64,000 bases of DNA from a bacterium (GTDB lineage: Bacteria > Patescibacteriota > Patescibacteriia > JAACEG01 > JAGUWE01), in NCBI GenBank assembly GCA_043798995.1, contig JAZDOD010000009.1, positions 14,015 through 78,014 of the forward strand. The letters are read 5' to 3'. Both the position numbers and the translations under genes were made by a program. The notes under the pieces were generated by a model, which was given only the letters and a program-made list of their open reading frames with translations, ran no database searches and had not been told where the DNA came from. Positions within the stretch are counted from its first letter, which is position 1, and each line of letters starts with the position of its first letter. This document shows, piece after piece, positions 1 to 64,000 of this stretch.

Positions 1-840
1 AATAATTTGCTGCGATTAAATTTATCAGTTAATTTGCCAACAGAATGAAAAGCAATTAAAGAAATAAATAAAGAAATGGTTTGGATAAAACCAATTGTTT
101 GATATTGTGGAATAATAATAAAAATAAAGAGAGGCCACATAATAATATTGATAAAGTCTTGAAAATTAAAAAAGCCATTAGCGATTAAATCAGGATAAAC
201 CCCTTTAATTTTTACTAAACTAAAATTGATTTTTCTAATTTTTGATGCCTCGGGAGTGGAGAGAAGCAGGGCAATAGCCGGAATTATTATTAAAATTGCT
301 AATAAAAAAGCCCAATTGAAGCCATACTTAGTAATAATGATTCCTCCCAAGAGCGGTCCGGCTGCTGAAAAAACAGCAGAATAGCTATTAATTCGCCCGA
401 TAATTTTCCCGCGGGTTTCATTCGGAGCAATTTTTGAAAAATGTACGTGGTAAGGCAGATATAAAAAAGCCCAGATTGCGCCATAGAAGATAACGCTTCC
501 CCAAAAACCAACGGAAAAGTAATCTATTTTTTGCAAAAAGAAAAAATAGATTACTTGAAAAACAAAGGCAATGGCGATAATTTTTTTAGCGCCAAAGGAA
601 CTGGAAAGATGGGCAGCCAGAGGCAAAAATAACAAACGCCCCAACTGGCTGAGGGCAAAAAATAATAAAATTAAACTAAGAGGAAATCCTTTTTTAAATA
701 AGTAAAGGGGTATAAAAATCTGGACAAAAGAAAGAGCAAAATTATAAAGAGCAACGCTAAAATAAAAAATTTTCAGTTCTTCTTTGGGAGTAAAAAATTT
801 TAACGAATTTGAAAGCGAAAAAAGACCTAAACTTTTCATG
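1..840 (-). CDS. MFS-type transporter, 3'-partial (runs off window start)
   Basis: I hand-translated the minus strand from the ATG at 838-840: MKSLGLFSLSNSLKFF...GRLLFLPLAAHLSSSFGAKK. This has the MFS motif-A pattern and multiple TM helices, and the frame stays open to position 1. It is missing from the ORF track because it is truncated by the window edge. Confidence 0.55.
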
Positions 841-1014
841 TTTCTAATTATTAGTTTTTAAAAATTGATTTTTAATTTTTTTAATTCTTTATCGTTCATA
901 TGATAAACTATATCACAAATTCTATTAAAATTCAGTTGTTGTGGAAAAGTAATTTGCTGTTTTGAGGGGGGGGTGGTAGAATAGGAGTAGGTGCTATAAA
1001 TTGTTTAGAAATTT

Positions 1015-1425
1015 ATGAAAAAAATACTTTGGACAATTATTATATTAACGGAAGCTATTTATTTTATTCTTTATATTCCACTTTCTTTAGATACAAATAT
1101 GTGGCTACCCGAAGAAAGATATAATACTATTTTTAGTCTTTTCATACTACTTCCGTTATTAAATTTTTTACCTTTTGGAATTTTATTGATCATAGCTAAA
1201 AAATTTTTAAAAGAAAGTTCTTCGAGAAAATATCATCAGCGAAAGATGGGTATAATTGGTGCAGGAATCACCGGGTTTATTATAAATCTATTTATAAATA
1301 TCAGTGTTGCTAATAGTAATTCTTCAACAGCAGCCATAGCCTTATTTCTTCTTCCGTTTTATACACTTGCAATAATGCCGATTGGATATTTTATCGGAAG
1401 CACTATTGCTAAAAATAGAAAGTAA
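1015..1425 (+). CDS. small polytopic membrane protein, hypothetical
   Basis: 136-aa ORF that is highly hydrophobic with several predicted TM segments. I recognise no family. Confidence 0.4.
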   Translation: MKKILWTIIILTEAIYFILYIPLSLDTNMWLPEERYNTIFSLFILLPLLNFLPFGILLIIAKKFLKESSSRKYHQRKMGIIGAGITGFIINLFINISVANSNSSTAAIALFLLPFYTLAIMPIGYFIGSTIAKNRK

Positions 1426-1524
1426 TGATTAAAAGATTTTAAACAGGCCTTATATTATTTTCAACCCTACCAAACTTAGGCTCTGGTGGGTTTTTGATTT
1501 ATATCACGATTTATACAGTTCACC

Positions 1525-1600
1525 ATTATCCTGAGTGATAGCGAAGAATCTCTTTTGAGGATTTTAATTATAGATTCTTTACTGCGTTCAGAATGACGAA
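1525..1600. repeat. degenerate sibling copy of the palindromic element found in-frame at 1797-1904
   Basis: Shares the motifs gagtgatagcgaag, ctttact and aatgacga with the 1797-1904 element. Lies just downstream of the ligase-like gene stop at 1623. Confidence 0.35.
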
Positions 1601-1622
1601 AAAACAAAGATTAAATTAATTC

Positions 1623-3122
1623 TTATTCTTCAGCATTCTTTAATACCAACGCCAAAATCAACCAAAAAAGAAGCACCCCAAAATGGTTACTCCAAAGCCA
1701 GTGGTCAAAGAACATCATTGCCAGAAAAGCGATTAAAATGGATAGATATGGTAAGGTTGAAAAATTTAGTCCCAGGTTGTAAGGCGTACGCCCTTTGTCA
1801 TTGCGAGGAGTGATAGCGACGAAGCAATGTCGTAGAAATTGGCTTAATGAGCGGGATTGCCACGCCCCACCCTTTACTCGGAAAGGGCGGGGCTCGCAAT
1901 GACGATTCTGGTCTGTCAAAATAAAGAATATAGAATAAAGAATTAAGAATAAAAAGATAATCAGGCCCACAATGCCCAATTCCGACCAAATAAGTAAATA
2001 AACATTATGCACCGGCTGGTAAAATCTGGCCGGAAAATTTTTATTAACTTCTTGATAAACCGCCAAAGTGTAATTGCTCATACCAACGCCGGCCCAGAAG
2101 TGTTTTTCTCTTAAATTTTGGGATTGTTTTTGATAAGTGGCTCTTTCCGCCAATGATTGCTGTTCTAATTTTTGCTTGCCCTGAAAGCGGCTTAAAAACG
2201 GCTCTTGGTAAATCGAAAACAAGCTGGCAAAAATCAGTGCGCTTATAAGAGCTAATTTTAAAAGACAAAACAGATTGGTTTTGTCTTTTTGTTTTAGAAA
2301 GTAAAGTAAAAACAAAAAACCGGTCAAAGCCAATCCTAACCAGCCGTTTCTTGAAAAAGAAAAAATCAATCCGATGAGAATAATGACATAGAAAATTAAA
2401 CCAATCAAAATTCGCCCGCCAATTTTTTTAAAAATTTTTTCTTGGTTATCTTCGAAAATTTTTTCTAACTTTTTATAAAGGGAAAGATAATAGCCGATTG
2501 CCAAGACCGCAGCTGCCATTAAAAAACCGCCCAAGATATTGGGATGCGGCAGTCCGCCATAAGCGCGCAGCCACCTTCTTTCATCGGTTTGAACCACCGA
2601 GGTGCCGGCTTGGCTCATATCATGATAACCTAAGCCCAGCCATTTAAATGAAAAAGTTTGCTGGGTGATAAATTGCCAAGAAGCCAAAAGAGCTTGGATC
2701 ACGCCGCCTAAAATAAAACTTAGCGCCAAATAATTAAAATTAAGATTAAGATTTAAAACCAGCCAAAACAAAGCTATGGCCTCAGCAATTTTGACCGTCC
2801 AATAAAGCGCCAATAATTTATCAGCTGCCCAAAAAGAAGACGAAGCAGTCCAGAGAATAAAAAGAACACTCAAAAGAAAAAGTGGCAATCTTTTTTTATT
2901 TAACTTTCCTTTGGGCAGTTGGCGATTTAAAAAAGCTAAAACAAGCCAAAGAATAAAAATTAAAACTAAAAGCAAATCAACCGCGTATAAATTAATTTTA
3001 CCGTATTCCCAAACTTGGTTATTCAGTTTCGGTTCGCGCAAAATCAAAGTTGTCTGCCAGGGCAGAAGAAAAACAAAAAGATAAAAAAGATACTCAATTA
3101 ATTTTTCAAGGTTTTTTTTCAT
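1623..3122 (-). CDS. O-antigen ligase/polymerase-like (Wzy_C family) polytopic membrane protein, carrying an in-frame repeat insertion
   Basis: 499 aa with >10 TM helices and an SRNGWLGLAL motif typical of the Wzy_C/O-antigen ligase domain. A hydrophilic segment (QNRHCEPRPFRVKGGAWQSRSLSQFLRHCFVAITPRNDKGRTPY) is out of character and is encoded by the palindromic element at 1797-1904. Confidence 0.6.
   Translation of the reverse strand: MKKNLEKLIEYLFYLFVFLLPWQTTLILREPKLNNQVWEYGKINLYAVDLLLVLIFILWLVLAFLNRQLPKGKLNKKRLPLFLLSVLFILWTASSSFWAADKLLALYWTVKIAEAIALFWLVLNLNLNFNYLALSFILGGVIQALLASWQFITQQTFSFKWLGLGYHDMSQAGTSVVQTDERRWLRAYGGLPHPNILGGFLMAAAVLAIGYYLSLYKKLEKIFEDNQEKIFKKIGGRILIGLIFYVIILIGLIFSFSRNGWLGLALTGFLFLLYFLKQKDKTNLFCLLKLALISALIFASLFSIYQEPFLSRFQGKQKLEQQSLAERATYQKQSQNLREKHFWAGVGMSNYTLAVYQEVNKNFPARFYQPVHNVYLLIWSELGIVGLIIFLFLILYSIFFILTDQNRHCEPRPFRVKGGAWQSRSLSQFLRHCFVAITPRNDKGRTPYNLGLNFSTLPYLSILIAFLAMMFFDHWLWSNHFGVLLFWLILALVLKNAEE
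1797..1904. repeat. small palindromic (MITE/RPE-like) element inserted in-frame in a coding sequence
   Basis: Terminal inverted repeats of 11 bp, gtcattgcgag (1797-1807) and ctcgcaatgac (1893-1903). Internal near-palindrome ccccaccctttactcggaaagggcgggg. Local GC is far above the genome background. The host gene reading frame is maintained through it. Confidence 0.5.
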
Positions 3123-3137
3123 AAATTAATTAAAGTT

Positions 3138-3272
3138 GCTCGGAAAGTAGTTTTTAGAAGACGTTCGCTCGCCCGGCGTGCTCGCTCACTCAGGTCCTCG
3201 GCTCGCTCTTCCGCCTTTGGCGGAAACCATGCCCGCTCGCCTGTGGATGCTTCTAAAAATTACTTTCCTCGC
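3138..3272. mobile_element. MITE-like element with ~23-bp terminal inverted repeats
   Basis: Left end gctcggaaagtagtttttagaag (3138-3160) versus right end cttctaaaaattactttcctcgc (3250-3272) gives 20/23 as inverted repeats. The core is GC-rich with repeated gctcgc motifs. It is intergenic between two minus-strand genes. Confidence 0.45.
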
Positions 3273-3282
3273 TTTTTAATTG

Positions 3283-4227
3283 TTATTCAAATAAAGCCAC
3301 TTTTTTCAAAAAAAGTTCTTTATATTCCAGGCGGCGGTCGCGAGGATGGAATTTTAAAATTTGATCATTAACTATAACCCGGCCGTTAAGGTTGGCAATA
3401 TTTTTAAGATAGGCGGGGAGTATTTTCATTTCAAAAAATTTAGCCAAAGTTTCTAAAAAATCAAAAATACCCCAGTTGAGAAAATTTAAAAAATTAAATT
3501 GCGCGCTTTTTATTTTTCTTTTTAAGTTTGGCAAAGGTGTCGATAAGTTGGGCAGTTTACTTTTTGACCACCGGCTGGCTTGGGAAAATTTTTGATATAT
3601 TTCAACTCGGGCATAAAGAGGATAGATTTGATTTAGCCAAAACTGAAAATGAATATCATCGGGGTAAGCAATTTTTTCTAAATTCAAAACCTCCTCGCTG
3701 ATAAAAAAACTTAGACAAATCTTATTTTTGGTATTATTGGGTTTGGGCCTTAAATTTAGAAATTTAATAACAGCTACGCTCAAGAGTCTGGTCAGCCAGA
3801 GACGATTTTTTTTACCAATTATAAAAAAATCAATGTCCGAATTGTCGCGACTATTGGCAAAAGCCAAAGAATTGCAAATCGCTATCATTTCAACGAAAGG
3901 AACAAATTTAAAAATTTTAGCTATTTTTAAGGCGCGGCGGTATTTTTTTTCGGCTGAGCCATAGCGCCAAAATCGCGTTTCAATGATTTTTTTCCGGCCG
4001 GAAAAAAAATAAAAGCCGTTTTTTCCATCAATCAGCTTTTTTAGCTTCTTATTATTTTCTAATTCAGCTAATACTTCGGAGGCCAAGAATTTTTTTTCCG
4101 GCGGAGTTTCAAAATAAAGATTCTGCCAGATTTCTTCAAGTGTCAAGGGATAATCAAAAATATCAAAATAAGCCACGGCAGAATAAATGGCTTTGGCAAG
4201 TTCGTTATTTTTTTGCTTTTCGTTCAT
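3283..4227 (-). CDS. hypothetical protein (weak nucleotidyltransferase-like NSDIDFFII motif)
   Basis: 314-aa ORF. NSRDNSDIDFFII resembles the hG[GS]...D.D motif of pol-beta-type nucleotidyltransferases only loosely. The stop of the rmuC-like gene overlaps its start by 4 bp. Confidence 0.45.
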   Translation of the reverse strand: MNEKQKNNELAKAIYSAVAYFDIFDYPLTLEEIWQNLYFETPPEKKFLASEVLAELENNKKLKKLIDGKNGFYFFSGRKKIIETRFWRYGSAEKKYRRALKIAKIFKFVPFVEMIAICNSLAFANSRDNSDIDFFIIGKKNRLWLTRLLSVAVIKFLNLRPKPNNTKNKICLSFFISEEVLNLEKIAYPDDIHFQFWLNQIYPLYARVEIYQKFSQASRWSKSKLPNLSTPLPNLKRKIKSAQFNFLNFLNWGIFDFLETLAKFFEMKILPAYLKNIANLNGRVIVNDQILKFHPRDRRLEYKELFLKKVALFE

Positions 4228-5279
4228 TCGCTTTTTGGTTTTTCTAATGATAGTGGTTCAATTTGTTTTTCACCGCCGGCGATTTTGACAACGTCCTTGT
4301 CAATTTTGGCAAATTCTTTATAAGCAGTATTATAAGAATTAACGGTGGTAGACAAATTATTACCTAATTTTTTCAGGTATTCATCGTAGTTAAGCAAGTG
4401 TTTGCCCAAAATTTCAATCCGTTTTCTAATTTCCTTGGCCGATTCTTCAATTTGCAGCGCTCGCAGCCCCTGGAGCACGGTCTGCAGATAGGCAAAGAAA
4501 GAAGTTGGTGAAACAATGATGACACGTTTTTCCTGAAAAGCATATTCAAGCAAATCCCGGGTTGAAACTTTAACTGCCCCAACCTGGTTGACTAGCAAAT
4601 CATAATAAATTGCTTCAGCCGGAATAAACATAAAAGCAAAATCCATCGTGTCTTTTTCCGGCCGGATGTATTTGGCAGTTTCATCAATGCGAGCTTTTAA
4701 ATCCTGTTTGAAAAGTTTTTCTAATTTTTCTCTTTCTGATTCATTCTTTTCCGCCACAATTTTGTTGTAGTTGTCCAAAGAAAATTTGGCATCAATGGGA
4801 ATAATTTTCTTTTGGATAAAAATGGCAGCGTCAACAATTAAATCCGCGCCATTTTCGTCTTTGCCCAAATTATATTGAAGTTTGTAAGTATTGGGCGGCA
4901 GAACATTTTTCAACAGTGTCTCAAGATAAAACTCGCCCAAGATGCCGCGCTGCTTCGGATTTTTTAAAATATCCTGCAAGCTCTGCAGTTGTTCGGTAAA
5001 ACTCATCACCTGCTTGTTGGTTTCTTCAAGTTTGGCCAGTTTTTCACTTAGTTCGCGGTAAATCTGATGGGTGATATTAGATTGAGCGTGAATTACTTGA
5101 TGAGATTCGCTTAACTTGCCGTCAACCGCTTTGGTTAATTCATTAAGCTGATTTTGGAGCATTAAAATGCCTTGGTCGCCTTTTTCCCGCTCTAAAATGC
5201 TTTTAAATTTTTGGTTTACGATATATAAAAAAAGGCCAAAACAGGCAAGAAAAATAATGATAATAAAAAATATTTCCAT
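4224..5279 (-). CDS. rmuC: DNA recombination protein RmuC-like
   Basis: N-terminal TM segment, then a long coiled coil, then a conserved C-terminal core (IPIDAKFSLDNY...DFAFMFIPAEAIYYDLL) typical of RmuC/DUF195. The start is set at the internal Met (MEIFFIII). The 22 codons upstream in the track ORF are the translated palindromic repeat R1. Confidence 0.65.
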   Translation of the reverse strand: MEIFFIIIIFLACFGLFLYIVNQKFKSILEREKGDQGILMLQNQLNELTKAVDGKLSESHQVIHAQSNITHQIYRELSEKLAKLEETNKQVMSFTEQLQSLQDILKNPKQRGILGEFYLETLLKNVLPPNTYKLQYNLGKDENGADLIVDAAIFIQKKIIPIDAKFSLDNYNKIVAEKNESEREKLEKLFKQDLKARIDETAKYIRPEKDTMDFAFMFIPAEAIYYDLLVNQVGAVKVSTRDLLEYAFQEKRVIIVSPTSFFAYLQTVLQGLRALQIEESAKEIRKRIEILGKHLLNYDEYLKKLGNNLSTTVNSYNTAYKEFAKIDKDVVKIAGGEKQIEPLSLEKPKSE

Positions 5280-5294
5280 AAAGTTAAAGATTAA

Positions 5295-5398
5295 CCCCTC
5301 CTTTTTAAAAGGAGGGTTAGGGAGGATTTTAAAAATCTCCCTCAATCCCTCTTTTACAAAGAGGGAGGAGAAAATTCTCCTTTAACAAAGGGGATTTT
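5295..5398. repeat. cluster of tandem hairpins, copy R1 of the CCCTCCTTTTAAAAGGAGGG-TTAGGGNGGATTTT family
   Basis: Contains cccctcctttttaaaaggaggg, ttagggaggattttaaaaatctccc and tccctcttttacaaagaggga. Related copies occur at 11019, 11843, 45804 and 49278. Confidence 0.5.
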
Positions 5399-5433
5399 CA
5401 GAGAGTATTTTTAGTATAGCAAATGAGTTGCTC

Positions 5434-5462
5434 TTGACAAGTTATCTTTGGCGAGTTAAACT
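5434..5462 (+). promoter_or_regulatory. sigma70-like promoter (TTGACA-17-TAAACT) upstream of the LysM/M23 gene
   Basis: Read directly from the sequence. -35 TTGACA at 5434-5439, 17-nt spacer, -10 TAAACT at 5457-5462. Confidence 0.35.
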
Positions 5463-5586
5463 TTTTATTGGTTGCTCTACTTGAGAAAAGAATAGGCGTT
5501 TAGTTGGCTTGTTGCTTTGAATAATAATTAACTCAAAATATATTAGTAGATCAATCAAAAAAATAGCGTTAAAAATTCTAATTTGG

Positions 5587-6909
5587 TTGGCAAAAGGGTT
5601 AATCTTGCTTAAAAAGTTGTTAACCCTCTTTTTTATTTGTTTGATTAAGATTTTAGCGGCTTTAGGCAAGTTTTTTTACTCTTTTGGCGGCCGTTATTTT
5701 CTTCTTCGCCTTTATCGGATTTATTCATATTTAAAACAGGAATTTAAAAAAGGCCTTGCGCCCCTTCGGAATAAATTATATTATTATTTAGGCAATCGCC
5801 ACTTAATTCATTTTATAATTATTACTCTGGCGGTTTTTGTTGTTACTTCAAACATCAAAGCCCATGAAAACAGGAACGCCGATGTACAGGCGATTGAAAA
5901 GGAAAGTTTGATTCCCGAATTAATTCCCAAGAGTCCGGAAGAAGGGGGGGGATATGACGTAAGCGAGGAAGAAATAGTGATTGAAAATATCAGCCAGAGA
6001 AATGTTTGTCATTACTTAGATTACGAGGATGTAGCTAAGGCCACGCCACAATTAAATGATACCAGTCAGCCGGTCGAAGATTGGACGCAAGTTTCTCTTA
6101 AAGAAGATACGTTGCTTAAGCCCAATATTGTGACCACGGCGCCGGAAGATTATTATCCTTATACCCGAACTTCAATTGAGTCTTACGTTATCAAAAGCGG
6201 CGACACTGTTAGTTCAATTGCTAAAAAATTTGGCGTTTCAGCAGAAACTATTCTTTGGGAAAATAATTTATCGCTTAACAGCACGCTTAAAATCGGCCAA
6301 AAATTAACTATTTTGCCAACAAGCGGCCTTACTTATAAAGTTAAAAAAGGCGATACGGTTGATAAAATCGCCCGTAATTTTAAAGTTGATGCCGATAGAA
6401 TTTTGGCTTATAACAATATTTCAGCTGCCAGCAGCTTGCAGGTAGGCGAGACAATTGTTGTTCCGGATGCCAAGAAGGTTTTTATTCAAACAAAATCACC
6501 CTCGCCCTTAAATGTTCTTAAAGAATATTATGAAGCGCCGGCGGCGCGAACTGCCTTAGGTTTTGTCTGGCCAACTGCCTGCCGGCGCATTACCCAGTAT
6601 TATTCTTGGCGTCATCACGCTATTGATATTGCCTGCGGCCTTAATGTGCCGATTTATGCCGTTGAAGACGGTGTAGTTGAATCAGCTTGCTGGGCAACTG
6701 GCTATGGCAAAAGAATTATTATTCGTCACACCAATGGCATGCGGACGCTTTATGGCCACTTTAACCAATTAAATGTCAGCACCGGGCAGACAGTCAAGAA
6801 GGGCCAGGTTATTGGCCTTATGGGTTCTACCGGCCGTTCCACCGGCCCCCATGTTCATTTTGAAGTTATGGCCGGCGCGGCTAAGCAAAATCCGCTTAGG
6901 TATTATTAA
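5587..6909 (+). CDS. LysM-domain M23-family metallopeptidase (cell-wall endopeptidase)
   Basis: Two LysM repeats (YVIKSGDTVSSIAKKFGV..., YKVKKGDTVDKIARNFKV...). C-terminal M23 core (HHAIDIA...GYGKRIIIRHTNGMRTLYGHF...GSTGRSTGPHVHFEV). N-terminal TM anchor. The track ORF starts at a TTG codon and the true start is uncertain. A G8 tract lies in the coding sequence at 5944-5951. Confidence 0.8.
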   Translation: MAKGLILLKKLLTLFFICLIKILAALGKFFYSFGGRYFLLRLYRIYSYLKQEFKKGLAPLRNKLYYYLGNRHLIHFIIITLAVFVVTSNIKAHENRNADVQAIEKESLIPELIPKSPEEGGGYDVSEEEIVIENISQRNVCHYLDYEDVAKATPQLNDTSQPVEDWTQVSLKEDTLLKPNIVTTAPEDYYPYTRTSIESYVIKSGDTVSSIAKKFGVSAETILWENNLSLNSTLKIGQKLTILPTSGLTYKVKKGDTVDKIARNFKVDADRILAYNNISAASSLQVGETIVVPDAKKVFIQTKSPSPLNVLKEYYEAPAARTALGFVWPTACRRITQYYSWRHHAIDIACGLNVPIYAVEDGVVESACWATGYGKRIIIRHTNGMRTLYGHFNQLNVSTGQTVKKGQVIGLMGSTGRSTGPHVHFEVMAGAAKQNPLRYY

Positions 6910-6999
6910 TAAAAATTTTTTATTGTTTGAATTTTATGATAAAATATGAATAATTAGCTAAAAGATAAATTCTCGTTCTTTTAAAAAGGAGGGGTAACG

Positions 7000-7158
7000 A
7001 TGTTTATGGGATTTTTTTTCTTCTTTTTAGGTATTTTTTCCTTTTCCCAGGATCCTAATTTGCATTTTTATACCATTTTCTTCTTCCTTTTGGCAATTAT
7101 GTTTTTCCTAAACAGAGAAGATCACCACAGCGCTTCCGCCGCCGATGACGAATTTTAG
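7000..7158 (+). CDS. small hydrophobic peptide (52 aa) with an acidic C-tail, hypothetical
   Basis: Strong SD aaaaaggagggg 6 nt upstream of the ATG. Sequence MFMGFFFFFLGIFSFSQDPNLHFYTIFFFLLAIMFFLNREDHHSASAADDEF. Followed by a terminator hairpin. Below the 60-aa cutoff of the ORF track. Confidence 0.3.
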   Translation: MFMGFFFFFLGIFSFSQDPNLHFYTIFFFLLAIMFFLNREDHHSASAADDEF

Positions 7159-7217
7159 ATGATATTGATGAAGCTACGCGTAAAGTCAACGATTCTTAAT
7201 CTTTCAACCTAAGCTCC

Positions 7218-7250
7218 AAGATAACCTCAAGGAGCTTTTTTAATAGTTTT
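7218..7250 (+). terminator. rho-independent terminator (AAGCTCC...GGAGCTT followed by TTTT)
   Basis: Stem agctcc/ggagct followed by a T-run, seen in the sequence. Confidence 0.4.
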
Positions 7251-7263
7251 TTACTTTTAAATT

Positions 7264-8787
7264 TTACTCCACTTTCGGGCGGTATTGCAAGGCCTCGGCC
7301 AGGTGAGGAAGCTCAATGGTTTCTGATTCGGCTAAATCGGCAATGGTGCGGGAAAGTTTGAGGAGGCGGAAATAAGAGCGGGCCGAAAGATGAAGCTGGC
7401 TGACCGCGTTTCTTAAAAGTTCGCGGGCCGGCATGCCGATTTGGCAGAATTCTTTGACCAGCTGCGAAGACATTTCCGCATTGGTCAGAATTTTTAATTT
7501 TTTAAATCTTTTGGCCTGAAGCCGTCGGGCGTGTTCAATTCTTTTTCTGACAGCGGTTGATTTTTCGGCTTGGGAGTCATCATCTAATTTTTCAAATTTA
7601 ATTTTCGGCACCTCAATATGAAGATCAATGCGATCTAAAAGCGGGCCCGAAACTCTTTTTTGATATTTGATAATCTGTGAAGCCGAGCAGATACACTGAC
7701 GGTCCGGATCAGAGTAATAACCGCAGGGGCAGGGGTTTTGCGCCGCCACTAAGATAAATTTGGCCGGAAATTGCAAAGTGCCGGCGGCGCGGGAAACCGT
7801 AATAATGCCATCTTCCAAGGGTTGGCGCAGATTTTCCAAAACTGAATGAGGAAATTCCGCAAATTCATCCAGAAATAAAACTCCGCGGTGAGCCAAACTG
7901 ATTTCTCCGGGCTTGGGCCAGGTGCCGCCGCCGACCAAAGACACGCCCGAAGCGGTGTGATGCGGCGAACGAAAAGGCCGCATTGTAATGAGCGGTTGAT
8001 TTTCCGGCAAAAGCCCGCTGACGCTATAGATTTTTGTCACTTCCAAAGCTTCTTCCAATGTCAGTTGCGGCAGAATTGAAGGCAGAGCTTTGGCCAAAAG
8101 AGTTTTACCGGTGCCGGGCGGTCCGCTCATTAGAATATTATGCGCTCCGGCCGCGGCGATTTCCAAAGCTCGTTTGGCATGCTCCTGGCCCTTGATATGA
8201 GCTAAATCAATTTCAAAATTTAATCCCGGTTCATTAGATAGCAGTGTTTTTTCCCTGGCTTCAATTAATTCTTTAGTATTTAAATGGTTAATTAGCTGAT
8301 TTAAATTTTCTACCGGATAAACATTTAAACCTTCAATCAGGGTTGCTTCGTTGGCATTATCGCGGGGCAAAAAAAGATTTTTAATTTTTTTCTCTTGGCA
8401 AAGCAAAGCCGCTAATAAAACGCCATTGACCGGCCGCAATGTGCCGTCAAGCGAAAGCTCGCCAATAAAAACAGAATCATGAATTAGTTCCGATTCATTG
8501 TTTATTTGGCCTGAAGCCAGAAGAAGCGAAACTGCCAAAGGCAAGTCATAAGCCGGCCCTTCTTTTTTTAAATCAGCCGGCGCTAAATTAACCGTGATGC
8601 GCGTTCGCGGAAAAGCTAAGTCGCTATTTTTGATGGCCGAACGGACGCGTTCGCGCGATTCCTGAACCGAAGTGTCGGGCAGGCCCACCACCACAAAACT
8701 GCCGAGCCCGGCCGAAATATCGGCCTCAACCTCAACTAAAGCGCACTCAAGTCCGACCGGAGCAGCCGAAAATATTTTTGAGGACAT
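7264..8787 (-). CDS. comM: YifB/ComM family Mg-chelatase-like AAA+ ATPase
   Basis: 507 aa. N-terminal Lon-like domain (MSSKIFSAAPVGLECALVEVEADIS). Walker A GPPGTGKT, Walker B, and a C-terminal ChlI-like region. Full-length match to the family pattern. Confidence 0.85.
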   Translation of the reverse strand: MSSKIFSAAPVGLECALVEVEADISAGLGSFVVVGLPDTSVQESRERVRSAIKNSDLAFPRTRITVNLAPADLKKEGPAYDLPLAVSLLLASGQINNESELIHDSVFIGELSLDGTLRPVNGVLLAALLCQEKKIKNLFLPRDNANEATLIEGLNVYPVENLNQLINHLNTKELIEAREKTLLSNEPGLNFEIDLAHIKGQEHAKRALEIAAAGAHNILMSGPPGTGKTLLAKALPSILPQLTLEEALEVTKIYSVSGLLPENQPLITMRPFRSPHHTASGVSLVGGGTWPKPGEISLAHRGVLFLDEFAEFPHSVLENLRQPLEDGIITVSRAAGTLQFPAKFILVAAQNPCPCGYYSDPDRQCICSASQIIKYQKRVSGPLLDRIDLHIEVPKIKFEKLDDDSQAEKSTAVRKRIEHARRLQAKRFKKLKILTNAEMSSQLVKEFCQIGMPARELLRNAVSQLHLSARSYFRLLKLSRTIADLAESETIELPHLAEALQYRPKVE

Positions 8788-8814
8788 AATCTTTAAATTT
8801 CTAATTTCTAATTC

Positions 8815-9228
8815 CTAATTTCTAAAAAGTAGATATTGAATAGTGATAAGTCCCAAGCTTAAATAATTAACCAAACCGATGGAACCATAAGGGGCTTGGA
8901 TTTTAAGGTTAGCCAAAAATTCACGAATAAAAGAATGGTCAAAATTTTTTTTGTCACCAAAAGGATAACCGCGTAGCTTCTGCATCAAAGTTGTCAGTGG
9001 ACAGACGATGCGGTATTTTTTCATATAAGGCATCATCGCCGCGCCCCAGCCCATCTGGATGAGCATAAAGATAAAGATAAACCAGAAATGGAAAGTCACG
9101 CGGCCAGGCCAGAGAAATTTTGGCACAAAAAAAAGCCCGAACCAGATAATAACTATGGCGAGGTGAATAAGGTAAAGAAAATTAATAGTGACTTTTTTCC
9201 AAGTCGGCATATTATAGGATTTTATCAC
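8815..9228 (-). CDS. hypothetical membrane protein
   Basis: 137 aa with three or four TM helices. I cannot assign a family. Confidence 0.45.
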   Translation of the reverse strand: MIKSYNMPTWKKVTINFLYLIHLAIVIIWFGLFFVPKFLWPGRVTFHFWFIFIFMLIQMGWGAAMMPYMKKYRIVCPLTTLMQKLRGYPFGDKKNFDHSFIREFLANLKIQAPYGSIGLVNYLSLGLITIQYLLFRN

Positions 9229-9436
9229 GAAGAAACACCTTTAACAAATTTAAAATTTAAAGCACAAAGCGTAAAACTATATCTCTAAACTAAAAACTAC
9301 CCTTAAATTTTTTTTATTAAATTATTACGAGTTAATGAGTTTAGCGGGTTAAATTAAAATTAACTCGCCCAACCCGCCAACCCGCTAAATAAATTAATAG
9401 ATTAATAAAGTAGTTTTTACTTTTTAGTTTTAAGCT

Positions 9437-9907
9437 TTAAGTTCGGGTTAAATTTATTTTGTTAATTTTTTTTGTTTTGATTTGTGAAAATAAAATTAAT
9501 AATGCCCCAACGGTGATATAGACATCAGCTATGTTGAAAACAGAGAAAAACGGGACATCAATAAAATCAATCACATAGCCAAAATAAAGCCGATCTAATA
9601 AATTGCTGAAAGCTCCGGCTAAAATTAGGGTGAGCGTGAAAACTAAAAAAACATTTTTTTCGCGATAAGACTTTAAAAGAAAATAAACCGCAATCAAGAT
9701 TGCCGCGCCGATTAAAAAATACTGCCAAAAAAGAGGCAGTTTTAAACCCAAAGCTAAATTAGTATTTTTGCCGAATTTTAATTCCAAAAAGCCGGGCCAA
9801 ATTAAATAACCCCGTTTGGCGGGGTTAAATAAGAAAAAAAGTTTGGTTAGGCGATCAAGAGCAAATAAAGCAAGGATTAACAAATTAAGATAAATTATTT
9901 TTTTCAT
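9437..9907 (-). CDS. lspA: lipoprotein signal peptidase (signal peptidase II)
   Basis: 156 aa with four TM segments, an NTNLALG motif (resembles N.GAAF) and FNIADVYITVGA (the catalytic Asp region of LspA). Confidence 0.6.
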   Translation of the reverse strand: MKKIIYLNLLILALFALDRLTKLFFLFNPAKRGYLIWPGFLELKFGKNTNLALGLKLPLFWQYFLIGAAILIAVYFLLKSYREKNVFLVFTLTLILAGAFSNLLDRLYFGYVIDFIDVPFFSVFNIADVYITVGALLILFSQIKTKKINKINLTRT

Positions 9908-9915
9908 TTTTTTAT

Positions 9916-10299
9916 CTACATTTCACCTTTCAATTTTTTCTTGCAAGCGACGCAAGCTGAAGAAACCGGCCTGACAAGGAGGCGCTGGGCATCAATGGGT
10001 TTATGACAATATTTACAGATGCCATAAGTGCCGTTTTTAATCCTTTTAAGCGCTTCATTAATATCGCGCAGAGAATCCTCCAGATTTTTTTCCAAAGGCA
10101 AATTATCAGAAAAAGTTGCCACTTCAGCCACATTTTCATCTTCTTTGTCGCCGAATTCCGGGAAAACCGTGCTGTATTTATCTTTGGTATGTTTATCCGG
10201 CTTGGTAAATTGTTTCAATTCTTCCTCTATTGTCTTTTTTCTTTCTAAAAGTTTTTTCTCAATTTGTTTAGAAGTTTTTTTATCCATAGTCATTGTCAT
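9916..10299 (-). CDS. DksA/TraR-family C4 zinc-finger protein
   Basis: N-terminal coiled coil and a C-terminal CKYCHKPIDAQRL...ACVACKK four-Cys finger. Confidence 0.7.
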   Translation of the reverse strand: MTMTMDKKTSKQIEKKLLERKKTIEEELKQFTKPDKHTKDKYSTVFPEFGDKEDENVAEVATFSDNLPLEKNLEDSLRDINEALKRIKNGTYGICKYCHKPIDAQRLLVRPVSSACVACKKKLKGEM

Positions 10300-10375
10300 T
10301 GAAAATAAAAATTCGGACTATCCGAATAATTTGTATTCTAATTCTATTATAAACTTTAGAGCAACCTTTTGTCAA

Positions 10376-10437
10376 CCCCCACACCTAATAAGCGCATTTA
10401 AATTATTGACTTTTTCAGTGCTTATTAGGTGTGGGGG
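10376..10437. repeat. large hairpin with 20-bp near-perfect stem
   Basis: cccccacacctaataagcgc (10376-10395) pairs with gtgcttattaggtgtggggg (10418-10437) at 19/20, around a 22-nt loop. A gtcaaccccc direct repeat flanks both sides. Confidence 0.5.
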
Positions 10438-10980
10438 TCAACCCCCGTAGCAAATCCCAACGAGGATTTTTCTAAAGGTGGTCTATATAATTTTTCCAAC
10501 TAAAAGAGGCGCAACTAGCGCCCCTTAATATACAAAACAATGTTATTTATTGGGCTGTTGCGCCTCAGGCCATTGAAACCACTTGGACCCGCCGGTGGCA
10601 GGCAATCAAGACCTTATTTCAAAGACCGGATAGCGCAATTCCGACTTTATGCGCGTTCTTCTACCACCTAGTGGTAAGATCTCTATCCTAAGGATAAAAA
10701 TTTACCGTTTTTCACCTTTTGTAGGTGTTTTTTGTTTTTGTTTATGGTGGTTTAGGTCGGTTCTAAGCCAAATGAGGTAGTAAAAGAAACAGAAATTAAG
10801 CCAAAAATCGCTTTTTGCTTCATTTCTCTATGTAAAAGGGCTTTTTATCTATACTAATTTAATTATACCAGCTTTTAGCCCCTCTGTCAATTCAGTTATT
10901 AACAGGATTTAAAGCTAAAATTTATTCCCATGTCTTAAAATTAAAGGAAAGGATGTGGGAAAATAAGTGTTTATTAAAGG

Positions 10981-11001
10981 TTATCCACAGATTTATCCAC
11001 A
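10981..11001 (+). promoter_or_regulatory. two tandem perfect DnaA boxes (TTATCCACA x2)
   Basis: ttatccacag-at-ttatccaca matches the DnaA-box consensus TTATNCACA exactly, twice, 3 nt apart. Further boxes occur at 11830 (TTATCCACT, 1 mismatch) and 42886 (perfect). Confidence 0.4.
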
Positions 11002-11018
11002 GATTAAATCTCCTTTAA

Positions 11019-11086
11019 TCCCTCTTTTTCAAAGAGGGAACTTTTATTCCCTCCTTTTAAAAAGGAGGGTTAGGGTGGATTTTTGA
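11019..11086. repeat. palindromic hairpin cluster, copy R2
   Basis: tccctctttttcaaagaggga + ccctccttttaaaaaggaggg + ttagggtggattttt, immediately 3' of the minus-strand gene ending at 11103. Probably acts as its terminator. Confidence 0.5.
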
Positions 11087-11102
11087 AATTACTCATCCGA
11101 AA

Positions 11103-11762
11103 TTATTCAATAAATTTGAAAGTGGGGAGGATTTGGTCAATTTCTTCTTTAAAAGAATCGGGATATGTCATTTGATAACTTGTATTATTGACATTAACAA
11201 TAATAAAAGTTAATGGTTTATTATTTGGATATTCCTCCCTTATATTTTTACAATCACCTTCGGTGTATCCATATGGCAGATAATATTTCATTCCCTTTGT
11301 GTTACCGACATTAATACTTTGACTGAAATTATTACTAAGACATAATATGTGATCTAAGTAACTTTGCTCAACAGAGGATTGCTTATTTATACGCAAACCG
11401 TCCGATTGAGTTATTTTATAGATCCCTAATTCTTGGGTTTGTTGAATTTCGTATTTTTTATAGATTTTCGGATACCTAAACTCAAAGCCATAGTCCTCGT
11501 TGCGATAAGTTTGCCAAGTAGAAGTTTCATCTACTTCTTCAAGTTTTAATTGATTTATCTGTGTTTGCAAATCAGTAATTTGTTGGTTTAATTGCTGTAA
11601 TTCTTGCCGATTTTTGTTAATTTCGTTTTTAGCTTCTTCTAATAAAAAATTTTGCCACCAATAAACCCCACTACCAGTTATTAGAGCGGTAAAAATTATA
11701 GCAACAGCTATCAGCCAAATGTTTTTTGAATTTTGGGTTGGTTCGTTAATTTGTTGGTTCAT
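11103..11762 (-). CDS. hypothetical secreted/anchored protein with N-terminal TM and coiled coil
   Basis: 219 aa. N-terminal TM (IWLIAVAIIFTALITGSGVYWW), Q/L-rich coiled coil, then a globular C-terminus. No family recognised. Confidence 0.5.
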   Translation of the reverse strand: MNQQINEPTQNSKNIWLIAVAIIFTALITGSGVYWWQNFLLEEAKNEINKNRQELQQLNQQITDLQTQINQLKLEEVDETSTWQTYRNEDYGFEFRYPKIYKKYEIQQTQELGIYKITQSDGLRINKQSSVEQSYLDHILCLSNNFSQSINVGNTKGMKYYLPYGYTEGDCKNIREEYPNNKPLTFIIVNVNNTSYQMTYPDSFKEEIDQILPTFKFIE

Positions 11763-11842
11763 AATATTTTGTTAATTAAAAAAATTTATATTTTAATCCT
11801 ACCACACCCCCACCCCAAACCGCAAATTATTTATCCACTTTT

Positions 11843-11900
11843 AAAAATCTCCCCCAACCCCTCTTTAACAAAGAGGGGAGGACAAATAAATCCCTCTTAG
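11843..11900. repeat. palindromic hairpin cluster, copy R3
   Basis: aaaaatctccccc, cccctctttaacaaagagggg. An adjacent inverted repeat aatgacaaag...ttgtcatt lies at 11925-11965. Confidence 0.4.
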
Positions 11901-11985
11901 TCTTTCTTTACAACCGGAATGACAAAGATTTTTTTAATTTTAAATTGTCATTTTTATTTTTGATATTTGATTTTTGATTTTGTTA

Positions 11986-13746
11986 TTACACCTCAATCAC
12001 CACCGGCAAAATCATTGGCCGGCGCTGGGTTTTGGAGTATAAGAACTGGCCGATGGAATCGCGGAGCGTGCTTCTGATATAGGCCCAGTTAATCGGAGTT
12101 TCTTTAGTTTTCTGGGCAATAATTTGCTTGACCTTGCGTTTGGTCTGGGCCAAAAGCTCGCCCGATTCTTTCATATAAACAAAGCCGCGCGAAATTATAT
12201 CCGGATCTTGGATTATTTTGCCGGTTTTGCTGTCAATAATGACAATAATAGTAAACATACCGTCTTTGGACATCATCTGGCGATCGCGCAACACTACCTG
12301 CCCGACATCACCGATGCCCAAGCCGTCAACCATAATGTAATTGGTCGGGGCGCGCTTGTCGGTCAGCCGGATATTTTTGGCCGTTACTTCTACTATCTGG
12401 CCATTATCCGGAATGACAATGTTTTTTTCCGGCACGCCGACTGTCTGGGCTAATTCGGCATGGAGCTTTAACATATAATAATTGCCGTGGATAGGAATAA
12501 AAAAAGTAGGCCGGACTAAATTAATCATCATTTTTAAATCCTCAACCTGGGCATGGCCGCCGGCGTGGACATCCATCATCTGGTAATGAATAATTTTGGC
12601 GCCGTGGCGGCTTAAAGTATCTTTAACATGCTGGACGGTGCGTTCATTGCCCGGAATAACCGAGGAAGAAAAGATAACCGTATCGCCGGCTTTAATGCGG
12701 ATAAAGCGATGCTCTTTATTAACAATGCGCATCAAGACGGCCCGGTCTTCGCCCTGGGCGCCGGTGCAGAGCACTAAAATTTTATTGTCCGGCCAGTCGC
12801 GGAGTCGTTCAATATTAATAAAGGTGTCTTTTTTAACCTTAAGATAGCCCAAGTTGCGGGCGATTTCCACATTGGTTTTCATGCTATAACCGTCAACCAC
12901 GACTTTACGATGGTATTTTTCAGCCAGATAAATCAATTCCTGGAGGCGCGAAATTAAAGAAGAGAAAGTCGCGGCAATGATGCGGCCCTCGGCATTTTTG
13001 AAAATATCATCCAAAGTATCCTGAATGGTTTTCTCCGAAATTGAATAGCCGGGTGTATCAGCATCGGTTGAATCGGACATTAAAAGAAGCACGCCGCGGG
13101 CGCCAAGCTGGGCCAGATGAGCAATGTCAGCCGGTTCGTCGCCCACCGGGCTGTGGTCAAATTTAAAGTCGCCGGTATAAATAACGGTGCCGACCGGCGT
13201 ATGCAAAGCTATGCCCAAACTATCCGGAATATTGTGATTGAGGCGAAAAAATTCAGCTTCAAAGCAGCCAAGGCGCACACGATCTTTCTTTTTAACTATA
13301 TTAAGATTAAGATGAGTACCGTTGGGATAATCTTCCTGGCGTTTTTTAATAATAGCCGCCGTCAGCGCCGCGGTATAAATCGGCGGATTGCCGATTTTCG
13401 GCATAATATGGGGGATAGCGCCGATATGATCATAGTGGCCGTGGGTGATAATGACGCCGCGGATGTTTTTGGTTTTTTCCTGAAGATAGGCGGCGTTGGG
13501 AATAATATAATCAATGCCCGGCATATCTTCTTCCGGAAACTGCAAACCCATATCAATAACTATAATATCCGAGTCATACTCAAAAACGGTCATATTTCGA
13601 CCCACTTCCTCCAAACCGCCTAAAGGAATAATTTTTAAAGTATCCTCTGCCGGATGGCTTAAACCCCGATCGATCCTTTGGATTCTGCGAGGCGAACGGT
13701 AATAAGACCTGCGAGTTGTTGATTTTTTGTGTAAAGTTTCAATCAT
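11986..13746 (-). CDS. rnj: ribonuclease J (metallo-beta-lactamase / beta-CASP RNase)
   Basis: 586 aa. HGHYDHIG metallo-beta-lactamase motif, beta-CASP region and RNase J C-terminal domain. N-terminal R/S-rich extension. Confidence 0.85.
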   Translation of the reverse strand: MIETLHKKSTTRRSYYRSPRRIQRIDRGLSHPAEDTLKIIPLGGLEEVGRNMTVFEYDSDIIVIDMGLQFPEEDMPGIDYIIPNAAYLQEKTKNIRGVIITHGHYDHIGAIPHIMPKIGNPPIYTAALTAAIIKKRQEDYPNGTHLNLNIVKKKDRVRLGCFEAEFFRLNHNIPDSLGIALHTPVGTVIYTGDFKFDHSPVGDEPADIAHLAQLGARGVLLLMSDSTDADTPGYSISEKTIQDTLDDIFKNAEGRIIAATFSSLISRLQELIYLAEKYHRKVVVDGYSMKTNVEIARNLGYLKVKKDTFINIERLRDWPDNKILVLCTGAQGEDRAVLMRIVNKEHRFIRIKAGDTVIFSSSVIPGNERTVQHVKDTLSRHGAKIIHYQMMDVHAGGHAQVEDLKMMINLVRPTFFIPIHGNYYMLKLHAELAQTVGVPEKNIVIPDNGQIVEVTAKNIRLTDKRAPTNYIMVDGLGIGDVGQVVLRDRQMMSKDGMFTIIVIIDSKTGKIIQDPDIISRGFVYMKESGELLAQTKRKVKQIIAQKTKETPINWAYIRSTLRDSIGQFLYSKTQRRPMILPVVIEV

Positions 13747-13834
13747 AAAGTATTAAATTAATTTTTAATTTTTAAATAAATTTCAATTTTTAATGTCAAA
13801 TTAATAAATATTTGCCTTGCACTAAATTTATTTG

Positions 13835-13916
13835 TGCCGATGGTGGGAGTTGAACCCACAAGCCTTGCGGCATACGGCTCTGAACCGTACGTGTTTGCCA
13901 ATTTCACCACATCGGC
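13835..13916 (-). tRNA. tRNA-Leu (anticodon CAG), class II with long variable arm
   Basis: Folded by hand from the reverse complement. Acceptor GCCGATG/CATCGGC plus discriminator A. Anticodon loop UUCAGAG. Variable stem-loop GCC-GCAA-GGC. T arm GTGGG-TTCAACT-CCCAC. Confidence 0.8.
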
Positions 13917-14018
13917 GCGGGCCAGGTCTACCAGGCCTGCCCCGTACCTTTCCGCCAGCCGGCGGATCTGGTGCGGGGTTCCACCACTCGCCCAAAATTA
14001 AAAACAAGAAAAAAGTTG
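13917..14018 (-). other. GC-rich (~60%) structured spacer between the two tRNA-Leu genes, possible small ncRNA or processing element
   Basis: Three hairpins can be drawn: UGGUG-N8-CACCA, CCGCC-GGCU-GGCGG, and a GGCC-rich stem. The GC content stands out from background, as for structured RNAs in low-GC genomes. No family assigned. Confidence 0.2.
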
Positions 14019-14103
14019 TGCCGGGGACAGGATTTGAACCTGCACAGAGTTGCCCCCACTGCCACCTCAAGGCAGCGTGTCTACCAGATTCCACCACCCC
14101 GGC
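14019..14103 (-). tRNA. tRNA-Leu (anticodon GAG), class II with long variable arm
   Basis: Acceptor GCCGGGG/CCCCGGC plus A. Anticodon stem-loop CTGCC-TTGAGGT-GGCAG. Long variable arm. T arm GCAGG-TTCAAAT-CCTGT. Confidence 0.8.
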
Positions 14104-14222
14104 TAATGAAAATTAAAAATAAAATATCAAAAATCAAAAACACAAATTAAAAAATTTTTAATTTTGTTTTGTAATTTTGACTTTTGCCTTTTAAATTTTG
14201 GATTAAGCTTCAAATGTAAAAA

Positions 14223-14252
14223 TAAGGAGAGTTATTTAGAAGTCTCCCCTGA
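14223..14252 (-). terminator. rho-independent terminator downstream of rplS
   Basis: Minus strand reads GGGGAGAC...CTCTCC followed by UUAUUUUU. Confidence 0.4.
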
Positions 14253-14277
14253 TTTTATGTGATAGAAGAGAGTTTAA

Positions 14278-14625
14278 CTAAGAGATCTTTTCCTCTTTGA
14301 GTCGTTTAGGATTATCTCTTAAGAAGTAAAGTTTAGCACGTCTTGTTTTAAATTTTTTAACAAGTTCTATTTTAGTAATTGAAGGTAAATGCAAAGGGAA
14401 GATTTTTTCCACGCCCACGCCATAAGATTCCTTGCGGACAATCACGGTTTCCGAAAGGCCGCTGCCGCGGCGGGACAGAACCAGGCCCTCAAAGGCCTGA
14501 ATGCGCTCTTTTAATTCGCCTTTGGGGCTGAGTTCTTTAATTTTTTGATGGATTTTAACCAGCATGCCCGGCTGAATTTCAGTGGGTTTAATTATTTTTT
14601 TTTCCTTAGTTTTTACTTTAATCAT
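14278..14625 (-). CDS. rplS: 50S ribosomal protein L19
   Basis: 115 aa. [36 protein letters not shown] and RRAKLYFLR align with the L19 consensus along the whole length. Confidence 0.9.
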
Positions 14626-14702
14626 AAAATAAAGAATTACATTATTAACTATTATAGCGCATTATTGAGATTTTGTCAACGATTTGTATAATTAGAATAA
14701 AA

Positions 14703-14735
14703 AAAGCAGGTTTTTAGGCCTGCCGTTTTTGCTGT
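14703..14735 (-). terminator. rho-independent terminator (minus strand GCAGGCCUAAAAACCUGC + U7)
   Basis: Perfect stem followed by a U-tract on the minus strand. A near-identical copy lies at 14984-15012. Confidence 0.5.
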
Positions 14736-14742
14736 TTAATTC

Positions 14743-14910
14743 TCAGATTTTACTATTTTTTATTTCTCTCAATATTCTTTCTCCTCTTCTTTTTTCTTGT
14801 TCTTTAGATATACATTCATCCACATAAACTTTATGGAAAATAGCAGTTTGTAACTTATCACTCCAACAAACATCATATTCAATCCCATCTTCGTCAAATA
14901 ATTTAACCAT
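14743..14910 (-). CDS. small hypothetical protein (55 aa)
   Basis: MVKLFDEDGIEYDVCWSDKLQTAIFHKVYVDECISKEQEKRRGERILREIKNSKI. Preceded by a G9 homopolymer (plus-strand C9 at 14913-14921) and followed by a terminator. Below the ORF-track size cutoff. Confidence 0.3.
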   Translation of the reverse strand: MVKLFDEDGIEYDVCWSDKLQTAIFHKVYVDECISKEQEKRRGERILREIKNSKI

Positions 14911-14983
14911 CGCCCCCCCCCTTTTTTAAAAAAAATTACCATTTGCTTTTATTTTAAATCTTTGCAAAAAATTTTGCAAGAAA

Positions 14984-15012
14984 AAAGCAGGTTTTTGGGG
15001 CCTGCTTTGCTG
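14984..15012 (-). terminator. rho-independent terminator (second copy)
   Basis: Minus strand reads GCAGGCCCCAAAAACCUGC followed by UUUUUU. Confidence 0.45.
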
Positions 15013-15026
15013 ATTAAAAATTTTAC

Positions 15027-15221
15027 TTAAATTGCCATAACCTTTTTTATAAGGTCTTCCGCTGTCATTTTTCTCAACTCTCCTGTTGAAAAACTAAGGG
15101 TTTTATTGGGTGATGAACAAACCGAGCAACCATCTTGTGAATTTTCATCACGTATAAGATGTGCTTCTGATATCTCCAGGAGCGCTCCCTTTAAACGGAT
15201 TATCACTAAGTTAGATATCAT
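15027..15221 (-). CDS. small hypothetical protein (64 aa)
   Basis: Start chosen at the internal Met MISNLVIIRLKG..., which has a strong SD (GGAGGGG) 4 nt upstream. The upstream part of the track ORF overlaps the neighbouring gene out of frame. Confidence 0.35.
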   Translation of the reverse strand: MISNLVIIRLKGALLEISEAHLIRDENSQDGCSVCSSPNKTLSFSTGELRKMTAEDLIKKVMAI

Positions 15222-15237
15222 AGAACCCCTCCTTTTT

Positions 15238-15681
15238 TTAAAGGATATGCAAAGAATTTTTTGCTCGGATACGATTCCACTCCTCATTACCCATAATAAT
15301 AATGGGTAATCCCCAATATTTTTTTGCGTGTTTTGCAAAATATTCCCTTGCCTCCAACTCTGTGATTGTCCTCCCGTTCTCTGCCGATAGATACATATGA
15401 ACATGCAGATAAAACTCCGGGATAAGTACGCAAGGGCCGAGACCATGATTCTTGCCCCATTCTACCTCAAGCCAGTCAGGAATCGGTTTGCCATACCACC
15501 AAGGCACCACTTTTATTAATCCTCGCGCTGCACCCAGATTAATTCCTATGAAATATTCGCCACAATGGGGGCAGATGCTGTCTCGATGATAAACTTTTGG
15601 ACACAGATCAAAGTATCCATAACACTTTAAACACTGAACTCTTTTCACGCCGCCAAAATTACACTTATCTAAAGAACACAT
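15238..15681 (-). CDS. Cys-rich (double zinc-ribbon) hypothetical protein
   Basis: N-terminus C-x4-C...C-x2-C...C...C-x2-C (CSLDKCNFGGVKRVQCLKCYGYFDLCPKVYHRDSICPHCGEYF). C-terminal domain of unknown family. SD GGGAGGT. Codon usage is GC-shifted relative to its neighbours. Confidence 0.45.
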   Translation of the reverse strand: MCSLDKCNFGGVKRVQCLKCYGYFDLCPKVYHRDSICPHCGEYFIGINLGAARGLIKVVPWWYGKPIPDWLEVEWGKNHGLGPCVLIPEFYLHVHMYLSAENGRTITELEAREYFAKHAKKYWGLPIIIMGNEEWNRIRAKNSLHIL

Positions 15682-15694
15682 CCTTTACCTCCCT

Positions 15695-15907
15695 TTAAAT
15701 TTGATATCTTAGATCAAGATACTTGATTAAAGATTCTTCTGTCGGTTTTCCGTTGCCGATTTTATAAGCGCCTATATAAAGTTCCTCCAACTTGACACCG
15801 TGTCTTTTTGCCACGCAACAGCATAATTGATATGCGCGTTTAGAGATTTTAAATTTTATTAAGATGCCTTTCCATTCAAAAGAGACTTTAATTTTATTCT
15901 TACCCAT
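15695..15907 (-). CDS. small basic protein, possible ribbon-helix-helix DNA binder
   Basis: 70 aa. FKISKRAYQLCCCVAKRHGVKLEELYIGAYKIG fits a beta-alpha-alpha pattern. SD GGGAGGGT. The assignment is speculative. Confidence 0.35.
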   Translation of the reverse strand: MGKNKIKVSFEWKGILIKFKISKRAYQLCCCVAKRHGVKLEELYIGAYKIGNGKPTEESLIKYLDLRYQI

Positions 15908-16105
15908 TTACCCTCCCTTTCATTGTTTTTAAGTTTTGTCAAAGGGCCATTTTTTTATTCTTAGCAAAGTTTTAAACTTTTGTCAATCTAAAATATTTGC
16001 TTCTATTTCCCTTTTCTTTTATAATAATATATAATGTATATTAAGAAAAATAATAATTAAGAGTTTCTTAGGGACTCAAATTTTTGGTATTGTAAAATAT
16101 AATTT

Positions 16106-17959
16106 ATGCAGAATATAATCAAAAACTTTTTAATCATCTTTGTAACTTTTTTAGCCATATCTTTCGTTTTTAGTTTTTATTTTAATCCTCAAGAACAAAC
16201 CAAAGAAATCAGTTTAAGCGCTTTGGTTGAGCAGATTAATAATGAGCAGGTCAAACAAATAGAAATTTCGGGCAATAATTTAAATGTTACTTTAAACGAC
16301 AATACTAAAGAAAAAGCGGCTAAAGAACCGGAAGAGTCATTAAGTTCAACGCTGAAAAATTACGGCGTAGCGCCGGACAAACTTGTCAAACTTAACATTA
16401 TTAATAAAACCGAGTCGGGTTGGGAATTTTGGCTGGCTAATCTTTTGCCGATTGTTATTCCCTTTTTGCTGATCGCCGGTTTTATTTATTTTATGATGCG
16501 TCAGGCGCAGGGCGCTAACCGCCGGGCTTTGATGTTCGGCCAGTCGCAAGCCCGAGAAGTCAAGCCACAGGACAAAAAAACACAAACAACTTTTAAGGGC
16601 GTGGCTGGCGCTAAAGAAGCCAAAGAAGAGCTTTACGAAATTGTTGAGTTTTTAAAAGATCCGAAGAAATTTACTTCCATCGGCGCTAAAATTCCTAAAG
16701 GAGTTCTGCTTTTGGGGCCGCCCGGAGTTGGCAAGACACTTTTGGCGCGGGCTGTGGCCGGTGAAGCCAATGTGCCGTTTTTTCATATTTCCGGTTCGGA
16801 ATTTGTGGAAATGTTTGTTGGCGTTGGCGCGGCCCGGGCGCGCGATCTTTTCCAGCGGGCCAAAAAGAACGCGCCTTCAATTTTATTTATTGATGAAATT
16901 GATGCCGTCGGCCGTCGGCGAGGGGCAGGCTTGGGCGGTTCGCATGATGAACGGGAGCAAACCTTAAATCAGATTTTGGTTGAAATGGACGGCTTTGATC
17001 CGCATACCAATGTCATTGTCATTGCCGCCACTAACCGGCCGGATGTTTTGGATCCGGCGCTGCTTAGGCCCGGTCGTTTTGACCGCCGCATAGTTTTGGA
17101 CCTGCCGGACATTGCGGATCGCGAAGCAATTCTTAAAGTTCATGCCCAAAACAAACCCTTGGCGCCGGAAGTGAATCTTCGCCGGGTAGCTGAAAGAACG
17201 CCGGGTTTTTCCGGAGCCGATTTGGAAAATTTGTTAAATGAAGCCGCAATTTTAACAGCGCGGCGCAATAAAAAACAAATCAGCCAAGGCGAGATTTTTG
17301 AAAGTATTGAAAAAGTTCTCTTGGGTCCGGAGCGCAAAAGCCATATTTTATCCAAGCGCGAAAAAGAAATCATAGCAGTTCATGAAGCCGGGCATGCTTT
17401 GGTGGCGCATGAATTGCCTAACGCCGATCCGGTCCATAAAGTTTCGATTATTTCCCGTGGCCGGGCCGCTGGCTATACCTTAAAATTACCCTTAGAAGAC
17501 AAACATTTTCATACCAAAGCTGAATTTTTGGATGATTTGGCCGTGTTTTTAGCCGGCTATGCTGCGGAAAGAGAAATTTTTAAGGAAATTACTACCGGCG
17601 CAGCCAATGATTTAAAACAAGCCACGCAATTAGCCAAGAGATTAGTAACGGATTTTGGCATGAGCCAAAATATGCCGCCGCGGACTTTTGGCGAAAGGGA
17701 AGAATTGATTTTTTTGGGTCGGGAAATTACCGAACAGCGCGATTACAGCGAAAAAATCGCCGAACAAATTGATCAGGAAATCTCCCAGTTTATTAACATT
17801 GCCCTCACAACCGCCACCTCAGTTATCAAAAAGAAAAAAGGGAAACTGCTTGAAATTAAAAATTTATTAATGGAAAAAGAAACTCTTGAGCAGGAAGAAT
17901 TTGAATCTATCTTTAAAAAGAAAGAGAAGAAAGTTGAAGTTCAAATTAATATAAAATAA
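16106..17959 (+). CDS. ftsH: ATP-dependent zinc metalloprotease FtsH
   Basis: N-terminal TM pair. AAA core ([23 protein letters not shown], Walker B, SRH). HEAGHAL zinc-binding motif. C-terminal helical domain. Confidence 0.92.
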
Positions 17960-18014
17960 ATTAAACTTAATTTTGTTTTCTAGAAAATTAGAAACAAAAT
18001 AAAGGAGGAAATTT

Positions 18015-19043
18015 ATGACAAAAGAAAAACCTCTCTATCGCCAAACTCTAAGAGAGGCGCTGACTATTATTTGGCGGAATAAATTTTTGTGGTTCTTTGG
18101 GTTATTTGCCGCCATGGCGGGTAGTGTTGAGTACAATTTTTTAATTGAAGGTTTTTCACGTTCGTCGGGTGACAAACCATTGACCTTGGGATTTCTGGAT
18201 GTGGTCCAAGATGTGGCCAATACGGGCATTTTTCGTTTTGAAACTTTGGGTAATTTAAAACGGATTATGATTGAAAATCCGTTTTCTTTCTTTATGTCAG
18301 TTTTTATTTTTTTAGTTTTCCTGGGCATTGCCGCTTTTGTTATTTGGTTAATCGTTGTTTCTCAGGCAAGCCTGATTAGCGCCACCAGAAAGATTGAGCA
18401 AGGCGAGGTAGCCGATCTTCGCGAGGAGATAGAAAAAAACAGAAGGTCTTTTTGGCCTTTATTTATCCTTAATTTTATTAATAAATTTTTAACCGGGCTC
18501 CTTTTGGTTTTAGTTGGGGTAGTGGTTTTTGTTTCGGCAATTAAAGCTACGGTGATGACCCTGCTTTTATTTATTTTAGTTTTTGTTGTTTTTATTTCCC
18601 TTTCTTTGATTATTGCCTTTATCACTAAATACGCTATCTGTTTTGTGGTTTTAAAAAAGCAGGGTTGGTTTGAATCAATTAAATCAGCGGTTAATTTGTT
18701 TTTTGCCAATTGGGTTATAAGTTTAGAGATGGCTTTGATTTTGTTTGCGATTGATTTTGTTTTTGTCTTATTTTTTGCTATATCAACCCTTGTTTTAATG
18801 TTAGCTGTAGCAATGTTAATGATTTTAGCTGCCTTTTTAAGTCTTAAGATGACTTTTTGGGGAGTGGTAATTTTACCGGTCATTTTATTGATCATTTTAT
18901 TTTTAATTATCACCAGTGGTTTAACTGCTTTTCAATACTCTTCCTGGACCTTGCTTTTTATGAGGTTAGCCGGTAAAAAAACCGTTGTCAGCAAACTTGC
19001 TCGCTTAGCTTCCAATCTATCAAATAAAGTGATGGGCAGTTGA
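18015..19043 (+). CDS. polytopic membrane protein, hypothetical
   Basis: 342 aa with about eight TM helices. No conserved motif recognised. Confidence 0.45.
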   Translation: MTKEKPLYRQTLREALTIIWRNKFLWFFGLFAAMAGSVEYNFLIEGFSRSSGDKPLTLGFLDVVQDVANTGIFRFETLGNLKRIMIENPFSFFMSVFIFLVFLGIAAFVIWLIVVSQASLISATRKIEQGEVADLREEIEKNRRSFWPLFILNFINKFLTGLLLVLVGVVVFVSAIKATVMTLLLFILVFVVFISLSLIIAFITKYAICFVVLKKQGWFESIKSAVNLFFANWVISLEMALILFAIDFVFVLFFAISTLVLMLAVAMLMILAAFLSLKMTFWGVVILPVILLIILFLIITSGLTAFQYSSWTLLFMRLAGKKTVVSKLARLASNLSNKVMGS

Positions 19044-19086
19044 TTAACTAAATTAAAAATTAATTTCGTTTTAAGTTTATTTAATT

Positions 19087-20775
19087 ATGTCGGATGATAG
19101 GATTAAAATTAAAATTTCCTCTGATGAAACTGCTCAAAAATTAACGCAGAAAATTTCTGAAATTGATTACAAAAAACACGAAGATTTAGTAAAGGAAAAA
19201 GCTAAAAAATTGGGTTTCCCTTATATTAATTTAAAGGGCTTTCCAATTAATTCTGAAGCTTTAATTTTAATTGAGGAGGCAGAGGCGCGTCAATTTAAGA
19301 CAGTTTGTTTTTTTTATGATGAAATAAAAATGAATATCGCCATAGTTGACCCGGCTTTGACAGGACTGGAAGAATTTTTAAAAAAATTAAAAGCCGCCCA
19401 CCGGGCCGAGCAAAAGATTTTTTTAATTTCTGAAACGAGCCTAAAATTCACTTTGAGTTTGTATGCTAATCTGCCGGCGCCGAAAAAGATGGCCAAAGGG
19501 TTAGAAATTAAAGAACAGGATCTTAAAAAATACCAGAAAGATTTTACCAACCTCAGTCAGTTAAATGAAATGATTCAGCAGGCCAATATGACTGAAATTC
19601 TGACTTTAATAGTGGCTTCAGCTGTTCAACTTGAAGCTTCTGATATTCACGTTGAAGCCGAGGAGAAAGAAATAAAAATAAGATTTCGTCTGGACGGCGT
19701 ACTGCATAGCGTTGCCAATTTGCCGACCAAAACTTGGCCTCAGGTCGTAGCGCGAATTAAATTAATCTCCGGCTTAAAAATTAATATTGATGATAAACCG
19801 CAGGACGGACGCTTTACTATTTTTATGGCTCGCGATCGGCTGGATGTCAGAGTCTCGGTTTTTCCAACTGCTTATGGCGAGTCTGTAGTTTTGAGACTTC
19901 TGCTTTATTCGCGCGCCGGTTTGAGTTTTGATAGTTTAGGCCTGCGGCCAGAAGTTTACCAGCTTTTGGAATCAGAGCTTAATCGGCCAAACGGCATGCT
20001 CTTGACCACCGGGCCGACCGGCTCCGGCAAAACCACAACTTTATATGCCATTTTGGTGGAACTAAATCAACCTGATACCAAACTTATTACCATTGAAGAT
20101 CCGATAGAGTATCAATTGACCGGCATTACTCAAAGTCAGATTGATGAAAAAAGGGGCCATACTTTTGCCAAAGCCCTGCGCGCCGTGGTGCGCCAAGACC
20201 CGGATATTATTATGATTGGTGAAATTAGAGATTTGGAAACAGGGGAAGCGGCTGTTCAGGCAGCTTTGACCGGCCATTTTGTTTTATCAACCGTGCATAC
20301 CAACAGCGCCGCCGCTGCCGTCCCGAGATTAATTTCTTTAGGAGTTAAACCTTTTTTATTAGCGCCGGCTCTCAATGTGGCAATGGGCCAAAGATTACTC
20401 CGAAAAATTTGCTCTTCTTGCAAAGAAGAAACAAAACTTTCAGCCGAGGAAGCGGAAAAAGTTAAAAAACTTCTGGAAACCTTGCCCGAAAACTACAAAG
20501 GCCGATATCCGTCAGATCCGGCCAAGATAAAATTTTTAAAAGGCAAAGGCTGCGACAAATGTCAGAGCATTGGTTTTAAAGGCCGAATTGGCATTTTTGA
20601 AATTATGCGGATTAATAATGAAATTAGAGAATTGATTTTAGCCAAAGACATACCCGAACACAAAATTTTTGAAGTCGCTTTTAAAGACGGCATGCTGACT
20701 ATGGCCCAGGACGGCGTCTTAAAAGCTGCCGAAGGCATTACTTCAATTGATGAAATTTTCCGCGTGGCAGAATAA
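19087..20775 (+). CDS. pilB: type IV pilus / type II secretion assembly ATPase (PilB/GspE family)
   Basis: Walker A GPTGSGKTTTLYA. Asp box ITIEDPIEYQL. His box. C-terminal tetracysteine motif CSSC...CDKC. N-terminal GSPII-like domain. Confidence 0.8.
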   Translation: MSDDRIKIKISSDETAQKLTQKISEIDYKKHEDLVKEKAKKLGFPYINLKGFPINSEALILIEEAEARQFKTVCFFYDEIKMNIAIVDPALTGLEEFLKKLKAAHRAEQKIFLISETSLKFTLSLYANLPAPKKMAKGLEIKEQDLKKYQKDFTNLSQLNEMIQQANMTEILTLIVASAVQLEASDIHVEAEEKEIKIRFRLDGVLHSVANLPTKTWPQVVARIKLISGLKINIDDKPQDGRFTIFMARDRLDVRVSVFPTAYGESVVLRLLLYSRAGLSFDSLGLRPEVYQLLESELNRPNGMLLTTGPTGSGKTTTLYAILVELNQPDTKLITIEDPIEYQLTGITQSQIDEKRGHTFAKALRAVVRQDPDIIMIGEIRDLETGEAAVQAALTGHFVLSTVHTNSAAAAVPRLISLGVKPFLLAPALNVAMGQRLLRKICSSCKEETKLSAEEAEKVKKLLETLPENYKGRYPSDPAKIKFLKGKGCDKCQSIGFKGRIGIFEIMRINNEIRELILAKDIPEHKIFEVAFKDGMLTMAQDGVLKAAEGITSIDEIFRVAE

Positions 20776-21190
20776 TTTCCCGGCCCTCACCATTTTTAAG
20801 AATTTTTATTTTAATAAAAATAGTTTTTTCAGGCAGAATTGATTTTATCTTGTCCGCCCACTCGATAATTGTTAGGGTATTTTTGGCGCCCAAAAAATCA
20901 AGGACGCCTAAGGCGATAAAATCTTTTGCTTTTTTCAGCCGGTAAGCATCAAGGTGATAAATGATTTTTATTTTTTTATTTTTAGTTTTGTAGGTTTTAA
21001 GCAAAATAAAGGTCGGGCTGGTAACTTTTTTTCTGACCCCCAAAGTCAAAGCCAGGGATTTGGTAAAAAAAGTTTTGCCGGCGCCAAGCTCGCCGATCAA
21101 AGCTAAAATCTCGCCGCCTTTTAGGCCGGCAGCCACTTTTTGAGCAAACAATTCAGTTTGTTTCGGACTTTTGGAAATAATTTTTCGCAT
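20738..21190 (-). CDS. tsaE: tRNA t6A37 threonylcarbamoyladenosine biosynthesis ATPase TsaE
   Basis: GELGAGKT P-loop, SPTFILLKTY and HLDAYRL motifs. Convergently overlaps the pilB 3' end by 38 bp. Confidence 0.7.
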   Translation of the reverse strand: MRKIISKSPKQTELFAQKVAAGLKGGEILALIGELGAGKTFFTKSLALTLGVRKKVTSPTFILLKTYKTKNKKIKIIYHLDAYRLKKAKDFIALGVLDFLGAKNTLTIIEWADKIKSILPEKTIFIKIKILKNGEGREIILPRGKFHQLK

Positions 21191-21229
21191 ACTTTATTAA
21201 TCTTAACAAAAAATTTAAATTTTAAAAAC

Positions 21230-22267
21230 ATGGCAGAAAAAAATAAAGCTTTATTAATCAATATTTCAACCTGGTCGGTTGTTAAAGTTGTTTTGATTCT
21301 TTTAGCCGCTTATCTTTTGTTTTTGCTAAACGAAGTGATTTTAATTTTTTATGTGGCTTTGATTTTTGCGGCTGTGATTGACCCTTGGGCTGATTTGGTT
21401 GAAAAATATAAGTTGCCGCGCGGTTTGGCGGTGATCGTGGTTTATATTTTGCTTTTTGGCATTTTAAACTTGTCAATCATTCTTTTAATCGGTCCTTTGA
21501 CCGCCCAGTTTAAAGAATTGGTTGACAGCTTTCCTGTCATTTGGCAAAAGATAAGCCAAATCCTTTTTTATTTCAGAAGTTATTCAATTGAACATGGCTT
21601 TTACCAGCAATTTGAGGAAGCTGTCCGCGGCGTCAATTTAAATTTAGGCGCCGGCGCTGGCGGCATAATTACTTTCACCCAAAACATCTTTCAGGGATTT
21701 TTTTCCTTTTTTCTGGTTTTAATTTTAACTTTCTTTTTGGTCAGCAGCCGTGGTTTCTTTAGGGAATTTTTAAAATCGATTATGCCAGAGGCGCATCATG
21801 CGTCTTTGAATTTGATTTTTGAAGGGATTCAGACCAAAATCGGCGGCTGGGTTCGAGGGCAGATTTTACTTTGTTTTATAATTTTTGTTTTTGTTTATGC
21901 AGGACTGCTTCTTCTGGGAGTAAAATATTCCTTGGTTTTGGCGCTTTTTGCCGGTGTGACTGAATTTATTCCTTATTTAGGTCCTTTCATCGGCGCAATC
22001 CCGGCCGTTATCATTGCTTTTTTCCAGTCACCGGTTCTGGCCTTTTGGGTGATTATTTTATACACGATTGTCCAGCAGTTTGAAAATAATATTTTAGTTC
22101 CCAAAGTGATGCAAAAAGCTGTCGGACTCAATCCTATTTACAGTATTTTAGCTTTGCTTATTGGCGCTAAAATCGCCGGTGTTGTCGGTTTAATTTTAGC
22201 CATTCCTACCGCTACAATCATTAGCGTCATAGCCCAGGAGTTAGTTGATAGAAATAACAAATCATGA
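21230..22267 (+). CDS. AI-2E family transporter (PerM/YhhT-like), paralog 1
   Basis: Eight TM helices and the conserved FIPYLGPFIGAIPAVIIAFFQSP segment. The start is moved to ATG 21230 because the longer track ORF overlaps tsaE. Confidence 0.65.
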   Translation: MAEKNKALLINISTWSVVKVVLILLAAYLLFLLNEVILIFYVALIFAAVIDPWADLVEKYKLPRGLAVIVVYILLFGILNLSIILLIGPLTAQFKELVDSFPVIWQKISQILFYFRSYSIEHGFYQQFEEAVRGVNLNLGAGAGGIITFTQNIFQGFFSFFLVLILTFFLVSSRGFFREFLKSIMPEAHHASLNLIFEGIQTKIGGWVRGQILLCFIIFVFVYAGLLLLGVKYSLVLALFAGVTEFIPYLGPFIGAIPAVIIAFFQSPVLAFWVIILYTIVQQFENNILVPKVMQKAVGLNPIYSILALLIGAKIAGVVGLILAIPTATIISVIAQELVDRNNKS

Positions 22268-23298
22268 GCCAAAAATTAAAAAATGAAATTACAATTAATT
22301 TACCCGTCTCTTTTATAATCAAGGTGGTGGCAATTTTATTTTTGGTTTACTTCCTTTATCTTGTTAAATTAGTTGTTTTCATTTTTTTTCTGGCCTTTGT
22401 TTTGGCAACCGCCATTGAGCCGACGGTTGATTTTTTAGAAAAAAAGCAAATTCCGCGCAGCTTGGGCGTCGTGATTATTTATTTATTTTTATTGGCGCTT
22501 TTTACCTTTTTCATTTATTTAATTTTAAGTCCGGTAGTGGCGCAACTGGGTTTACTTGCCAATAATTTTCCTTTACTTTGGCAAAAATTTGTTTATCTTT
22601 TTACCCAACTTAAATTTTATCTGACACAAACCGGCCTGACTCCCCAGATGCAGAATTTTTTGCTTTATTTAGAAAATTTTTTATCAGCCCAAATTTTTAA
22701 TTTATTAGTTCTTTTAAAAAATATTTTTCAGATTATCTTTTATTTTTTCGTGGTTTTAATCCTGACTTTCCTTATTGTTATTGATAAAAATTTCTGGCAG
22801 CGTTTTTTTGCCTCATTTTTTCCTAGGAATTATCAGCCTTATTTATTAAATTTAATTTCCTCAGTCAAAAAGAAAATTGGCGATTGGCTGCGGGGCCAGC
22901 TTAGCCTTTGTTTTATTATTTTCGTTTTGGTTTATGCGGGATTGTCGCTTTTAGGCGTAAAATACGCCCTACTTCTGGCGCTTTTTTCCGGTCTGGCTGA
23001 ATTTATTCCCCTGATCGGACCCTTAATCGGAGAATTGCCGGCGGTTTTTTTGACCTTTTTTCAGTCGCCGACTTTAGCTTTGTGGGTAGTAATTTTTTAT
23101 TTTGTCGTTCAGCAATTTGATGCTAATATTTTAGCTCCCAAAATTATGGGCCGGGCCCTTGGTTTGAGCCCGGTAGTTATAATTTTAGCAATTTTAGCCG
23201 GTGCTACTTTAGGCGGAGTTTTGGGAATTATTTCGGCTGTGCCGGCCGTGGCGATTTTTAACCTTATAATTAAAGATTTTTTTAGCCGAAGCGAATAA
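22264..23298 (+). CDS. AI-2E family transporter, paralog 2 (tandem duplicate)
   Basis: Same architecture with FIPLIGPLIGELPAVFLTFFQSP. Its start overlaps the stop of paralog 1 by 4 bp. Confidence 0.65.
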   Translation: MSQKLKNEITINLPVSFIIKVVAILFLVYFLYLVKLVVFIFFLAFVLATAIEPTVDFLEKKQIPRSLGVVIIYLFLLALFTFFIYLILSPVVAQLGLLANNFPLLWQKFVYLFTQLKFYLTQTGLTPQMQNFLLYLENFLSAQIFNLLVLLKNIFQIIFYFFVVLILTFLIVIDKNFWQRFFASFFPRNYQPYLLNLISSVKKKIGDWLRGQLSLCFIIFVLVYAGLSLLGVKYALLLALFSGLAEFIPLIGPLIGELPAVFLTFFQSPTLALWVVIFYFVVQQFDANILAPKIMGRALGLSPVVIILAILAGATLGGVLGIISAVPAVAIFNLIIKDFFSRSE

Positions 23299-23302
23299 AT
23301 CT

Positions 23303-23881
23303 ATGATTTCTTATCTTCAGGGCGAAATTATTTTTCAGGACGATAAATCAATTATTGTTAAAACTGATAACCTTGGCTATCAGGTTTTTGTCACCGAACG
23401 GTTTTTGGAAAAATTAAAACAAGAAAAAATAGAAAATATCGAGCTTTATACTTACCTTAATGTTCGCGAAGAAAGTTTAGAACTTTTTGGCTTTATCAAC
23501 TTAGAGGAATTAAATTTTTTTAAAATGTTACTAGGAGTTAACGGGGTAGGGCCAAGAGTGGCACTTCACATTTTAAGTTTAGCTAATTTGTCTGAGATTA
23601 AACAAGCCATTGTTAATAACAGGGCGGAATTTTTAACCAAAGTTTCAGGCGTGGGCAAAAAGACAGCCGAAAGAGTAGTAATGGAGCTTCGTTATAAAAT
23701 TGATGACATTAAAATAGGTAAGGATGTTAAACTATCAACCGAAGATGAGGAAGTTATAGATGCTTTACTAGGATTAGGTTATAGAATTTCTGATGCCCGC
23801 GAAGCGCTGAGAAAGATACCTAAGGATTTAAAAAATAGCCAAGAAAAATTAAGAGCCGCCTTAAAATTTTTAGGCAAATGA
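23303..23881 (+). CDS. ruvA: Holliday junction branch-migration complex subunit RuvA
   Basis: MISYLQGEI...OB-fold N-terminus, the HhH pair LLGVNGVGPRVALHILS, and a C-terminal domain III. Confidence 0.8.
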   Translation: MISYLQGEIIFQDDKSIIVKTDNLGYQVFVTERFLEKLKQEKIENIELYTYLNVREESLELFGFINLEELNFFKMLLGVNGVGPRVALHILSLANLSEIKQAIVNNRAEFLTKVSGVGKKTAERVVMELRYKIDDIKIGKDVKLSTEDEEVIDALLGLGYRISDAREALRKIPKDLKNSQEKLRAALKFLGK

Positions 23882-23884
23882 TTT

Positions 23885-25246
23885 ATGAGGCAAAAAATAA
23901 TTGATATTTTATTAATAAAAATCAAAAAAATAATACCCCTTGGGGTATTTAATTTTTTAAGTCCGCTTTATCATCAGACACTAGCTTATTTGTCTGCTTT
24001 CTTTTATGGCTGGCCGGCCGAGAAAATGATTGTTATCGGCGTCACCGGCACTAACGGCAAATCAACCACTGTCAATTTGATTGCCGCAATTTTAGAAAAA
24101 GCCGGTTTTAAGGTCGGGGCAACTTCAACGGTGAATTTTAAGATTGGCGAAAAAGTCTGGCTTAATGATACCAAAATGACAATGCCGGGCAGGTTCCAAT
24201 TGCAAAAAATGCTTAGCCAGATGGTTAAAACCGGCTGCCGGTACGGCGTGATTGAAACTTCTTCGCAGGGCCTTGCCCAGTTTCGCCATTTGGGAATTAA
24301 TTATGATTTGGCAGTTTTTACTAATTTAACGCCCGAACATTTGGAAGCTCACGGTGGTTTTGAAAATTATAAAGCGGCTAAAGGCGAATTGTTTTCTCGC
24401 TTAAATAAATCCCGGCGAAAGAAAATTAATAGTGAAAAGATTGAAAAAATAATTGTTGCCAATCTTGATGATGATTACGCCTCTTATTTTCTTAATTTTC
24501 CGGCAGAAAGAAAAATCGGCTATACGCTTAAAAAAAATTCTTTTGATAATATAGAAATTATCAAAGGAGAAAAAGTAAATTTTACCTCTTCGGGCTCAAT
24601 GTTTGAAGTCAAAGGCGAGATTTTTAAAATTAATTTACTTGGCCAGTTTAATATTTATAATACTCTGGCTGCTTTAGCAGTCACTTATTCACAAGGCATT
24701 GATTTAAAAATTGCTAAAGAGGCGCTAAACCAAATTCAGGGCGTGCCCGGGCGTTTGGAAAAAATTGACGAAGGCCAATCATTTGCGGTCATTGTTGATT
24801 ACGCGCCAGAGCCAGCTTCTCTAAATAAAGTTTACGAAGTGATTAAAACTTTTCCTTACCAACGGATTATTCACATTTTGGGCTCAACCGGCGGCGGCCG
24901 TGATGTGGCTCGCCGTCCGATTCTTGGCCGAATCGCCGCTCAAAACGCCGATATCGTGATTGTTACCAACGAAGATCCTTACGACGACGATCCTCAAGAG
25001 ATTATTAATCAAATAGCTGAAGGCGCTGAAAAATTAGGCCAAGTTTTAGAAAATAATCTTTTTAAAATTTTAGATCGCCGCGAGGCAATCAAATTTGCCC
25101 TGACCTTGGCAAGTGAAGGCGATTTAGTTTTAATCACCGGCAAAGGCGCCGAGCAGGCCATGGTGGTTAAAGACAATCAAAAAATTCCCTGGGATGACAG
25201 AGTGGTGGTTAGAGAAGAGTTAAAAAGATTAATTGTAGGGGCTTGA
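23885..25246 (+). CDS. Mur ligase family protein (MurE/MurF-like UDP-N-acetylmuramoyl-peptide ligase)
   Basis: GVTGTNGKSTT P-loop, ETSSQGL, DLAVFTNLTPEHLEAHGG, and a C-terminal domain ending GKGAEQAMVV. The specific substrate is not assignable from sequence. Confidence 0.6.
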   Translation: MRQKIIDILLIKIKKIIPLGVFNFLSPLYHQTLAYLSAFFYGWPAEKMIVIGVTGTNGKSTTVNLIAAILEKAGFKVGATSTVNFKIGEKVWLNDTKMTMPGRFQLQKMLSQMVKTGCRYGVIETSSQGLAQFRHLGINYDLAVFTNLTPEHLEAHGGFENYKAAKGELFSRLNKSRRKKINSEKIEKIIVANLDDDYASYFLNFPAERKIGYTLKKNSFDNIEIIKGEKVNFTSSGSMFEVKGEIFKINLLGQFNIYNTLAALAVTYSQGIDLKIAKEALNQIQGVPGRLEKIDEGQSFAVIVDYAPEPASLNKVYEVIKTFPYQRIIHILGSTGGGRDVARRPILGRIAAQNADIVIVTNEDPYDDDPQEIINQIAEGAEKLGQVLENNLFKILDRREAIKFALTLASEGDLVLITGKGAEQAMVVKDNQKIPWDDRVVVREELKRLIVGA

Positions 25247-25270
25247 CAGATTTTTTTTGTTTGCTATTAT
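25243..25270 (+). promoter_or_regulatory. sigma70-like promoter TTGACA-16-TATTAT upstream of rpoB
   Basis: -35 at 25243-25248 and -10 at 25265-25270. Confidence 0.4.
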
Positions 25271-25426
25271 TTAAGGTAATCCAATTTTCAAATTTTTATG
25301 GAGATTTCCCCGCTATACAAAACCTTTAAGGTAGTGGGTTTAATTCAATAGACAAAAAAATTACCTAAAAACTCGCCTTCCGGGGAAGGTGAAGTATTTT
25401 TTTGTGTTTAGTTAATTTTTTAAACC

Positions 25427-28400
25427 ATGAACAGACGAAAAAATTTTTCTAACATTAATATTGCGCCGTTGCCAAATTTAATTGAAAGCCAAGTTAAGTC
25501 TTACAACTGGTTTATAAAAGAAGGCGTTAAGGAATTATTTAATGAAATTTCTCCGATTAAAGATTCAATCGGCCGCAGTTTTGAACTTTATTTCGCCGAT
25601 TATTATTTTGATGAGCCGAAGTTTGACGAAGTTACTTCCCGTATTAAAAATATTACTTATGAGGCGCCGCTTCGGGTTAAAGTCAAGTTAACCAATAAAA
25701 AAGAAGGCTCTGTTAAAAAACAGGAAATCTATTTAGGCGATATTCCGATGATGACTAAGCGCGGCACTTTTATAATCAATGGCATTGAAAGAGCCTGCGT
25801 CTCGCAGTTAATCAGATCATCGGGAGTATTTTTCACTTCCCAGATTGTTAAAGGTAAGCGTTATTATGGCGCTAAGGTTATTCCCAACCGAGGGGCTTGG
25901 CTGGAAATTGAAACAGATGGTAATAATATAATCTGGGTTAAAATTGACCGGAAAAGAAAAGTAGCTATTACTTCGCTTCTTCGGGCTTTTGGCTTTGGCG
26001 TTGATGACGAAATAAAATCTTTATTTAAGGATGCGGATATTCATCCTGATATTAAATATATAGAAGAAACAATTGCCAAAGATAATGCCAAATCAGAAGC
26101 TGAAGGGCTTAAAGAAATTTACAAGCGTATCCGTCCCGGTGATTTAGCTACTGCCGATAACGCCAAGCAGCTGATTCACGCTATGTTTTTTAATTTTGAT
26201 CGTTATGATTTGGGGCGCGTCGGCCGTTATAAAATTAACAAACGCTTTGCTTTTAATATTCCCAATACCGAAGAAAATCGCATTTTACGCCGCGAAGATT
26301 TGGTGGCCATTATTAAAGAAATTATCAAATTAAATATTAACCAAACTGAAGCCGATGATATTGATCATTTAGGCAATCGCCGCGTCCGAACCGTTGGCGA
26401 ATTGGTTCAGAACCGTTTCCGCATCGGACTGGCCAGAATGGAAAGAATTATCAAAGACCGGATGAGTACCTTGGATCCGCAGGGCATGACTCCGGCCAAA
26501 CTGGTTAATGCCCGGCCGGTCATCGCCGTGGTTAAAGAATTTTTCATGTCCAGTCAGCTCTCGCAATTTATGGATCAAACTAATCCTTTAGCTGAACTGG
26601 AACACAAAAGACGGCTCTCGGCTATGGGTCCGGGCGGTCTTTCGCGTGAGCGAGCCGGTTTTGAAGTCCGTGACGTTCATCGCACTCATTATGGCCGCAT
26701 TTGCCCGATTGCCACTCCCGAAGGGCCAAACATCGGTTTAGTCGGCCATTTAGCGAGTTATGCCAAAATTAATGATTTTGGTTTTATTGAGACGCCTTAT
26801 CGCAAAGTTATTCATGATATTGATAATAAAGCCGAATTAACAGTGAACAAAATTGCCCGAACTGACATTACGGTCAAAGAAGCAGGTAAAAAGAAAATTT
26901 TAGTCAAAGACGGTGAAGAAATTACTCCCAAACTTGCCCGTGAACTGGAAAAACACAAAGATTTAAAAGCCATTCTCATTAAATCAATGGTAACTAACGA
27001 AATTATTTATTTAGATGCTTTTGAAGAAGAACGTCATATTACCACGGCTGCCACTACGCCTGTTGATGAAAAGGGCTTTTTTTATAAGGAAAAAGCTGAA
27101 ATTCGAAGATATGGTGATCCGGAAATTGATTTGGTTGAAAAAATAGATTATATGGATGTGGCGCCGAATCAGATTGTCAGTATTGCCACTTCTTTGATTC
27201 CTTTTTTGGAACACGACGATGCTATCCGGGCCTTGATGGGTTCTAATATGCAGCGCCAGTCCGTCCCCTGTATTAAAACGCAGTCACCGATTGTCGGTAC
27301 CGGGGTTGAGGAAAAAGCCGCCAAGGACTCGGGTCACTTATTAGTCTGTGAAGCTGACGGCAAGGTAGTTGAGGCAGATGCTTCTAAAATAATTATTCAG
27401 GAAGAAAAAGGCAATTTGCATACTTATTATTTAAATAAATTTGTCCGATCCAATGCTTCAACTTGCATTAATCAGCATCCTTTGGTCAATGTCGGCGATA
27501 AAGTTAAAAAAGGCGATGCTTTGACCGATGGTTCAGCCATTCAGGGCTCTGAATTGGCTTTGGGTCAAAATGTTTTGGTCGCTTTTATGAGTTGGGAAGG
27601 TTTTAATTATGAGGATGCAATTTTAATTTCCGAGCGAGTGGTCCATGATGACCTTTATACTTCTATCCATATTGAAAATTACACCATTGATGTCCGTGAT
27701 ACTAAATTAGGCCCGGAAGTAGTTACACGCGATATTCCCAATGTTGGCGAAGAAAAATTAAAAAATCTGGATGAAGAAGGCATTGTCCACGTCGGGGCTG
27801 AAGTCTCTTCCGGTGATATTCTAGTCGGTAAAATTACGCCTAAGGGGGAAACCGAGCTTTCAGCCGAAGAAAAATTATTACGTGCTATTTTTGGAGAAAA
27901 AGCCAAAGATGTCCGAGACAGCTCTCTTTACCTGGAGCATGGCGAACACGGCAAAGTAGTCGGCATTCAGATTTTTTCCCGCGAAGAGGGCGATAAATTA
28001 TCGCCGGGCGTCATTAAAACTATCCAAGTATCAGTTGCTAATTTAAGGAAAGTCCAGGTTGGCGACAAAATGGCCGGTCGCCATGGCAACAAAGGCGTAA
28101 TTTCTAAAATTATGCCGCAGGAAGAAATGCCTTATTTGGCCGATGGTACGCCGATTGATATTATTTTAAGTCCGTTAGGAGTTATTTCGCGCATGAATCT
28201 AGGGCAGATTTTGGAAACTCATTTGGGCTTGGCCGCTCATAAATTAGGTTACAAAGTTGCCAGTCCATCTTTAAGCGGCGCGACCGAAGAACAAATCCGC
28301 GAGGAACTCAGGGAAGCCGGTTTTCGCGAAGATGGCAAGATGATTTTATATGATGGCCGCAGCGGGGAGCCGTTTGATAAGCCGGTAGTCGTCGGCTATA

Positions 28401-28798
28401 TCTATATAATGAAACTGAATCATATGGTTGAAGATAAAATCCACCAGCGCTCAATCGGTCCTTATTCTTTAATTACTCAGCAGCCTTTGGGCGGTAAAGC
28501 CCAGTTCGGCGGTCAGCGTTTTGGCGAGATGGAAGTCTGGGCTTTGGAAGGTTATGGCGCCGCTCATATTTTGCAGGAAATGCTGACGATTAAATCTGAT
28601 GATGTCACCGGTCGCAGCAAAACTTATGAATCAATTATTAAAGGTGAATCAATTAATAAGTTAAATGTGCCGGAATCATTTAATGTTTTAATCAGGGAGC
28701 TTAAAGGTTTGTGTTTGGATGTTGAATTGATTAAGGAGAAAGAAAGCGAAGAGAAAGAAACAAAGAAAACACAGTCAAAAAATTTCCAAGATAAATAA
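25427..28798 (+). CDS. rpoB: DNA-directed RNA polymerase subunit beta
   Basis: 1123 aa. Conserved regions throughout, including GEMEVWALE, NMQRQ, and HGNKGV in the fork/active-site region. Confidence 0.95.
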   Translation: MNRRKNFSNINIAPLPNLIESQVKSYNWFIKEGVKELFNEISPIKDSIGRSFELYFADYYFDEPKFDEVTSRIKNITYEAPLRVKVKLTNKKEGSVKKQEIYLGDIPMMTKRGTFIINGIERACVSQLIRSSGVFFTSQIVKGKRYYGAKVIPNRGAWLEIETDGNNIIWVKIDRKRKVAITSLLRAFGFGVDDEIKSLFKDADIHPDIKYIEETIAKDNAKSEAEGLKEIYKRIRPGDLATADNAKQLIHAMFFNFDRYDLGRVGRYKINKRFAFNIPNTEENRILRREDLVAIIKEIIKLNINQTEADDIDHLGNRRVRTVGELVQNRFRIGLARMERIIKDRMSTLDPQGMTPAKLVNARPVIAVVKEFFMSSQLSQFMDQTNPLAELEHKRRLSAMGPGGLSRERAGFEVRDVHRTHYGRICPIATPEGPNIGLVGHLASYAKINDFGFIETPYRKVIHDIDNKAELTVNKIARTDITVKEAGKKKILVKDGEEITPKLARELEKHKDLKAILIKSMVTNEIIYLDAFEEERHITTAATTPVDEKGFFYKEKAEIRRYGDPEIDLVEKIDYMDVAPNQIVSIATSLIPFLEHDDAIRALMGSNMQRQSVPCIKTQSPIVGTGVEEKAAKDSGHLLVCEADGKVVEADASKIIIQEEKGNLHTYYLNKFVRSNASTCINQHPLVNVGDKVKKGDALTDGSAIQGSELALGQNVLVAFMSWEGFNYEDAILISERVVHDDLYTSIHIENYTIDVRDTKLGPEVVTRDIPNVGEEKLKNLDEEGIVHVGAEVSSGDILVGKITPKGETELSAEEKLLRAIFGEKAKDVRDSSLYLEHGEHGKVVGIQIFSREEGDKLSPGVIKTIQVSVANLRKVQVGDKMAGRHGNKGVISKIMPQEEMPYLADGTPIDIILSPLGVISRMNLGQILETHLGLAAHKLGYKVASPSLSGATEEQIREELREAGFREDGKMILYDGRSGEPFDKPVVVGYIYIMKLNHMVEDKIHQRSIGPYSLITQQPLGGKAQFGGQRFGEMEVWALEGYGAAHILQEMLTIKSDDVTGRSKTYESIIKGESINKLNVPESFNVLIRELKGLCLDVELIKEKESEEKETKKTQSKNFQDK

Positions 28799-28823
28799 TA
28801 TAAATTTTTAGTTTTAAAATATT

Positions 28824-31800
28824 ATGCAAACACAAGATTCAGCCAAAACTTTTGATTTTGATTCCATTCGTCTGAAATTGGCGTCCCCCAAGGTGATTCA
28901 CGGCTGGTCGCACGGCGAAGTTTTAAAACCGGAAACTATTAATTACCGTACCCAGAAACCAGAAAAAGATGGTCTTTTTTGCGAAAGAATTTTTGGTCCC
29001 AGTAAAGATTGGGAATGTTACTGCAGTAAATATAAAAAAATTCGCTATAAGGGCATTGTCTGCGATAAGTGCGGCGTTGAAGTCACTCGTTCAATCGTCA
29101 GACGCGAGAGAATGGGGCATATTGATTTGGCAACCCCGGTCGCTCATATTTGGTTTTTAAGAAGCGTGCCTTCAAAAGTCGGCATGATTTTAGATTTATC
29201 GCCGCAAGCCCTGGAGAAAGTTATTTATTTTGCTAATTTTATTGTTACTAAAGTTGAAGAACCGCTTAAAAATGAGGTCTGGGAACAGGCCAAAAACGAA
29301 TATAAAACCAAAAAGAAAAATATTGAAAAAGAATGTCAGAGACGCTCCAATGAAATCAAAAACGGCAAGTTTAGTGACGAGGAAAAAGAAAAGAGTTTGG
29401 CCGGATTAACCCTGCACAAAGAAAAAGAAATAAAAGAACTGGAGGATTTGCTGGAAACCGCAGAAAAGGAAATTAAAGAATTAAAAGTCAAAAAAATAAT
29501 TCCGGAAAATGTTTATCAGGATTTATCTTTGAAATACGGTCATATTTTTGAAGCTTCGATCGGAGCCGAAGCCGTCCGTTTCCTTTTAGAGCAAATTGAT
29601 TTAGATAAACTAATCAAAGAATTAGAAAAGGAAACAGAGGGTAGCCGAGGCGGCAAAAAAGAAAAAAATATCAGACGGCTCAAACTTCTTAAAAGTTTAA
29701 AAAATAATCAGCTAAGGCCGGAATGGATGATTCTGACAACCGTTCCGGTTATACCGCCCGACCTTCGGCCGATGGTAGCTTTGGATGGCGGTCGTTTTGC
29801 CACCTCTGACTTAAATGATTTATATCGCCGAGTTATCAATCGCAACAATCGCCTTAAACAATTATTAAACCTTAATGCGCCCGAAGTTATCATCCGCAAT
29901 GAAAAAAGAATGCTCCAGGAAGCGGTTGATGCTTTAATTGATAACAGCGCCCGTCACGGCAAAACAGTTATTGCTTCAACCGGTCAGAGAAGGATGCTTA
30001 AATCACTGGCCGATATTTTAAAAGGCAAGCAGGGCCGTTTCCGCCAAAATCTTTTGGGTAAACGCGTTGATTATTCCGGCCGCAGTGTCATTGTCGTTGG
30101 CCCCTTTTTAAAACTTAATGAATGCGGTCTGCCAAAACAGATGGCTTTGGAATTATTTAAGCCATTTGTTATCAGTAAATTAATTAAATACGGTTATATT
30201 CACAACGTCAGAAGCGGCGCCCGTTTTATTGAAAGCGGCCGGCCCGAGGTCTGGGATATTTTAGAAGAAGTTATTAAAGATGCCTTTGTCTTACTCAATC
30301 GCGCGCCAACGCTTCATCGCTTGGGTATCCAGGCTTTCCGTCCAATTCTGATTGAAGGCAAAGCAATTCAGATTCATCCCTTGGTTTGCCCGGCTTTCAA
30401 TGCTGACTTTGACGGCGACCAGATGGCCGTTCATGTGCCTTTGACCGAAGAGGCGCAAACCGAGGCGCGGGAAATAATGCAGTCATCCAAAAATTTACTT
30501 AAGCCCGCCACCGGCGACCCAGTAGTAACTCCCAATCAGGATATTGTCTGGGGTTGTTATTATCTGACCAGCTTAGAAGAAAAAGAGAAAAGACTAAAAC
30601 CAAAAATTTTTAGCTCCAAACAGGAAGCAGTTTTGGTTTATGATTTGGGCCAAATTTATTTGAGAGAACCGATTAAAGTGCGGTTTGAAAAAGGCGAAAT
30701 TGTTGACACCAGTGTCGGCCGTATTATTTTTAATAAGATTGTTCCCAAAGGACTGGGTTATGTTAATGAAGCCATGGTTTCTAAATCTCTTAAAGCTTTG
30801 GTTAAGAAATGTCTGGATAATTACGGCCGGGAAAAAACCGTTGAATTTCTGGATCAGTTAAAAGCATTGGGTTTTAGTTATTTAACTAAATCAGGTTTTT
30901 CCTGGGGAATGGGCGATTTACCGAATTTGCCGGAAAAACAGAAGATTCTCAGGGAAGCTGAGAAATATCTGGAAGAAATCCAGAATCAATACGAAATGGG
31001 ACTTCTGACCAATACCGAACGCCACAGCAAAGTAATTGAAACTTGGGCTGATGTGAAAAACAAAATTGTTAAAATAGGCAAAGACCTGCTTGACCCCAAA
31101 GGCGCTCTTTATTCTATTATTGAATCAGGCGCCCGTGGTTCTTGGAGCCAGCTAACTCAGGTTATTGGCATGAAAGGATTAGTGAGCAATCCGGCCGGTG
31201 AAATTATTGAACTGCCTATTAAAAACAGTTTTAAAGAAGGTTTTGATGTTTTGGAATATTTTATTTCTACCCACGGTTCAAGAAAGGGTTTATCCGACAC
31301 GGCGCTTAGAACTTCTAATGCCGGTTATCTCACCCGCCGTTTAGTTGACGTAGCCCAAGACGTTTTTATTATTAATGAAGATTGCCACGATAAAGAAGGA
31401 GTTCTTATAACTAAAGAGGAAAGCGAAGAAATCGGCGAGGGTCTAATTAACAGAATTATCGGTCATTTTGTGCTTGAAGATATAATTGACCCCAAGACAA
31501 AAAAAATTATTGCCAAAAAAGGAGAATTAGTGACCGAAGACAAGCGCGGATCTTTAGAAACAATTGATCCTAAGAAAGTAAAAATCCGTTCGGTTTTAAG
31601 CTGCAAAAATACGCGCGGACTTTGCCGTAAGTGCTACGGCAATGACTTGGGCTATAACCGTCTCGTTGATTTTGGCGTCGCCACTGGCATTATTGCGGCC
31701 CAAAGTATCGGTGAGCCGGGAACGCAACTGACAATGAGAACCTTTCATACCGGCGGCGTGGCCGAAAAAGATATAACCCAGGGTTTGCCGCGAGTTGAGG

Positions 31801-32738
31801 AGCTTTTTGAAGCCCGCAGTCCTAAGCGAAAAGCAATCTTAGCCGATGTTTCAGGACCAGCTTTCATTGAGCAGCATCAGCGCTCAATCAAAGATTCCAA
31901 GGGCCGAATCATTATTGAAAATGTACCCGGCCAGAGAGTAATCAAAATTGAATTTCAGGACGTTGAAGAAGATAAATATGATTTAATAATACCGATTAAA
32001 TCAGCCGAAGGGCAGCCAAAAACTGTGGAGCCAAAAATAAAAGTTAAAGACGGTCACCGGGTTGACAAAGGCGCTGAATTGGGCGCCAGTAATTTGGGAG
32101 TTAAGATTAAAGCCAAACGGGCCGGGGTGGTTAAAATTAATAATGAAAAGAAGCAAATCAAAGTTTTAGTTGAAGCAACTAAAGTGCGCGAATATATTGT
32201 CCCGCAGGGAATTAATATTTTAATCAAATCAGGGCAGATGGTAGAAAAAGGCGCGCAACTAACCGATGGCAGCCTTGATCTTCAGCAGCTTTATGCTTTG
32301 CGCGGCAAAACCGAAACCCAAAAATATATTATTAAAGAAATTCAGTATATTTATTCTTCCCAGGGGCAGAAACTTAACGACAAACACATTGAAATTATTG
32401 CCCGGCAGATGTTTTCCAAGGTTTATGTTAAAGATGCCGGCGACACCGATCTTTTGCCCGGTAAAATCATTGACATTTCGGAATTAGAAGAAGCTAATCA
32501 AAAAATCGATCCTAAAGAAGGCAAACCGGCCAAAGTGGAAGAACTGCTCTTGGGTATTACTAAAGTTTCTCTTTCAACCCCGAGTTTCTTAGCCGCCGCC
32601 TCATTCCAAGAAACCTCCCGCATTTTAATTGATGCCGCCATCAGCGGCAAGATTGACCGCCTGGAAGGTCTTAAGGAAAACGTCATTATCGGCCGGCTTA
32701 TCCCGGTCGGCACTGGTTTCAGAAAGAAAAAAGGCTAA
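28824..32738 (+). CDS. rpoC: DNA-directed RNA polymerase subunit beta'
   Basis: 1304 aa. Zn-binding CxxC cluster (CSKYKKIRYKGIVCDKCGVEV), catalytic NADFDGDQMAVHVP, trigger loop and bridge helix. Confidence 0.95.
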   Translation: MQTQDSAKTFDFDSIRLKLASPKVIHGWSHGEVLKPETINYRTQKPEKDGLFCERIFGPSKDWECYCSKYKKIRYKGIVCDKCGVEVTRSIVRRERMGHIDLATPVAHIWFLRSVPSKVGMILDLSPQALEKVIYFANFIVTKVEEPLKNEVWEQAKNEYKTKKKNIEKECQRRSNEIKNGKFSDEEKEKSLAGLTLHKEKEIKELEDLLETAEKEIKELKVKKIIPENVYQDLSLKYGHIFEASIGAEAVRFLLEQIDLDKLIKELEKETEGSRGGKKEKNIRRLKLLKSLKNNQLRPEWMILTTVPVIPPDLRPMVALDGGRFATSDLNDLYRRVINRNNRLKQLLNLNAPEVIIRNEKRMLQEAVDALIDNSARHGKTVIASTGQRRMLKSLADILKGKQGRFRQNLLGKRVDYSGRSVIVVGPFLKLNECGLPKQMALELFKPFVISKLIKYGYIHNVRSGARFIESGRPEVWDILEEVIKDAFVLLNRAPTLHRLGIQAFRPILIEGKAIQIHPLVCPAFNADFDGDQMAVHVPLTEEAQTEAREIMQSSKNLLKPATGDPVVTPNQDIVWGCYYLTSLEEKEKRLKPKIFSSKQEAVLVYDLGQIYLREPIKVRFEKGEIVDTSVGRIIFNKIVPKGLGYVNEAMVSKSLKALVKKCLDNYGREKTVEFLDQLKALGFSYLTKSGFSWGMGDLPNLPEKQKILREAEKYLEEIQNQYEMGLLTNTERHSKVIETWADVKNKIVKIGKDLLDPKGALYSIIESGARGSWSQLTQVIGMKGLVSNPAGEIIELPIKNSFKEGFDVLEYFISTHGSRKGLSDTALRTSNAGYLTRRLVDVAQDVFIINEDCHDKEGVLITKEESEEIGEGLINRIIGHFVLEDIIDPKTKKIIAKKGELVTEDKRGSLETIDPKKVKIRSVLSCKNTRGLCRKCYGNDLGYNRLVDFGVATGIIAAQSIGEPGTQLTMRTFHTGGVAEKDITQGLPRVEELFEARSPKRKAILADVSGPAFIEQHQRSIKDSKGRIIIENVPGQRVIKIEFQDVEEDKYDLIIPIKSAEGQPKTVEPKIKVKDGHRVDKGAELGASNLGVKIKAKRAGVVKINNEKKQIKVLVEATKVREYIVPQGINILIKSGQMVEKGAQLTDGSLDLQQLYALRGKTETQKYIIKEIQYIYSSQGQKLNDKHIEIIARQMFSKVYVKDAGDTDLLPGKIIDISELEEANQKIDPKEGKPAKVEELLLGITKVSLSTPSFLAAASFQETSRILIDAAISGKIDRLEGLKENVIIGRLIPVGTGFRKKKG

Positions 32739-32770
32739 ATAAAATTTAGGATCTTTATAATATCAATCAG

Positions 32771-32805
32771 CCAAAACGCCCGTTTTTAAAACGGGCGTTT
32801 TGGCT
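32771..32805. terminator. perfect 35-bp palindrome, bidirectional rho-independent terminator after rpoC
   Basis: GCCAAAACGCCCGTTTTTAAAACGGGCGTTTTGGC followed by TTT. Confidence 0.6.
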
Positions 32806-32813
32806 TTGGGGCA

Positions 32814-32842
32814 TTGACAGTAAGCGGCTTTAGGTATATAAT
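32814..32842 (+). promoter_or_regulatory. near-consensus sigma70 promoter TTGACA-17-TATAAT for the DGR target gene, followed by palindromic operator-like sites
   Basis: -35 at 32814-32819 and -10 at 32837-32842. Immediately downstream lie ATTGACaatagaaaaGTCAAT and ATTCCGCcttgGCGGAAT inverted repeats. Confidence 0.45.
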
Positions 32843-32914
32843 GGTTTATTGACAATAGAAAAGTCAATATTCCGCCTTGCGGAATTAATGCTCTTTTTAA
32901 AAGGGAGGATCGCC

Positions 32915-33625
32915 ATGATTAGCGATAAGACCTTAAATAACGCAGAGTTAGAGTTGACGCAAAAGTTGCAAATGCATTTTCCGAGAGGAGTCATTTCTCC
33001 GGATGTGCTAAAGCAATGGAATACCTGTCAGAAAGAAGCTATTACAGCACGCCTAGTCGAAGCATTTAGCAAGGGACCGGAAATTGTTTCTTCCGCAACT
33101 GAGCATCTGCTTGAATTTCTAGGCACCATAATCATTCCAGATAATCCTGAAAAATTCGTCGTCAAGAAAAAATTCATCGTGGATACCGGCAAGAAAGCTC
33201 CGATAAAAATTTCCTATCTTGGATCGAACCTGCAAGAGTGGTTTCTTAACAAGGTCGAGGGACCAAGTGAAAAAACCGTTCTTCGCAAAGACCGATTACG
33301 GAAAGCGTCGATTGACATGCCCATTATCGCCGAACTTGGCGGCCACAACAAAGTAGCCACGACTTGGTTTGCCATCTGGCACCTAATGATCCCGAACCAG
33401 CTCGACAAGAATTTGTGGCATGTCTTCTATATGGAAGATGAAATCCGTTTCCCGGAAGACAAAACCATCGCTTTCACCAACGCGAAAAGCGAAAAAGGTG
33501 TGCTTCGCGCGGTGTACGTGTTCTGGCTCGACGGCGGCTGGGACCTGACGGCGCACTCCGTCCTGTCTCCGTACTGGTGGTCTGAGGGCCGTCGGTTCTT
33601 CTCCCGCAATTCCTCTGAAACTTAG
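32915..33625 (+). CDS. DGR target (variable) protein; C-terminal ~38 aa encoded by the variable repeat
   Basis: Start at ATG 32915 (MISDKTLNN), which has a GGGAGG SD. GC is ~47%, against a ~35% background, and codon usage is distinct (ccg/gcg/ctg/atc). The C-terminus GVLRAVYVFWLDGGWDLTAHSVLSPYWWSEGRRFFSRN is encoded by VR. No signal peptide is recognisable. Confidence 0.6.
   Translation: MISDKTLNNAELELTQKLQMHFPRGVISPDVLKQWNTCQKEAITARLVEAFSKGPEIVSSATEHLLEFLGTIIIPDNPEKFVVKKKFIVDTGKKAPIKISYLGSNLQEWFLNKVEGPSEKTVLRKDRLRKASIDMPIIAELGGHNKVATTWFAIWHLMIPNQLDKNLWHVFYMEDEIRFPEDKTIAFTNAKSEKGVLRAVYVFWLDGGWDLTAHSVLSPYWWSEGRRFFSRNSSET
33497..33609 (+). repeat. DGR variable repeat (VR)
   Basis: 113 bp homologous to 33991-34103. 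It differs at 22 positions, every one of which is an A in the TR copy. The last ~17 bp (ttcttctcccgcaa) are identical and A-poor, a candidate initiation-of-mutagenic-homing (IMH) boundary. A downstream hairpin GACCCTCT...AGAGGGTC lies at 33657-33703. Confidence 0.8.
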
Positions 33626-33990
33626 AATATATGGCTCTTTGATCCTTTAACACTCTGACCCTCTTGAATTTTTTGCAGAATCTTGCAGAAATTTGAGAGG
33701 GTCTTTTATTTTTGCTATACTATTTTTAGAATCATGCGCTACACGGCGGTTACGACTTCCGTGTTATGATTTCAGGAAATTTTTCACGAGAGTCGCGCCG
33801 GATAAGTCTTGCGCGAGAGTGTGAAAAATATTTCTTCAAAAAATTAAAATGAATTGGTGCAGGAAACCGGCGGATTTTTAGGTCCCGAATAAAATTCAGC
33901 CCCGAGAGTATTCATCCCATTAGAAATTCATAACTTCTAATGGGATTCAAGGGGCAGTGGCACAGATAGTTTTCTGCTCGAGAACGAGCC

Positions 33991-34103
33991 GGTGTGCTTC
34001 GCGCAGTAAACGTGAAATGGAACGACGACGGCTGGAACCTGAAAGCGAACTCCGTCCTGAATCCGAACAGGTGGAATGAGGGCAATCAGTTCTTCTCCCG
34101 CAA
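33991..34103 (+). repeat. DGR template repeat (TR)
   Basis: Contains 31 adenines, 22 of which are substituted in VR. Rich in AAC/AAT codons in the VR reading frame (N V K W N D D G W N L K A N S V L N P N R W N E G N Q). Followed by a hairpin CTCCTGCtagtctCGCAGGAG. Confidence 0.8.
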
Positions 34104-34107
34104 CTCA

Positions 34108-34527
34108 TTATTTTTCTCCTGCTAGTCTCGCAGGAGTTTTACTTAGTAAGCCCTTTTTCCATCCGCCAAGCATTCTTCCTATTTCTTCAAGCTTTTTGGA
34201 AAGCTCGATGTATTTTTCATTCGGAATAAGCTTGCTTTCCCAGGCGACTTGGACAAAGAATTTCAGGACATCAAGTTTTGATATAGTTTTTCCCAATAAG
34301 ATGAATTTCTGATCAGGCGGAAGGTAGGAGGCAGTAAAACTTAATTCAAGAATTTCAAGAAATGTCCAATCGATTTTTCTTCCAATCCCAAAACGCTCGG
34401 CTCTTCCCAAATTCCGCTGAAGCGCCAGCCAATATTGATAAGAATCCTTAATCTTATGAATTACAACGGGCAAGCCTCGGGGGGGGGCGTTAAAAGTCAT
34501 CTTACTATGAAAATTCAATTGAGCCAT
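34108..34527 (-). CDS. avd: DGR accessory variability determinant (Avd)-like four-helix-bundle protein (23S rRNA intervening-sequence protein family)
   Basis: LPVVIHKIKDSYQYWLALQRNLGRAERFGIGRKI and the C-terminus LIPNEKYIELSKKLEEIGRMLGGW match the Avd family pattern. It is on the strand opposite to TR and RT. Its coding sequence contains a C9 homopolymer (plus-strand G9 at 34489-34497). Confidence 0.65.
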   Translation of the reverse strand: MAQLNFHSKMTFNAPPRGLPVVIHKIKDSYQYWLALQRNLGRAERFGIGRKIDWTFLEILELSFTASYLPPDQKFILLGKTISKLDVLKFFVQVAWESKLIPNEKYIELSKKLEEIGRMLGGWKKGLLSKTPARLAGEK

Positions 34528-35020
34528 AATTTTTCCGAAATAATTCGCGTTGAAAATTTATTAGAAGCTTGGAAAGAGTTTGAAAAAGGCAAGAAAAGCA
34601 GAAAAGATGTGCAAGTTTTTTCATTGCGGTTAATGGATAATATTTTTTTGCTTCACAACGATCTTTTTCATCATACTTACAAACACGGAGAATATCAAGC
34701 TTTCAAAATCAATGATCCAAAACCCAGAGATATTCACAAAGCCACAGTTCGCGATCGGCTTCTGCATCATGCGATTTACAGAATACTTTAAAACTTCGGC
34801 TTCGGGAGTTGATTTTTTGGGCTTCATCAATTTTTATAATCATAGAATTTTGCGGACGAAAACAAAAAGGAGGATGTTTAAGAAGATTAGAATCAATAGA
34901 GAAAAATTGGCCAAAGGTCTTATCAGCAAGGAATCGTTCAATCAATTGCTGCAATCATATTATGGGATTCTCAAACATTGTCACGGTTATAAGTTAAAAT
35001 TAAAGATTGATGAATTGTAG
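34507..35020 (+). pseudogene. DGR reverse transcriptase remnant: internal deletion plus frameshift, catalytic motifs 3-7 missing
   Basis: Frame A runs 34507-34791: MKIQLSHNFSEIIRVENLLEAWKEFEKGKKSRKDVQVFSLRLMDNIFLLHNDLFHHTYKHGEYQAFKINDPKPRDIHKATVRDRLLHHAIYRIL. This is the RT N-terminus through motifs 1-2, then a stop. A different frame (34712-35020) encodes the RT C-terminus: VDFLGFINFYNHRILRTKTKRRMFKKI...SFNQLLQSYYGILKHCHGYKLK. Only ~170 codons are present in total and there is no YxDD motif. Confidence 0.6.
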
Positions 35021-35088
35021 TTTGAATCAAGATTGAGCCCTTTTTTCTTTAGACAAAATGGTTTTTTTATGGTATAATTAAGTTAAAT

Positions 35089-37287
35089 ATGGGCAGAAAC
35101 AATAATTCTAAAAAGGGTTATTTCAGTCACTATCGCGAACCGCTTAAATCAGAAGTCAAAAAGGGAATTGTGACTGTTTTTATTTTTGTTTTGGCATTGG
35201 TGAGTCTTCTTAGTTTTTTTGATCAATCTGGCCAGGCCGGCCGTTATTTATTGCGGCTACTTTATATTTTTTTTGGCAAAGGCGCTGCCATAGCGCCGGT
35301 CCTATTGCTTATTACCGGACTCTTGGTGCTTTTAAAAGAAAAACTTCAGATCCTTTGGGTTTATTGGCTGGGACTCATTCTTTTTGCTTTGACTTTTTTT
35401 GGCCTGTTTCATTTATGGATTCCGCCGGAAAATGCTTTGACCGAAGCTTTGGCCGGCCACGGCGGCGGTTTGGTCGGTCTTATCTTGAGCTATCCCTTGG
35501 GCCGATTTTTTGGTTTTTGGGCTTCCCTCATTATTTTTTTGGCGCTTTTAATCACTTCGGTTTTAATTCTACTTAACCTTTCTTTGGCTAAGCTTTTTCA
35601 GGGCGTTAGTTTTTTTAAATTTATTTTTAATAAAGTCAACCAATTAGTTTTCGGTCTCACTAATAAGATTTTTGATTTTGTAGGTAAAAGAAAAAAGCCG
35701 CAAGAATCTTTAAATTATGAAGAAGCAGCTTTTGAAAGTAAAGACATTAAAGAACTGGAAGAAGAAGTTGCTGAAGAGAAAAAAGAACAGCAATTATCCT
35801 TTGAGGATATTAAATCACCCAAAGCCAAGCGAAGCAGTAAAAAAATTGACTTGCCTTTATCGCTTTTGGAAAGCCGGGACAGCCAACCGACCAGCGGCGA
35901 TATCAATGCTAACACTAATATTATTAAAAGGACTTTGGAAAACTTTGGCATTGAAGTGGAAATGGGCAAAGTCAGCGTTGGCCCGACCGTGACTCAATAT
36001 ACTCTGAAGCCGGCCGATGGCGTCAAACTTTCCCAAATTGTCACGTTACATAATGACCTGGCCTTGGCTTTAGCCGCCCATCCAATCAGAATTGAAGCGC
36101 CGATTCCGGGCAAATCCCTGGTCGGCATTGAAGTACCTAATCAATCAGTGGCCGTGGTGCGGCTTAAGGAGATTTTGGACTCGGATCGTTTCCGGCGCCG
36201 CCAGTCAAATTTAATGATTTCTTTAGGCAAGGATGTGGCCGGCGAAGTCTGGCTGGCCAATTTAAGAAAAATGCCCCATCTTTTAATTGCCGGCGCCACC
36301 GGCTCGGGCAAAACCATTGCCATTAACTCAATTATTGTCAGCCTGATTTTTCAGAATTCGCCGGATGACCTTAAATTTATTTTAATTGATCCCAAGAGGG
36401 TAGAACTGCCGGTTTATAATAGTATTCCTTATTTAATTACGCCGGTTATTACCGATGTTAAGAAAACAGTCAATGCCTTAAAATGGGCGGTGGCGGAAAT
36501 GGAAAGAAGGTTTGAGGTTTTAGCTAAATTTGTCAAACGCGATATTCAATCTTACAACGCTTCAACCGAACAAAAAATACCTTACATTGTAATCGTTATT
36601 GATGAGCTGGCTGATTTAATGGCCACCGCCGGGCCGGAAATAGAAGCTTTAATTATCCGTTTGGCTCAGATGTCTCGGGCAGTCGGCATTCATTTGGTTT
36701 TAGCCACTCAACGGCCATCGGTCAATGTGATTACGGGCTTGATTAAAGCCAATATCACCAGCCGCATTGCTTTTGCCGTTGCTTCCTTAGTTGACTCAAG
36801 AACAATTTTAGATACCGGCGGCGCCGAGAAATTATTAGGCCGCGGTGATATGCTTTTTATTTCCTCAGAAATTTCCAAGCCTAAAAGAATTCAGGGCGCT
36901 TATGTTTCCGACAAGGAAATTAAAGGTATTGTCAGCTATCTTAAAGAAAAAGGCGAGCCCGAATATCTGCCCGAAGTGGTTGAGAAGACAAAAGAAGGCA
37001 GTCTTCTTTACAATTTTAGCGGCAGCGACGATGAACTTTTAGAAGAAGCGAAAAGAGTTGTTGTGCAGGCGGGTAAAGCCTCAGCTTCACTACTGCAAAG
37101 AAGATTGCGCATTGGTTATGCCCGGGCGGCGAGACTTTTAGATTTATTAGAAGAACAAGGCGTGGTTGGTCCTTTGGACGGAGCCAGGCCGCGCGAAGTC
37201 TTGATTCCGAGAGAGGACTTGGCTAAAATAGGAGAAAGCGATGAGGAAGAAGGGTTTCCCGAAGAAGAGGAAGAAGAAATAAAATAA
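35089..37287 (+). CDS. ftsK: DNA translocase FtsK/SpoIIIE
   Basis: N-terminal four TM helices, a linker, then the alpha/beta motor (GATGSGKT Walker A, VIVIDELADLM Walker B) and a gamma wHTH domain (LLQRRLRIGYARAARLLD). Confidence 0.9.
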   Translation: MGRNNNSKKGYFSHYREPLKSEVKKGIVTVFIFVLALVSLLSFFDQSGQAGRYLLRLLYIFFGKGAAIAPVLLLITGLLVLLKEKLQILWVYWLGLILFALTFFGLFHLWIPPENALTEALAGHGGGLVGLILSYPLGRFFGFWASLIIFLALLITSVLILLNLSLAKLFQGVSFFKFIFNKVNQLVFGLTNKIFDFVGKRKKPQESLNYEEAAFESKDIKELEEEVAEEKKEQQLSFEDIKSPKAKRSSKKIDLPLSLLESRDSQPTSGDINANTNIIKRTLENFGIEVEMGKVSVGPTVTQYTLKPADGVKLSQIVTLHNDLALALAAHPIRIEAPIPGKSLVGIEVPNQSVAVVRLKEILDSDRFRRRQSNLMISLGKDVAGEVWLANLRKMPHLLIAGATGSGKTIAINSIIVSLIFQNSPDDLKFILIDPKRVELPVYNSIPYLITPVITDVKKTVNALKWAVAEMERRFEVLAKFVKRDIQSYNASTEQKIPYIVIVIDELADLMATAGPEIEALIIRLAQMSRAVGIHLVLATQRPSVNVITGLIKANITSRIAFAVASLVDSRTILDTGGAEKLLGRGDMLFISSEISKPKRIQGAYVSDKEIKGIVSYLKEKGEPEYLPEVVEKTKEGSLLYNFSGSDDELLEEAKRVVVQAGKASASLLQRRLRIGYARAARLLDLLEEQGVVGPLDGARPREVLIPREDLAKIGESDEEEGFPEEEEEEIK

Positions 37288-37294
37288 TTTAAAT

Positions 37295-38020
37295 ATGACA
37301 AGTTTTAGAACCAAAAAAATTTTGGAAAATCTAACCTTAGGAGAAAGATTGGCCAGTTTAAGAAAAGCTAAAGCCATTAATTTGGCAACTTTAGCTAAAA
37401 AAACCGGCATCAGCCAAAAATATTTATTGGCTTTAGAAGAAGGCAGATATCAGAAATTGCCCAGCCGGCTTTATGCTAAAAATTATCTTAAAAGCTATTT
37501 AGCATCTCTGGCAGTTGATCGACCCGAAGATTATTTAAAATTATTTGAAAGCGAGCAATCAATTTATCAGAAAACTAACAGTTATTCAGATTCGCCTAAA
37601 AACGCATCTTCTTTTAATTGGCAGAAAATTTTAAAGCAAATTGAGATTACGCCCCAGAAAATAAAATTGGCTCTTATCGGCTTAACTATTTTGGTTTGTT
37701 TCAGTTATTTGGGCTGGGAGACAAAAAAATTTTTTAGCCCCCCCCGTTTGGTAATTGAGATGCCGGAAAATAATTTAATAACCAACAAACAATTGATTGA
37801 AGTTAAGGGCCGGACTGAAAAAGAGGCAAATCTGGCCATTAACGGCCAGGAAATTTTTGTTGCCAGTGATGGCTCTTTTTCAGACAAAATTTTTCTTCAG
37901 GACGGTCTTAATATCATCAAAATTTCAGCTAAAAAAAGATATTCCAAAGACAATACTATTTTTCGCAAAGTTTTAGTCATCGGCAGCGATGAGAAAAAAC
38001 AAGAAGTTTCAACAAAATAA
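37295..38020 (+). CDS. RodZ-like protein (XRE-type HTH + TM + C-terminal DUF4115-like domain)
   Basis: HTH LGERLASLRKAKAINLATLAKKTGISQKYLLALEEG. One TM helix. C-terminal beta-rich domain. A C7 tract lies in the coding sequence at 37738-37744. Confidence 0.45.
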   Translation: MTSFRTKKILENLTLGERLASLRKAKAINLATLAKKTGISQKYLLALEEGRYQKLPSRLYAKNYLKSYLASLAVDRPEDYLKLFESEQSIYQKTNSYSDSPKNASSFNWQKILKQIEITPQKIKLALIGLTILVCFSYLGWETKKFFSPPRLVIEMPENNLITNKQLIEVKGRTEKEANLAINGQEIFVASDGSFSDKIFLQDGLNIIKISAKKRYSKDNTIFRKVLVIGSDEKKQEVSTK

Positions 38021-38051
38021 TTTTTTATTAATTTAATTAAATAAAATTTAT

Positions 38052-39071
38052 ATGCCAAAAGACATAAAAAAAGAGAGTAAAAGTCAGGAGCCCAAAAGAG
38101 AAATTGCCGAAGCCATCAGCCAGATTAGGCAACGTTTTGGCGAGGGCTCAATTATGAGATTAGGAGAAGCCAAATCAATGAAAGTTGATGCCATTCCAAC
38201 CGGTTGCCTTTCTTTGGATATTGCTTTAGGAGTCGGTGGACTGCCGCGGGGTAGAGTGGTGGAAATTTTTGGACCCGAGGCCTCGGGTAAAACAACACTG
38301 GCCCAGCATGTCGTCGCCGAGGTGCAAAAAATGGGCGGGATAGCGGCTTTTATTGATGCTGAACATGCCTTAGATCCTGATTACGCCAAGAGAATTGGAG
38401 TCAATATTAATGATTTATTAATTTCCCAGCCGGATACCGGGGAACAAGCGCTGGATATTGTTGAGACCTTAGTGCGTTCCAATGGTGTGGATGTTATTGT
38501 AATTGATTCAGTGGCGGCGCTGACTCCCAAGGCAGAAATTGAAGGCGATATGGGAGATCACTTTATCGGACTGCAGGCTCGCCTGATGAGCCAGGCGCTT
38601 AGAAAACTAACAGCCATTATTGGTAAATCTCGCACTGTGGTCATTTTTATTAACCAGCTTAGAATGAAAATCGGTGTTTTTTTTGGCAATCCAGAGACCA
38701 CCACCGGCGGAGTTGCCTTAAAATTTTATTCCTCGGTTCGTATTGAGGTTCGCCGCAGCGCTCAAATCAAAAAAGGAGAACAAATTATTGGCAACCGGGT
38801 TCGGGCCAAAGTGGTGAAAAATAAAGTAGCTGCGCCATTTAAGAACACTGAATTTGATATTATGTATAACGAAGGCATTTCTCTTTCGGGTGATGTTTTA
38901 GATACAGCCACTAATCTTGGCGTTATAACTAAAGCCGGCAATACCTACAATTATGGTGAAATAAAACTCGGCGTTGGTCGCGAAGCAGCCAAGCAATATT
39001 TACGAGAAAACCCTAAACTCATCCAGGAAATCAAAGCCGCTACCTGGCAGGCGGTGAAGAAAGAGGAATAA
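38052..39071 (+). CDS. recA: recombinase RecA
   Basis: [11 protein letters not shown] Walker [12 protein letters not shown]1/L2 loops. Full-length match. Confidence 0.95.
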
Positions 39072-39183
39072 AAAAATAGAAATTATTTCGCATAATATAC
39101 AATATCAAGTATATTATATGCAAACACTTCACATAAAAACTACTTAGGCGACATTATCTATACAAACATTAAAAGAAGAATGT

Positions 39184-39510
39184 ATGTGGCAAATAATTGG
39201 CTGGATAATTTGGGGCTTATTAGCTTTTTTTGCTATTTCATGGGCATTTGGTTGCCGAACATATGCTAAATCGGGGCAAGGATTTCAATTGGCAACAGGT
39301 GTTCAAACTTTCTATTTTTGGATTATTGCCTTTCTTTTTTTAGTATTTGAGTGGAATAAACTTCACATACTTTGGGTAACTCCGATTGCGTTTTTCACAG
39401 CAAATTTATTGGTTCATGGAGGAATTCCTATTTTGTCACCTCTTGTATTATTTTCCACAAGAATATTTTTATCCATTATTCTTATTGGAGTTAGAAAACA
39501 TAATTCATAG
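39184..39510 (+). CDS. small membrane protein, hypothetical
   Basis: 108 aa with three or four TM helices. First gene of the accessory array. Confidence 0.4.
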   Translation: MWQIIGWIIWGLLAFFAISWAFGCRTYAKSGQGFQLATGVQTFYFWIIAFLFLVFEWNKLHILWVTPIAFFTANLLVHGGIPILSPLVLFSTRIFLSIILIGVRKHNS

Positions 39511-39534
39511 ACAACGTCACCCAACAGTTTATAT

Positions 39535-39554
39535 GGGGTGAGGCATTTGATATT
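39535..39554. repeat. left arm of the 20-bp perfect inverted repeat bracketing gene 39560..39883
   Basis: ggggtgaggcatttgatatt. Its reverse complement occurs at 39881-39900 (19/20). It ends 5 nt before the ATG. Confidence 0.6.
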
Positions 39555-39559
39555 TTTTT

Positions 39560-39883
39560 ATGAATAAGAAAATTCAAACAATTACGATTGTAAAAATTAT
39601 TGCTATTATAATGCTCTTTTGGGCGTTGGCTGATAATCCGTACGGATATTATCAAATTTTGCGTTGGGTTATATGCGGACTAACTGGATATTCGGCTTAT
39701 CTCGCCTATGAGCAAGGTAAAATTGCTTGGGCTTGGATTTTGGGAATTACGGCAATACTTTTTAATCCAATAGCACCTATTTACCTTGATCGTGAAACTT
39801 GGTCAGTATTGGATATAATCGCCGCCACAATAATTTTTACAAGTATATTTAAAATGGAAGTAGTTGCGAAAAAAGAGGAATAA
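39560..39883 (+). CDS. small membrane protein, hypothetical (IR-bracketed cassette gene)
   Basis: 107 aa with three TM helices. Precisely flanked by the 20-bp inverted repeats. Confidence 0.4.
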   Translation: MNKKIQTITIVKIIAIIMLFWALADNPYGYYQILRWVICGLTGYSAYLAYEQGKIAWAWILGITAILFNPIAPIYLDRETWSVLDIIAATIIFTSIFKMEVVAKKEE

Positions 39884-39900
39884 TATCAAATGCCTCACCC
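39881..39900. repeat. right arm of the 20-bp inverted repeat; begins at the stop codon of 39560..39883
   Basis: aatatcaaatgcctcaccc(a). Followed by the motif ctcacccaaattt, which recurs at 42111-42123 after another gene stop. Confidence 0.6.
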
Positions 39901-39982
39901 AAATTTTTGCTCCGTTTCACTTTGCAAAAACTTCAGATACACAGATACGTTTAGCTGAAATAAATTTAATTTTTATTTTTTT

Positions 39983-41239
39983 ATGTCAAATAAATTCAAT
40001 CCATTTAAGCCAAATAGTCCTGTGTTTACGGGAATGTTTGCAGGTAGAGAAAAAGAAATTAACGGTATAGCCAGATCATTATTCCAAACAAAAAATGGAA
40101 ATCCGAACCACATTTTACTTGTTGGTGAACGAGGTATCGGCAAAACATCTCTTTTGTCTTTAGCTAATAATTTTGCAAAAAATGAAATAATATGGGATGA
40201 ACAAAATTATAATTTTTTAACCATCCAAATTAATCTTTCAGAAAAAATGACTATGGCCGATTTGGCTGTATCCTTAAAAATTAAAGTCGAAAGAGAATTA
40301 GAAAAAATAAATCCAGAGATTACATTAATAAAAAAATGCTGGGATCATATTCTTAAAATCGAAGCAGGTGGAATTAAGTATAGAGGTTCCGATAATATGC
40401 AAGATGAAGAACCACAAATTTGTGAAAAATTTACGCATTCTCTAGTTGATACTGTTAAAAAATTAACTCAAGATACTGCAGCGAGCGAAGTTGGTATAAC
40501 CCAAAAAAAAGATGGGATGGTAATTTTAATAGATGAGGCCGACAGAGCAAATAAGTCTCTAAATTTAGGATCATTTTTAAAAAACTTAACGGAAGCTCTA
40601 AGTGTTGAAAATTGTAATAAAATATTATTTATACTTGCTGGACTACCCAATATACGTAAAATCCTTCTAGAAAGTCACGAATCATCATTGAGATTATTTC
40701 AAGAATATGAATTGCCTCCACTCTCAAAAAATGAGACAGATGAAGTAATAACGAGAGGCATTAAAGAAGGAAATGAAGCATCTAATTCAAAAATTACAAT
40801 AGGCCGCAAAGCTTTGGATTTAATTTATATATATTCAGAGGGTTATCCTCATTTTGTACAACAAATTGGGTATTCTTGTTTTGAGGTAAATTCTGATGAA
40901 GAAATTGACGAAGAAGATATTAAAAAAGGCTTTTTTATGAAAGGAGGCGCCTTAGACCTAATTGGTAATAGGGGTTACAAAAAGTTATATTATTCAGACA
41001 TAAACGTTGATTCGCAAAGAGAAATTCTTGATATTATGGCCGATAATTGGAATGATTGGGTATCGCGAGACAATATAATTAAAAAATTTTCAGGAAAAAA
41101 AACCGCACTTAATAATGGGTTAAGAGCATTAAAAGAAAAAAGTATTATTTTAATAAAAGAAGGTGAGAGGGGAAAATATAGATTACAATGGGCGAGTTTT
41201 GCTTTTTGGATAAAGAATCATAAAAAAATACAAAAATAA
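39983..41239 (+). CDS. AAA-type ATPase (archaeal-ATPase / ORC-Cdc6-like P-loop NTPase) with C-terminal winged-helix-like domain
   Basis: Walker A GERGIGKTSLL. Walker B MVILIDEADR. The C-terminus RDNIIKKFSGKKTALNNGLRALKEKSIILIKEGERGKYRL looks like a wHTH. The exact family is not assignable. Confidence 0.5.
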   Translation: MSNKFNPFKPNSPVFTGMFAGREKEINGIARSLFQTKNGNPNHILLVGERGIGKTSLLSLANNFAKNEIIWDEQNYNFLTIQINLSEKMTMADLAVSLKIKVERELEKINPEITLIKKCWDHILKIEAGGIKYRGSDNMQDEEPQICEKFTHSLVDTVKKLTQDTAASEVGITQKKDGMVILIDEADRANKSLNLGSFLKNLTEALSVENCNKILFILAGLPNIRKILLESHESSLRLFQEYELPPLSKNETDEVITRGIKEGNEASNSKITIGRKALDLIYIYSEGYPHFVQQIGYSCFEVNSDEEIDEEDIKKGFFMKGGALDLIGNRGYKKLYYSDINVDSQREILDIMADNWNDWVSRDNIIKKFSGKKTALNNGLRALKEKSIILIKEGERGKYRLQWASFAFWIKNHKKIQK

Positions 41240-41254
41240 AAATTAAATTAACAT

Positions 41255-41345
41255 CAGCTAACAGCGTGTATCGGGTTCGGTCTTCTCCGAAAGCCTCCGC
41301 CAAATTTGCCTCCGCTACGCTACGCAAACTTTAGATATTCCTAAA
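41255..41345. repeat. post-stop junction element, copy C of the TAACAGCG...AACGTTA family
   Basis: Starts gctaacagcgtg and ends ctaaacgttaagg. Internal direct repeat cctccgcc/cctccgct. Immediately follows the stop at 41239. Confidence 0.35.
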
Positions 41346-41385
41346 CGTTAAGGTGAAATTTAATTTTTAATTTAATAAAATTGAT

Positions 41386-41817
41386 ATGGACTCAAACAAA
41401 TTGCCTCGTAACATTATTTTAGTTAGCATCTTAATAATCGCCGTATCCATTGGTTATTATTATTTAATTTTTCTGCCTCAAAAAGAACGTAATAGAATAG
41501 AAGCCGAAAATCAAAAACGCGTTGAATCTATTAAAAATGATTGCATTGACAGAGTTTTAAAAGAAATGAAAAACGAACATCCTAAAATGGAAACTGAGGA
41601 AATCACTAGTTTTCGAATTGCTAGTGATCGAGGTTGTTTTATTGAGGCGGGTTGCATGAAAGGTGTTCAAGATAATTATTTTAAAGCTAAATTTGATGAG
41701 TGTAATAATGAATATTATAATACTTGTTTAGCAGGACTTAAAAACAAAGTAGATGAAATGATTGAGGCAGAAAAATTAAAAAGAATCAATGAATGTATAA
41801 ATCTATATTCAAATTAA
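41386..41817 (+). CDS. hypothetical membrane-anchored Cys-rich protein
   Basis: N-terminal TM anchor and a C-terminal domain with six Cys residues (CIDRV...CFIEAGC...CNNEYYNTC...CIN). Confidence 0.4.
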   Translation: MDSNKLPRNIILVSILIIAVSIGYYYLIFLPQKERNRIEAENQKRVESIKNDCIDRVLKEMKNEHPKMETEEITSFRIASDRGCFIEAGCMKGVQDNYFKAKFDECNNEYYNTCLAGLKNKVDEMIEAEKLKRINECINLYSN

Positions 41818-41820
41818 AAA

Positions 41821-41860
41821 TATAACTTCACTTAACACGGTTTATCCGATTCGCTCGCTA
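41821..41860. repeat. post-stop junction element, copy A (ATAACACGGTTTATCCGATTCGC)
   Basis: cacttaacacggtttatccgattcgctcgc, 4 nt after the stop at 41817. A near-identical copy B lies at 43600-43645. Confidence 0.45.
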
Positions 41861-41881
41861 AAAATATTAATTCGAAAATTT

Positions 41882-42076
41882 ATGGACAATAAACAATTAA
41901 CTAAGGATGATCTATTTAGGTGGCTATCAAATAAAATTGGTGGCGCGTCTATGGACGTTATTTTAGAAACTTTTTTAAAATTTAGTGATAGAGAATCATT
42001 ATTTTGTTTTGTAAAAGAGCTTGAAAATGAAGGGCTTATTTACAAATATAATGGTGAATTTTGGATAAAAAAATAA
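41882..42076 (+). CDS. small hypothetical protein (64 aa, winged-helix-like)
   Basis: MDNKQLTKDDLFRWLSNKIGGASMDVILETFLKF...GLIYKYNGEFWIKK. No family assignable. Confidence 0.35.
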   Translation: MDNKQLTKDDLFRWLSNKIGGASMDVILETFLKFSDRESLFCFVKELENEGLIYKYNGEFWIKK

Positions 42077-42195
42077 ATGCCTATTTTATATTCATAAATA
42101 TTTTTAGCTCGCTCACCCAAATTTGGTAGTAGTGAGCACTGGCGCGTAAATTATACCACTGCCAAATTTCGGCTATCCCAAGCCATTAGCCGCTA

Positions 42196-42831
42196 TTGCC
42201 TTTAAAGAGGATAAAAAATATGGGATTATTTTCACTTGATTATCAAAACATGCCAGGCCAGTGTATCTATGCCAAAGGTGGCTTGAAGTTCCGTGCCGAC
42301 GAAGATGCACTACGCCACTACTTTGCCCCAATTTTGCCTTATGTGTCTCTAAACGATCTTATCGGCGAAAGTGTTTTCTGGTCTATGCTACCATCAACAG
42401 TGGCTATCTGGACATTTCCTTTTCTTCTTCATAGTCAAGGAATCCTATTTGCTATAATCGCCACACTAGCCCTCTATTTAGTTGCGGAAATAGGTCATAT
42501 GGCTTTCTATATAAAGCCGCTCAATTACGTAGTTTTCATTTTAGGAAATCAGTTCCTCTCGTTGGTCGTTTATATTATCTGGGCAGTAATACTCATTCTC
42601 TCTGGTTCTATAGTTGGAGCTATAATTTTGGGGGTGTGGTTTTTGTTTTTTGCGCTTGGTCTTAGTCAAATAATATTTCTTTTGCCAATAATTCCCTTCC
42701 TTACAAAACTTTTTTCCTTACCACCATCTGATCAGGTGTTAAAAAACGTTGGCTGGCATTGTGCTAGAAAATTTGGAATTGACCCAACTAAATGGAAGAT
42801 GTATGACCAAAAAACAGGCAACGGCGGCTAA
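42196..42831 (+). CDS. hypothetical membrane protein
   Basis: 211 aa with about five TM helices. Confidence 0.4.
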   Translation: MPLKRIKNMGLFSLDYQNMPGQCIYAKGGLKFRADEDALRHYFAPILPYVSLNDLIGESVFWSMLPSTVAIWTFPFLLHSQGILFAIIATLALYLVAEIGHMAFYIKPLNYVVFILGNQFLSLVVYIIWAVILILSGSIVGAIILGVWFLFFALGLSQIIFLLPIIPFLTKLFSLPPSDQVLKNVGWHCARKFGIDPTKWKMYDQKTGNGG

Positions 42832-42900
42832 CAGCGGATAAAAGGGAAATTAAAGATTTCCCCAAATTGCCTTCGGCAACTTCTTTTATCCACAAAACGT
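42826..42900. repeat. post-stop junction element, copy D, imperfect ~70-bp palindrome containing a perfect DnaA box
   Basis: gctaacagcggataaaag...cttcttttatccacaaaacgtta. The arms ggataaaag and cttttatcc pair, and there is an internal hairpin gggaaat...atttccc. It overlaps the stop at 42831. Confidence 0.4.
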
Positions 42901-42924
42901 TATATGAAATAATAAAAAAATTTA

Positions 42925-43596
42925 TTGCTTATGAATGACTTTAATGATATTGTCGAGAGACATAGAAAAAGAGGCGAAGAAATTGTAGAAAAGTTTAAAC
43001 AGGACTCAGAAAGGAGGGAAGCCAAAATGGCTAAAGGCGTAGAGCGACTTGAGGATTTATCAATGCAGAATTTCGCCTCTTGGCGAGATTATCTATACAA
43101 ATACTTCAGCGTTATCTTATTACTTATCGGAGCCACAGGAGTTTTGCAATCGGAAAAGTTTAATGACCCATGGTTTAAAGCAGGTATATTCACAACTCTG
43201 GTTGGAGTCTTCATTGGCTATGTTTTTATCAATATATATTTCTATATAGAAAGAAAGTGGCTCCAAGCGCAAAATATCATTGGCTTAGAAGGAACTTACT
43301 CTTTACATGAACACCCCAAAGCAAAAACGGGCGATATCCGAGAAGCAATTATCCTCCATCAGCTAGATTATATAGAACAGATCAAGAAAAGATTAGAGGA
43401 AGCTAAAGCGAATAATGACAAAAAAATGATAAGACATTACAAAAAGGTTATTAGGATTAATAAGCGATTAAACTTTTCCATCAAATTTACTGGGGAGCAG
43501 TTTGGTATAATAGAACACATTTGGATATCAGGGACAATACTAAGCTTATTCCTAACGATCTCTGGTATAGCAATTGTTTTCTTAAACATTCGATAA
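42925..43596 (+). CDS. hypothetical membrane protein with N-terminal coiled-coil segment
   Basis: 223 aa with four TM helices. Confidence 0.4.
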   Translation: MLMNDFNDIVERHRKRGEEIVEKFKQDSERREAKMAKGVERLEDLSMQNFASWRDYLYKYFSVILLLIGATGVLQSEKFNDPWFKAGIFTTLVGVFIGYVFINIYFYIERKWLQAQNIIGLEGTYSLHEHPKAKTGDIREAIILHQLDYIEQIKKRLEEAKANNDKKMIRHYKKVIRINKRLNFSIKFTGEQFGIIEHIWISGTILSLFLTISGIAIVFLNIR

Positions 43597-43599
43597 AAT

Positions 43600-43645
43600 T
43601 TTTGATTACATCCAATAACACGGTTTATTCGATTCGCGTTTGTTA
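43600..43645. repeat. post-stop junction element, copy B (ATAACACGGTTTATTCGATTCGCG), ends in GTTAAAT
   Basis: ccaataacacggtttattcgattcgcgtttgttaaat, which is 22/23 identical to copy A over the core. Starts 4 nt after the stop at 43596. Confidence 0.45.
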
Positions 43646-43966
43646 AATAAATTATTTTTTAATAATTACAGTCCTATGAATTTAGTAAGCACTAACCTCA
43701 AAAAAATCATTTTAGTAACTAGTGTAATATTAATGGTTGGAACAGTTAGTACAAGGGCATTGTTTCTACGAGAAGGGAATATTATAATTGGTTCCCTGTT
43801 CTCAATAGGATTTGGACTTTTAATCTCTCTTGGAGTATTGATTACTATACAAAAAATATTTTTCAATAAAAATATTAAAAAATGCTCTTTTTGTTCTGAA
43901 GAAATTTTAGCTGATGCAATCAAATGTAGATATTGCGGTGAATTTTTAAATAAAAAAATAAAATGA
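43640..43966 (+). CDS. membrane protein with C-terminal zinc ribbon
   Basis: Two TM helices, then CSFCSEEILADAIKCRYCGEF. Confidence 0.4.
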   Translation: MLNKLFFNNYSPMNLVSTNLKKIILVTSVILMVGTVSTRALFLREGNIIIGSLFSIGFGLLISLGVLITIQKIFFNKNIKKCSFCSEEILADAIKCRYCGEFLNKKIK

Positions 43967-44130
43967 AAGACTATATTTTTTATCCATTACTTACAGCCAT
44001 TTTCTGGATTCTTATGTCTTTATTTGTATATAAAGACGATTCGACTCAAGAAAAAACTAAGATGGCAATTGGCGCCGGTGTTATCGGTTTGATTATGGGC
44101 ATTTTTTTCTATTTTTTTGGATTTTACTAA
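43963..44130 (+). CDS. small TM protein (55 aa), start overlaps upstream stop (ATGA)
   Basis: MKDYIFYPLLTAIFWILMSLFVYKDDSTQEKTKMAIGAGVIGLIMGIFFYFFGFY. Below the ORF-track size cutoff. Confidence 0.3.
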   Translation: MKDYIFYPLLTAIFWILMSLFVYKDDSTQEKTKMAIGAGVIGLIMGIFFYFFGFY

Positions 44131-44382
44131 TTTCATTCAAAAATAAAAATATTTAGTAAACGCTCATCCAAATGCGCTTTCGCTAAAGCTCCAGCGCTCC
44201 AGGTGTTATACAAAAAAGTTCAACCAAAAAAGACGGAAAATATAGCCGTCTTTTTAAAATGTCATCCTGATCCGCCAGTCGGCGGATTCAGGATTTCTTA
44301 ATTAATATATCAAAATGTCGAGATAAGTTCGTCCCAAAGAGATTCTGAAACAAGTTCAGAATGACAAATTAATTATTTAAAC

Positions 44383-44431
44383 TTGACAGGATATTTTACT
44401 TATGTTAGTATTGTAATACAATGTATTACAA
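44383..44431 (+). promoter_or_regulatory. promoter TTGACA-17-TAGTAT with adjacent perfect palindromic operator TTGTAATACAatgTATTACAA
   Basis: -35 at 44383-44388 and -10 at 44406-44411. A 10+10-bp perfect inverted repeat at 44411-44431 lies 17 nt before the antitoxin start. This layout is typical of RHH-antitoxin autoregulation. Confidence 0.45.
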
Positions 44432-44447
44432 TTAATCAAAAAAAAAT

Positions 44448-44663
44448 ATGCGTGAAATAATCAATATTTCCCTGCCTTCTCCGCTGGTCAAAACCGTTAA
44501 AAAAGCGGTTAAAGAAGGCGATTATATGAGTGTTAGCGAATTTTTTCGTGATTTACTGCGGGACTGGCAGAAAGGTAAATTATTAAGCGAGCTCAACGAA
44601 AGCCGCGAAGAAATTAGATCCGGCAAGGGCAAAACCTTAAAATCCTTAAAGGATTTAAGATAG
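44448..44663 (+). CDS. ribbon-helix-helix (ParD/CopG-like) antitoxin
   Basis: 71 aa. INISLPSPLVKTVKKAVKEGDYMSVSEFFRDLLRDWQ has a beta-alpha-alpha pattern. It lies 8 nt upstream of a RelE/ParE-family toxin gene. Confidence 0.6.
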   Translation: MREIINISLPSPLVKTVKKAVKEGDYMSVSEFFRDLLRDWQKGKLLSELNESREEIRSGKGKTLKSLKDLR

Positions 44664-44671
44664 TTTTCTGT

Positions 44672-44932
44672 ATGAATATTGTTTATAGCTCAAAATTTGC
44701 GCGTGAATACAGAAAATTACCTAACAATATAAAAACCATTGCCGAGCAACAAGAAAAAATATTTCGCAAAAATCCTTTTGACCAAAAACTAAAAACTCAC
44801 AAACTAAAAGGCAGGTTGAAAGGATTTTTATCTTTTTCTATTGGTTATCAGTACCGAATAATTTTTGAATTCGGAAAAGATAAAAAAACCGTCTATTTTC
44901 ATTTTGTTGGTAACCATGGTATTTATCAATAA
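44672..44932 (+). CDS. RelE/ParE-family toxin (type II TA)
   Basis: 86 aa. KTHKLKGRLKGFLSFSIGYQYRIIFEF...KKTVYFHFVGNHGIY matches the RelE/ParE/YafQ pattern (KL.G....E.RIG.YR.I..I..D..V.I..IGHR..IY). Confidence 0.7.
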   Translation: MNIVYSSKFAREYRKLPNNIKTIAEQQEKIFRKNPFDQKLKTHKLKGRLKGFLSFSIGYQYRIIFEFGKDKKTVYFHFVGNHGIYQ

Positions 44933-45227
44933 CAAATCAATAACCACATTAAGTATAACCAAAAAAGACGGATTACATTTTCCGTCTTTTTTGATGTCAC
45001 CCTGAACTTGTTTCAGGGTCTCTTTTAGGACTTCCATAGATGCTGAAATAAATTCAGCATGACAGATAAAAAATTGTTCGAGATTGCTACTCCGCCAGAG
45101 GCGGATCGCAATGACATTTTAGTTTAAGTTTTAAAATTAGTTCATTAAAAATTATTTAAAAATTGTCCACCGGAGGCGGATCCGCCTTGGGCGGAAAAAT
45201 TTAAAATTTAAAATTAAAAATTTTAAA

Positions 45228-45791
45228 TTACACTCTCTCCACATACAACCCCGTATCGGTATTAACGCGGAGAATGTCTCCTTCTTTGACAAAAAGCGGG
45301 GCGTTAACAATAAGGCCGGTTTCTAAAGTGACTTGTTTGGTAGCGCTGCCTTGGGCAGTATCCCCGCGCACGGCTGGCGGAGAAGAAATAACCTTGTAAT
45401 CAATTTTTTTTGGTAGTTCAATATTTACCGGCTGGTTATTAAAATACAAAACTATAACTTCTATGCCTTCTTTTAAAAATTTAACCCGTTCATTTAATTG
45501 TTCGGCGCTGAAATTAAACTGCTCAAAAGTTTCGTTATCCATAAAAAAATAACCTTGAGCGTCTTGATAAAGAAAATTAGCTTTGTGTTTTTCTAAGTCG
45601 GCTTCCTCAACTTTATCGCCCGGCTTGAAATTAATTTCCAAGACCTTGCCGCTTAAGAGATTTTTCAGTTTTGTCTGCATCACCGGTTTTCTTTGCTGGC
45701 AACGCATAAAATGAGCCTCTACCACTTGGTAGGGCTCATTGTTTATTTTTAAACATAATCCTTGCTTGATGTCGTTAAGCGAAGAAATCAT
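45228..45791 (-). CDS. efp: elongation factor P
   Basis: 187 aa starting MISSLNDIKQGLCLK. KOW-like N-terminus and two OB domains. The start is trimmed from the longer track ORF, whose extension translates repeat R4. Confidence 0.85.
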   Translation of the reverse strand: MISSLNDIKQGLCLKINNEPYQVVEAHFMRCQQRKPVMQTKLKNLLSGKVLEINFKPGDKVEEADLEKHKANFLYQDAQGYFFMDNETFEQFNFSAEQLNERVKFLKEGIEVIVLYFNNQPVNIELPKKIDYKVISSPPAVRGDTAQGSATKQVTLETGLIVNAPLFVKEGDILRVNTDTGLYVERV

Positions 45792-45803
45792 ATGGTTCGT
45801 TTT

Positions 45804-45840
45804 CCCCTCCTTTGAAAAAGGAGGGTTAGGGGGATTTTTA
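45804..45840. repeat. palindromic hairpin element, copy R4
   Basis: cccctcctttgaaaaaggagggttagggggatttt. It fills the efp-rpsR intergenic space. Confidence 0.5.
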
Positions 45841-46071
45841 CTATCTTTTAAGAAAGGGTATAAGCGCCATAATGCGGGCGCGTTTAATGGCTTCGGCCAT
45901 TTTTCTTTGATGTTTGGCGCAGAGGCCGCTTTTTCGCCGCGGTCTGATTTTGGCATAAGAAGACAAAAATCGTCGCAATATTTGCGCATCTTTGTAATCA
46001 ACTCTTTGTTCAGCATTAAGGCAAAAATAACAATTTTTTCTTTGTCTGATTATAGTATTTTTTTTAAGCAT
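45841..46071 (-). CDS. rpsR: 30S ribosomal protein S18
   Basis: 76 aa. YFCLNAEQRVDYKDAQILRRFLSSYAKIRPRRKSGLCAKHQRKMAEAIKRAR matches the S18 pattern. Confidence 0.9.
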   Translation of the reverse strand: MLKKNTIIRQRKNCYFCLNAEQRVDYKDAQILRRFLSSYAKIRPRRKSGLCAKHQRKMAEAIKRARIMALIPFLKR

Positions 46072-46080
46072 AAATTAATT

Positions 46081-46536
46081 TTAAAATGGTATTGTTTCAA
46101 CGTTAATTTCTTCGTCTGAATTACCTCCAAAAACCGATGGTTCTTCAGGTATTTGAGATGGAGCCGGACTTGGATTTTGATTGGCAGTAAAATTAGCGCC
46201 TTGAGAAGGGGCTCTATCCAGCATAATCATATTTTCCGTGATAATTTCAGTCCGATTTCTTTTTGCCCCGTCCTGGCCAACCCAGTCCCTGGTTTGGAGC
46301 CGGCCTTCAATATAAACCTTACGCCCTTTGGTTAAAAATTGGCGGCAGATTTCAGCCAACTTTCCCCAGGCCACTATATTGTGATACTCAACAGATTCTT
46401 GGCGCTGGCCCGAGGCATTGGTCCAGATGCGGTTAGTCGCCACGGAGAAAGTTACAACATTTTGCCCAGAATTCGTGGTTCGCATTTCCGGATCTCGGGT
46501 TAAATTGCCAATAATCATGACTTTATTTAGATTCAT
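46081..46536 (-). CDS. ssb: single-stranded DNA-binding protein
   Basis: OB fold MNLNKVMIIGNLTRDPEMR...VVTFSVA. Acidic C-terminal tail ending DEEINVETIPF. Classic position between rpsF and rpsR. Confidence 0.9.
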   Translation of the reverse strand: MNLNKVMIIGNLTRDPEMRTTNSGQNVVTFSVATNRIWTNASGQRQESVEYHNIVAWGKLAEICRQFLTKGRKVYIEGRLQTRDWVGQDGAKRNRTEIITENMIMLDRAPSQGANFTANQNPSPAPSQIPEEPSVFGGNSDEEINVETIPF

Positions 46537-46587
46537 AGGTTTTAAAAATTTTTAAAATTATTTTTAAGTTTTCTATATTTTATCGCT

Positions 46588-47031
46588 TTAAAGAATTTTT
46601 TCTTGAAGAATTTCATCCAATCTTTGGTCTAAATTGTCTAGTGTAATTTTACTTTTTTCCGGGGTTTCTTTTTTGGTTGGTTTTTCTTCTTTTAGTTCAA
46701 GGGGTTTTCTAACTTTTTTAACTTTCCTTGCTTTAATTGCTTTAACCGGTTCAATTTTAACCATCAAGTAGCGAAGCACCTCCTCGGCTAAAGTCAAGTA
46801 ATTATTAATTTCACGAACATTTTCTCTTTCAGCTGCCAATTCTCGTAAAATATAATGGCCATAATGAATCTGTTTAATTGGATAAGCCAATCTTTTTTCC
46901 CCAAAATTTTCACTTTTTAGAATTTGGCAACCCTTTTGTTTAAGCCAATTATCAATTTTTTCAGCGATTGATTTAATTTCCACTTCCGAATATTTATTGG
47001 AAATAATGTAAAGTAATTCGTAATTTTGCAT
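46588..47031 (-). CDS. rpsF: 30S ribosomal protein S6
   Basis: MQNYELLYII...EKRLAYPIKQIHYGHYIL with a C-terminal K/E-rich extension. Confidence 0.85.
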   Translation of the reverse strand: MQNYELLYIISNKYSEVEIKSIAEKIDNWLKQKGCQILKSENFGEKRLAYPIKQIHYGHYILRELAAERENVREINNYLTLAEEVLRYLMVKIEPVKAIKARKVKKVRKPLELKEEKPTKKETPEKSKITLDNLDQRLDEILQEKIL

Positions 47032-47116
47032 AGTAAGATAAATACTTTCCTTATTTAAGATTTTAAGATAAAATTATTCTAACATAATTAGTTAAAAAAA
47101 TCAAGGCACCTTCTTT

Positions 47117-48340
47117 ATGCCTCAATACTTCTTTATTTTAGGGAAAAATAAAAATTTGTCAATAGCCGAAATTGCCGGTAAATTTGCCAATGGGGCTGAC
47201 TTTGTAAGCGCAGAATTAGCTGACGGCGCTTTGATGGTTGAGTCAAAAAAAGAGTTAAACCCCACCATAATGTTAAATGAGCTGGGTGGCACAGTCAAAA
47301 TCGGAGAGGTTTTAAAATCAATTGATAATTTAGGATGTATCAACGCTAAGGAAATAATCGCCCTTCTTTCTTTTAAAGACAAGAAAAAGGTTTTTTTTGG
47401 CTTTAGCTCTTATGGTTTTCTAAATAATACTAAATTAGCTAAACAAATCCAAAAATTAGCATTGATTCTTAAAAAAGAATTAAAAGCGCGAGGTTTTACC
47501 TCGCGCTGGGTAACTTCAAAAGAGCTACAGCTTTCGTCAGTAATAGTTAAGAAAAATCGGCTTTTAGAGCAGGGCGCTGAAATTATTTTTATTCAAGCCA
47601 GAAACATGCTTTATTTAGGTAAAACATTAGCGGTTCAGGAATTTGCCGATTACAGTTTTCGCGACTATGGCCGGCCAGCGCGCGATAGCGCCTCTGGAAT
47701 GTTACCGCCAAAACTGGCTAAAATTATGGTTAATTTAGCCTGGGCTGAAAAGTCAGATGCAATTTTAGATCCTTTTTGCGGTTCGGGCACGATTTTATCT
47801 GAAGCCGCGTTTTTAGGCTATCAAAATCTAATCGGCGTTGACATTAGCCAAAAAGCAATTTCCGACAGCCGAGATAATTTAGAATGGCTTGAACGGAATT
47901 TTAAATTTAAAATTTTAAATTTAAAATTATTGAATATTGATGTAAGAATCATTTCGCAAAAAATAGCAGCCAATTCAATCGATGTAATCGTTACCGAACC
48001 TTATCTTGGACCAACTAAACTATTAAAAAGCGAAGAAGAAGTAAAAAAAGTTATCGCTGAATTAAGCGAATTATATCTTAAATCTTTTGGGGAATTTAAA
48101 AAAGTTTTAAAACCTCAAGCTAAAATTGTCATTATCTTGCCGATTTTAAAAATTAAAAATAAACTTTTTCAGCTTCCAATTTTAGATGAGATTAAAAAAT
48201 ATGGTTTTAAAACTGAATCATTTTTGCCTTCATTTTGGCCACCGGATTTAGTTCAAACTACTGCCCGCGGCTCAATCATTTACAGCCGTCCGGATCAGTA
48301 TGTTTTAAGGGAGATTTTTATATTTTCGTCCAAAGATTGA
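47117..48340 (+). CDS. putative RNA methyltransferase (UPF0020/THUMP-associated class I SAM MTase)
   Basis: LDPFCGSGTILSEAAFLGY...GVDIS (SAM-binding motif I of the N6-adenine/N2-guanine RNA MTase family) and the DPPY-like TEPYLG. Confidence 0.55.
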   Translation: MPQYFFILGKNKNLSIAEIAGKFANGADFVSAELADGALMVESKKELNPTIMLNELGGTVKIGEVLKSIDNLGCINAKEIIALLSFKDKKKVFFGFSSYGFLNNTKLAKQIQKLALILKKELKARGFTSRWVTSKELQLSSVIVKKNRLLEQGAEIIFIQARNMLYLGKTLAVQEFADYSFRDYGRPARDSASGMLPPKLAKIMVNLAWAEKSDAILDPFCGSGTILSEAAFLGYQNLIGVDISQKAISDSRDNLEWLERNFKFKILNLKLLNIDVRIISQKIAANSIDVIVTEPYLGPTKLLKSEEEVKKVIAELSELYLKSFGEFKKVLKPQAKIVIILPILKIKNKLFQLPILDEIKKYGFKTESFLPSFWPPDLVQTTARGSIIYSRPDQYVLREIFIFSSKD

Positions 48341-48435
48341 CACATTCAACATTTTATGTTACAATAAGCTGTTATTGGTCTTTACAACTAAATAGCGTAT
48401 TAACCAAAATCCATTTTAAAAGGAGGGTATTAAAA

Positions 48436-49212
48436 GTGAGAAGAGTTGAAATTGTAAGTATTATGATTAATGGCGAGCCGGCAAAAATTCAAGCTGGCGG
48501 AGTTGTTGGCAACTTTACGCCAAACTCTAGAGTGGAGGTAAAACTTCGCTCAAGAGTCAAAACCGCTATTGTGGTGAGTCGCGACGGCGCCGGCAATTAT
48601 GTTTCACGGCGTATCAATGAGGGCGGAGAGTTCTTTCTACGGGCGGTGGCTAATGAACATTTGTTCTTATGGCCAATAAATCTGGTTCAGTTTGTCTGGA
48701 CCTACCACGGCTTAGTCAAGGTGATGAGCGTTGCTGTTATCCGGCGCAATAAAGCCATAAAGATTATCGAGACGATAATCTTCGAAGCTCCTTTAAAAAC
48801 AGAAAATGGCACAATTTTTATTGCCGGTGGGAAAACCTGGTCAGACCTTTTCAGGCTGGCCCAGAAAGAAAATCTTTTGTCTACCGGAGAGATTCGTTGT
48901 ACCTATGTGTCTCAACCGCGGATTCCCGCCGCAGGACTTACTCCCAACACAGGTGTCATCTACTGGTGGAACCCAACACTGCGGGGCAACGTGGATAAAC
49001 ATGGTCATGGCGGAAATGGCTATGGCCAAGTTCTTATTGATTTAAGGGGAAAAGCAACCTTAGCCAGTATAGTAGCCAGTAATTTTACCGGCCAAATTCC
49101 CGAGAAGCTGAACCCAGGAACTATCATTCAATTCGACAGGATAATACCTGTCTATCACTACGAAGGTCATAATCCGCGACTCTCCGGCATTCGCTTAGTA
49201 AAGACCCAGTAA
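48436..49212 (+). CDS. hypothetical protein, compositionally atypical (GC-rich codons)
   Basis: GTG start with SD aaaggaggg. A promoter TTGACA-17-TACAAT at 48337-48365 overlaps the upstream stop. GC is ~48% against a ~35% background. No family recognised. The upstream part of the track ORF (from 48235) overlaps the methyltransferase and is rejected. Confidence 0.45.
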   Translation: MRRVEIVSIMINGEPAKIQAGGVVGNFTPNSRVEVKLRSRVKTAIVVSRDGAGNYVSRRINEGGEFFLRAVANEHLFLWPINLVQFVWTYHGLVKVMSVAVIRRNKAIKIIETIIFEAPLKTENGTIFIAGGKTWSDLFRLAQKENLLSTGEIRCTYVSQPRIPAAGLTPNTGVIYWWNPTLRGNVDKHGHGGNGYGQVLIDLRGKATLASIVASNFTGQIPEKLNPGTIIQFDRIIPVYHYEGHNPRLSGIRLVKTQ

Positions 49213-49277
49213 CTTTCACGAGGCGCGTAAGTCAAAAAAGACCCAAACGCCTCTCTTTTTTAACTTCAATATATTTT

Positions 49278-49348
49278 CCCCCTTTGTAAAAGGGGGATTA
49301 AGGGGGATTTATAAATCCACCCCAACCCTCCTTTATTAAAGGAGGGGG
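49278..49348. repeat. palindromic hairpin cluster, copy R5
   Basis: ccccctttgtaaaaggggg + gggggatttataaatccacccc + ccctcctttattaaaggaggggg. Confidence 0.5.
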
Positions 49349-49407
49349 AAAACAGATCGAATTACAAATATTTTAAAATAGTTTAAAAATTTAGTATAAT
49401 TAAACTA

Positions 49408-50448
49408 ATGTCAGATCAAATCAAAAAAATCCTACTTCCTAAAAATCCGCATTTGGATCCGCTGGCGGCTTGTTATTTATTGTTTAAATACGGCGAAGAA
49501 AAATTTTCCGGTATAAGTTCTGCCACCTTAGAAACCTGGCCTTATGCTGAAGATCCTTCTCGAGATGAGATTGCTCGCTGGCAGGAAGAAGGAGTTTTAA
49601 CTTTGGATGTCGGCGGCGGACTTTTTGACCATCATCAGACTAAAAAAGACGTAACCTCAACTTTTTTGGCGGCCGAATATTTAGGTCTTGCCGAACGTCC
49701 GGAGATCCAGGAGTTAATCCGTTATGTTCAGGAAGATGATTTATATGGCCTTCATAATCGCTGGGGCGATTTGGCCCAGATTATCAAATGTTTTAATAAA
49801 GCCGGCCACCAACTGACTGACATTGTCAATTTTGTTTTTAATATTTTAGAAGCGCTTCAAGCCAAGGAAGAAATTTGGCACGCCGATGTTAAGGAGGAGT
49901 TTGAAGCCAAAGCGCAGATTAAAAAAATCAAACGCGGCAAAAATAAAGTTAAAATTGCTATAATTGAATCCGACAATCTCTATGTTGCCGCTTACGGCCG
50001 AGAAAATTATAATTTAGCCATGGTCATCCAGAAAAATTCCAAAGGGCATGTCTTTATTTTCACCAATAAAATTTATAAAATTAATTTAACTGATTTAGCG
50101 GGCGCGGTGCGATTGCGCGAACTGGAAGAACTTAATCTTTATAATCCGCAAAAGCACCGAATTAAAAATTTGAAATTTCCCGGCAAACACGCTGAGGTGC
50201 CGGGCTGGTTTTATCATAAATCGCTTAATACTCTGATGAACGGCTCGTTTTCCTTGTCTGAAACCAAACCCACCAAATTGGCTTTTTCTGAAATCATTGA
50301 TTTGACTTTATTTGCGGTTGGCAGCGATTTTCCCGAGCAGTGTCTAAAAGCCAAAGAAAATTTGATTCAAATTTGCCAATCTTGTAAATACAATAGGTTT
50401 GAATTTTATAAATGCAATAAAAAAAGAGAGGGGCTAAAAACCAATTAA
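49408..50448 (+). CDS. hypothetical protein (possible DHH-like phosphoesterase; C-terminal Cys cluster)
   Basis: NPHLDPLAACYLL and GGGLFDHHQ loosely resemble DHH-family motifs I and III. C-terminus CQSCKYNRFEFYKC. Weak assignment. Confidence 0.35.
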   Translation: MSDQIKKILLPKNPHLDPLAACYLLFKYGEEKFSGISSATLETWPYAEDPSRDEIARWQEEGVLTLDVGGGLFDHHQTKKDVTSTFLAAEYLGLAERPEIQELIRYVQEDDLYGLHNRWGDLAQIIKCFNKAGHQLTDIVNFVFNILEALQAKEEIWHADVKEEFEAKAQIKKIKRGKNKVKIAIIESDNLYVAAYGRENYNLAMVIQKNSKGHVFIFTNKIYKINLTDLAGAVRLRELEELNLYNPQKHRIKNLKFPGKHAEVPGWFYHKSLNTLMNGSFSLSETKPTKLAFSEIIDLTLFAVGSDFPEQCLKAKENLIQICQSCKYNRFEFYKCNKKREGLKTN

Positions 50449-50528
50449 TTTTAAAGACAATAGCTAGTTGGGTTATTAAAATCAAAAAAGCGGACTCATC
50501 CGCTTTTTTGATTTAAAATGAGGATTTA

Positions 50529-50876
50529 TTACTTCTTAATACTTTCTACGATTTTGGCAAAAATTTTTGGTTCGTGTTCGGCTAAATCGGCCAAAATTTT
50601 TCGATCCAAAATAATTTCCGCTTTTTTAAGAAGATTGATTAATTTTGAGTAACTTAAACCAGATTCCCGCGAAGCAGCGTTGATTTTAATCTGCCAAAGG
50701 CGGCGAAATTCTCTCTTTTTGCCACGGCGATCGCGAAAAGCATGAACCCCGGCCTTGGCAGCAGCTACTTTAGCTAACTTCGGCAGATTTTTTCTGCCCC
50801 ATTTATAACCTTTAACGCGCTTGAGCAGCCGCTTTCTTTTTCTTAGATGAGTTTTTCCTCTTTTGACTCTAGGCAT
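50529..50876 (-). CDS. rplT: 50S ribosomal protein L20
   Basis: MPRVKRGKTHLRKRKRLLKRVKGY...AFRDRRGKKREFRRLWQIKINAASR is a full-length L20 match. Confidence 0.9.
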   Translation of the reverse strand: MPRVKRGKTHLRKRKRLLKRVKGYKWGRKNLPKLAKVAAAKAGVHAFRDRRGKKREFRRLWQIKINAASRESGLSYSKLINLLKKAEIILDRKILADLAEHEPKIFAKIVESIKK

Positions 50877-50920
50877 GTTTCAAATTTAAAATTAAAAATT
50901 TAAAATTAAAAATTGATTCA

Positions 50921-51112
50921 TCATTTTCCCATTAAACGTCGGATAATTTTAGTGTTTGTTTTAGACATTTCCACATCTTTTCGCTTGCGGCGAGTAACGG
51001 TGCCGGATTCCCGGGCGTTGAAGTGATCTTGGCCGGCTTTGCGTTTTATGATTTTGCCTTTCTTTATTTTAAATCTTTTGACCGTTGCTTTGTGAGTTTT
51101 TAATTTCGGCAT
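50921..51112 (-). CDS. rpmI: 50S ribosomal protein L35
   Basis: MPKLKTHKATVKRFKIKKGKIIKRKAGQDHFNA. The start is trimmed to the internal Met, giving a 63-aa protein of typical L35 size. Confidence 0.85.
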   Translation of the reverse strand: MPKLKTHKATVKRFKIKKGKIIKRKAGQDHFNARESGTVTRRKRKDVEMSKTNTKIIRRLMGK

Positions 51113-51202
51113 AAGTTTTTTTATTATCAAGCGAGCGAGACCCACCAAAGTTTTTGAAAAAAATTTAGGCGAGCGAGCGAGCGCCGATATCAAAGGGTTT
51201 TA

Positions 51203-51754
51203 TTATTTCGGAGCGATGATGGCGCTTAATTGTCCACCTTGTTTAACTGTTGGTTGTTCAATTCTGATTTCCTTATTTTCTTTTATTAAATTAATAAAAT
51301 TATTGATAATGCCTTCAGCTAAATCAGCGTGCTGTCTTTCTCTGCCTTTTAGCATCAAACTTATATTGACCTTGTCGCCGTCGTTAAGAAAAGTGACGGC
51401 TTGATTTTTGCGGAATTCTAAATCGTGTTTGCCAATGCGAAGCGATAATTTGATGCCTTTAATCTCAATTTTTTTTTGTCTGGCTTTTTGTTTTTGCTGT
51501 TCTTTTTCCTGTTCGTATTTGAATTTGCCAAAATCCATAATTTTGGCAACCGGCGGGGTTTCTTTGGGGGAAATTTCAACTAAAGCCAAGCCCTTTTCCC
51601 GGGCCATTCTGATAGCTTCTTGAGTATTAGTGGTGCCTATGTAATTGCCGTTTTCATCAATCAGCTTTACTTCTTGGGCAAAAATTCTTTCATTAATTTT
51701 GTATCTCAATTGCTGTTGAAAGTATCTTTTTGGTCTTTTATAAGAGTAGCGCAT
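51203..51754 (-). CDS. infC: translation initiation factor IF-3
   Basis: N-domain EVKLIDENGNYIGTTNTQEAIRMAREKGLALVEI and C-domain KGIKLSLRIGKHDLEFR...DKVNISLMLKGRE. The true start may be a non-AUG codon, as is typical for infC. Confidence 0.85.
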   Translation of the reverse strand: MRYSYKRPKRYFQQQLRYKINERIFAQEVKLIDENGNYIGTTNTQEAIRMAREKGLALVEISPKETPPVAKIMDFGKFKYEQEKEQQKQKARQKKIEIKGIKLSLRIGKHDLEFRKNQAVTFLNDGDKVNISLMLKGRERQHADLAEGIINNFINLIKENKEIRIEQPTVKQGGQLSAIIAPK

Positions 51755-51758
51755 TGGT

Positions 51759-52016
51759 TTACTTTTTATTTAAATAATTTTTTAATCTTTGTTTTAAAAA
51801 TCTTTTTCTTATGCCACTTTTTAGATATTTTTCTCTTTGTTTTGCGTCTTTTTTATTTAGACAGGCTTCGTAGTAAATTAGTTTTAAAGGCCTTCTAAAT
51901 TTTGTTGATAAATTAAGTCCTTTATTATGCTGCGTAACTCTGTTTTTTAAGTCATCCGTATAACCAGTGTAAAAGTTATTATCTTTTGAACTTTGGAGAA
52001 CGTAAGTATAGTACAT
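51759..52016 (-). CDS. GIY-YIG nuclease superfamily small protein (UPF0213-like)
   Basis: MYYTYVLQSSKDNNFYTGYTDDLKNRVTQHN contains the GIY-(N10)-YIG core. Confidence 0.65.
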   Translation of the reverse strand: MYYTYVLQSSKDNNFYTGYTDDLKNRVTQHNKGLNLSTKFRRPLKLIYYEACLNKKDAKQREKYLKSGIRKRFLKQRLKNYLNKK

Positions 52017-52132
52017 AATTTTAGGGTGGACCCCGTAAGAAGTCAGCCCAACGCTACTTTAATAGAAACTGAGAATTTAAAAATCAATAGGGCACTTTTT
52101 ATATAAAGATACATTTGTCTGACTTCTTACGG

Positions 52133-52533
52133 GGTGGAGATGAGGGGAGTTGCACCCCTGTCTAAAGATTCTCGTTTAAAAACTTCTACAAATTTAGTCC
52201 TATTTTTTTCTCGGCTTAAAATAAAAAATAAGACAAAAACTTTTAAGCCAGAGTCTTATTTGTGGTTCGATAAATTAGCAAAGACCGCTCTAATTTATCT
52301 AGTCTAATAATTATGACACCGAAACTACCTATTAGACATCAGTAGCCCCAGTGGGCCGTTTCAATTAAGCAACAGCCATTGCCAAAGAAGGAGTGGCAAT
52401 TGCTTGCGCAATCGCAGTCCTTACTTTGTTAACAAGTGTTTTTGCACTTATAATTTGTCAGCGGTTTAAAGAGCAACTAACAGCTCCATTTGCCGTTTTT
52501 AAAAAGAACCTCTGGCGAAGCTTAGGCATCCCC
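52133..52533 (-). ncRNA. ssrA: tmRNA (SsrA) candidate, directly downstream of smpB
   Basis: 5' end GGGGAUGCCUAAGCUUCGCCAGAGG resembles the tmRNA start GGGGcUGauUcuGgaUUCGaCgGG. 3' end AGGGG-UGCAACU-CCCCU-CAUCUCC-A-CC gives a T-arm plus acceptor strand pairing with the 5' GGGGAUG (one G-U). An in-frame tag-like ORF ends ...SLAMAVA-UAA. A 16-bp perfect inverted repeat (52029-52044 / 52120-52135) lies immediately 3'. Confidence 0.6.
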
Positions 52534-52548
52534 AGATAAAAATTAGAA

Positions 52549-53001
52549 TTAAATTCTTTCTTTCATTTTTCTTTGTAACTGTCTTTCAATTTCTCTTTTC
52601 TTAATGCTTTCCCGTTTGTCATAAAGCTTTTTGCCGCGAGCTAAAGCGATTTCAATCTTAATTAAGGCATTTTTAGTATACACTGAAAGAGGGATAATTG
52701 TCAAGCCAGAAGCCCCGGTTTTGCCGTGAAGATAACTTATTTCTTTCTGGCGAAGAAGCAGTTTTCTTGTCCGGGTCGGGCTGTAATCTTTTTGCACGCC
52801 GGCGGCCGGTTTATAGGGGTTAATATGAGCATTGACTAAAAAGGGTTCATTTTTAATAAAACTGACATAAGAACCCCGCAGGTTGATTTGGCCAAGCTTG
52901 GCGGCTTTGACTTCCGGGCCGGAAAGTTTAAGACCGGCTTCAAATTTTTCCAAAATTTCGTAGTGAAAGGCGGCTTCTTTATTGTGAGCAAGAGTCGGCA
53001 T
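52549..53001 (-). CDS. smpB: SsrA-binding protein SmpB
   Basis: AFHYEILEKFEAGLKLSGPEVKA and TGASGLTIIPLSVY are a full-length SmpB match. Confidence 0.9.
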   Translation of the reverse strand: MPTLAHNKEAAFHYEILEKFEAGLKLSGPEVKAAKLGQINLRGSYVSFIKNEPFLVNAHINPYKPAAGVQKDYSPTRTRKLLLRQKEISYLHGKTGASGLTIIPLSVYTKNALIKIEIALARGKKLYDKRESIKKREIERQLQRKMKERI

Positions 53002-53063
53002 AAAAGTTTAAAGTTTTTTAAATTTTAACTATTAAATAGGTTTAAGTCAAATAAAACTTAGCT

Positions 53064-53191
53064 TTGACAAAGAGATTAATTCTTGATAAATTTACCCCGT
53101 AACCTCCTCTAAAAAGATTTATCAATTTATCAAGAGATAGTTTTTATCAATTTTGTTTTACCTTCTTTAGTAGATAGAGGAGGTTACGGGG
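53064..53191 (+). promoter_or_regulatory. ileS leader: promoter TTGACA-17-TAAATT followed by a perfect 17-bp-stem hairpin
   Basis: -35 at 53064-53069. Stem arms ccccgtaacctcctcta (53095-53111) and tagaggaggttacgggg (53175-53191). A nested TTGATAAATT/AATTTATCAA inverted repeat sits in the loop. ATG at 53214. Confidence 0.4.
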
Positions 53192-53213
53192 TTTAAGCTA
53201 TAAAAATTATTTT

Positions 53214-56147
53214 ATGTCCGAGAAATCTAAATTTGCCCAGAAGGAAGAAGAGATACTTGCTTTCTGGGAGCAAAACAAAATTTTTGAAAAAACGCTAACC
53301 AAAAAATCGCCCAAGGGTGATTATGTTTTTTATGATGGCCCGCCGTTTGCCACCGGCCTGCCCCATTACGGCCATATCGTGGCCTCTTTAATGAAAGATG
53401 CGATACCGCGTTTTCGGACAATGCAGGGCTATCACGTTGAACGTCGCTGGGGCTGGGATTGTCATGGCCTGCCGGTTGAAAATTTAGCCGAGAAAGAATT
53501 AAACCTTAAAACTAAAAAAGAAATTGAAGCGCGCGGTATTGATAAATTTAATGCTTATTGCCACAGTATTGTGCTTCGTTACGCTAAAGAGTGGCAGGGC
53601 ATAGTCAAACGTTTAGCCCGCTGGGTTGATATGGAGCGCGACTACAAAACTATGGAACCGAATTATATGGAATCAATCTGGTGGGTTTTCAAAAGTTTAT
53701 TTGACAAAGGTTTGATTTATGAAGATTACCGCGTCACGCCTTATTGCCCGCGTTGCGGCACCCCGCTTTCCAATTTTGAGCTTAATCAGCCCGGCGCTTA
53801 TCGCGAAGTTTCCGACCAATCAGTTTATGTGAAATTTCCCGTCAAAGGACAGGGCAACACCTATTTTTTAGTTTGGACCACCACGCCGTGGACATTACCC
53901 GCTAATACTGCTTTAGCTATTGGCAAAGATATCGATTATGTTTTAATAAAACTCAATCCGCCAGCCGGCAGACAAAACTCAAAACTGATTCTTGCTAAAA
54001 AAAGATTAGAAGTAATAAAAGATGAATACGAAATCATTAAGACAATCAAAGGCAAAGATTTGGTTGGTTTAGAATACGAACCTTTATATCCGATGAAATT
54101 AGATAAAACTGGCTACAAAGTTGTAGCCGCGGATTTTGTTTCAACCGAAGATGGCACTGGCATTGTTCATATTGCCCCGGCTTTTGGCGAAGACGATATG
54201 AATTTAGGCAAAGCCGAGAATTTGCCAACGGTTATTACCGTTGATTTGGAAGGAAAGGTGATTAAAAATTTGGGCATTCCCGGCGAGGGTGAATTTGTCA
54301 AAATTGCCGACGAAGATATTAAGACAAATTTTAAAAATCGTGATTTATTATTTAAAGAAGAAAAAATTGTTCACAGTTATCCTTTTTGCTGGCGTTGCGA
54401 ATCGCCACTTCTGTATTATCCGATTCATAGCTGGTATGTAGCGGTGACGAAAATTAAAGACAAGGTTGTTGCCAACAATCAGAAAATCAATTGGGTGCCG
54501 GCTCACTTAAAAGAAGGGCGTTTTGGCAAATGGCTTTCGGAAATTCGCGACTGGGCGATTTCGCGCAATCGTTTTTGGGGCTCTCCAATTCCAATTTGGA
54601 GATGCCAAACTGGTAAAAATCAAAAATCCCCGCCAGAGGCGGGTCCGCCTTTGGAGGAAAAAGTCAAAAGTCAAAAGTCCTGCGTTAACATTAAAGTTAT
54701 TGGTTCAATTCGGGAATTAGAAGAATTAAGCGGGCAAAAAATTAATGATTTACATAAACATATTATTGATAAAATTATTTTTAAGTGTAAAAAATGCGGC
54801 GGGGAAATGAAAAGAGTGCCCGAAGTGCTTGATTGCTGGTTTGAATCCGGTTCTATGCCTTATGCCCAGTTTCATTATCCTTTCGCTAATAAAGAAAAAT
54901 TCTTAAACAATTTTCCGGCCCAGTTTATTGCCGAAGGCATTGACCAGACCCGCGGCTGGTTTTATACCCTCTTGGTTTTATCATCGGCCTTATTTAATAA
55001 GCCCGCGGCTAAAAATATTCTAGTCAATGGCATTGTTTTGTCTGAAGACGGCCAAAAGATGAGTAAATCCAAAGGTAATTTTCCTGACCCGCAACTCGTT
55101 TTTGATAAATACGGAGTTGATGCTTTGCGCTACTACCTTTTTTCTTCGCCGGTAATGGCGGCTGAAAATCTTAATTTTTCAGAAAAAGGCGTGGATGAAG
55201 CTTTAAAAAAAGTGGTAATACTTTTAGGCAATGTTTTGAATTTTTATTTGCTTTACGCGCCGAAAGAAAAGGCCCCAACTATAAAAGATAAAAAATCAAA
55301 CAATATTTTAGATCGCTGGATTTTAGCGCGGCTCAACCAATTAATCAGCGAAGAGACTCAGGCCTTAGAAAGTTATGATTTGCCGCGAGCTTGCCGGCCC
55401 CTAGCAGAATTCATCAATGATTTATCAACTTGGTATTTAAGAAGAAGCCGGGCTCGTTTTAAAGATGAAACCACTAAAAAAGAAGCTATTAATACCCTAA
55501 GATATACATTAAATATATTAAGTAAACTTTTAACTCCTTTTCTGCCTTTTATGGCCGAGGAAGTTTTTCAAACTGTCACCGGATATAATTTTAAAGCTTG
55601 CAGTAAATCAGTTCATTTGGCAGATTGGCCTAAGACGGAAAAAGCAGATCAAAAAATTATTGCAGAGATGGAGCCGGCCAAAAAAATTGTTGAGCAAGCT
55701 TTGTCAGCCAGAGCCAGGGCCGGAATTAAAATCCGCCAGCCGCTTAATTTTTATTCAACCGATTTGGTGAAAAAATTGTCCAAAGAAATTATTGAAATTA
55801 TCAAAGAAGAATTAAACATTAAGGAATTGCGTTTCGGCAAAGAAGAATTGGATATTAAAATTGATGATAAATTAAAAGAAGAAGGTTTGGTTCGCGATTT
55901 AACGCGCCTCATTAACAATTTAAGAAAAGAAGCCGGCCTCACCATTAATAACAGAGTCATAATTTATTTTGAATCGACTGATGAGCTGCTTAAAAAAATT
56001 ATTGCTAATAATAAAAAAGAACTTCTTGAAAATACTTTAAGCCAGGATTTTAAAGAAGAAAAAATTAATGAACAATCGTTTTATTTACTGGAAGCAAAAA
56101 TAGACGGGCAGGTTATTAAGTTAGGAATAAAAAGACAGTGGGATTAA
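53214..56147 (+). CDS. ileS: isoleucine--tRNA ligase, with an in-frame repeat-derived insertion in the zinc knuckle
   Basis: HIGH motif PHYGHIVAS. KMSKS. CP1 editing domain. Zn-binding Cys pairs. The extra segment TGKNQKSPPEAGPPLEEKVKSQKS between WRCQ and C is encoded by the 54605-54682 element. Confidence 0.92.
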   Translation: MSEKSKFAQKEEEILAFWEQNKIFEKTLTKKSPKGDYVFYDGPPFATGLPHYGHIVASLMKDAIPRFRTMQGYHVERRWGWDCHGLPVENLAEKELNLKTKKEIEARGIDKFNAYCHSIVLRYAKEWQGIVKRLARWVDMERDYKTMEPNYMESIWWVFKSLFDKGLIYEDYRVTPYCPRCGTPLSNFELNQPGAYREVSDQSVYVKFPVKGQGNTYFLVWTTTPWTLPANTALAIGKDIDYVLIKLNPPAGRQNSKLILAKKRLEVIKDEYEIIKTIKGKDLVGLEYEPLYPMKLDKTGYKVVAADFVSTEDGTGIVHIAPAFGEDDMNLGKAENLPTVITVDLEGKVIKNLGIPGEGEFVKIADEDIKTNFKNRDLLFKEEKIVHSYPFCWRCESPLLYYPIHSWYVAVTKIKDKVVANNQKINWVPAHLKEGRFGKWLSEIRDWAISRNRFWGSPIPIWRCQTGKNQKSPPEAGPPLEEKVKSQKSCVNIKVIGSIRELEELSGQKINDLHKHIIDKIIFKCKKCGGEMKRVPEVLDCWFESGSMPYAQFHYPFANKEKFLNNFPAQFIAEGIDQTRGWFYTLLVLSSALFNKPAAKNILVNGIVLSEDGQKMSKSKGNFPDPQLVFDKYGVDALRYYLFSSPVMAAENLNFSEKGVDEALKKVVILLGNVLNFYLLYAPKEKAPTIKDKKSNNILDRWILARLNQLISEETQALESYDLPRACRPLAEFINDLSTWYLRRSRARFKDETTKKEAINTLRYTLNILSKLLTPFLPFMAEEVFQTVTGYNFKACSKSVHLADWPKTEKADQKIIAEMEPAKKIVEQALSARARAGIKIRQPLNFYSTDLVKKLSKEIIEIIKEELNIKELRFGKEELDIKIDDKLKEEGLVRDLTRLINNLRKEAGLTINNRVIIYFESTDELLKKIIANNKKELLENTLSQDFKEEKINEQSFYLLEAKIDGQVIKLGIKRQWD
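54605..54682. repeat. GC-rich palindromic element embedded in-frame in ileS (paralog of the intergenic copy at 45165-45198)
   Basis: ccgccagaggcgggtccgcctttggagg flanked by aaaaatcaaaaat and gtcaaaagtcaaaag, versus intergenic ccaccggaggcggatccgccttgggcgg at 45168-45195. Related ccgccagaggcgg at 45099-45111. Confidence 0.45.
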
Positions 56148-56194
56148 AAATTGTCATTTTTTAGCAAGATCAATTTTTAATAATAAAATTCACA

Positions 56195-57934
56195 ATGTAT
56201 CAAATTAATTCAAAAATTACTGACAAATTTACAAAAGAGGCCATTGGCCAGATTTTTAAGATGCTTCGGCTTTTTGTCGGCAAAAACGATTTAGTTAATC
56301 TCGCGATTGATTATCCGCCCGAGCTAAAATTCGGTGATTTTACCTTGCCTTGTTTTGCTTTAGCTAAAAGTTTTAAAAAAGCGCCTGAGGCAGTTGCTTC
56401 AGAGTTAAAAGAAAAAATAAAGCCCGCTGGTTTAATTAAGAGAATTAAAAATGTCGGGCCCTATCTTAATTTTTTTGTTGATAAAAATAAAAAATCCAAA
56501 CTGATTTTAAATCAAATTATGAAAGAAAAAGAATCTTATGGCCAAGCGAAAATCGGGCAGGGTAAAAAAATAATGATTGAATATATTTCGCCCAATACTA
56601 ATAAGCCATTGCATTTAGGGCATGTCAGAAATGCGCTGCTGGGGACGAGTTTGGTTAATCTTTTGGGCTCAACCGGTCACAAAATAATCAGGACTTGTCT
56701 AATCAACGATCGAGGCAATCAAATCTCTCAATCAATGGCGGCTTATGAGGTCTATGGCCAAGGGAAATTGCCGGATAAAAAACCGGATCATTTTGTCGGT
56801 GATTTTTATGTTCGTTATCATCAAGAAGTCAAAGAAAATCCGGCTTTAGCAAAGCGAGCCAAAGAAATGCTTTTGGCCTGGGAAAAAGGCGATAAAGAAG
56901 TCAGGCATCTTTGGCAAAAAATGAACGGCTGGTTTTATCAGGGTTTTAAAGAAACGCTAAAAAATTTAGGCATTAGTTTTGATAAATTTTATTACGAAAG
57001 CCAAGTTTATCTTAAGGGCAAAAAAATCATCTCTGATAATTTGAAAAAAGGAATCTTTCAAAAACAAGACGGCGCCGTAGTTGCGCCTTTAGAAAAATAC
57101 AATTTGCCGGCTAAAGTTTTGATTAAATCTGACGGCACCGCAGTTTACACCACCACTGATATTTATCTGGCCTTCCAAAAATTTAAAGATTATAAATTAA
57201 CCCAAAGCATTTATTTGGTTGGTTCAGAACAGGATTTGCTTTTTCGTCAGCTTTTTAAAATTTTAGAGCTGATTGGTTTTAAAAAAGTTAAACAAATGTT
57301 ACATTTAAGTTATGGAATTGTAAATCTGCCCGAAGGTAAAATGAAATCTAGGGAGGGCAAAGTGGTTGACGCCGATAATTTGCTGGCTGAATTGGAAAAA
57401 TTATCTAGGGAAGAAATTATCAAAAGATATTCATCAATTTCAGAAAAAGAAAAGAAGAATCGCAGCCAAAAAATTGCCCGAGCCGCGCTTAAATATTTTA
57501 TTTTAGAAATTAATCCCAAAAGCGAAGTTTGTTTTGAGCCGAAAAAATCCTTGTCCTTTACCGGCCGCACCGGACCATATCTTCTTTATACTTACGCCCG
57601 CCTCAAGGCAATTTTAAGAAAAGCCAAAAAAGAAAATAAAGCAAAAAAAATTGATTTTTCCGGCTTAGAAAATCCAATCGAGCAGATGTTAGTTAATCTG
57701 CTTGGCCGTTTTCCGGCCGTGATTGTTGAAGCCGCTTTGGTTTATGACCCCTCAATTTTAGCCAAATATCTTTATAGTTTAGCCGATCAAACTAACAGCT
57801 TTTATCACGATTTGCCCGTACTTCAGGCAGAAGAAAAATTAAGATTAGCCCGCTTAAAAATGATTGAAGCAGTCAGCATCGTTTTAAAAGAAGGTTTGGC
57901 AATTTTAGGCATTGAAACAGTGGAAGAAATGTAG
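56195..57934 (+). CDS. argS: arginine--tRNA ligase
   Basis: SPNTNKPLHLGHVRNALLG (HIGH-class motif of ArgS), the Arg-binding catalytic core, and a C-terminal DALR anticodon-binding domain. Confidence 0.85.
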   Translation: MYQINSKITDKFTKEAIGQIFKMLRLFVGKNDLVNLAIDYPPELKFGDFTLPCFALAKSFKKAPEAVASELKEKIKPAGLIKRIKNVGPYLNFFVDKNKKSKLILNQIMKEKESYGQAKIGQGKKIMIEYISPNTNKPLHLGHVRNALLGTSLVNLLGSTGHKIIRTCLINDRGNQISQSMAAYEVYGQGKLPDKKPDHFVGDFYVRYHQEVKENPALAKRAKEMLLAWEKGDKEVRHLWQKMNGWFYQGFKETLKNLGISFDKFYYESQVYLKGKKIISDNLKKGIFQKQDGAVVAPLEKYNLPAKVLIKSDGTAVYTTTDIYLAFQKFKDYKLTQSIYLVGSEQDLLFRQLFKILELIGFKKVKQMLHLSYGIVNLPEGKMKSREGKVVDADNLLAELEKLSREEIIKRYSSISEKEKKNRSQKIARAALKYFILEINPKSEVCFEPKKSLSFTGRTGPYLLYTYARLKAILRKAKKENKAKKIDFSGLENPIEQMLVNLLGRFPAVIVEAALVYDPSILAKYLYSLADQTNSFYHDLPVLQAEEKLRLARLKMIEAVSIVLKEGLAILGIETVEEM

Positions 57935-57970
57935 ATTTTTTTATCTAATGAATTATAAATTTTTAAATTT

Positions 57971-59338
57971 ATGACTAAAAAAAATGAAAAAGAAAGCGAG
58001 TTGATGGACAAAATTGTTTCTTTGGCCAAGCGCCGTGGCTTTATTTTCCCCAGCTCTGAAATTTATGGCGGCTTTGCCAGTTGTTATGATTATGGACCGC
58101 TGGGCGTGGAACTAAAAAATAATGTCAAAAATCTTTGGTGGCAAGAAATGACCCGGCTTCAAAATAATATTGTCGGGCTGGACTCAGCTATTTTAATGTC
58201 GCCTAAAATTTGGCAAGCTTCGGGGCACCTGACAGCTGGCTTTGCCGATGAGTTGGTTGAATGTAAGGAGTGTCATAAGCGATTTCGTAAAGATCATTTA
58301 GAAGAAGAGGGTAAGACAAACTGTCCTGATTGCGGCGGAGCGCTAACTGAACCCAAAAAATTTAATTTAATGATGAAAACTTTTGTTGGTCCGGTTGAAG
58401 ACGAGGCCAATATAACTTATCTTCGGGCCGAAACCTGTCAGGGAATCTATGTCAATTTTGCCAATATTTTAGATTCAACTCGCGTTAAGATTCCCTTTGG
58501 CATTGCCCAAATTGGCAAAGCTTTTCGCAATGAAATCACGCCGGGTCATTTTATTTTTAGAACACGCGAGTTTGAACAAATGGAAATGCAGTTTTTTATT
58601 AAGCCCCACGAAGCTGACAAATGGTTTAACTACTGGAAAGAGGCAAGAACGAAATGGTATTTAAATCTTGGTCTTAAAAAAGAAAATATCAGATTTAAAG
58701 AAGTAGCCAAAAAAGATTTAGCCCATTATGCCAAGCGGGCAGTTGATATTGAATATCATTTTCCAGAACCCATGGGCTGGCGGGAAATTGAAGGCATTCA
58801 TAATCGCGGCGATTGGGATTTGTCAAATCATGCCAAGTTTAGCGGCAAGGATTTATCTTATTTTGATGAGGTTAGTAAAGAAAAATTTACCCCCTGGATT
58901 ATTGAAACTTCGGCCGGGGCTGATCGGGCAACCTTGGTCTTTTTGGTTAATGCTTATCAGGCAGTTTTGGGCGGCCGGACTACCACCACTGAATCAACCA
59001 AAGAGGCAGAGGTTGTTTTAAGGTTTGATAAAAGATTGGCGCCGGTTAAAATTGCGGTTTTACCCTTGGTGAAAAATAAAGAAAATGTAGTTAAATTAAC
59101 CCAGAAAATTTTCGAGCTTCTCAAGGCAAAATATTTAACCCATTATGATGAAGCCGGTTCAATTGGCCGGCGCTACCGCCGTCAAGATGAAATCGGCACT
59201 CCTTATTGCCTGACAGTAGATTTTGAAAGTTTGGAAAATCAGGATGTCACCGTCCGCGACCGGGATACGATGAAGCAGGAGAGAGTGAAGGTTGATGAGC
59301 TGGTAAATTATTTCGGAAATAAATTATTAATTAGTTAG
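57971..59338 (+). CDS. glyQS: glycine--tRNA ligase (dimeric alpha2 type)
   Basis: GFIFPSSEIYGGFASCYDYGPLGVELKNN, class II motifs 2 and 3, and a C-terminal anticodon-binding domain. Confidence 0.85.
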   Translation: MTKKNEKESELMDKIVSLAKRRGFIFPSSEIYGGFASCYDYGPLGVELKNNVKNLWWQEMTRLQNNIVGLDSAILMSPKIWQASGHLTAGFADELVECKECHKRFRKDHLEEEGKTNCPDCGGALTEPKKFNLMMKTFVGPVEDEANITYLRAETCQGIYVNFANILDSTRVKIPFGIAQIGKAFRNEITPGHFIFRTREFEQMEMQFFIKPHEADKWFNYWKEARTKWYLNLGLKKENIRFKEVAKKDLAHYAKRAVDIEYHFPEPMGWREIEGIHNRGDWDLSNHAKFSGKDLSYFDEVSKEKFTPWIIETSAGADRATLVFLVNAYQAVLGGRTTTTESTKEAEVVLRFDKRLAPVKIAVLPLVKNKENVVKLTQKIFELLKAKYLTHYDEAGSIGRRYRRQDEIGTPYCLTVDFESLENQDVTVRDRDTMKQERVKVDELVNYFGNKLLIS

Positions 59339-59356
59339 ATATATTTTCCTCAATTT

Positions 59357-60631
59357 ATGGTTTTTATGAAATTTCAAAAAGAAACTTTATCAAATGGTCT
59401 TCGTTTGATTTTGGCGCCGCTTAATAATACCCAGATAGTAACCGTCTTATTTCTGGTTGGCGTTGGTTCAAAATATGAAACGAAAAAAATCAACGGCATT
59501 TCCCATTTTTTGGAACACATGGTTTTTAAGGGAACAAAAAAAAGGCCGACTGCCCTAAAAATTAATGAGGTTGTTGACAAAGTCGGCGGTGAATTCAACG
59601 CTTTTACCTCTAAAGAAGCAACTGGTTTTTATATTAAGATTGATAAGAGATATTTAGATTTGGCTTTGGATGTTATTTCCGATATCTTGCTTAATTCTAA
59701 ATTTGAAAACAAGGAAATTAATAAAGAGCGGGGCGTAATTATTGAGGAAATAAACTTTAAACAAGACACGCCAATCCGACAAGTTGGTGATTTGTTTGAA
59801 AAGCTTCTTTACGGCGACCAGCCGGCCGGGTGGGAAATCATTGGTGAAAAGGAGAATATTTTAAAATTAAACCGCCCCGATATCTTGAATTATTTTAAAG
59901 TTCATTATTTGGCTAATAATTCAATTCTTTGCCTTGCCGGGGCAATTAATGATAGAATAAAGTTAAAGGTGGATAAATATTTTGCTCGTTTTGAAACCGG
60001 TCAATTAAAAAATAAGATTAAAGTTAAAGAAGAACAAATTAAACCCCAAGCCCTGGTTAGTTATAAAAAGACAGATCAAACCCATCTTTGTTTGGGTACA
60101 AGAGCTTATGATTTATTTCATCCCGATCGTTACGCCCTGAAAGTTTTAGGGGTTATCTTGGGCGGTAATATGAGCTCTCGACTTTTTAATTTGGTGCGAG
60201 AAAAATATGGTTTAGCTTATTATATTAGGACAAACACAGAAACCTATACTGATTCTGGTTATTTAGTCACTCAAGCCGGTGTAGATAATAAAAAAGTAAA
60301 ACAAGTGATTAAACTTATTTTAAGTGAATATAAAAAAATAAAAAAAACAAAAGTCAATCAAACTGAGTTAAAAAAAGCCAAGGATTATATTAAAGGCGTT
60401 AGTTTGATAAACTTAGAAACCTCGGATGAAGTTGCTCATTTTTTGGCTACCCAAGAAATTTTAACCAGAAAAATTTTAACTATTGAAGAACAGTTTGCCG
60501 CCATTGATAAAGTGACAACTCGGGATATTGAGCGAGTCGCCCAAGACATTTTTAAGCCGTCTAAATTAAACCTGGCTATCATCGGTCCGTTTGAAAAAAA
60601 AGAAGAATTTGCTAAAATTCTAAGTATATGA
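59357..60631 (+). CDS. M16-family (insulinase-like) zinc peptidase
   Basis: Inverted zinc motif HFLEHMVFKGT and the downstream E. Confidence 0.75.
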   Translation: MVFMKFQKETLSNGLRLILAPLNNTQIVTVLFLVGVGSKYETKKINGISHFLEHMVFKGTKKRPTALKINEVVDKVGGEFNAFTSKEATGFYIKIDKRYLDLALDVISDILLNSKFENKEINKERGVIIEEINFKQDTPIRQVGDLFEKLLYGDQPAGWEIIGEKENILKLNRPDILNYFKVHYLANNSILCLAGAINDRIKLKVDKYFARFETGQLKNKIKVKEEQIKPQALVSYKKTDQTHLCLGTRAYDLFHPDRYALKVLGVILGGNMSSRLFNLVREKYGLAYYIRTNTETYTDSGYLVTQAGVDNKKVKQVIKLILSEYKKIKKTKVNQTELKKAKDYIKGVSLINLETSDEVAHFLATQEILTRKILTIEEQFAAIDKVTTRDIERVAQDIFKPSKLNLAIIGPFEKKEEFAKILSI

Positions 60632-61818
60632 AAATTGGCATTGATTGCCGGACAATTTTAAATCCTTCTTTAGGTGAGCGAGTCGGCGCCGCTCATTATA
60701 CTTATTATTTGATAAAAAATTTGTTGGCAATTGATCGGGAAAATAAATATGTTCTCTTTTTTCCCTCGCTGACCCAGCCGAGTGTGGTGGCCGAATTAGT
60801 CCAAAATTATGAAAATGTCAAAGTTAAATTTTTTCCGCTTTATCGCTATAAAAGATTTTTACCCTTGACTTATTCTCAGCTTTTAGTCTCGGCCGTTTAT
60901 GAAAGTGAAAAATTAGAATTGCTTCATTTGACAGCTGACAGTCTTCCTTATATTTACGGCGGTAAATCAGTAGTCACAGTTCACGATTTGGCAATTTTTA
61001 AATACCCGCAGTGGTTTCCTTCGCAAATTATTTCTAATTTAAATCTTTATACTAAAGTTCTTTTCCCCAAGAGTTTAAAACATTCGGATAAAATTATTGC
61101 TGTTTCCGAAAATACCAAAAAAGATTTGATTGAACTTTTTAAAATTCAGTCTGAAAAAATAAAAGTCATTTATGAAGGCACGGGCCAGCAAAGCGAGGCA
61201 GAAATTCAGAAAAATGTTTTACAAAGAGCCGATTCTATTATTGAACAATTTAAAATTAATCAACCATATCTCTTGTTTTTAGGCACAATTGAGCCAAGAA
61301 AAAATTTGATTTTATTAGTCAGAGCTTTTGGCGAGTTGCTTCGCAGTAGCGACTTTTTCCAAGGGTTTCAATTAGTCATTGCCGGAGTGAAAGGCTATCG
61401 CCATCAAGAGGTTTTTCGCGAAATTAAAAAAGTTAATCAAAACTATAAATTAGGCTTCCCGCCGATAAAATATGTGGGTTATGTTGACAAGACAGCAAAA
61501 TACGCGCTGATGAGCAGATCCGCTTGTTTTGTTTTCCCCACTCTTTATGAAGGTTTCGGCTTGCCAATCGTTGAAGCAATGAGCCTGGGAGCCCCCGTTA
61601 TTACCAGTAAAGTTTCTTCTATTCCGGAAATTACCGAGGAGGCGGCTATTCTAATTGATCCAGCCAGTCAGAAGGAAATGACAGCCGCTATCAGCCGATT
61701 GCTTAAAGATAAGCAGTTGCAAGAGGAGTTGCGGCAAAGTGGTTTTAGGCAAAGCAAAAAATTTTCCTGGCGAAAATGCGCTATAGAAACATTAAAGCTT
61801 TATCAATCGATTCGTTAA
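60628..61818 (+). CDS. GT4-family glycosyltransferase
   Basis: C-terminal EGFGLPIVEAMSLGAPVITS (the E-x7-E region) and GT-B fold length. Confidence 0.75.
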   Translation: MKIGIDCRTILNPSLGERVGAAHYTYYLIKNLLAIDRENKYVLFFPSLTQPSVVAELVQNYENVKVKFFPLYRYKRFLPLTYSQLLVSAVYESEKLELLHLTADSLPYIYGGKSVVTVHDLAIFKYPQWFPSQIISNLNLYTKVLFPKSLKHSDKIIAVSENTKKDLIELFKIQSEKIKVIYEGTGQQSEAEIQKNVLQRADSIIEQFKINQPYLLFLGTIEPRKNLILLVRAFGELLRSSDFFQGFQLVIAGVKGYRHQEVFREIKKVNQNYKLGFPPIKYVGYVDKTAKYALMSRSACFVFPTLYEGFGLPIVEAMSLGAPVITSKVSSIPEITEEAAILIDPASQKEMTAAISRLLKDKQLQEELRQSGFRQSKKFSWRKCAIETLKLYQSIR

Positions 61819-61874
61819 ATTTTATCAAAACAAAAAAGATAGGTTGGTTTCCTGTCTTTTTTTGTTTTTAAAAA

Positions 61875-62348
61875 TTAATAGCTTTTTAAAATCAAAAGAA
61901 AAGTCAGAATCTGGATAATAATTCCGCTTACTAGGTTGACTTTGATGCCTAAAGTATAATGAAGCGATTTATGAAAATCAAAAAAGGACTGAACAATTTT
62001 GTTTTTGGTAAGGACGTTAAGGCCAATAATGAAATCTGGTAAAATACTGCCAATTAAAGCCCAAGAAGCGGAGGTATGAAAAATACAAATTTTATTATTA
62101 TAAAGGAGACTGATAAAAATAATTAAAATGGTATTATCAATTGTGGTGAGAGCCAAGACCTTTCTGACCTTACCCCCTCTTTTGACTCCTTCTAGCAGGC
62201 CCTGATCGCCATGAGGAACGAGATCAAGCAAAAAATGGGAAGCAAAGCCAGCTAAAAACGCCAAAAAAGAATTATTAACATATTCGCCGATCAATACTCC
62301 GGCCGCGGCATGTACGGTTAGGAACATAAAAAATAAGTCAAAATTCAA
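61875..62348 (-). CDS. membrane protein, possible membrane-bound metal-dependent hydrolase (YdjM/DUF457-like)
   Basis: Four TM helices with conserved His (HAAAG, HFLLDLVPHGD). Weak assignment. Confidence 0.35.
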   Translation of the reverse strand: MNFDLFFMFLTVHAAAGVLIGEYVNNSFLAFLAGFASHFLLDLVPHGDQGLLEGVKRGGKVRKVLALTTIDNTILIIFISLLYNNKICIFHTSASWALIGSILPDFIIGLNVLTKNKIVQSFFDFHKSLHYTLGIKVNLVSGIIIQILTFLLILKSY

Positions 62349-62541
62349 AAATCAAAATTCAAAAGTTATTTTAGAAAGTTTTTAGTTTTAAGTTGTGGTC
62401 TTGAGTTTTGCCTGCCCCGCCATTGGCTATGCCGTCAGGCGTTAGCCTCAATCTTTAAATTTAATTATAGTATATCCCAAAATAGCTATTTGGGCAATTT
62501 TTTCTATTGTGAGGGAGAATAAAGTTTGATATAATAAAGCC

Positions 62542-63579
62542 ATGCTAAAAGTTAAAAAAATAAAGGTCCTGTTAGAACCAACTAATTTACCTTTTGAAGC
62601 CAAAGCTGTGCTTAATCCAGCCACTTTTCGTGATGGCAAATATGTCCATCTTTTTTATCGAGCTATTGATAATAATAATTGTTCTTCAATAGGTTATGCC
62701 TTACTTAAAGGTCCGACTAAAATTATTAAACGCTGGCGCCGGCCGATTATCCATCGTAAATTTCCTTACGAAAGCAAAGGCGTTGAGGACCCAAGAATAG
62801 TCAAAATAGATAACTTATTTTATCTTTTTTATACCGCCCACGATGGCAAAAACGCTTTGGCTGCTTATGCCACTAGCAAGAATTTGAAGAAATTTGAAAA
62901 GAAGGGTTTGATCACTCCCCTGATTACTTATGACGAAGCCGAGGATGTTTTTCGTGAAAGTCGCCTTAAGGACAGATATTTCTTTTTTGAATCTTATTAT
63001 AAAGACGTGGCAGGCAAAGATGTGCTTCTTTGGGAAAAAGATGCTTTTCTTTTTCCAAAAAAATTTAACGGCCAGTTTGCCCTGATTCATCGGATTTTAC
63101 CCGATATCCAAGTAATTTATTTTGATAAATTTAGTCAGCTCAAAAATAATAATTTTTGGCGAAGCTATCTTAAAGATTTGGGCAAATATGTGATTTTAGA
63201 GAATAAATTCGGTTATGAATCAAGAAATATCGGGGGCGGCGCTCCGCCGATTGAAACAAAAAAGGGCTGGCTTTTGATTTATCATGCGGTTGAGGATTCA
63301 AATAAGGGCCGTATTTATCACGCTGGCGCGGCGCTGCTTAGTAAAAATAATCCTACCAAAGTCATCGGCCATCTGCCCGAACCGCTTTTTTCACCCGAGC
63401 GTTCTTGGGAAAAACAAGGAGAGGTTAGTAATGTGGTTTTTCCCACCGGCACAGCCATCTTTGGTGGTAATCTCTATATTTATTATGGCGCGGCTGATAA
63501 AAGAATCGCCGTAGCCAGAGTTAATTTGAATGAGCTGTTAAGGGAGTTAACCAAAAAAAGAAAAAAACCGGGTAGATAA
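62542..63579 (+). CDS. GH130 / DUF377-family glycoside hydrolase/phosphorylase (beta-propeller)
   Basis: AVLNPATFRDGKYVHLFYRA, GVEDPRIV...LFYTAHDG and WLLIYHAVE repeats, typical of GH130 five-bladed propellers. Confidence 0.55.
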   Translation: MLKVKKIKVLLEPTNLPFEAKAVLNPATFRDGKYVHLFYRAIDNNNCSSIGYALLKGPTKIIKRWRRPIIHRKFPYESKGVEDPRIVKIDNLFYLFYTAHDGKNALAAYATSKNLKKFEKKGLITPLITYDEAEDVFRESRLKDRYFFFESYYKDVAGKDVLLWEKDAFLFPKKFNGQFALIHRILPDIQVIYFDKFSQLKNNNFWRSYLKDLGKYVILENKFGYESRNIGGGAPPIETKKGWLLIYHAVEDSNKGRIYHAGAALLSKNNPTKVIGHLPEPLFSPERSWEKQGEVSNVVFPTGTAIFGGNLYIYYGAADKRIAVARVNLNELLRELTKKRKKPGR

Positions 63580-63583
63580 ATTT

Positions 63584-64000
63584 ATGTCCCCAGAAAAATT
63601 TAATTTTGAAACGCCTCAAATTCCTGCTGAGAACAAGCAAGACGAGGTTACAAAACGCTATTTGGAAAAAAGAAAAAAAGTGAGGGAAATTTATGATTTT
63701 ACCACCAAAGAAAAACTTTTATTAGCCGATACATACCAGTTAGTTGAGCATTTAAGGAAAAAGGAGTCGCGTTATGCCCATTTAACTACGGTCCAACAGT
63801 CAGAAGATGGCTCCTTTCAAGAAAGAAAATTCTTTAAACTTTTAACATCCCAAGGAGAAAGAAGAGAAAGAGACGAAGAGGCCTTTTTGCGAGAGATTTT
63901 GGTAACAGATTTTTTAGCCAGAAAAACAGATCTCCCTGCTCGCAAAGTTGATTCTTATTACGTTGACCCAAATAAAAAAGATTTTTACGCCGTAATGGAA
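63584..64000 (+). CDS. hypothetical protein, 3'-partial at window end
   Basis: ATG 63584 (MSPEKFNFETPQ...) stays open to the window end. No family assignable. Confidence 0.3.
   Translation, partial: MSPEKFNFETPQIPAENKQDEVTKRYLEKRKKVREIYDFTTKEKLLLADTYQLVEHLRKKESRYAHLTTVQQSEDGSFQERKFFKLLTSQGERRERDEEAFLREILVTDFLARKTDLPARKVDSYYVDPNKKDFYAVME

Follow-up and report, generated by a model that had tools for sequence, protein, structure and literature searches.

The 64,000 nucleotides of patescibacterial DNA analysed here (hereafter the window) raise the question of how a GC-rich palindromic segment came to lie, in frame, within the coding sequence of a membrane protein, and of what kind of element this segment represents. 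An earlier note, made from the same DNA, had distinguished the element within the gene (here E1), a degenerate relative just past the stop codon (E0) and a further element upstream of the gene (E2).

The host gene and the inserted segment

The gene in question (1623–3122, minus strand) is an ORF for a 499-aa membrane protein of the WaaL/Wzy_C-type O-antigen-ligase family, in which residues 244–391 match Pfam PF04932 (Wzy_C) with E = 3e-21 and of which 316 homologues were found, the majority in Patescibacteria/Parcubacteria. A profile derived from the ligase alignment gave no match among the PDB sequences, so that linking the protein to WaaL required a fold search, in which its AlphaFold model (pTM 0.84) had WaaL (7TPG, E = 1.2e-6) as the sole significant match in the PDB.

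In the alignment, the E1 segment is lacking in all four close orthologues (P0001–P0004; 59–72% amino acid identity by BLASTP), and at the DNA level the E1 site is empty both in L001, the nearest relative (90–92% nucleotide identity), and in L002 (86%). Between conserved anchors the window protein counts 85 aa as against 40–41 in L001, L174 and L175 and 48 in L002. According to the anchor-to-anchor alignment with the nearest orthologue, the inserted DNA amounts to 135 bp, i.e., 45 codons (1767–1901, minus strand), and encodes HCEPRPFRVKGGAWQSRSLSQFLRHCFVAITPRNDKGRTPYNLGL, the loop being poorly conserved and the borders of the insertion accurate to a few bases only. The hydrophilic extra segment that had been noticed is real, but its size relative to the orthologues is 44–45 codons (135 bp) rather than the ~36 aa originally estimated. 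That the element keeps the frame of the Wzy_C-like gene is borne out by the intact ORF and by the six-frame reading through E1, in which a single frame out of six, that of the ligase ORF, is free of stop codons. Approximately 30 bp of the insertion (1767–1796) lie outside the 108–110 bp dimer described below and are not accounted for by it; they include a 10-bp perfect palindrome, GGCGTACGCC (1783–1792), which occurs once in the window, a frequency not above chance (one or more occurrences in 40 of 100 shuffles), and in none of the retrieved related loci.

Residues 406–452 (NRHCE...NLGL, 47 residues) comprise nine Lys + Arg and two Asp + Glu, with a mean hydropathy of −0.83, and the AlphaFold pLDDT drops below 50 at residues 406–426 and 428–452, i.e., only in the insert, which is flanked by the confident helices 374–407 and 457–469. 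The model suggests that the basic 45-residue loop encoded by the insert is probably disordered and that the insert would leave the protein fold intact, and we infer from charge and helix order that the loop receiving E1 is short, basic and cytoplasmic.

It could be argued that the palindromy is incidental, the hydrophilic segment being either a loop native to this lineage alone or an artefact of chimeric assembly. The length of the loop is in fact variable among orthologues, 7–8 extra residues being present in L002, but the perfect 11-bp inverted ends with their C/TGTC tags, the GC island that they enclose, the identity of these ends with those of elements in unrelated bacteria and the recurrence of half of E1 elsewhere in independently assembled relatives leave this explanation with a negligible probability. 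The E1 segment is a real insertion: a palindromic repeat has entered a loop, where it is tolerated in frame, and the alignment with orthologues that had been proposed as a check gives precisely this result.

Architecture of E1

E1 (1796–1904) is a head-to-head heterodimer, with tags outside, of CGTC-tagged REP-like units, as recognized from its 11-bp perfect terminal inverted repeats and from the tags, which are TGTC at 1796–1799 (plus strand) and CGTC at 1904–1901 (minus strand). The two 11-nt arms, GTCATTGCGAG (1797–1807) and CTCGCAATGAC (1893–1903), are 100% complementary, and the 11-mer, with one mismatch at most, occurs three times in the window vs 0.47 expected, a number that none of 100 shuffles reached. 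Unit B (1796–1831, plus strand) reads TGTC-ATTGC-GAG-GAGTGATAGCGAC-GAA-GCAAT-GTC and is separated by a 21-nt spacer (1832–1852, as read off the sequence) from unit A (1853–1904, minus strand), which reads CGTC-ATTGC-GAG-nested 28-nt hairpin (1865–1892)-CGTG-GCAAT-CCC, the nested hairpin having 12 pairs. All stems begin with AT and the tails are of 3 nt (CCC in unit A, GTC in unit B); the contiguous stem pairs are only five (ATTGC/GCAAT) and are followed by an internal loop, GAG/GAA in unit B and GAG/CGTG in unit A, so that the stem arms are 19 nt apart in the former (a 13-nt core with GAG and GAA on either side) and 35 nt apart in the latter, nested hairpin included. The folding of E1 as single-stranded DNA (−24.2 kcal/mol, z = −2.7) and its GC content (55–63% vs 37.7% in the whole window) complete a picture in which the 108-bp element with perfect inverted ends and internal hairpins described earlier is fully recovered. 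No match to E1, E0 or E2 was found in Rfam, either for 1400–3400 at E ≤ 1 or for the whole window at the gathering threshold; the Rfam matches within the window are a tmRNA and two tRNA-Leu genes only.

The CGTC-tagged REPs (Di Nocera, De Gregorio & Rocco 2013, BMC Genomics 14:522; PMC3733652) have an unpaired terminal tag, CGTC or its variants TGTC and CCTC, a stem of 8–9 bp whose first two positions are A-T pairs, a loop of 4–5 nt, longer in some species, and a 3-nt unpaired tail with the consensus CCA. Most of their dimers are head-to-head with the tags outside and spacers of 20–100 bp, and they are dispersed mainly just 3′ of genes, some copies being intragenic and in frame (PMC3733652). 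The superfamily, of which Rickettsia RPE-4 (= CGTC-4) and RPE-6 (= CGTC-1) as well as Neisseria dRS3 are members, has been reported in Novosphingobium among others, and Patescibacteria are not among the five host phyla given for it (PMC3733652). E1 resembles these repeats in its tags, AT stem start, 3-nt tail, tags-outside arrangement, 21-nt spacer and in-frame intragenic position, to which the 3′ location of E0 and the termini identical to those in Novosphingobium may be added. Unlike them, it has a 5-bp outer stem with an internal loop, followed either by a lengthy loop or by a nested hairpin of 12 pairs; furthermore, the tails in the window are CCC, GTC, CTC or CTA instead of CCA, and the host phylum is different. 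The loop of 4–5 nt is not found in E1, whereas the canonical sibling units of the window have a loop of 5 nt.

Sibling units in the window and in other genes

About nine tagged units are present at four loci of the window. One of these loci is a head-to-head REP dimer (44257–44369) with a left unit containing a nested hairpin, TCCGCCAGTCGGCGGA, and a canonical right unit, TGTC ATTCTGAA CTTGT TTCAGAAT CTC; with the covariance model R1 this dimer scores 21.3 bits (E = 0.0014) and 52.3 bits (E = 2e-12), and its spacer (dimer 44261–44365) is 47 nt long. Another is a cluster (44992–45119) that the same model resolves into a head-to-head dimer (44992–45024, plus strand, and 45035–45067, minus strand; spacer 10 nt) and an ATTGCGA-type unit with nested hairpin (45078–45119, minus strand), with scores of 39.5, 46.9 and 12.2 bits. 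The sibling units between 44.26 and 45.12 kb are all TGTC-tagged, and the tails of the siblings of E1 are CTC or CTA; the canonical units of the window have an 8-bp stem and a 5-nt loop, the stem being perfect in those at 44342–44365 and 45040–45063. In this genome, tagged units and modules of the types CCGCC-loop-GGCGG and CCTCC-loop-GGAGG are found nested or adjacent, a usage of small hairpin modules in varying order that recalls the BIMEs and the Neisseria dRS3/NIME mosaics, although the module sequences are different and the genome is in this case AT-rich and probably very small, as most are in this phylum (64 kb seen).

Canonical units occur at no fewer than 120 low-GC metagenome loci, and the free stem position is a Watson–Crick pair in 141 of the 143 metagenome units having a 5-nt loop. 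When a single pair of a canonical stem is not of the Watson–Crick type, it is G·T on the tag strand in nine cases and A·C in one (p = 0.02, n = 10), and G·T on the tag strand is likewise seen in all three copies of unit A; a broad G·T vs A·C count made without family constraints, in which random hairpins dominate, displayed no bias. The excess of G·T on the tag strand offers a weak hint that the units fold on one strand.

REP units are also located within the TsaD, MiaB-like, solute-binding and epimerase genes of other contigs, and comparable in-frame copies exist in unrelated housekeeping genes, TsaD and the MiaB-like gene being among those in which the frame is kept. Within the ligase-family gene itself, further in-frame palindromic inserts are present in the orthologues P0001/P0002 and P0009, so that three independent palindromic inserts are found in this one gene, in different lineages. 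Similar palindromic inserts were observed in IleRS. As to the window, the ORF at 45228–46016 was considered as a second in-frame case and rejected, because EF-P probably starts at 45791, downstream of the palindromic module.

E0 and the distribution of E1-like units

The segment just past the ligase gene, E0, is best delimited by its architecture at 1521–1598, in place of the 1525–1600 initially proposed, and consists of a decayed head-to-head dimer of a sister sub-type (…ATTCTGAGCGAAGCGAAGAAT…); the genes on either side converge, and the ligase stop codon precedes it by 24 bp. Its right unit is CGTC-ATTCT…AGAAT-CTA, with CGTC at 1598–1595 (minus strand), the other tag has decayed to CACC and the spacer is 18 nt. 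The strings said to be shared with E1 are present and the two elements have a 16-mer in common at 15 of 16 positions, but their similarity is modest if taken alone (local score 30, a value that 0.25% of shuffles attain) and E0 scores just 12 bits (E = 0.65) with the model of the canonical unit. An orthologous copy of E0 in L001 (3196–3289, 87%) and the canonical form of its sub-type in L288 complete the evidence, and the claim of a degenerate E1 relative near this position is upheld by the 16-mer, the decayed-dimer layout and the L001 copy. We regard E0 as an older dimer of this sister sub-type, now in decay, at the site typical of REPs, just 3′ of convergent genes.

Blastn-short searches of the window with E1, E0 and E2 yielded no additional full copies. 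Outside the window, unit A has copies at other loci of the relatives L001 (1623–1671, 90%) and L002 (1687–1735, 86%), among which the stems show compensatory changes, and for unit B there are dozens of copies, with 85–94% identity over 32–42 nt, at IMG/VR and metagenome loci. Novosphingobium plasmids and numerous environmental contigs possess the terminal 12-mer CGTCATTGCGAG in identical form. In fact, CGTCATTGCGAG…CTCGCAATGACG dimers sharing the E1 termini are present in plasmid pNL2 of Novosphingobium aromaticivorans, whose copy has an interrupted stem like that of E1, and in 58 IMG/VR loci with GC contents from 38 to 72%; in the ATTGCGAG-type relatives from IMG/VR and pNL2 the tail is CCA(G). 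The anticipated further copies were thus encountered as related units in relatives, Novosphingobium plasmids and IMG/VR. A literature search with literal sequence strings returned PCR primers only.

The exact sub-type of unit A is on the other hand rare, since strict and loose patterns of its hairpin gave a single match in 185,579 species genomes, this being a MAG already encountered, and none in the metagenome collection, two data sets in which the genome of the window itself is absent. Such a nearly private sub-type argues against a family currently expanding in this lineage. The suggestion of an active family that remodels surface-polysaccharide genes goes further than these data allow, considering the very low copy number of the exact sub-type, the location of the receiving loop, inferred to be cytoplasmic and not surface-exposed, and the similar copies in housekeeping genes; adaptive remodelling of surface structures is not shown by the E1 insertion.

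Origin of the insertion

The reading that we favor, with a probability of approximately 0.8, is that E1 is a CGTC-tagged REP dimer, comparable in layout to a REPIN, which would have entered the ligase loop after the separation of this lineage from its closest sampled relative and would have persisted there by chance. Its persistence would be due to the fortuitous concurrence of three conditions: E1 together with its companion of ~30 bp adds up to 135 bp, a multiple of three; E1 is read in its sole stop-free frame; and the site is a short basic loop, presumably cytoplasmic, between two transmembrane helices.

As to how the units move, the comparison of the filled site with the empty site of L001 revealed no target duplication, and the Arg codon CGT (1904–1902) just upstream of the inserted segment is common to the window and L001, so that the CGT of the E1 tag is a codon that already exists at the empty site. 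By analogy with GTAG REPs/REPINs and with IS200/IS605, each unit might form a hairpin on a single DNA strand, and a trans-acting enzyme would then excise it and insert it beside the tag with no duplication of the target. A tag-adjacent, one-strand insertion of the IS200/IS605 type is suggested by the lack of duplication at the filled vs empty site, by the CGT pre-existing at the target, by the insertion polymorphism between genomes ~10% apart and by the stem imperfections limited to G·T on the tag strand. The GTAG REPs and REPINs are reportedly mobilized by RAYT tyrosine transposases (findings attributed to Nunvar, 2010, and to Bertels and Rainey, 2011). E1 is similar to them insofar as two inverted units give rise to a larger hairpin, an unpaired tag adjoins the stem, no target is duplicated and single-stranded folding is presumed; it differs in having CGTC/TGTC in place of GTAG as a tag, and we know of no mobilizing enzyme for CGTC REPs. 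The published superfamily has neither an associated transposase nor a linked RAYT (PMC3733652). A tblastn search of the 64-kb window with IS200 TnpA and E. coli RAYT queries, a weak test, found nothing below E = 1, and the ORFs lying between outward-facing unit pairs 300–3000 bp apart, at 296 loci, included no transposases. That REPs of the CGTC type continue to move in Patescibacteria, thanks to a novel enzyme, is an unlikely proposition.

Alternatively, E1 might be a classical MITE, i.e., a deletion derivative of an IS with DDE transposase, moved by cut-and-paste through its 11-bp TIRs as is thought for the Correia elements. The perfect terminal inverted repeats, the length of ~108 bp and the presence/absence polymorphism between relatives would be in keeping with such an origin. 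However, direct target duplications are lacking at the flanks and each arm is a complete tagged hairpin unit that also exists alone or combined differently; what the unit pairs enclose, across 2.2 Mb of related loci, are ordinary genes such as YchF, RecF and UMP kinase, not transposases, and the superfamily is, as mentioned, devoid of an associated transposase. Moreover, the copies are few, the sub-type occurring in one species genome and not at all in the metagenome collection. Taken together, these facts make a MITE origin of E1 very improbable. In Correia elements the inverted repeats measure 26 bp and TA is duplicated. Like other TIR/TSD MITEs, they share with E1 the size of ~100–150 bp, the terminal inverted repeats and the position in or beside genes, but E1 has neither 26-bp repeats nor a TA duplication, and each of its arms is a hairpin unit in its own right. 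Given that its “inverted repeats” are two REP units and that no duplicated target was observed, E1 is neither Correia-like nor a classical TIR–TSD MITE.

The other likeness that had been invoked, that to the Rickettsia palindromic elements, is instead apt, RPE-4 and RPE-6 being members of the CGTC superfamily. These elements, reportedly described by Ogata et al. in 2000, are palindromic repeats inserted in frame in the coding genes of a reduced genome, where they add loop-like peptides; RPE-1, by contrast, is longer (about 100–150 bp) and belongs to an unrelated family. E1 resembles the RPEs in that its 135-bp insertion is in frame and leaves the ORF intact, whereas host and copy number are different; as for RPE-4 and RPE-6, the common CGTC-tag architecture is as stated in PMC3733652.

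A third possibility is that E1 has been kept as a useful nucleic-acid signal, either an mRNA hairpin stabilizing or attenuating the transcript or a DNA site for a protein. REPs are generally located where they are transcribed and have been proposed to be RNA elements (PMC3733652), the hairpin stems are maintained by compensatory changes, and E0 follows a stop codon at a distance of 24 bp, within a convergent gene pair. Nevertheless, four close orthologues manage without the segment, and the covariation is explained equally well by the requirements of mobility, so that a signalling role of E1 appears decidedly unlikely.

The structured element upstream of the ligase gene

E2 (3138–3272, minus strand), recognized by its inverted repeat and RNA fold, separates the ligase gene from a 314-aa gene as a GC-rich structured insertion. 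The E2 arms (3142–3160 and 3250–3268) are 19 nt long and 95% complementary, with two more mismatches if extended to 23 nt, and long, imperfect inverted ends reach about 3126–3279 (~33 nt with mismatches). The central hairpin CCGCCTTTGGCGG (3211–3223) is a module with six occurrences in the window vs 0.01 expected, the GC content rises to 63–70% and the fold has a z of −3.0 as DNA and −4.6 as minus-strand RNA. E2 is present in L002 and absent from three relatives, namely L174, where the spacer is 6 bp, L175, where it is 10 bp, and L001. It is a separate inserted structured element holding one of the recurring GC-rich hairpin modules of this genome.

The earlier description of this segment as a separate MITE with 23-bp TIRs holds as far as the separate insertion is concerned, but the arms are those of 19 nt at 95% and the MITE label is unproven because a single locus is available. 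That E2, though not E1, might belong to an unsampled family of true MITEs, whose inverted ends would be long and AT-rich and whose target duplication would be TA/TAA, can be entertained as a tentative explanation, somewhat less probable than an even chance. It would account for the inverted ends of 19–23 nt (~33 nt with mismatches), for the fact that E2 is an insertion when compared with L174 and L175, which have 6–10 bp between the genes, and for the TAA on both sides of E2. This TAA, however, is not distinguishable as a duplication from its AT-rich context and the locus is unique, being common to the window and L002, while neither the window nor IMG/VR nor 2.2 Mb of related loci yielded a second one; the lone IMG/VR match to the inverted-repeat motif, inside a coding region, was discarded as due to chance. 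Furthermore, E2 is more conserved (95.6% identity between the window and L002) than the flanking genes (85–91%), and the six differences affect unpaired positions or result in G-U pairs in the sense-strand RNA. A structured intercistronic RNA suits this conservation and this pattern of differences at least as well as a MITE.

Significance

E1 is a fresh example of a known phenomenon, a widespread CGTC-tagged type of REP, in a host phylum from which it had not been reported before, a search of a literature library for a connection between CPR/Patescibacteria and palindromic elements, REPs or MITEs having found nothing relevant. The superfamily that includes some Rickettsia RPEs and Neisseria dRS3 is hereby extended to Patescibacteria. 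For annotation, this means that islands of high GC content and unusual hydrophilic stretches in the proteins of CPR bacteria, as well as short spurious ORFs with RHCE…/…PRND or CHPELVSGS/QILKQVQND peptides, may derive from such repeats and are not to be taken for functional domains. Patescibacteria genomes typically have only about a thousand genes, and it is for this reason that, should the CGTC repeats still be mobile in this phylum, comparing the presence or absence of REPs with gene content in complete genomes could pinpoint the protein that mobilizes them. As far as the organisms themselves are concerned, the proteins of the ultra-small Patescibacteria also gather loops encoded by repeats.

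Insertion of a palindromic element in the ligase gene

The open reading frame at 1623–3122 (minus strand, 499 aa), in which the Pfam family Wzy_C is recognized between aa 244 and 391 (E = 3e-21), belongs to a window with a GC content of 37.7%; its best homologues are annotated as Patescibacteria or Parcubacteria, and the MAG "Patescibacteria group bacterium DeMMO5_21" contains a syntenic contig having 86% DNA identity to the window. The earlier note had described a GC-rich palindromic element lying in frame in this gene, a description borne out by the present data. Indeed, the arms of the element, hereafter E1 (1796–1904), are perfect 11-nt inverted repeats (1797–1807 and 1893–1903), its region is a GC island (55–63%) that contains a 12-pair hairpin at 1865–1892 and folds better than shuffled sequences (z = -2.7), and the only one of the six frames in which the insert is free of stops is the frame in use. 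The arm 11-mer is over-represented in the window (3 matches with ≤1 mismatch vs 0.47 expected, a number reached in 0 of 100 shuffles).

Alignment to orthologues, the check proposed earlier, indicates that the segment is an insertion in a loop. The NRHCEPRPFRVKGGAWQSRSLSQFLRHCFVAITPRNDKGRTPYNLGL segment is without counterpart in any of the 14 aligned homologues, including the four closest (59–72% aa identity, BLASTP), for which the DNA was fetched (loci L001, L174, L002/L003 and L175); L001 and L002, which across the locus are 90–92% and ~86% identical to the window, both display an empty site in the DNA alignment. Between the anchors VHNVYLLIWSELG and MMFFDHW there are 85 residues in the window vs 40–41 in L001, L174 and L175 and 48 in L002. 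The insert is hydrophilic, as claimed, but longer than the ~36 aa originally estimated, the extra DNA with respect to L001 (1767–1901) amounting to 135 bp, i.e., 45 codons; this consists of the palindromic repeat and ~30 bp (1767–1796) that the repeat does not explain; these contain a 10-bp palindrome that is no more frequent than expected by chance and for which no other copy was found. No target duplication is visible when the filled site is compared with the empty site of L001, where the Arg codon CGT, with which the CGTC tag begins, already exists.

Compared with solved structures, the AlphaFold model of the protein (pTM 0.84) matches significantly only WaaL (7TPG, E = 1.2e-6), an O-antigen ligase. 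Its pLDDT falls below 50 only at residues 406–426 and 428–452, a stretch flanked by confidently predicted helices (374–407 and 457–469). The 47 residues 406–452 (the 45 inserted and the two preceding them) are basic and hydrophilic (K+R 9, D+E 2, mean hydropathy -0.83), and the interrupted loop is short and basic in the orthologues too (QKTYR, KKVKN, NQKK). Since the loop of the conserved His372 is on the outer side in WaaL (7TPG), the order of the helices would place the insert in a cytoplasmic loop.

Architecture of E1 and relationship to CGTC-tagged REPs

When both strands are read, either 11-bp "arm" turns out to open a unit that is complete in itself. The minus-strand unit (unit A, 1904–1853) consists of CGTC, ATTGC GAG, a nested 28-nt hairpin, CGTG GCAAT and CCC, and the plus-strand unit (unit B, 1796–1831) of TGTC, ATTGC, GAG GAGTGATAGCGAC GAA, GCAAT and GTC, with a 21-nt spacer between them. 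Unit A occurs alone at other sites in the relatives, namely upstream of the ligase gene and in opposite orientation in L001, and between the LysM/M23 and RmuC genes in L002; the stem changes in these copies are compensatory (C-G → A-T, A·C → G-C), the stems being preserved by covariation.

Repetitive palindromic units of this general design were defined as "CGTC-tagged REPs" by Di Nocera, De Gregorio and Rocco (2013, PMC3733652). They have an unpaired CGTC (often TGTC) tag, 8–9 bp stems beginning with A-T pairs, loops of 4–5 nt and tails of 3 nt (consensus CCA); they are found in five host phyla, mainly as head-to-head dimers (tags outside) with 20–100 bp spacers, and are located directly downstream of genes, several species having in-frame intragenic copies. 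E1 resembles them in its tag, AT start, head-to-head arrangement and spacer, and has 3-nt tails, although these read CCC and GTC instead of CCA; it differs from a strict member in its stems, which are broken after 5 pairs, and in its long loops, one of which contains a nested hairpin. Because of the shared features and of the presence of canonical units in the same window, E1 can be assigned to this superfamily as a head-to-head heterodimer with variant stems. The analogy with the Rickettsia RPEs drawn in the earlier note is a good one, R. conorii RPE-6 and RPE-4 having been equated with CGTC-1 and CGTC-4, respectively, and Neisseria dRS3 with CGTC-1 (PMC3733652).

The canonical units were located with a covariance model for which 80 metagenome units were used: 44337–44369 (52 bits, E = 2e-12), 45035–45067 (47 bits) and 44992–45024 (39.5 bits), in addition to a nested-hairpin variant at 44257–44299 (21 bits). 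The canonical pattern TGTCATNCTGAANNNNNTTCAGNATCT is present in at least 120 metagenome stretches (median GC 0.40), and the unconstrained stem position is Watson-Crick paired in 141 of 143 canonical metagenome units. Two REP dimers (44257–44369 and 44992–45119) lie on either side of a putative two-gene cassette (44448–44932; 71 and 86 aa) that, judging from the translations, looks like an antitoxin and a RelE-ParE-type toxin; an extra 141-aa gene of L001 (1176–1601) is likewise placed between outward-facing REP units.

The E1 termini (GTCATTGCGAG-N70-100-CTCGCAATGAC) recur in 58 IMG/VR stretches from contigs of 38–72% GC, with ~0.2 expected by chance (rough estimate), and the single-unit pattern gave at least 120 matches, so that this terminal motif is very widespread. 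Plasmids matched by a consensus dimer come from Novosphingobium, where a single replicon has at least 40 such places, and from Methylosinus, Methylocystis, Methylobacterium and the cyanobacterium Aulosira. In N. aromaticivorans, the copy on pNL2, CGTCATTGCGAGCGTCGCGAAGCAATCCAG…CTGGATTGC…CTCGCAATGACG, has E1's termini and likewise departs from the strict stem and loop sizes. Unit B is 85–94% identical to dozens of such copies over 32–42 nt. The exact E1 sub-type (unit A), with one hit among 185,579 species genomes and none in the metagenome collection, is nearly private to the clade of the window, and therefore the "active family" of the earlier note is not established, mobility being evident only on the time scale of ~10% sequence divergence.

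By analogy with RAYT-mobilised REPINs and IS200/IS605, the units may move as single-strand hairpins beside the tag. Where a canonical stem has one imperfect pair, this is G·T (as read on the tag strand) in 9 cases vs A·C in 1 (p = 0.02, n = 10), and the same imperfection occurs in all three unit A copies, a weak hint of folding on one strand; the unconstrained G·T vs A·C count is uninformative. No transposase was found between the unit pairs of related loci or, as a weak test, in the 64-kb window, in agreement with the statement that CGTC-tagged REPs lack a dedicated transposase (PMC3733652).

The neighboring elements

The sibling copy claimed to lie nearby, E0, is indeed present, with best bounds at 1521–1598, 24 bp beyond the ligase stop codon and between convergent genes, a 3′-of-gene position typical of REPs (PMC3733652). 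It shares with E1 a 16-mer (15/16 matching), and its minus-strand unit reads CGTC ATTCT GAACGCAGTAAA GAAT CTA, ATTCT/AGAAT being the counterpart of ATTGC/GCAAT in E1; the canonical form of this unit, TGTCATTCTGAGCGAAGCGAAGAATCTAT, occurs in locus L288. The plus-strand unit has kept the loop GAGTGATAGCGAAGAAT and lost the tag, and the similarity of E0 to E1 and to canonical units is weak on sequence statistics alone. Because an orthologous copy (87% identity) occupies the same place in L001, E0 is older than the window/L001 split; E1 is younger. Between the ligase and MFS genes, both the window and L001 have E0 and a 136-aa membrane-protein gene (1015–1425, plus strand); L002 (5392), whose ligase gene overlaps the MFS gene, lacks both, and L174 has a truncated MFS gene followed by an IS3-type transposase pair (HTH_Tnp_1 and rve).

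The element at 3138–3272 (E2), originally presented as a separate MITE, is a real, structured insertion with 19-nt arms (one mismatch) and a strong predicted structure. L174 and L175 lack it, their two flanking genes being separated by 6 and 10 bp, respectively, and so does L001, in which the extra 141-aa gene between REP units is found instead. L002 has E2 at the same site with 95.6% identity, vs 85–91% for the flanking genes; of the six differences, two concern a position that forms a mismatch in either copy, two are changes from C to U by which G-U pairs are retained when the sense-strand RNA folds, and two are in weakly paired parts. A second locus was found neither in the window nor in the related loci and IMG/VR. 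The module represented by the central hairpin, CCGCCTTTGGCGG, occurs 6 times in the window (0.01 expected) and is nested also in the REP units at 44272 and 45092. E2 may be either a MITE or a mosaic of hairpin modules, specific to this locus, that acts as an RNA structure between the two cistrons.

Other inverted repeats of the window include a CCGCCAGCCGGCGG hairpin module (13917–14017) between two tRNA-Leu genes (13834–13916 and 14018–14103, minus strand), long inverted repeats at 52030–52135 and 53094–53192 with the common end ACCCCGTAA… (32 nt at 81%, 18 nt at 100%), the former adjoining the 3′ end of the tmRNA gene (52132–52533, minus strand), and a perfect 19-nt inverted repeat (ACCCCCACACCTAATAAGC / GCTTATTAGGTGTGGGGGT; 26-nt spacer) at 10375–10438, where an open frame of 140 codons ends.

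Palindromic inserts in other proteins

In another loop of the same ligase family, the L001 (2375–2470) and L174 proteins have a 31-aa in-frame insert, ISPFEKGGFPPNVDPPLAERGIYKSTPNPPF, composed of CCCCC-loop-GGGGG, CCGCC-loop-GGCGG and CCTCC-loop-GGAGG hairpins; this untagged family is also represented in two intergenic regions of the window (49270–49350 and 5295–5400). A more distant orthologue (P0009; L171 1733–1800, Candidatus Parcubacteria) has, in frame near its N-terminus, a decayed CGTC-type unit (GTCTTTGCGAGGAGCG…GACGAAGCAATCC…TCGCAATAAA, encoding …ARSANERSERDATKQSH…) that is the third independent insertion in the family.

The IleRS gene (ORF 53178–56144, plus strand) has at 54618–54677 ~20 extra residues, NQKSPPEAGPPLEEKVKSQK, in a Cys-X2-Cys knuckle, coded by two GC-rich hairpins (CCCCGCCAGAGGCGGG and TCCGCCTTTGGAGGA) and without counterpart in T. 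thermophilus IleRS (1ILE); this is probably another palindromic insertion in frame, the second of the window. Moreover, 8 of the 143 canonical metagenome units lie deep inside long open frames, with TsaD, a MiaB-like radical-SAM enzyme, a solute-binding protein and an NAD-epimerase as Pfam-confirmed hosts of REP units (L187, L244, L257, L282). In view of these cases, the ligase gene is not a special target and the loops of many proteins tolerate such repeats, a tolerance previously reported for the superfamily (PMC3733652). In the canonical TGTC units translated within these proteins, the peptide CHPELVSGS recurs when the tag strand is read and QILKQVQND when the complementary strand is; both are handy signatures of repeat-derived protein segments. 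An annotation trap is represented by a CCTCC-loop-GGAGG + GGGGGATT module (45800–45835) directly upstream of the probable EF-P start (45791, minus strand): the mechanical ORF 45228–46016 running through it would have a falsely extended N-terminus (…PNPPFSKEG…), the true start being likely 45791.

E1 belongs to an already described superfamily with known in-frame intragenic copies; what is new is the addition of Patescibacteria to the host phyla of CGTC-type REPs, the existence of variant units with nested hairpins and the fact that one ligase-family gene has been decorated several times independently.

Follow-up and report, generated by a model that had tools for sequence, protein, structure and literature searches.

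What is the role of some 800 bp of DNA that encode no protein, fold strongly and carry two perfect DnaA boxes in tandem? The question is raised by positions 10300-11102 of the 64,000-nucleotide stretch analysed here (hereafter, the window), for which an initial annotation had listed three candidates, namely an unannotated ncRNA on the minus strand, a DnaA-regulated promoter and an oriC-like element displaced from dnaA. The window is AT-rich (GC content 32-46%), and the closest relatives of its proteins come from uncultivated Patescibacteria/CPR bacteria. Patescibacteria account for a large share of bacterial diversity and have tiny genomes; to our knowledge, they are almost unstudied at the RNA level.

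All genes around the gap lie on the minus strand. Its upstream border is a gene for a 219-residue protein (11103-11762), beyond which lie an RNase J gene (11986-13746), two tRNA-Leu genes and rplS. On the other side, the gap is bordered by a dksA/traR-type zinc-finger gene (9916-10299; judging from its relatives, which begin with MDKK, the start is at 10287), followed by lspA (9437-9907), a DUF2784 gene (8815-9228) and a comM-like gene (7264-8787). A look-up of the exact sequence of the dksA-like protein returned no record. Within the gap, the minus strand has no ORF of at least 40 residues and the plus strand has only two, of 43 residues each, in agreement with the initial annotation of an ORF-free stretch of 800 bp. 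Elsewhere in the window, ORFs of at least 50 residues occupy the large gaps, and 10300-11102 is plausibly the longest non-coding stretch.

The closest relative of the locus was found in a Logan contig (L081), which encodes a DksA-like protein that is 85% identical, has the same gene order and features a gap of 890 bp. Positions 10493-10921 of the window can be aligned with L081 at 76% identity. Stems change by compensatory substitutions, while loops carry indels, several of which are 1 nt long, and the region is therefore non-coding. A coding role was rejected on these 1-nt indels, which fall within conserved blocks, and on the lack of a long minus-strand ORF. The block rich in GC and in stems that had been noticed at 10500-10700 is indeed present. 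The segment 10300-10860 folds at -187.8 kcal/mol on the minus strand (z = -9.1) and at -164.7 kcal/mol on the plus strand (z = -7.2).

Read on the minus strand, the region comprises, in this order, the probable terminators of gene 11103-11762, the DnaA boxes, a promoter (P1), a predicted RNA of ~355 nt with its own terminator, a 66-bp insertion, a second promoter (P2), a leader hairpin and the dksA-like gene. The first of these elements consists of two stem-loops, CCCTCCTTTTTAAAAGGAGGG and CCCTCTTTGAAAAAGAGGG, at 11019-11080 (minus strand). Copies of the hairpin recur elsewhere, and the repeat unit described in the initial annotation, CCCTCTTTnnCAAAGAGGG, was confirmed at 11020, 11859 and 5347.

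A consensus scan revealed two sigma-70 promoters matching at 12 of 12 positions, both on the minus strand. P1 (10862-10890) features the -35 hexamer TTGACA at 10890-10885, a 17-bp spacer and the extended -10 element TGgTATAAT at 10870-10862. In L081 and in 17 other loci the P1 hexamers are invariant and the spacer has diverged. The 5' end of the RNA is predicted at ~10855, and the 3' end at ~10502 (10502-10855, minus strand), after the U-run of an intrinsic terminator, GGGGCGC-uaguu-GCGCCUC followed by UUUU, at 10524-10502. Stem and U-run are conserved among relatives, with compensatory changes. The stem contains a G.U pair, which on the plus strand would read as an A.C mismatch. The RNA is probably highly expressed.

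P2, the promoter of the dksA-like gene, maps to 10346-10375 on the minus strand (TTGACA at 10375-10370, an 18-bp spacer and a TATAAT ending at 10346). Its hexamers are kept in L081, where the spacer has diverged, and an equivalent promoter is found 3' of the RNA terminator in other loci. Between the RNA and P2 lies a palindrome (10375-10438). The stem reported for this hairpin exists and is perfect (10375-10393 paired with 10420-10438), although it measures 19 bp rather than 20 bp. The palindrome forms a 66-bp insertion between direct repeats GGGGGTTGAC, which is missing in L081 and present as a single copy in the window. Downstream of P2, the hairpin ATTCGGA-TAG-TCCGAAT (10311-10327) and a T-run (10302-10310) are present on the minus strand, as the initial annotation had described for 10300-10330. 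The view that a minus-strand transcript ends there is wrong; the RNA is predicted to end at its own terminator at 10524-10502. Because P2 is located 3' of the RNA terminator, the hairpin belongs to the 5' leader of dksA and does not mark the end of a long transcript. The hairpin and U-run (10302-10327) may possibly function as an attenuator of the dksA-like gene.

The predicted fold of the RNA begins with a 5' hairpin, helix H1 (10791-10829, minus strand, as are all the following elements). The pyrimidine-rich 5' strand of H2, UUUCUUUUACUACC (10776-10789), is paired with the purine-rich 3' strand GGUGGUAGAAGAA (10656-10668). In the consensus fold, H2 is a long-range helix that encloses H3, a single-stranded block (ACAAAAACAAAAACAAAA) and H4. 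H3 is a hairpin (10748-10770) with the loop CCGAC, which forms a kissing interaction with GUCGG of H5. The single-stranded A/C block, AUAAACAAAAACAAAAAAC in the window (10727-10745), consists of nearly invariant columns. Two predicted hairpins follow, H4a (10713-10727) and H4b (10673-10706), which together span 10673-10727. This region differs between the window and L081 by a compensatory exchange, CACCU/AGGUG versus CCUG/CAGG. On the 3' side of H2, the consensus fold comprises H5 (loop AGUCAG), a long hairpin (H6) and a terminator domain. In the window, H5 (10633-10654) carries the conserved loop AAGUCGGAA, and the 3' domain (10502-10632) is composed of a long hairpin, the terminator helix and the terminal UUUU. 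Within the terminator domain, the 3' arm can pair with either a distal or a proximal 5' arm; in the window, the distal arm GAGGCGCAAC (10557-10566) pairs with GUUGCGCCUC. When the window RNA is folded by itself, its minimum-free-energy structure contains H1, H2, H3, H4a/b, H5 and the terminator domain. The 3' half of the RNA varies between subgroups, and the subgroup of the window consists of two sequences only, so that support is lower there.

Evidence for this fold comes from covariation. RNAalifold, run on 11 sequences, predicted 89 pairs, 45 of which show compensatory changes. Covariation is heavy in five helices and extends to the kissing loop. For H1 and H2, 47 sequences were aligned with MAFFT. 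In this alignment, 90.9% of the cells are paired, compared with 77.8% after shuffling, and double changes amount to 169 versus 52; none of 500 shuffles reaches the observed values, and controls in which partners were slid are paired at 46-61%. Aligned over its full length across subgroups, the RNA is misaligned by MAFFT in the middle and in the 3' half, and for this reason a covariance model (R1) was restricted to the H2-H5 core, which has 144 positions. The model yielded 59 matches, and identifies the window RNA at 10632-10790 on the minus strand (38 bits, E = 1.4e-5). Among the 59 matches, 94.7% of the cells of the core are paired (72.1% in shuffled alignments; slid controls, 45-55%), with 370 double changes compared with 94.5, and again 0 of 500 shuffles reach the observed values.

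The pairing of the H3 and H5 loops lies outside the R1 model. In the R1 alignment, it is formed in 91.7% of the cells (83.5% when shuffled; slid controls, 10-41%) and shows 26 double changes versus 8.6, values that are attained in 0 of 500 shuffles. The variants observed are CUGAC/GUCAG, CCGAC/GUCGG (the window), GUUGAC/GUCAAC, GUUCAC/GUGAAC and GCCGAC/GUCGGC. The R1 alignment is fitted to the structure of the model, and is hence biased towards it, and the sequences share ancestry; significance is therefore overstated by the shuffle counts. The slid-partner controls and the kissing loop, which is external to the model, point in the same direction.

At several positions U.G outnumbers every other pair (at one pair of H2, it is present in 50 of 54 sequences), and the frequency of such pairs in the helices fixes the strand of the RNA as minus. 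Read on the plus strand, the H4a stem resembles a terminator. An RNA of the plus strand ending at 10713-10727 was rejected, as promoter and terminator are conserved on the minus strand, the only strand on which the covarying helices can form their G.U pairs.

To analyse the distribution of the RNA, an nhmmer profile was built iteratively, beginning with the window and L081, and applied to 82 distinct genome loci that had been obtained via the dksA-like protein and that include the window. The RNA was detected in 27 of them; with the single exception of L050, it directly precedes dksA in the same orientation. Metagenomes were scanned with a pattern that consisted solely of P1 plus the invariant A-block, without any reference to dksA; of the 120 loci returned, 71 carry the RNA according to nhmmer. 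When the same pattern was applied to viral contigs, eight matches were obtained, none of which corresponds to the RNA. Altogether, the RNA is known from about 80 distinct loci in Patescibacteria genomes and metagenomes, and the lineages named for the relatives include Buchananbacteria, Kuenenbacteria, Magasanikbacteria, Uhrbacteria, Falkowbacteria and the "Parcubacteria group". Further loci of the Magasanikbacteria type, referred to as type 2, feature 3-4 head-to-tail boxes, two palindromes, an extended -10 promoter and an RNA of similar length that looks different.

At the gathering score, Rfam 15 identified only tmRNA and tRNAs in the window. Sub-threshold matches at E <= 10 in 10200-11200 concern unrelated families, mostly eukaryotic miRNA and snoRNA models. 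No match was obtained with the RNAs of 17 related loci, with that of L019 at permissive E-values, or with nine type-2 loci. The window tmRNA was detected at 127 bits, which indicates that Rfam models function in this lineage. A lack of Rfam hits had been named in advance as evidence against an ncRNA. Here, the silence of Rfam denotes a new family rather than an absence, and the minus-strand ncRNA candidate gains support from its own promoter and terminator, its covarying fold and its occurrence in many loci. The predicted ~355-nt RNA belongs to a family absent from Rfam 15 and conserved in many lineages of Patescibacteria. A literature search returned nothing relevant on structured RNAs of Patescibacteria, on sRNAs controlled by DnaA boxes, or on RNase P, 6S RNA or origin features in CPR bacteria.

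The RNA is associated with dksA also in the loci found by the pattern that ignores this gene. Of the 66 such loci in which sequence length left room, 54 have a dksA-like gene in the same orientation no more than 600 nt downstream, usually followed by lspA. In two further loci the dksA-like gene is divergent, and in one subgroup ychF is located beside the RNA instead. Since, in the loci examined, dksA is preceded by a consensus promoter of its own, situated past the RNA terminator, the RNA represents a separate transcription unit. As judged from these comparisons, the predicted RNA is independent of dksA, yet persistently linked to the gene of this RNA-polymerase-binding factor.

Two rival explanations concern the RNA itself. 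It might be a cis-acting leader of the dksA-like gene, a riboswitch or an attenuator in which the terminator is the regulated element; in favour are its co-oriented position directly 5' of dksA (54 of 66 loci) and the ability of the 3' arm of the terminator to pair with either of two 5' arms. However, the U-run comes next whichever 5' arm is used, and neither pairing therefore acts as an antiterminator; moreover, in the loci examined dksA has its own consensus promoter beyond the terminator, and in L050 and the ychF subgroup the RNA is not adjacent to dksA. We regard a leader as very improbable. Somewhat less remote, although still improbable, is that a known housekeeping RNA, for instance RNase P RNA or 6S RNA, has diverged so far in this lineage that it escapes the Rfam models. 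Size, strong promoter, complex fold with a tertiary contact and linkage to the gene of an RNA-polymerase-binding factor would all suit such an RNA, rnpA is present in the lineage (L028), and Rfam detected neither RNase P RNA nor 6S RNA in the DNA scanned. Yet the models RF00010, RF00011 and RF00013 did not match the RNA at E <= 10 in the window region or at E <= 1 in L019, and the same library detects the tmRNA of the window. The covariation-supported fold is multi-branched and features a kissing loop, in contrast to the rod with a central bubble of 6S RNA. RNase P RNA contains a P4 helix with universally conserved strands, and reading the sequence directly revealed no P4 consensus strands.

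The DnaA boxes precede P1. As annotated, two perfect boxes in tandem are present at 10981-11001, as TTATCCACA-gat-TTATCCACA on the plus strand or TGTGGATAA-atc-TGTGGATAA on the minus strand, that of the RNA. They are arranged head to tail with a 12-bp period, and begin 111 and 99 bp upstream of the -35 hexamer of P1. The window contains three perfect boxes versus 0.36 expected, and a tandem pair within three mismatches is expected 0.07 times. The box with one mismatch previously noted in the next intergenic region was found at 11831-11839 (TTATCCACT). A degenerate, DnaA-box-like 9-mer, TGTTAATAA, maps to 10896-10904 (minus strand), just upstream of the -35 hexamer, and has the equivalent TGTTTATAA in L081, in which the tandem pair is identical (22 of 22 nt).

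DnaA boxes were surveyed in 79 distinct RNA loci, 74 of which have sufficient upstream sequence. In 58 of the 74 loci, the RNA strand carries a perfect TGTGGATAA at -170 to -60 relative to the -35 hexamer, and the other 16 have none in this range; when one mismatch is allowed, an upstream box is found in 67 loci. Within 1.5 kb on either side of the -35 hexamer, 80 of 93 perfect boxes fall in the bins from -150 to -51, and all 80 have the same orientation. The modal distance is -110 or -111. Most 8-kb genome loci have no perfect box other than the upstream one. A degenerate TGTTAATAA usually comes next, after 2-3 nt, while in the window and in L081 the second box is perfect as well. In L050, the RNA has relocated by 3.3 kb to the other strand and the boxes have been retained. 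The same 9-mer, TGTGGATAA, sits in front of dnaA in L028, which fits a role as the DnaA box of these bacteria. These comparisons establish that one or two perfect boxes, accompanied by weaker ones, are located ~100 bp upstream of the predicted P1, strictly oriented and co-inherited with the RNA. As to the suggested DnaA-regulated promoter, P1 is tied to the boxes by position and orientation (58 of 74 loci), and from this association we infer that P1 is a putative target of DnaA control.

The boxes could also be unrelated to P1. They may represent a chromosomal locus for DnaA management, dedicated to titration or nucleotide exchange like datA or DARS in E. coli and the clusters of DnaA boxes in B. 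subtilis, that lies next to the RNA gene by chance and does not control P1. Non-origin clusters of DnaA boxes are established in other bacteria. The boxes are centred ~140-145 bp upstream of the predicted start site, far for simple repression or activation, a distance (~-145) that would suit such a locus, as would the 3-4 head-to-tail boxes of type-2 loci. What speaks against chance neighbourhood is that distance and orientation to the -35 hexamer are tightly constrained (mode -110/-111), that the boxes relocate with promoter and RNA in L050, and that in the window and L081 an extra degenerate box abuts the -35 hexamer. We deem a management locus unlikely.

Less credible still is that the site is the chromosomal replication origin, or part of one, with the strong promoter supplying transcriptional activation. 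This reading draws on the perfect tandem boxes adjoining an AT-rich stretch and on L028, in which the module is 1.1 kb from the dnaA-rpmH intergenic region. Cumulative GC skew in the window reaches its minimum at ~15-17 kb, which coincides with the switch of coding strand, and not at 10.3-11.1 kb; the strand-switch region itself (15681-16106) has no cluster of DnaA boxes. Over 79 loci, oriented according to the RNA, GC skew amounts to +0.10 for the -1 kb bin, +0.09 for the one that begins at the -35 hexamer and +0.12 for the +1 kb bin. ORFs on the RNA strand outnumber those on the other strand by 51:5 upstream, where they point towards the module, and by 78:10 downstream; in the window, the genes of 11103-15681 are all directed towards the boxes. 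Positive skew on both sides, together with ORFs on the same strand, places the module inside a co-oriented block. Strong boxes number 1-2 per locus, up to 4 in some, and are in one orientation. AT-rich DNA is on the promoter side, while on the side towards which TTATCCACA reads there are either terminators or a gene end. No dnaA or dnaN was found in the window, and tblastn located dnaA in only one of 203 loci (L028). An origin at the module, including the oriC-like element displaced from dnaA proposed earlier, was thus rejected on skew, gene orientation and dnaA linkage; the probability left to this reading is very small. Perfect DnaA boxes away from the dnaA region are therefore not necessarily markers of an origin.

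The reading that we prefer, and consider likely, is that the region is an independent minus-strand gene for a highly structured ncRNA of ~355 nt, with a DnaA-box site upstream; tuning by DnaA and action in trans would be part of it. Transcription would start at the near-consensus, extended -10 sigma-70 promoter P1 and stop at the intrinsic terminator of the RNA. DnaA bound to the box site would tune P1, and the level of the RNA would consequently track the replication-initiator state of the cell. The RNA itself may work in trans, perhaps jointly with the DksA-like protein that binds RNA polymerase.

More tentatively, the RNA may belong to a new class of large structured RNAs of CPR/Patescibacteria, the synthesis of which is set by DnaA and which work with, or on, the transcription machinery. 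The latter role is proposed because the RNA gene is kept beside the dksA gene, and DksA is a secondary-channel factor of RNA polymerase. It might, for example, bind the DksA-like protein or RNA polymerase, and its functional surface would consist of the kissing-loop core together with the single-stranded, invariant A/C block. U-rich targets of the A-block were sought in the window, but the pattern is of low complexity and the matches were uninformative.

Were this the case, replication status would be coupled to global transcription in bacteria that are poor in regulators. A conserved RNA whose tertiary fold is defined and whose gene lies beside DnaA sites and a transcription-factor gene provides a testable entry into the coordination of replication and gene expression in Patescibacteria. 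For genome annotation, the new family is supplied with an alignment, a consensus structure and a covariance model.

The locus shares features with several known systems. Tandem head-to-tail boxes beside AT-rich DNA are reminiscent of oriC, with its DnaA-box/DnaA-trio unwinding module. In contrast to oriC, the module lacks a skew switch, divergent genes and linkage to dnaA, its boxes appear too few, and a trio or unwinding element would probably fall on the wrong side. Like datA, DARS and the B. subtilis clusters, the site is a small non-origin group of DnaA boxes at one conserved chromosomal place, but here the boxes are tied to one promoter and inherited with its RNA gene. DnaA-regulated promoters, such as those of dnaA and nrdAB in E. 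coli and of sda and ywlC in B. subtilis, also feature consensus boxes upstream of a sigma-70-type promoter outside the origin. In the present, putative case, the product is a large structured RNA instead of a protein, and the strong boxes are ~100 bp upstream of the -35 hexamer at a nearly fixed distance and orientation.

Like 6S RNA (ssrS), the window RNA is encoded by a stand-alone gene with a strong promoter, is probably abundant and has a plausible tie to RNA polymerase, suggested by the dksA neighbour. The window RNA is twice as long, is not a rod with a central bubble and does not match RF00013. OLE, ROOL, GOLLD and raiA RNAs resemble it in having a multi-helix fold of several hundred nucleotides supported by covariation, a tertiary contact, their own promoter and terminator, restriction to one lineage and a conserved gene neighbour. 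The RNA described here matches none of them in sequence or structure according to Rfam, and is set apart by its occurrence in Patescibacteria, by its DnaA boxes and by the dksA-like gene at its side.

A unit of approximately 45 nt, composed of a DnaA-box-like 9-mer, AAATCTCC and the hairpin CCCTCTTTnnCAAAGAGGG, is found on either side of the gene encoding a 219-aa protein (11103-11762), at positions 10993-11038 and 11831-11877. The presence of the unit on both flanks points to a joint insertion or duplication of gene and unit. It also accounts for the one-mismatch "third box" reported near 11830 in the initial annotation, which belongs to the second copy of the unit. A third perfect DnaA box of the window (42886-42894) is located about 30 nt upstream of an ORF (42925-43596) of 223 aa, which has no Pfam match. 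The coding strand switches in the 15681-16106 region, upstream of ftsH, where the cumulative GC skew reaches a local minimum. No DnaA-box cluster was found at this switch, and the true replication origin therefore probably lies outside the window. Other RNA genes, all on the minus strand, encode a tmRNA (52132-52533; 127 bits) and two tRNA-Leu (CAG and GAG; 13834-13916 and 14018-14103).

The dksA promoter region carries a 66-bp insertion that is missing in L081, the closest relative. The insertion features a palindrome with a 19-bp stem (10375-10438), single-copy within the window, and a 10-bp direct repeat, GGGGGTTGAC (10371-10380 and 10437-10446), by which the -35 element has been duplicated. 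Downstream of the promoter, the dksA 5' leader contains a short hairpin and a subsequent U-run, which may act as an attenuator. This arrangement recurs in the window (10302-10327; UUCGGAUAGUCCGAA plus U5), in L081 (about 3320-3350) and, just upstream of dksA, in the type-2 loci (CAGUCGCUCCGACUG plus CUUU.U6).

Modules of a second version, type 2, are located 500-950 nt upstream of dksA in L022, L024, L025, L048 and L070, as well as in L063, L069, L041 and L027. They combine an array of 3-4 DnaA boxes, arranged head to tail, with two palindromes (TTTTGGCTAnnnnTAGCCAAAA and TTTGTATAnnnnnnnnTATACAAA) and a promoter of the extended -10 type. The RNA that comes next, approximately 400 nt long, has no match in Rfam and differs in appearance from the type-1 RNA of the window. 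Among the loci compared, only L028 has dnaA nearby. In the 718-3960 interval of this locus, dnaA (minus strand) is followed by DnaA boxes, the rpmH-rnpA-yidD genes (plus strand), a box array, the P1 promoter, the RNA and dksA. Since rnpA is present in L028, the genomes carrying the module should encode an RNase P RNA at some location.

Follow-up and report, generated by a model that had tools for sequence, protein, structure and literature searches.

A probable strain-variable islet of small, moron-like expression cassettes between ftsH and rplS in a patescibacterial genome

Bacteria of the candidate phyla radiation (CPR, Patescibacteria) have tiny genomes and many small proteins with no known role, and how they gain and lose genes is little understood. 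What, then, is a block of four small open reading frames doing between the conserved genes rplS and ftsH in a metagenome-assembled genome (MAG) of an uncultured member of this group, and how did it get there? The block lies in a 64,000-nt stretch of contig JAZDOD010000009.1 (assembly GCA_043798995.1), referred to below as the window. A first-pass annotation, made from the letters alone, had described it as an inserted module, possibly TA-like or a phage remnant. All four ORFs were recovered on the minus strand at the positions given there—that is, D, C, B, and A in ascending order—and are listed here with the neighboring features.

14278-14625, minus strand: rplS (Ribosomal_L19 match, E 2e-30)
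14651-14679, minus strand: rplS promoter, TTGACA-17-TATAAT (12 of 12 consensus matches)
14685-15993, minus strand: full extent of the islet, flanked by the divergently oriented promoters of ftsH and rplS; site empty in relatives L083 and L084
14699-14724, minus strand: terminal terminator T2, GGCAGG-CCTAAAAA-CCTGCTTTTTTT, common to every islet variant
14743-14910, minus strand: ORF D, 55 aa, annotated as V1892_02485; singleton with a host-like codon score (0.23)
14951-14979, minus strand: P2, putative weak promoter for ORF D, TTGCAA-17-TAAAAT (9 of 12 consensus matches only)
14981-15008, minus strand: internal terminator copy T1, AAAGCAGG-CCCCAAAAA-CCTGCTTTTTT
15027-15221, minus strand: ORF C, 64 aa, of doubtful status as a gene; atypical codon score (0.021)
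15238-15681, minus strand: ORF B, 147 aa; four-Cys zinc ribbon at the N terminus, alpha/beta domain at the C terminus
15695-15907, minus strand: ORF A, 70 aa, pI 9.7, annotated as V1892_02495; singleton with a host-like codon score (0.12)
15934-15942, minus strand: second copy of TTGACAAAA in the 5′ leader (repeat D5), conserved in relatives L001 and L002
15957-15986, minus strand: P1, predicted islet promoter, TTGACA-17-TAAGAA with an upstream TGn, from a promoter scan; conserved in L001 and L002
16106-17959, plus strand: ftsH (Peptidase_M41 and AAA matches)

The islet (about 1.3 kb; 1309 bp) is dense in translation signals. Four units composed of a Shine–Dalgarno (SD) site, an ATG, and an ORF of at least 55 codons lie on one strand within it, and among 5000 dinucleotide-preserving shuffles of the island, 4888 contained no such unit, 112 contained one, and none contained two or more. 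The entire 64-kb window has only eight, the majority of its genes having no SD, and genome-wide an SD precedes about one gene in ten versus four of four in the islet, an atypical use of this signal. The claim that each ORF follows a near-consensus GGAGG held for ORF A (GGGAGGG, 4 nt 5′ of the ATG) and for ORFs B and C (GGAGG, 6 nt 5′ of the ATG in both), but not for ORF D, the candidate SD of which is a run of nine G at 14913-14921 followed by CG.

The borders of the block are marked by repeats. With promoters called by consensus match only, P1 and the rplS promoter were found to form a diverged direct repeat (15962-15986 vs 14655-14679; 72% identical, spaced 1307 nt apart), and the right-hand junction of the islet lies at the −35 box of the latter; three of the five copies of TTGACAAAA in the window are at the islet. 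The two near-identical terminators reported earlier are indeed present and 95% identical over 19 nt, with modest hairpin energies (−10.2 and −10.6 kcal/mol; weak z scores of −1.5 and −2.6), and the terminator scan detected only T2 because the loop of T1 is 9 nt long. An alignment of both copies with those of L001, L002, and L086 showed that the same terminator ends all variants. The terminators are 281 nt apart and the SD regions of ORFs C and D 311 nt apart, and all repeats at the module borders are only 14-25 nt long. Two other candidate structures were rejected: a 12-nt perfect inverted repeat (14694-14705 and 15950-15961), considered as transposon-like ends, is low-complexity A/T of a kind common in the region, and the terminators, considered as attC-like sites, lack the length of such sites and finish in a U-tract. 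A search of Rfam at E ≤ 1 across 13.5-16.5 kb returned two tRNAs and nothing else.

Comparison of the rplS–ftsH interval across relatives, which the first-pass annotation had proposed, showed the block to be present, absent, or differently filled. The relatives are short metagenome contigs (0.9-3 kb), each standing for one "strain". Two of them, L083 (JGI 3300032173) and L084 (Logan SRR9616616), with flanks 90-94% identical to the window, align to positions 17285-15994 and then pass straight to 14684-14279, so that 15994 is joined exactly to 14684; loss of the block by an exact deletion between the two TTGACAAAA promoters would explain such a junction just as well as a site that was never filled. 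At least five different contents occupy this one site among seven contigs, with the core flanks 90-96% identical overall: A-B-C-T-D-T in the window; ORF B and the terminator in L086, the 5′ end of which, including the promoter, is cut off the contig; ORF B, a broken ORF C (psiC), and the terminator in L002; a frameshifted ORF B, an unrelated 72-aa ORF, and the terminator in L001; and an unrelated upstream gene in L085. ORF A DNA is absent from both L001 and L002, where the common leader runs directly into ORF B. When ORFs A, C, and D and the 72-aa ORF of L001 were searched by tblastn against 99 fetched loci, the sole match was ORF C in L002, and a scan of genome contigs with L19 revealed no close relative (best identity, 65%). 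The block thus shows presence/absence polymorphism, several alternative contents, and a history distinct from that of its flanks, all of which characterize an accessory islet. In view of the empty sites, and with no protein matching a housekeeping family, the description as a module inserted between two conserved genes stands. The outcome that would have spoken against it, namely conservation of the ORFs across the whole lineage together with matches to housekeeping families, was not found; sites are empty, no Pfam or NCBIfam family was matched, and in a set of 5.8 billion proteins those of ORFs A and D are both singletons.

ORF B is a real, constrained coding gene, with dN/dS between 0.12 and 0.28 in every comparison. 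Its synonymous divergence (dS 0.53-1.55) contrasts with that of rplS (0.03-0.15 in the island-bearing strains) and ftsH (0.15) and, where the same contigs carry both, is 4-14 times that of the flanks; the B alleles may therefore be older than the flanks, although the higher dS could partly reflect a codon bias weaker than that of rplS. More detailed comparison of the B alleles of L001 and L002 showed them to be essentially identical over codons 1-70 (dS 0.025) and far apart over codons 71-147 (dS 1.35), a recombination mosaic. The codon usage of the gene had been called GC-shifted; its GC content is higher than that of the rest of the island (0.42 vs about 0.30) but ordinary beside the core genes of the window, and what is atypical is its codon usage, ORFs B and C both scoring among the lowest 2-3% of segments from true genes. 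With respect to ORF C, its standing as a gene is doubtful: it is missing from the NCBI annotation (the numbering of the locus tags passes over it, and the collection does not contain its sequence), has ATA in place of ATG and an 8-nt deletion in L002, and gives a dN/dS of 0.32 over 48 codons. A 139-aa ORF in the frame of ORF C (15027-15446), overlapping the 3′ half of ORF B, was also considered; its codon score is −0.08, and it is therefore not coding.

Across the ORF B family, four ribbon cysteines are invariant (C17, C20, C37, and C40; CxxC...CPxC), forming two conserved CxxC knuckles on a beta-ribbon, as in four-Cys zinc ribbons. C7 and C27 are kept in most members, and C2 and other extra cysteines are not; a second CxxC pair is absent. 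The "double zinc ribbon" described earlier is thus reduced to one, there being no second complete conserved ligand set. The remainder, some 90 residues including VPWWYG, IPxFYLxVH, and W135, is a second conserved domain for which no match was obtained. A fold search with the AF2 model (pLDDT 81.7) returned no significant match, and a sequence search of the PDB returned only sub-threshold zinc ribbons with the B profile and no matches with ORFs A, C, and D. No credible match of A-D to any known family was obtained in Pfam, PHROGs, NCBIfam, or PADLOC, and no function emerged for the four proteins: they match nothing in Pfam or NCBIfam, and ORF B matches no known fold significantly. Apart from the four cysteines and one Arg, the invariant residues are hydrophobic, aromatic, or structural ones (Pro, Gly), a pattern suggestive of zinc-dependent binding, not of catalysis.

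The family is very rare, comprising eight clusters among 1.84 billion representatives. Besides the cluster of the window, six were recovered at E < 1e-6; three of these are unassigned ENA or Logan contigs, and all taxon-assigned ones are Patescibacteria, to which, together with unassigned environmental contigs, the family thus far appears confined. A metagenome scan with the B profile yielded four loci. The family members are flanked by different housekeeping genes in different loci, and in six other CPR loci the homologue forms a unit of its own from a promoter-like sequence, a strong SD, and the gene, with a terminator hairpin in all five that could be read downstream (promoter, SD, and terminator motifs in L087, L089, L095, L096, and L098; promoter and SD in L100). 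In Moranbacteria the homologue lies next to cysS, stably so in 18 contigs, and that of L100 also borders cysS; the family is therefore not variable everywhere. No report on the family or on the ftsH–rplS islet was found in the literature.

Overall, the block is probably a strain-variable accessory islet, situated at a recombination hotspot between ftsH and rplS and made up of cassettes that resemble morons. The sequence motifs of the window (P1, P2, the SD sites, T1, and T2) are those expected of autonomous cassettes of this kind, and the gap separating the promoters of ftsH and rplS, which point away from each other, would be a "safe" one in which small self-contained expression cassettes could have been gained by nested additions. 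In this reading the founding cassette consists of promoter, SD, ORF B, and terminator, as in L086 (where the promoter is cut off) and the six other CPR loci (terminator seen in five). Further pieces came or were exchanged later: ORF C, or the unrelated 72-aa ORF, between ORF B and the terminator; ORF A between the leader and ORF B, with duplicated SD sequence on its flanks; and a second unit, P2-D-T2, within the bounds of the duplicated terminator. In the resulting islet, transcription from P1 would run through A-B-C up to T1 and that from P2 through ORF D up to T2, with T2 insulating the rplS promoter. Turnover would proceed by homologous recombination in the conserved flanks and also through the short repeated motifs, namely the TTGACAAAA −35 boxes, the SD sites, and the terminator, and such turnover would account for the mosaic, highly diverged B alleles. 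With respect to the role of ORF B, one in conflict or host interaction best fits its patchy, hyper-diverged, presence/absence pattern, which is a guess held with low confidence.

An alternative origin of the block in a mobile element, such as a CPR phage, that integrated near tRNA-Leu and rplS and left a decayed remnant or a moron is unlikely. It would explain why the cassettes resemble morons in having promoter, SD, gene, and terminator, why the islet departs from the host in its SD use and, in ORFs B and C, in its codons, and why the adjacent tRNA-Leu(CAG) gene has been replaced, leaving a 16-nt remnant. The zinc ribbon of ORF B also has weak PHROG matches; however, nearly all of these are limited to residues 10-55 (best E 1e-4), a single one being C-terminal (E 0.005). 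No integrase or recombinase was found in or beside the islet, nor any phage structural or replication gene, nor att-like repeats except the promoter duplicates. A tblastn search of INPHARED with ORFs B, A, and D gave no relatives apart from a lone sub-threshold match to ORF D (E 0.1), IMG/VR holds no relatives of the B family, and in other CPR genomes the homologues of ORF B sit singly among housekeeping genes. The earlier suggestion of a phage remnant is therefore not supported.

A second possibility, rather improbable, goes further than an accessory islet: a recombinase-free cassette platform working by recombination between motifs, with ORF B as a CPR-specific, novel-fold conflict or host-interaction protein under balancing selection. 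If this were true, an existing expression unit would take up new small ORFan genes, a means for a reduced CPR genome to sample new genes, and the B alleles would be old and mosaic through having been kept by balancing selection. When the eight B-family members were run through PADLOC, the best match was that of a single member at E 0.016, which does not place them in a defense system.

Could ORF B instead be a lineage-specific housekeeping protein, for instance a zinc-ribbon factor accessory to RNA polymerase or the ribosome, co-regulated with rplS, the other ORFs being noise? The strong expression signals at ORF B and the stable neighborhood of cysS in Moranbacteria, found in L100 too, would fit, but ORF B is missing in close relatives with the same flanks, is frameshifted in L001, and occupies a different location in every lineage examined; moreover, the family is very rare, and the similarity to eS27 is below significance and extends over only about 45 residues. 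This reading is decidedly improbable.

There is very little likelihood of a small toxin–antitoxin (TA) or autoregulated module in which ORF A would act as an antitoxin or repressor of the RHH type, paired with ORF B (or C). ORF A is small and, as the first-pass annotation stated, basic; it lies directly upstream of ORF B in one operon, the 14-nt gap between them contains the SD of ORF B, and its segment ISKRAYQLCCCVAKRHGVKLEELY looks by eye like a strand-helix-Gly-helix pattern. Alignment by hhalign with sequences of Arc, Mnt, and CopG nevertheless gave a probability of 0.1%, so that the proposed RHH likeness is not supported. ORF B is present without ORF A in L001, L002, L087, L089-094, L095, L096, L098, and L100 and without ORF C in L086 and every distant locus; nine further loci have ORF B with none of A, C, or D, and there is therefore no obligate gene pair. 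With no conserved pairing and no match to a toxin or antitoxin family in Pfam, NCBIfam, or PADLOC, the "TA-like" suggestion is not supported.

Finally, a chimeric join within the MAG contig is the least credible explanation: ORFs A and D are known from this MAG only, which precludes confirmation of their insertion from an independent assembly, and short repeats at module borders can confuse assemblers, but these repeats (14-25 nt) are below typical final k-mers, the codon usage of both ORFs is host-like, and the independent Logan contigs L001 and L086 have the orders ftsH-P1-B...terminator-rplS and B-terminator-rplS, respectively.

Read as an accessory islet, the locus offers an example, at base-level resolution, of gene gain between two essential genes by nested cassette insertions. 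ORF B represents a rare new protein family, combining a zinc ribbon with an unmatched domain and having what appears to be its own expression unit in the loci read, so that studies of its structure and function would be reasonable. In all other respects, the locus is an ordinary accessory region.

Several known systems resemble the islet in part. Type II TA modules with an RHH antitoxin are likewise compact operons on accessory segments, with the gene for a small basic protein immediately preceding that for a larger one, but the A-B pairing is not conserved, neither protein matches a family, and ORF A showed no similarity to Arc, Mnt, or CopG. Four-Cys zinc-ribbon proteins (eS27/S27e, Rpo12/RpoP, and FmdB CxxC_CxxC_SSSS) resemble ORF B below significance (E 0.003-0.2), whereas ORF B carries the additional conserved domain of about 90 residues and its family was encountered in no source other than Patescibacteria and unassigned environmental contigs. 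Integron cassette arrays also line up small genes, ORFans for the most part, that all face the same way, and a hairpin recurs behind the cassettes. An attC site measures 57-141 bp and has R and L boxes. The islet hairpin, in contrast, is about 26 nt long, with a 5-7-bp stem and a U-tract, without R/L boxes, and would be a terminator; the cassettes have their own promoter and SD, and there is no adjacent intI, so that neither IntI nor attC is present at the islet.

Hotspots of horizontal gene transfer, reportedly described by Oliveira et al. in 2017, are chromosomal sites of accessory genes flanked by core genes. The islet is like them in its core flanks (90-96% identical), its at least five contents in seven contigs, and its mosaic alleles, apparently older than those flanks; it differs in being very small (1.3 kb), with genes of 55-147 aa only, in having no integrase or other mobile-element gene, and in residing in a reduced CPR genome. 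Phage morons are said by Hendrix and colleagues to be autonomous promoter-gene-terminator units inserted between conserved genes. The units of the islet, with a sigma-70-like promoter, a strong SD, and a predicted intrinsic terminator, similarly lie between two conserved genes that stay undisturbed, vary in presence among relatives, and are unlike the surrounding genes in composition. Unlike morons, they reside in a bacterial chromosome (ftsH/rplS) rather than a phage genome, with no phage homologues found, and they are nested, sharing common terminator and promoter motifs.

The interval between rplS and ftsH is a hypervariable site, occupied here by an islet of four small minus-strand ORFs that are all present as the first-pass annotation described them; its promoters and terminators are sequence predictions.

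Features of the rplS-ftsH interval (window positions)
14278-14625, minus: rplS (Ribosomal_L19 match, E 2e-30)
14679-14651: predicted rplS promoter
14699-14724: T2, terminal terminator after ORF D
14743-14910, minus: ORF D, 55 aa
14979-14951: P2, predicted weak promoter ahead of ORF D
14981-15008: T1, internal terminator after ORF C
15027-15221, minus: ORF C, 64 aa
15238-15681, minus: ORF B, 147 aa
15695-15907, minus: ORF A, 70 aa
15986-15957: P1, predicted islet promoter
16106-17959, plus: ftsH

A near-consensus GGAGG Shine-Dalgarno (SD) sequence, claimed for every ORF, was found for A, B, and C (4-6 nt before the ATG) but not for D, which instead has a nine-G homopolymer directly upstream of its ATG (14913-14921), a putative ribosome-binding site; the tract is prone to slippage, so phase variation or sequencing error could be at work. 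The twin terminators also hold up, with 95% identity over 19 nt at a spacing of 281 nt, and have modest hairpins (-10.2 and -10.6 kcal/mol). Four SD-ATG-ORF units, counted only at >=55 codons, lie on one strand of the island, and more than one such unit occurred in 0 of 5000 dinucleotide-preserving shuffles; the arrangement is far from chance. The whole 64-kb window holds only eight such units, and a strong SD precedes only about one in ten of its genes (18015, 32915, 43027, and 48436, plus the islet genes), most upstream regions being AT-rich and without an SD (e.g., 11986-13746, 16106, 25427, 28824, 35089). In the SD-less genes a TATAAT-like hexamer often lies within ~10 nt of the ATG, and such upstream regions suggest leaderless or non-SD initiation. 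That the islet differs from the remaining window in SD use is a new observation. Directly past ftsH, the strong-SD (AAGGAGG) gene at 18015-19043 (plus strand) encodes a 342-aa multi-pass membrane protein with no significant Pfam match. A very strong SD (AGGAGGGGTAACG-ATG) also precedes a 52-aa ORF between two larger genes (7000-7158, plus strand), the codon-usage score of which (-0.06) is not coding-like and which has no Pfam match.

Contigs of close relatives, each a single short metagenomic contig, were traced from the 90%-identity L19 cluster, with two more found via ORF B homologues, and were compared with the window by blastn.

Contents of the site in close relatives
L083 (JGI 3300032173): site empty; aligned to 17285-15994, then straight to 14684-14279
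L084 (Logan SRR9616616): site empty; junction identical to that of L083
L086 (Logan SRR22387926): B, terminator, rplS; the 5' end of the contig lies at codon 24 of B
L002 (Logan SRR22388041): P1, B, C-like sequence, terminator; ATA replaces the ATG of C, with an 8-nt deletion
L001 (Logan SRR22387928): ftsH, P1, B, 72-aa ORF unrelated to C or D, terminator, rplS, tRNAs; B is frameshifted by a 1-nt insertion
L085 (Logan SRR22388089): rplS (96% identical to that of the window) has an unrelated gene upstream

With the site empty in L083 and L084 and alternative contents elsewhere, the block is an insertion, as had been proposed, at a site holding several alternative contents. The empty sites place its bounds at 14685-15993, with both outer junctions at TTGACAAAA -35 boxes, and the islet and rplS promoters form a diverged direct repeat with a spacing of 1307 nt. 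In L001 and L002 the DNA of ORF A is cleanly missing, window position 15907 abutting 15696 and the shared leader running into the SD of B, and one and the same terminator closes every variant, regardless of the preceding gene. The islet modules are bounded by repeated regulatory motifs.

Other features were noted around the site. A perfect 12-nt inverted repeat (AGAATAAAAAAA / TTTTTTTATTCT; 14694-14705 and 15950-15961) lies 14-16 nt inward of each TTGACAAAA junction and is probably due to chance, given its low-complexity A/T composition and the many comparable pairs in the vicinity. In L001 (1695-1870) and L002 (815-963), ~140 additional nt with repeated AGAAACTTATAGAAA-like units separate the rplS promoter from the start of the gene; they are missing in the window, L083, and L086, and could be a leader/regulatory element or another small insertion. 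In L085 (1-460), a divergent gene that the window lacks (no Pfam match for the 91 aa seen) stands where ftsH or the islet is expected, representing either another hotspot variant or a rearrangement.

ORF B is certainly a gene. Its dN/dS is 0.12-0.28 in all pairwise comparisons of four alleles, leaving out one near-identical, not estimable segment and including the L001 sequence beyond the frameshift. Synonymous divergence is 0.53-1.55 for B, versus 0.03-0.15 for rplS (island-bearing strains) and 0.15 for ftsH. The B copies of L001 and L002 are a clear recombination mosaic, essentially identical over codons 1-70 (dS 0.025) and with a dS of 1.35 over codons 71-147. The B alleles are, in sum, mosaic and much older than their flanks. 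In L001 the 1-nt insertion (CATATG to CATAATG, 1200-1215) breaks B into two pieces of 103 and 55 aa; constraint persists downstream of the insertion (dN/dS ~0.12-0.14), so the frameshift either arose recently or stems from a misassembly. Codon-usage scores are host-gene-like for D (0.23) and A (0.12), and the scores for B (0.026) and for C (0.021) lie within the bottom 2-3% of true-gene segments. ORF C is doubtful as a gene, given its atypical codon usage, missing annotation in the NCBI metagenome-assembled genome (MAG), lost start codon in L002, and omega of 0.32 over 48 codons. A, B, D, L19, and FtsH have exact matches in that MAG (locus tags V1892_02485, 02490, 02495), where alone A and D are seen, neither having a homologue besides itself among 5.8 billion proteins.

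A complete HMMER search for ORF B relatives, run on 1.84 billion representatives, returned eight proteins at E<=0.001, namely six full-length relatives (131-156 aa), the frameshift-truncated L001 copy (103 aa), and a zinc-finger repeat protein with similarity confined to the ribbon. So far, the family is known only from Patescibacteria (CPR) genomes, Moranbacteria among the named taxa, and unassigned environmental contigs. The family alignment gives one zinc ribbon, rather than the double ribbon first read from the sequence, along with a C-terminal domain of ~90 residues, 16 invariant positions (M1, R14, C17, C20, C37, P38, C40, V59, W62, I87, P88, V94, L98, G103, F115, W135), and the motifs VPWWYG(R/K)PIP and IPxFYLxVH. 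An AF2 model built from this alignment (pLDDT 81.7) had no Foldseek match at E<0.1 in PDB and BFVD, and searches of Pfam, NCBIfam, PADLOC, and PHROGs gave sub-threshold matches only, nearly all to zinc ribbons. Since the invariant residues beyond the four Cys ligands include no recognisable catalytic motif, we infer that ORF B is a binding protein, not an enzyme.

In other CPR genomes, the B homologue is a solitary gene flanked by housekeeping genes: mreB and an AP endonuclease gene (L087, L096), dnaB and cysS (L089-094, stable across 18 contigs), dus and cysS (L100), or dprA and serS (L098). A predicted sigma-70-like promoter and an AGGAGG-type SD occur at every distant B locus, and a predicted intrinsic terminator directly follows the B stop in all five loci read downstream. 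The L089-L094 and L100 homologues, from two distant branches (~30% mutual identity), are each convergent with and directly beside cysS, the gene for the zinc enzyme cysteinyl-tRNA synthetase; the synteny may be inherited or coincidental. In L095 (800-5100), the homologue lies amid ~12 tiny unannotated ORFs (42-107 aa) between the PDT and NDK genes, with no significant match to PHROG (10 scanned) or Pfam (precomputed; two rescanned) and a lone sub-threshold match to EF-Tu domain-2; the run looks like a larger small-gene islet of the same kind.

The host is a poorly sampled CPR bacterium, since GTDB holds no close species representative (top L19 identity 65%, Patescibacteria among the best matches) and all named B relatives are Patescibacteria. 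Beyond rplS lie two tRNA-Leu genes and RNase J. The tRNA-Leu(CAG) region (13834-13993) differs from that of L001 and L083: of the gene found in those relatives, 16 nt from the 5' end (GGGCGAGTGGTGGAAC) persist at 13978-13993, followed by ~61 GC-rich nt and a different complete tRNA-Leu(CAG) at 13834-13916, which looks like a gene replacement or integration scar.

Most simply, the islet would have begun as a B cassette and then grown by nested additions, each flanked by a duplicated regulatory motif. P1 would drive A-B-C up to T1, and the weak P2 would drive D up to T2, which would shield the rplS promoter. The place between two divergent core promoters may act as a safe harbour, with exchange probably proceeding via homologous recombination in ftsH and rplS, and via recombination at short shared motifs. 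By analogy, presence/absence, old alleles, and fast turnover of neighbouring ORFans resemble phage-conflict or host-interaction loci, which is a guess.

Among known systems, the islet is not recognisable as a toxin-antitoxin-like module, as suggested in the first pass: B has no conserved partner gene across the examined loci, which speaks against any toxin-antitoxin or other multi-gene system. By available tests it is neither a prophage remnant, as had also been suggested (no B relatives were found in phage collections), nor a known defence system. An integron is dismissed, integrase and attC site both being absent. The locus, which encodes a member of an undescribed protein family, is an accessory islet, closest in architecture to a phage 'moron' and in population behaviour to a chromosomal hotspot islet.
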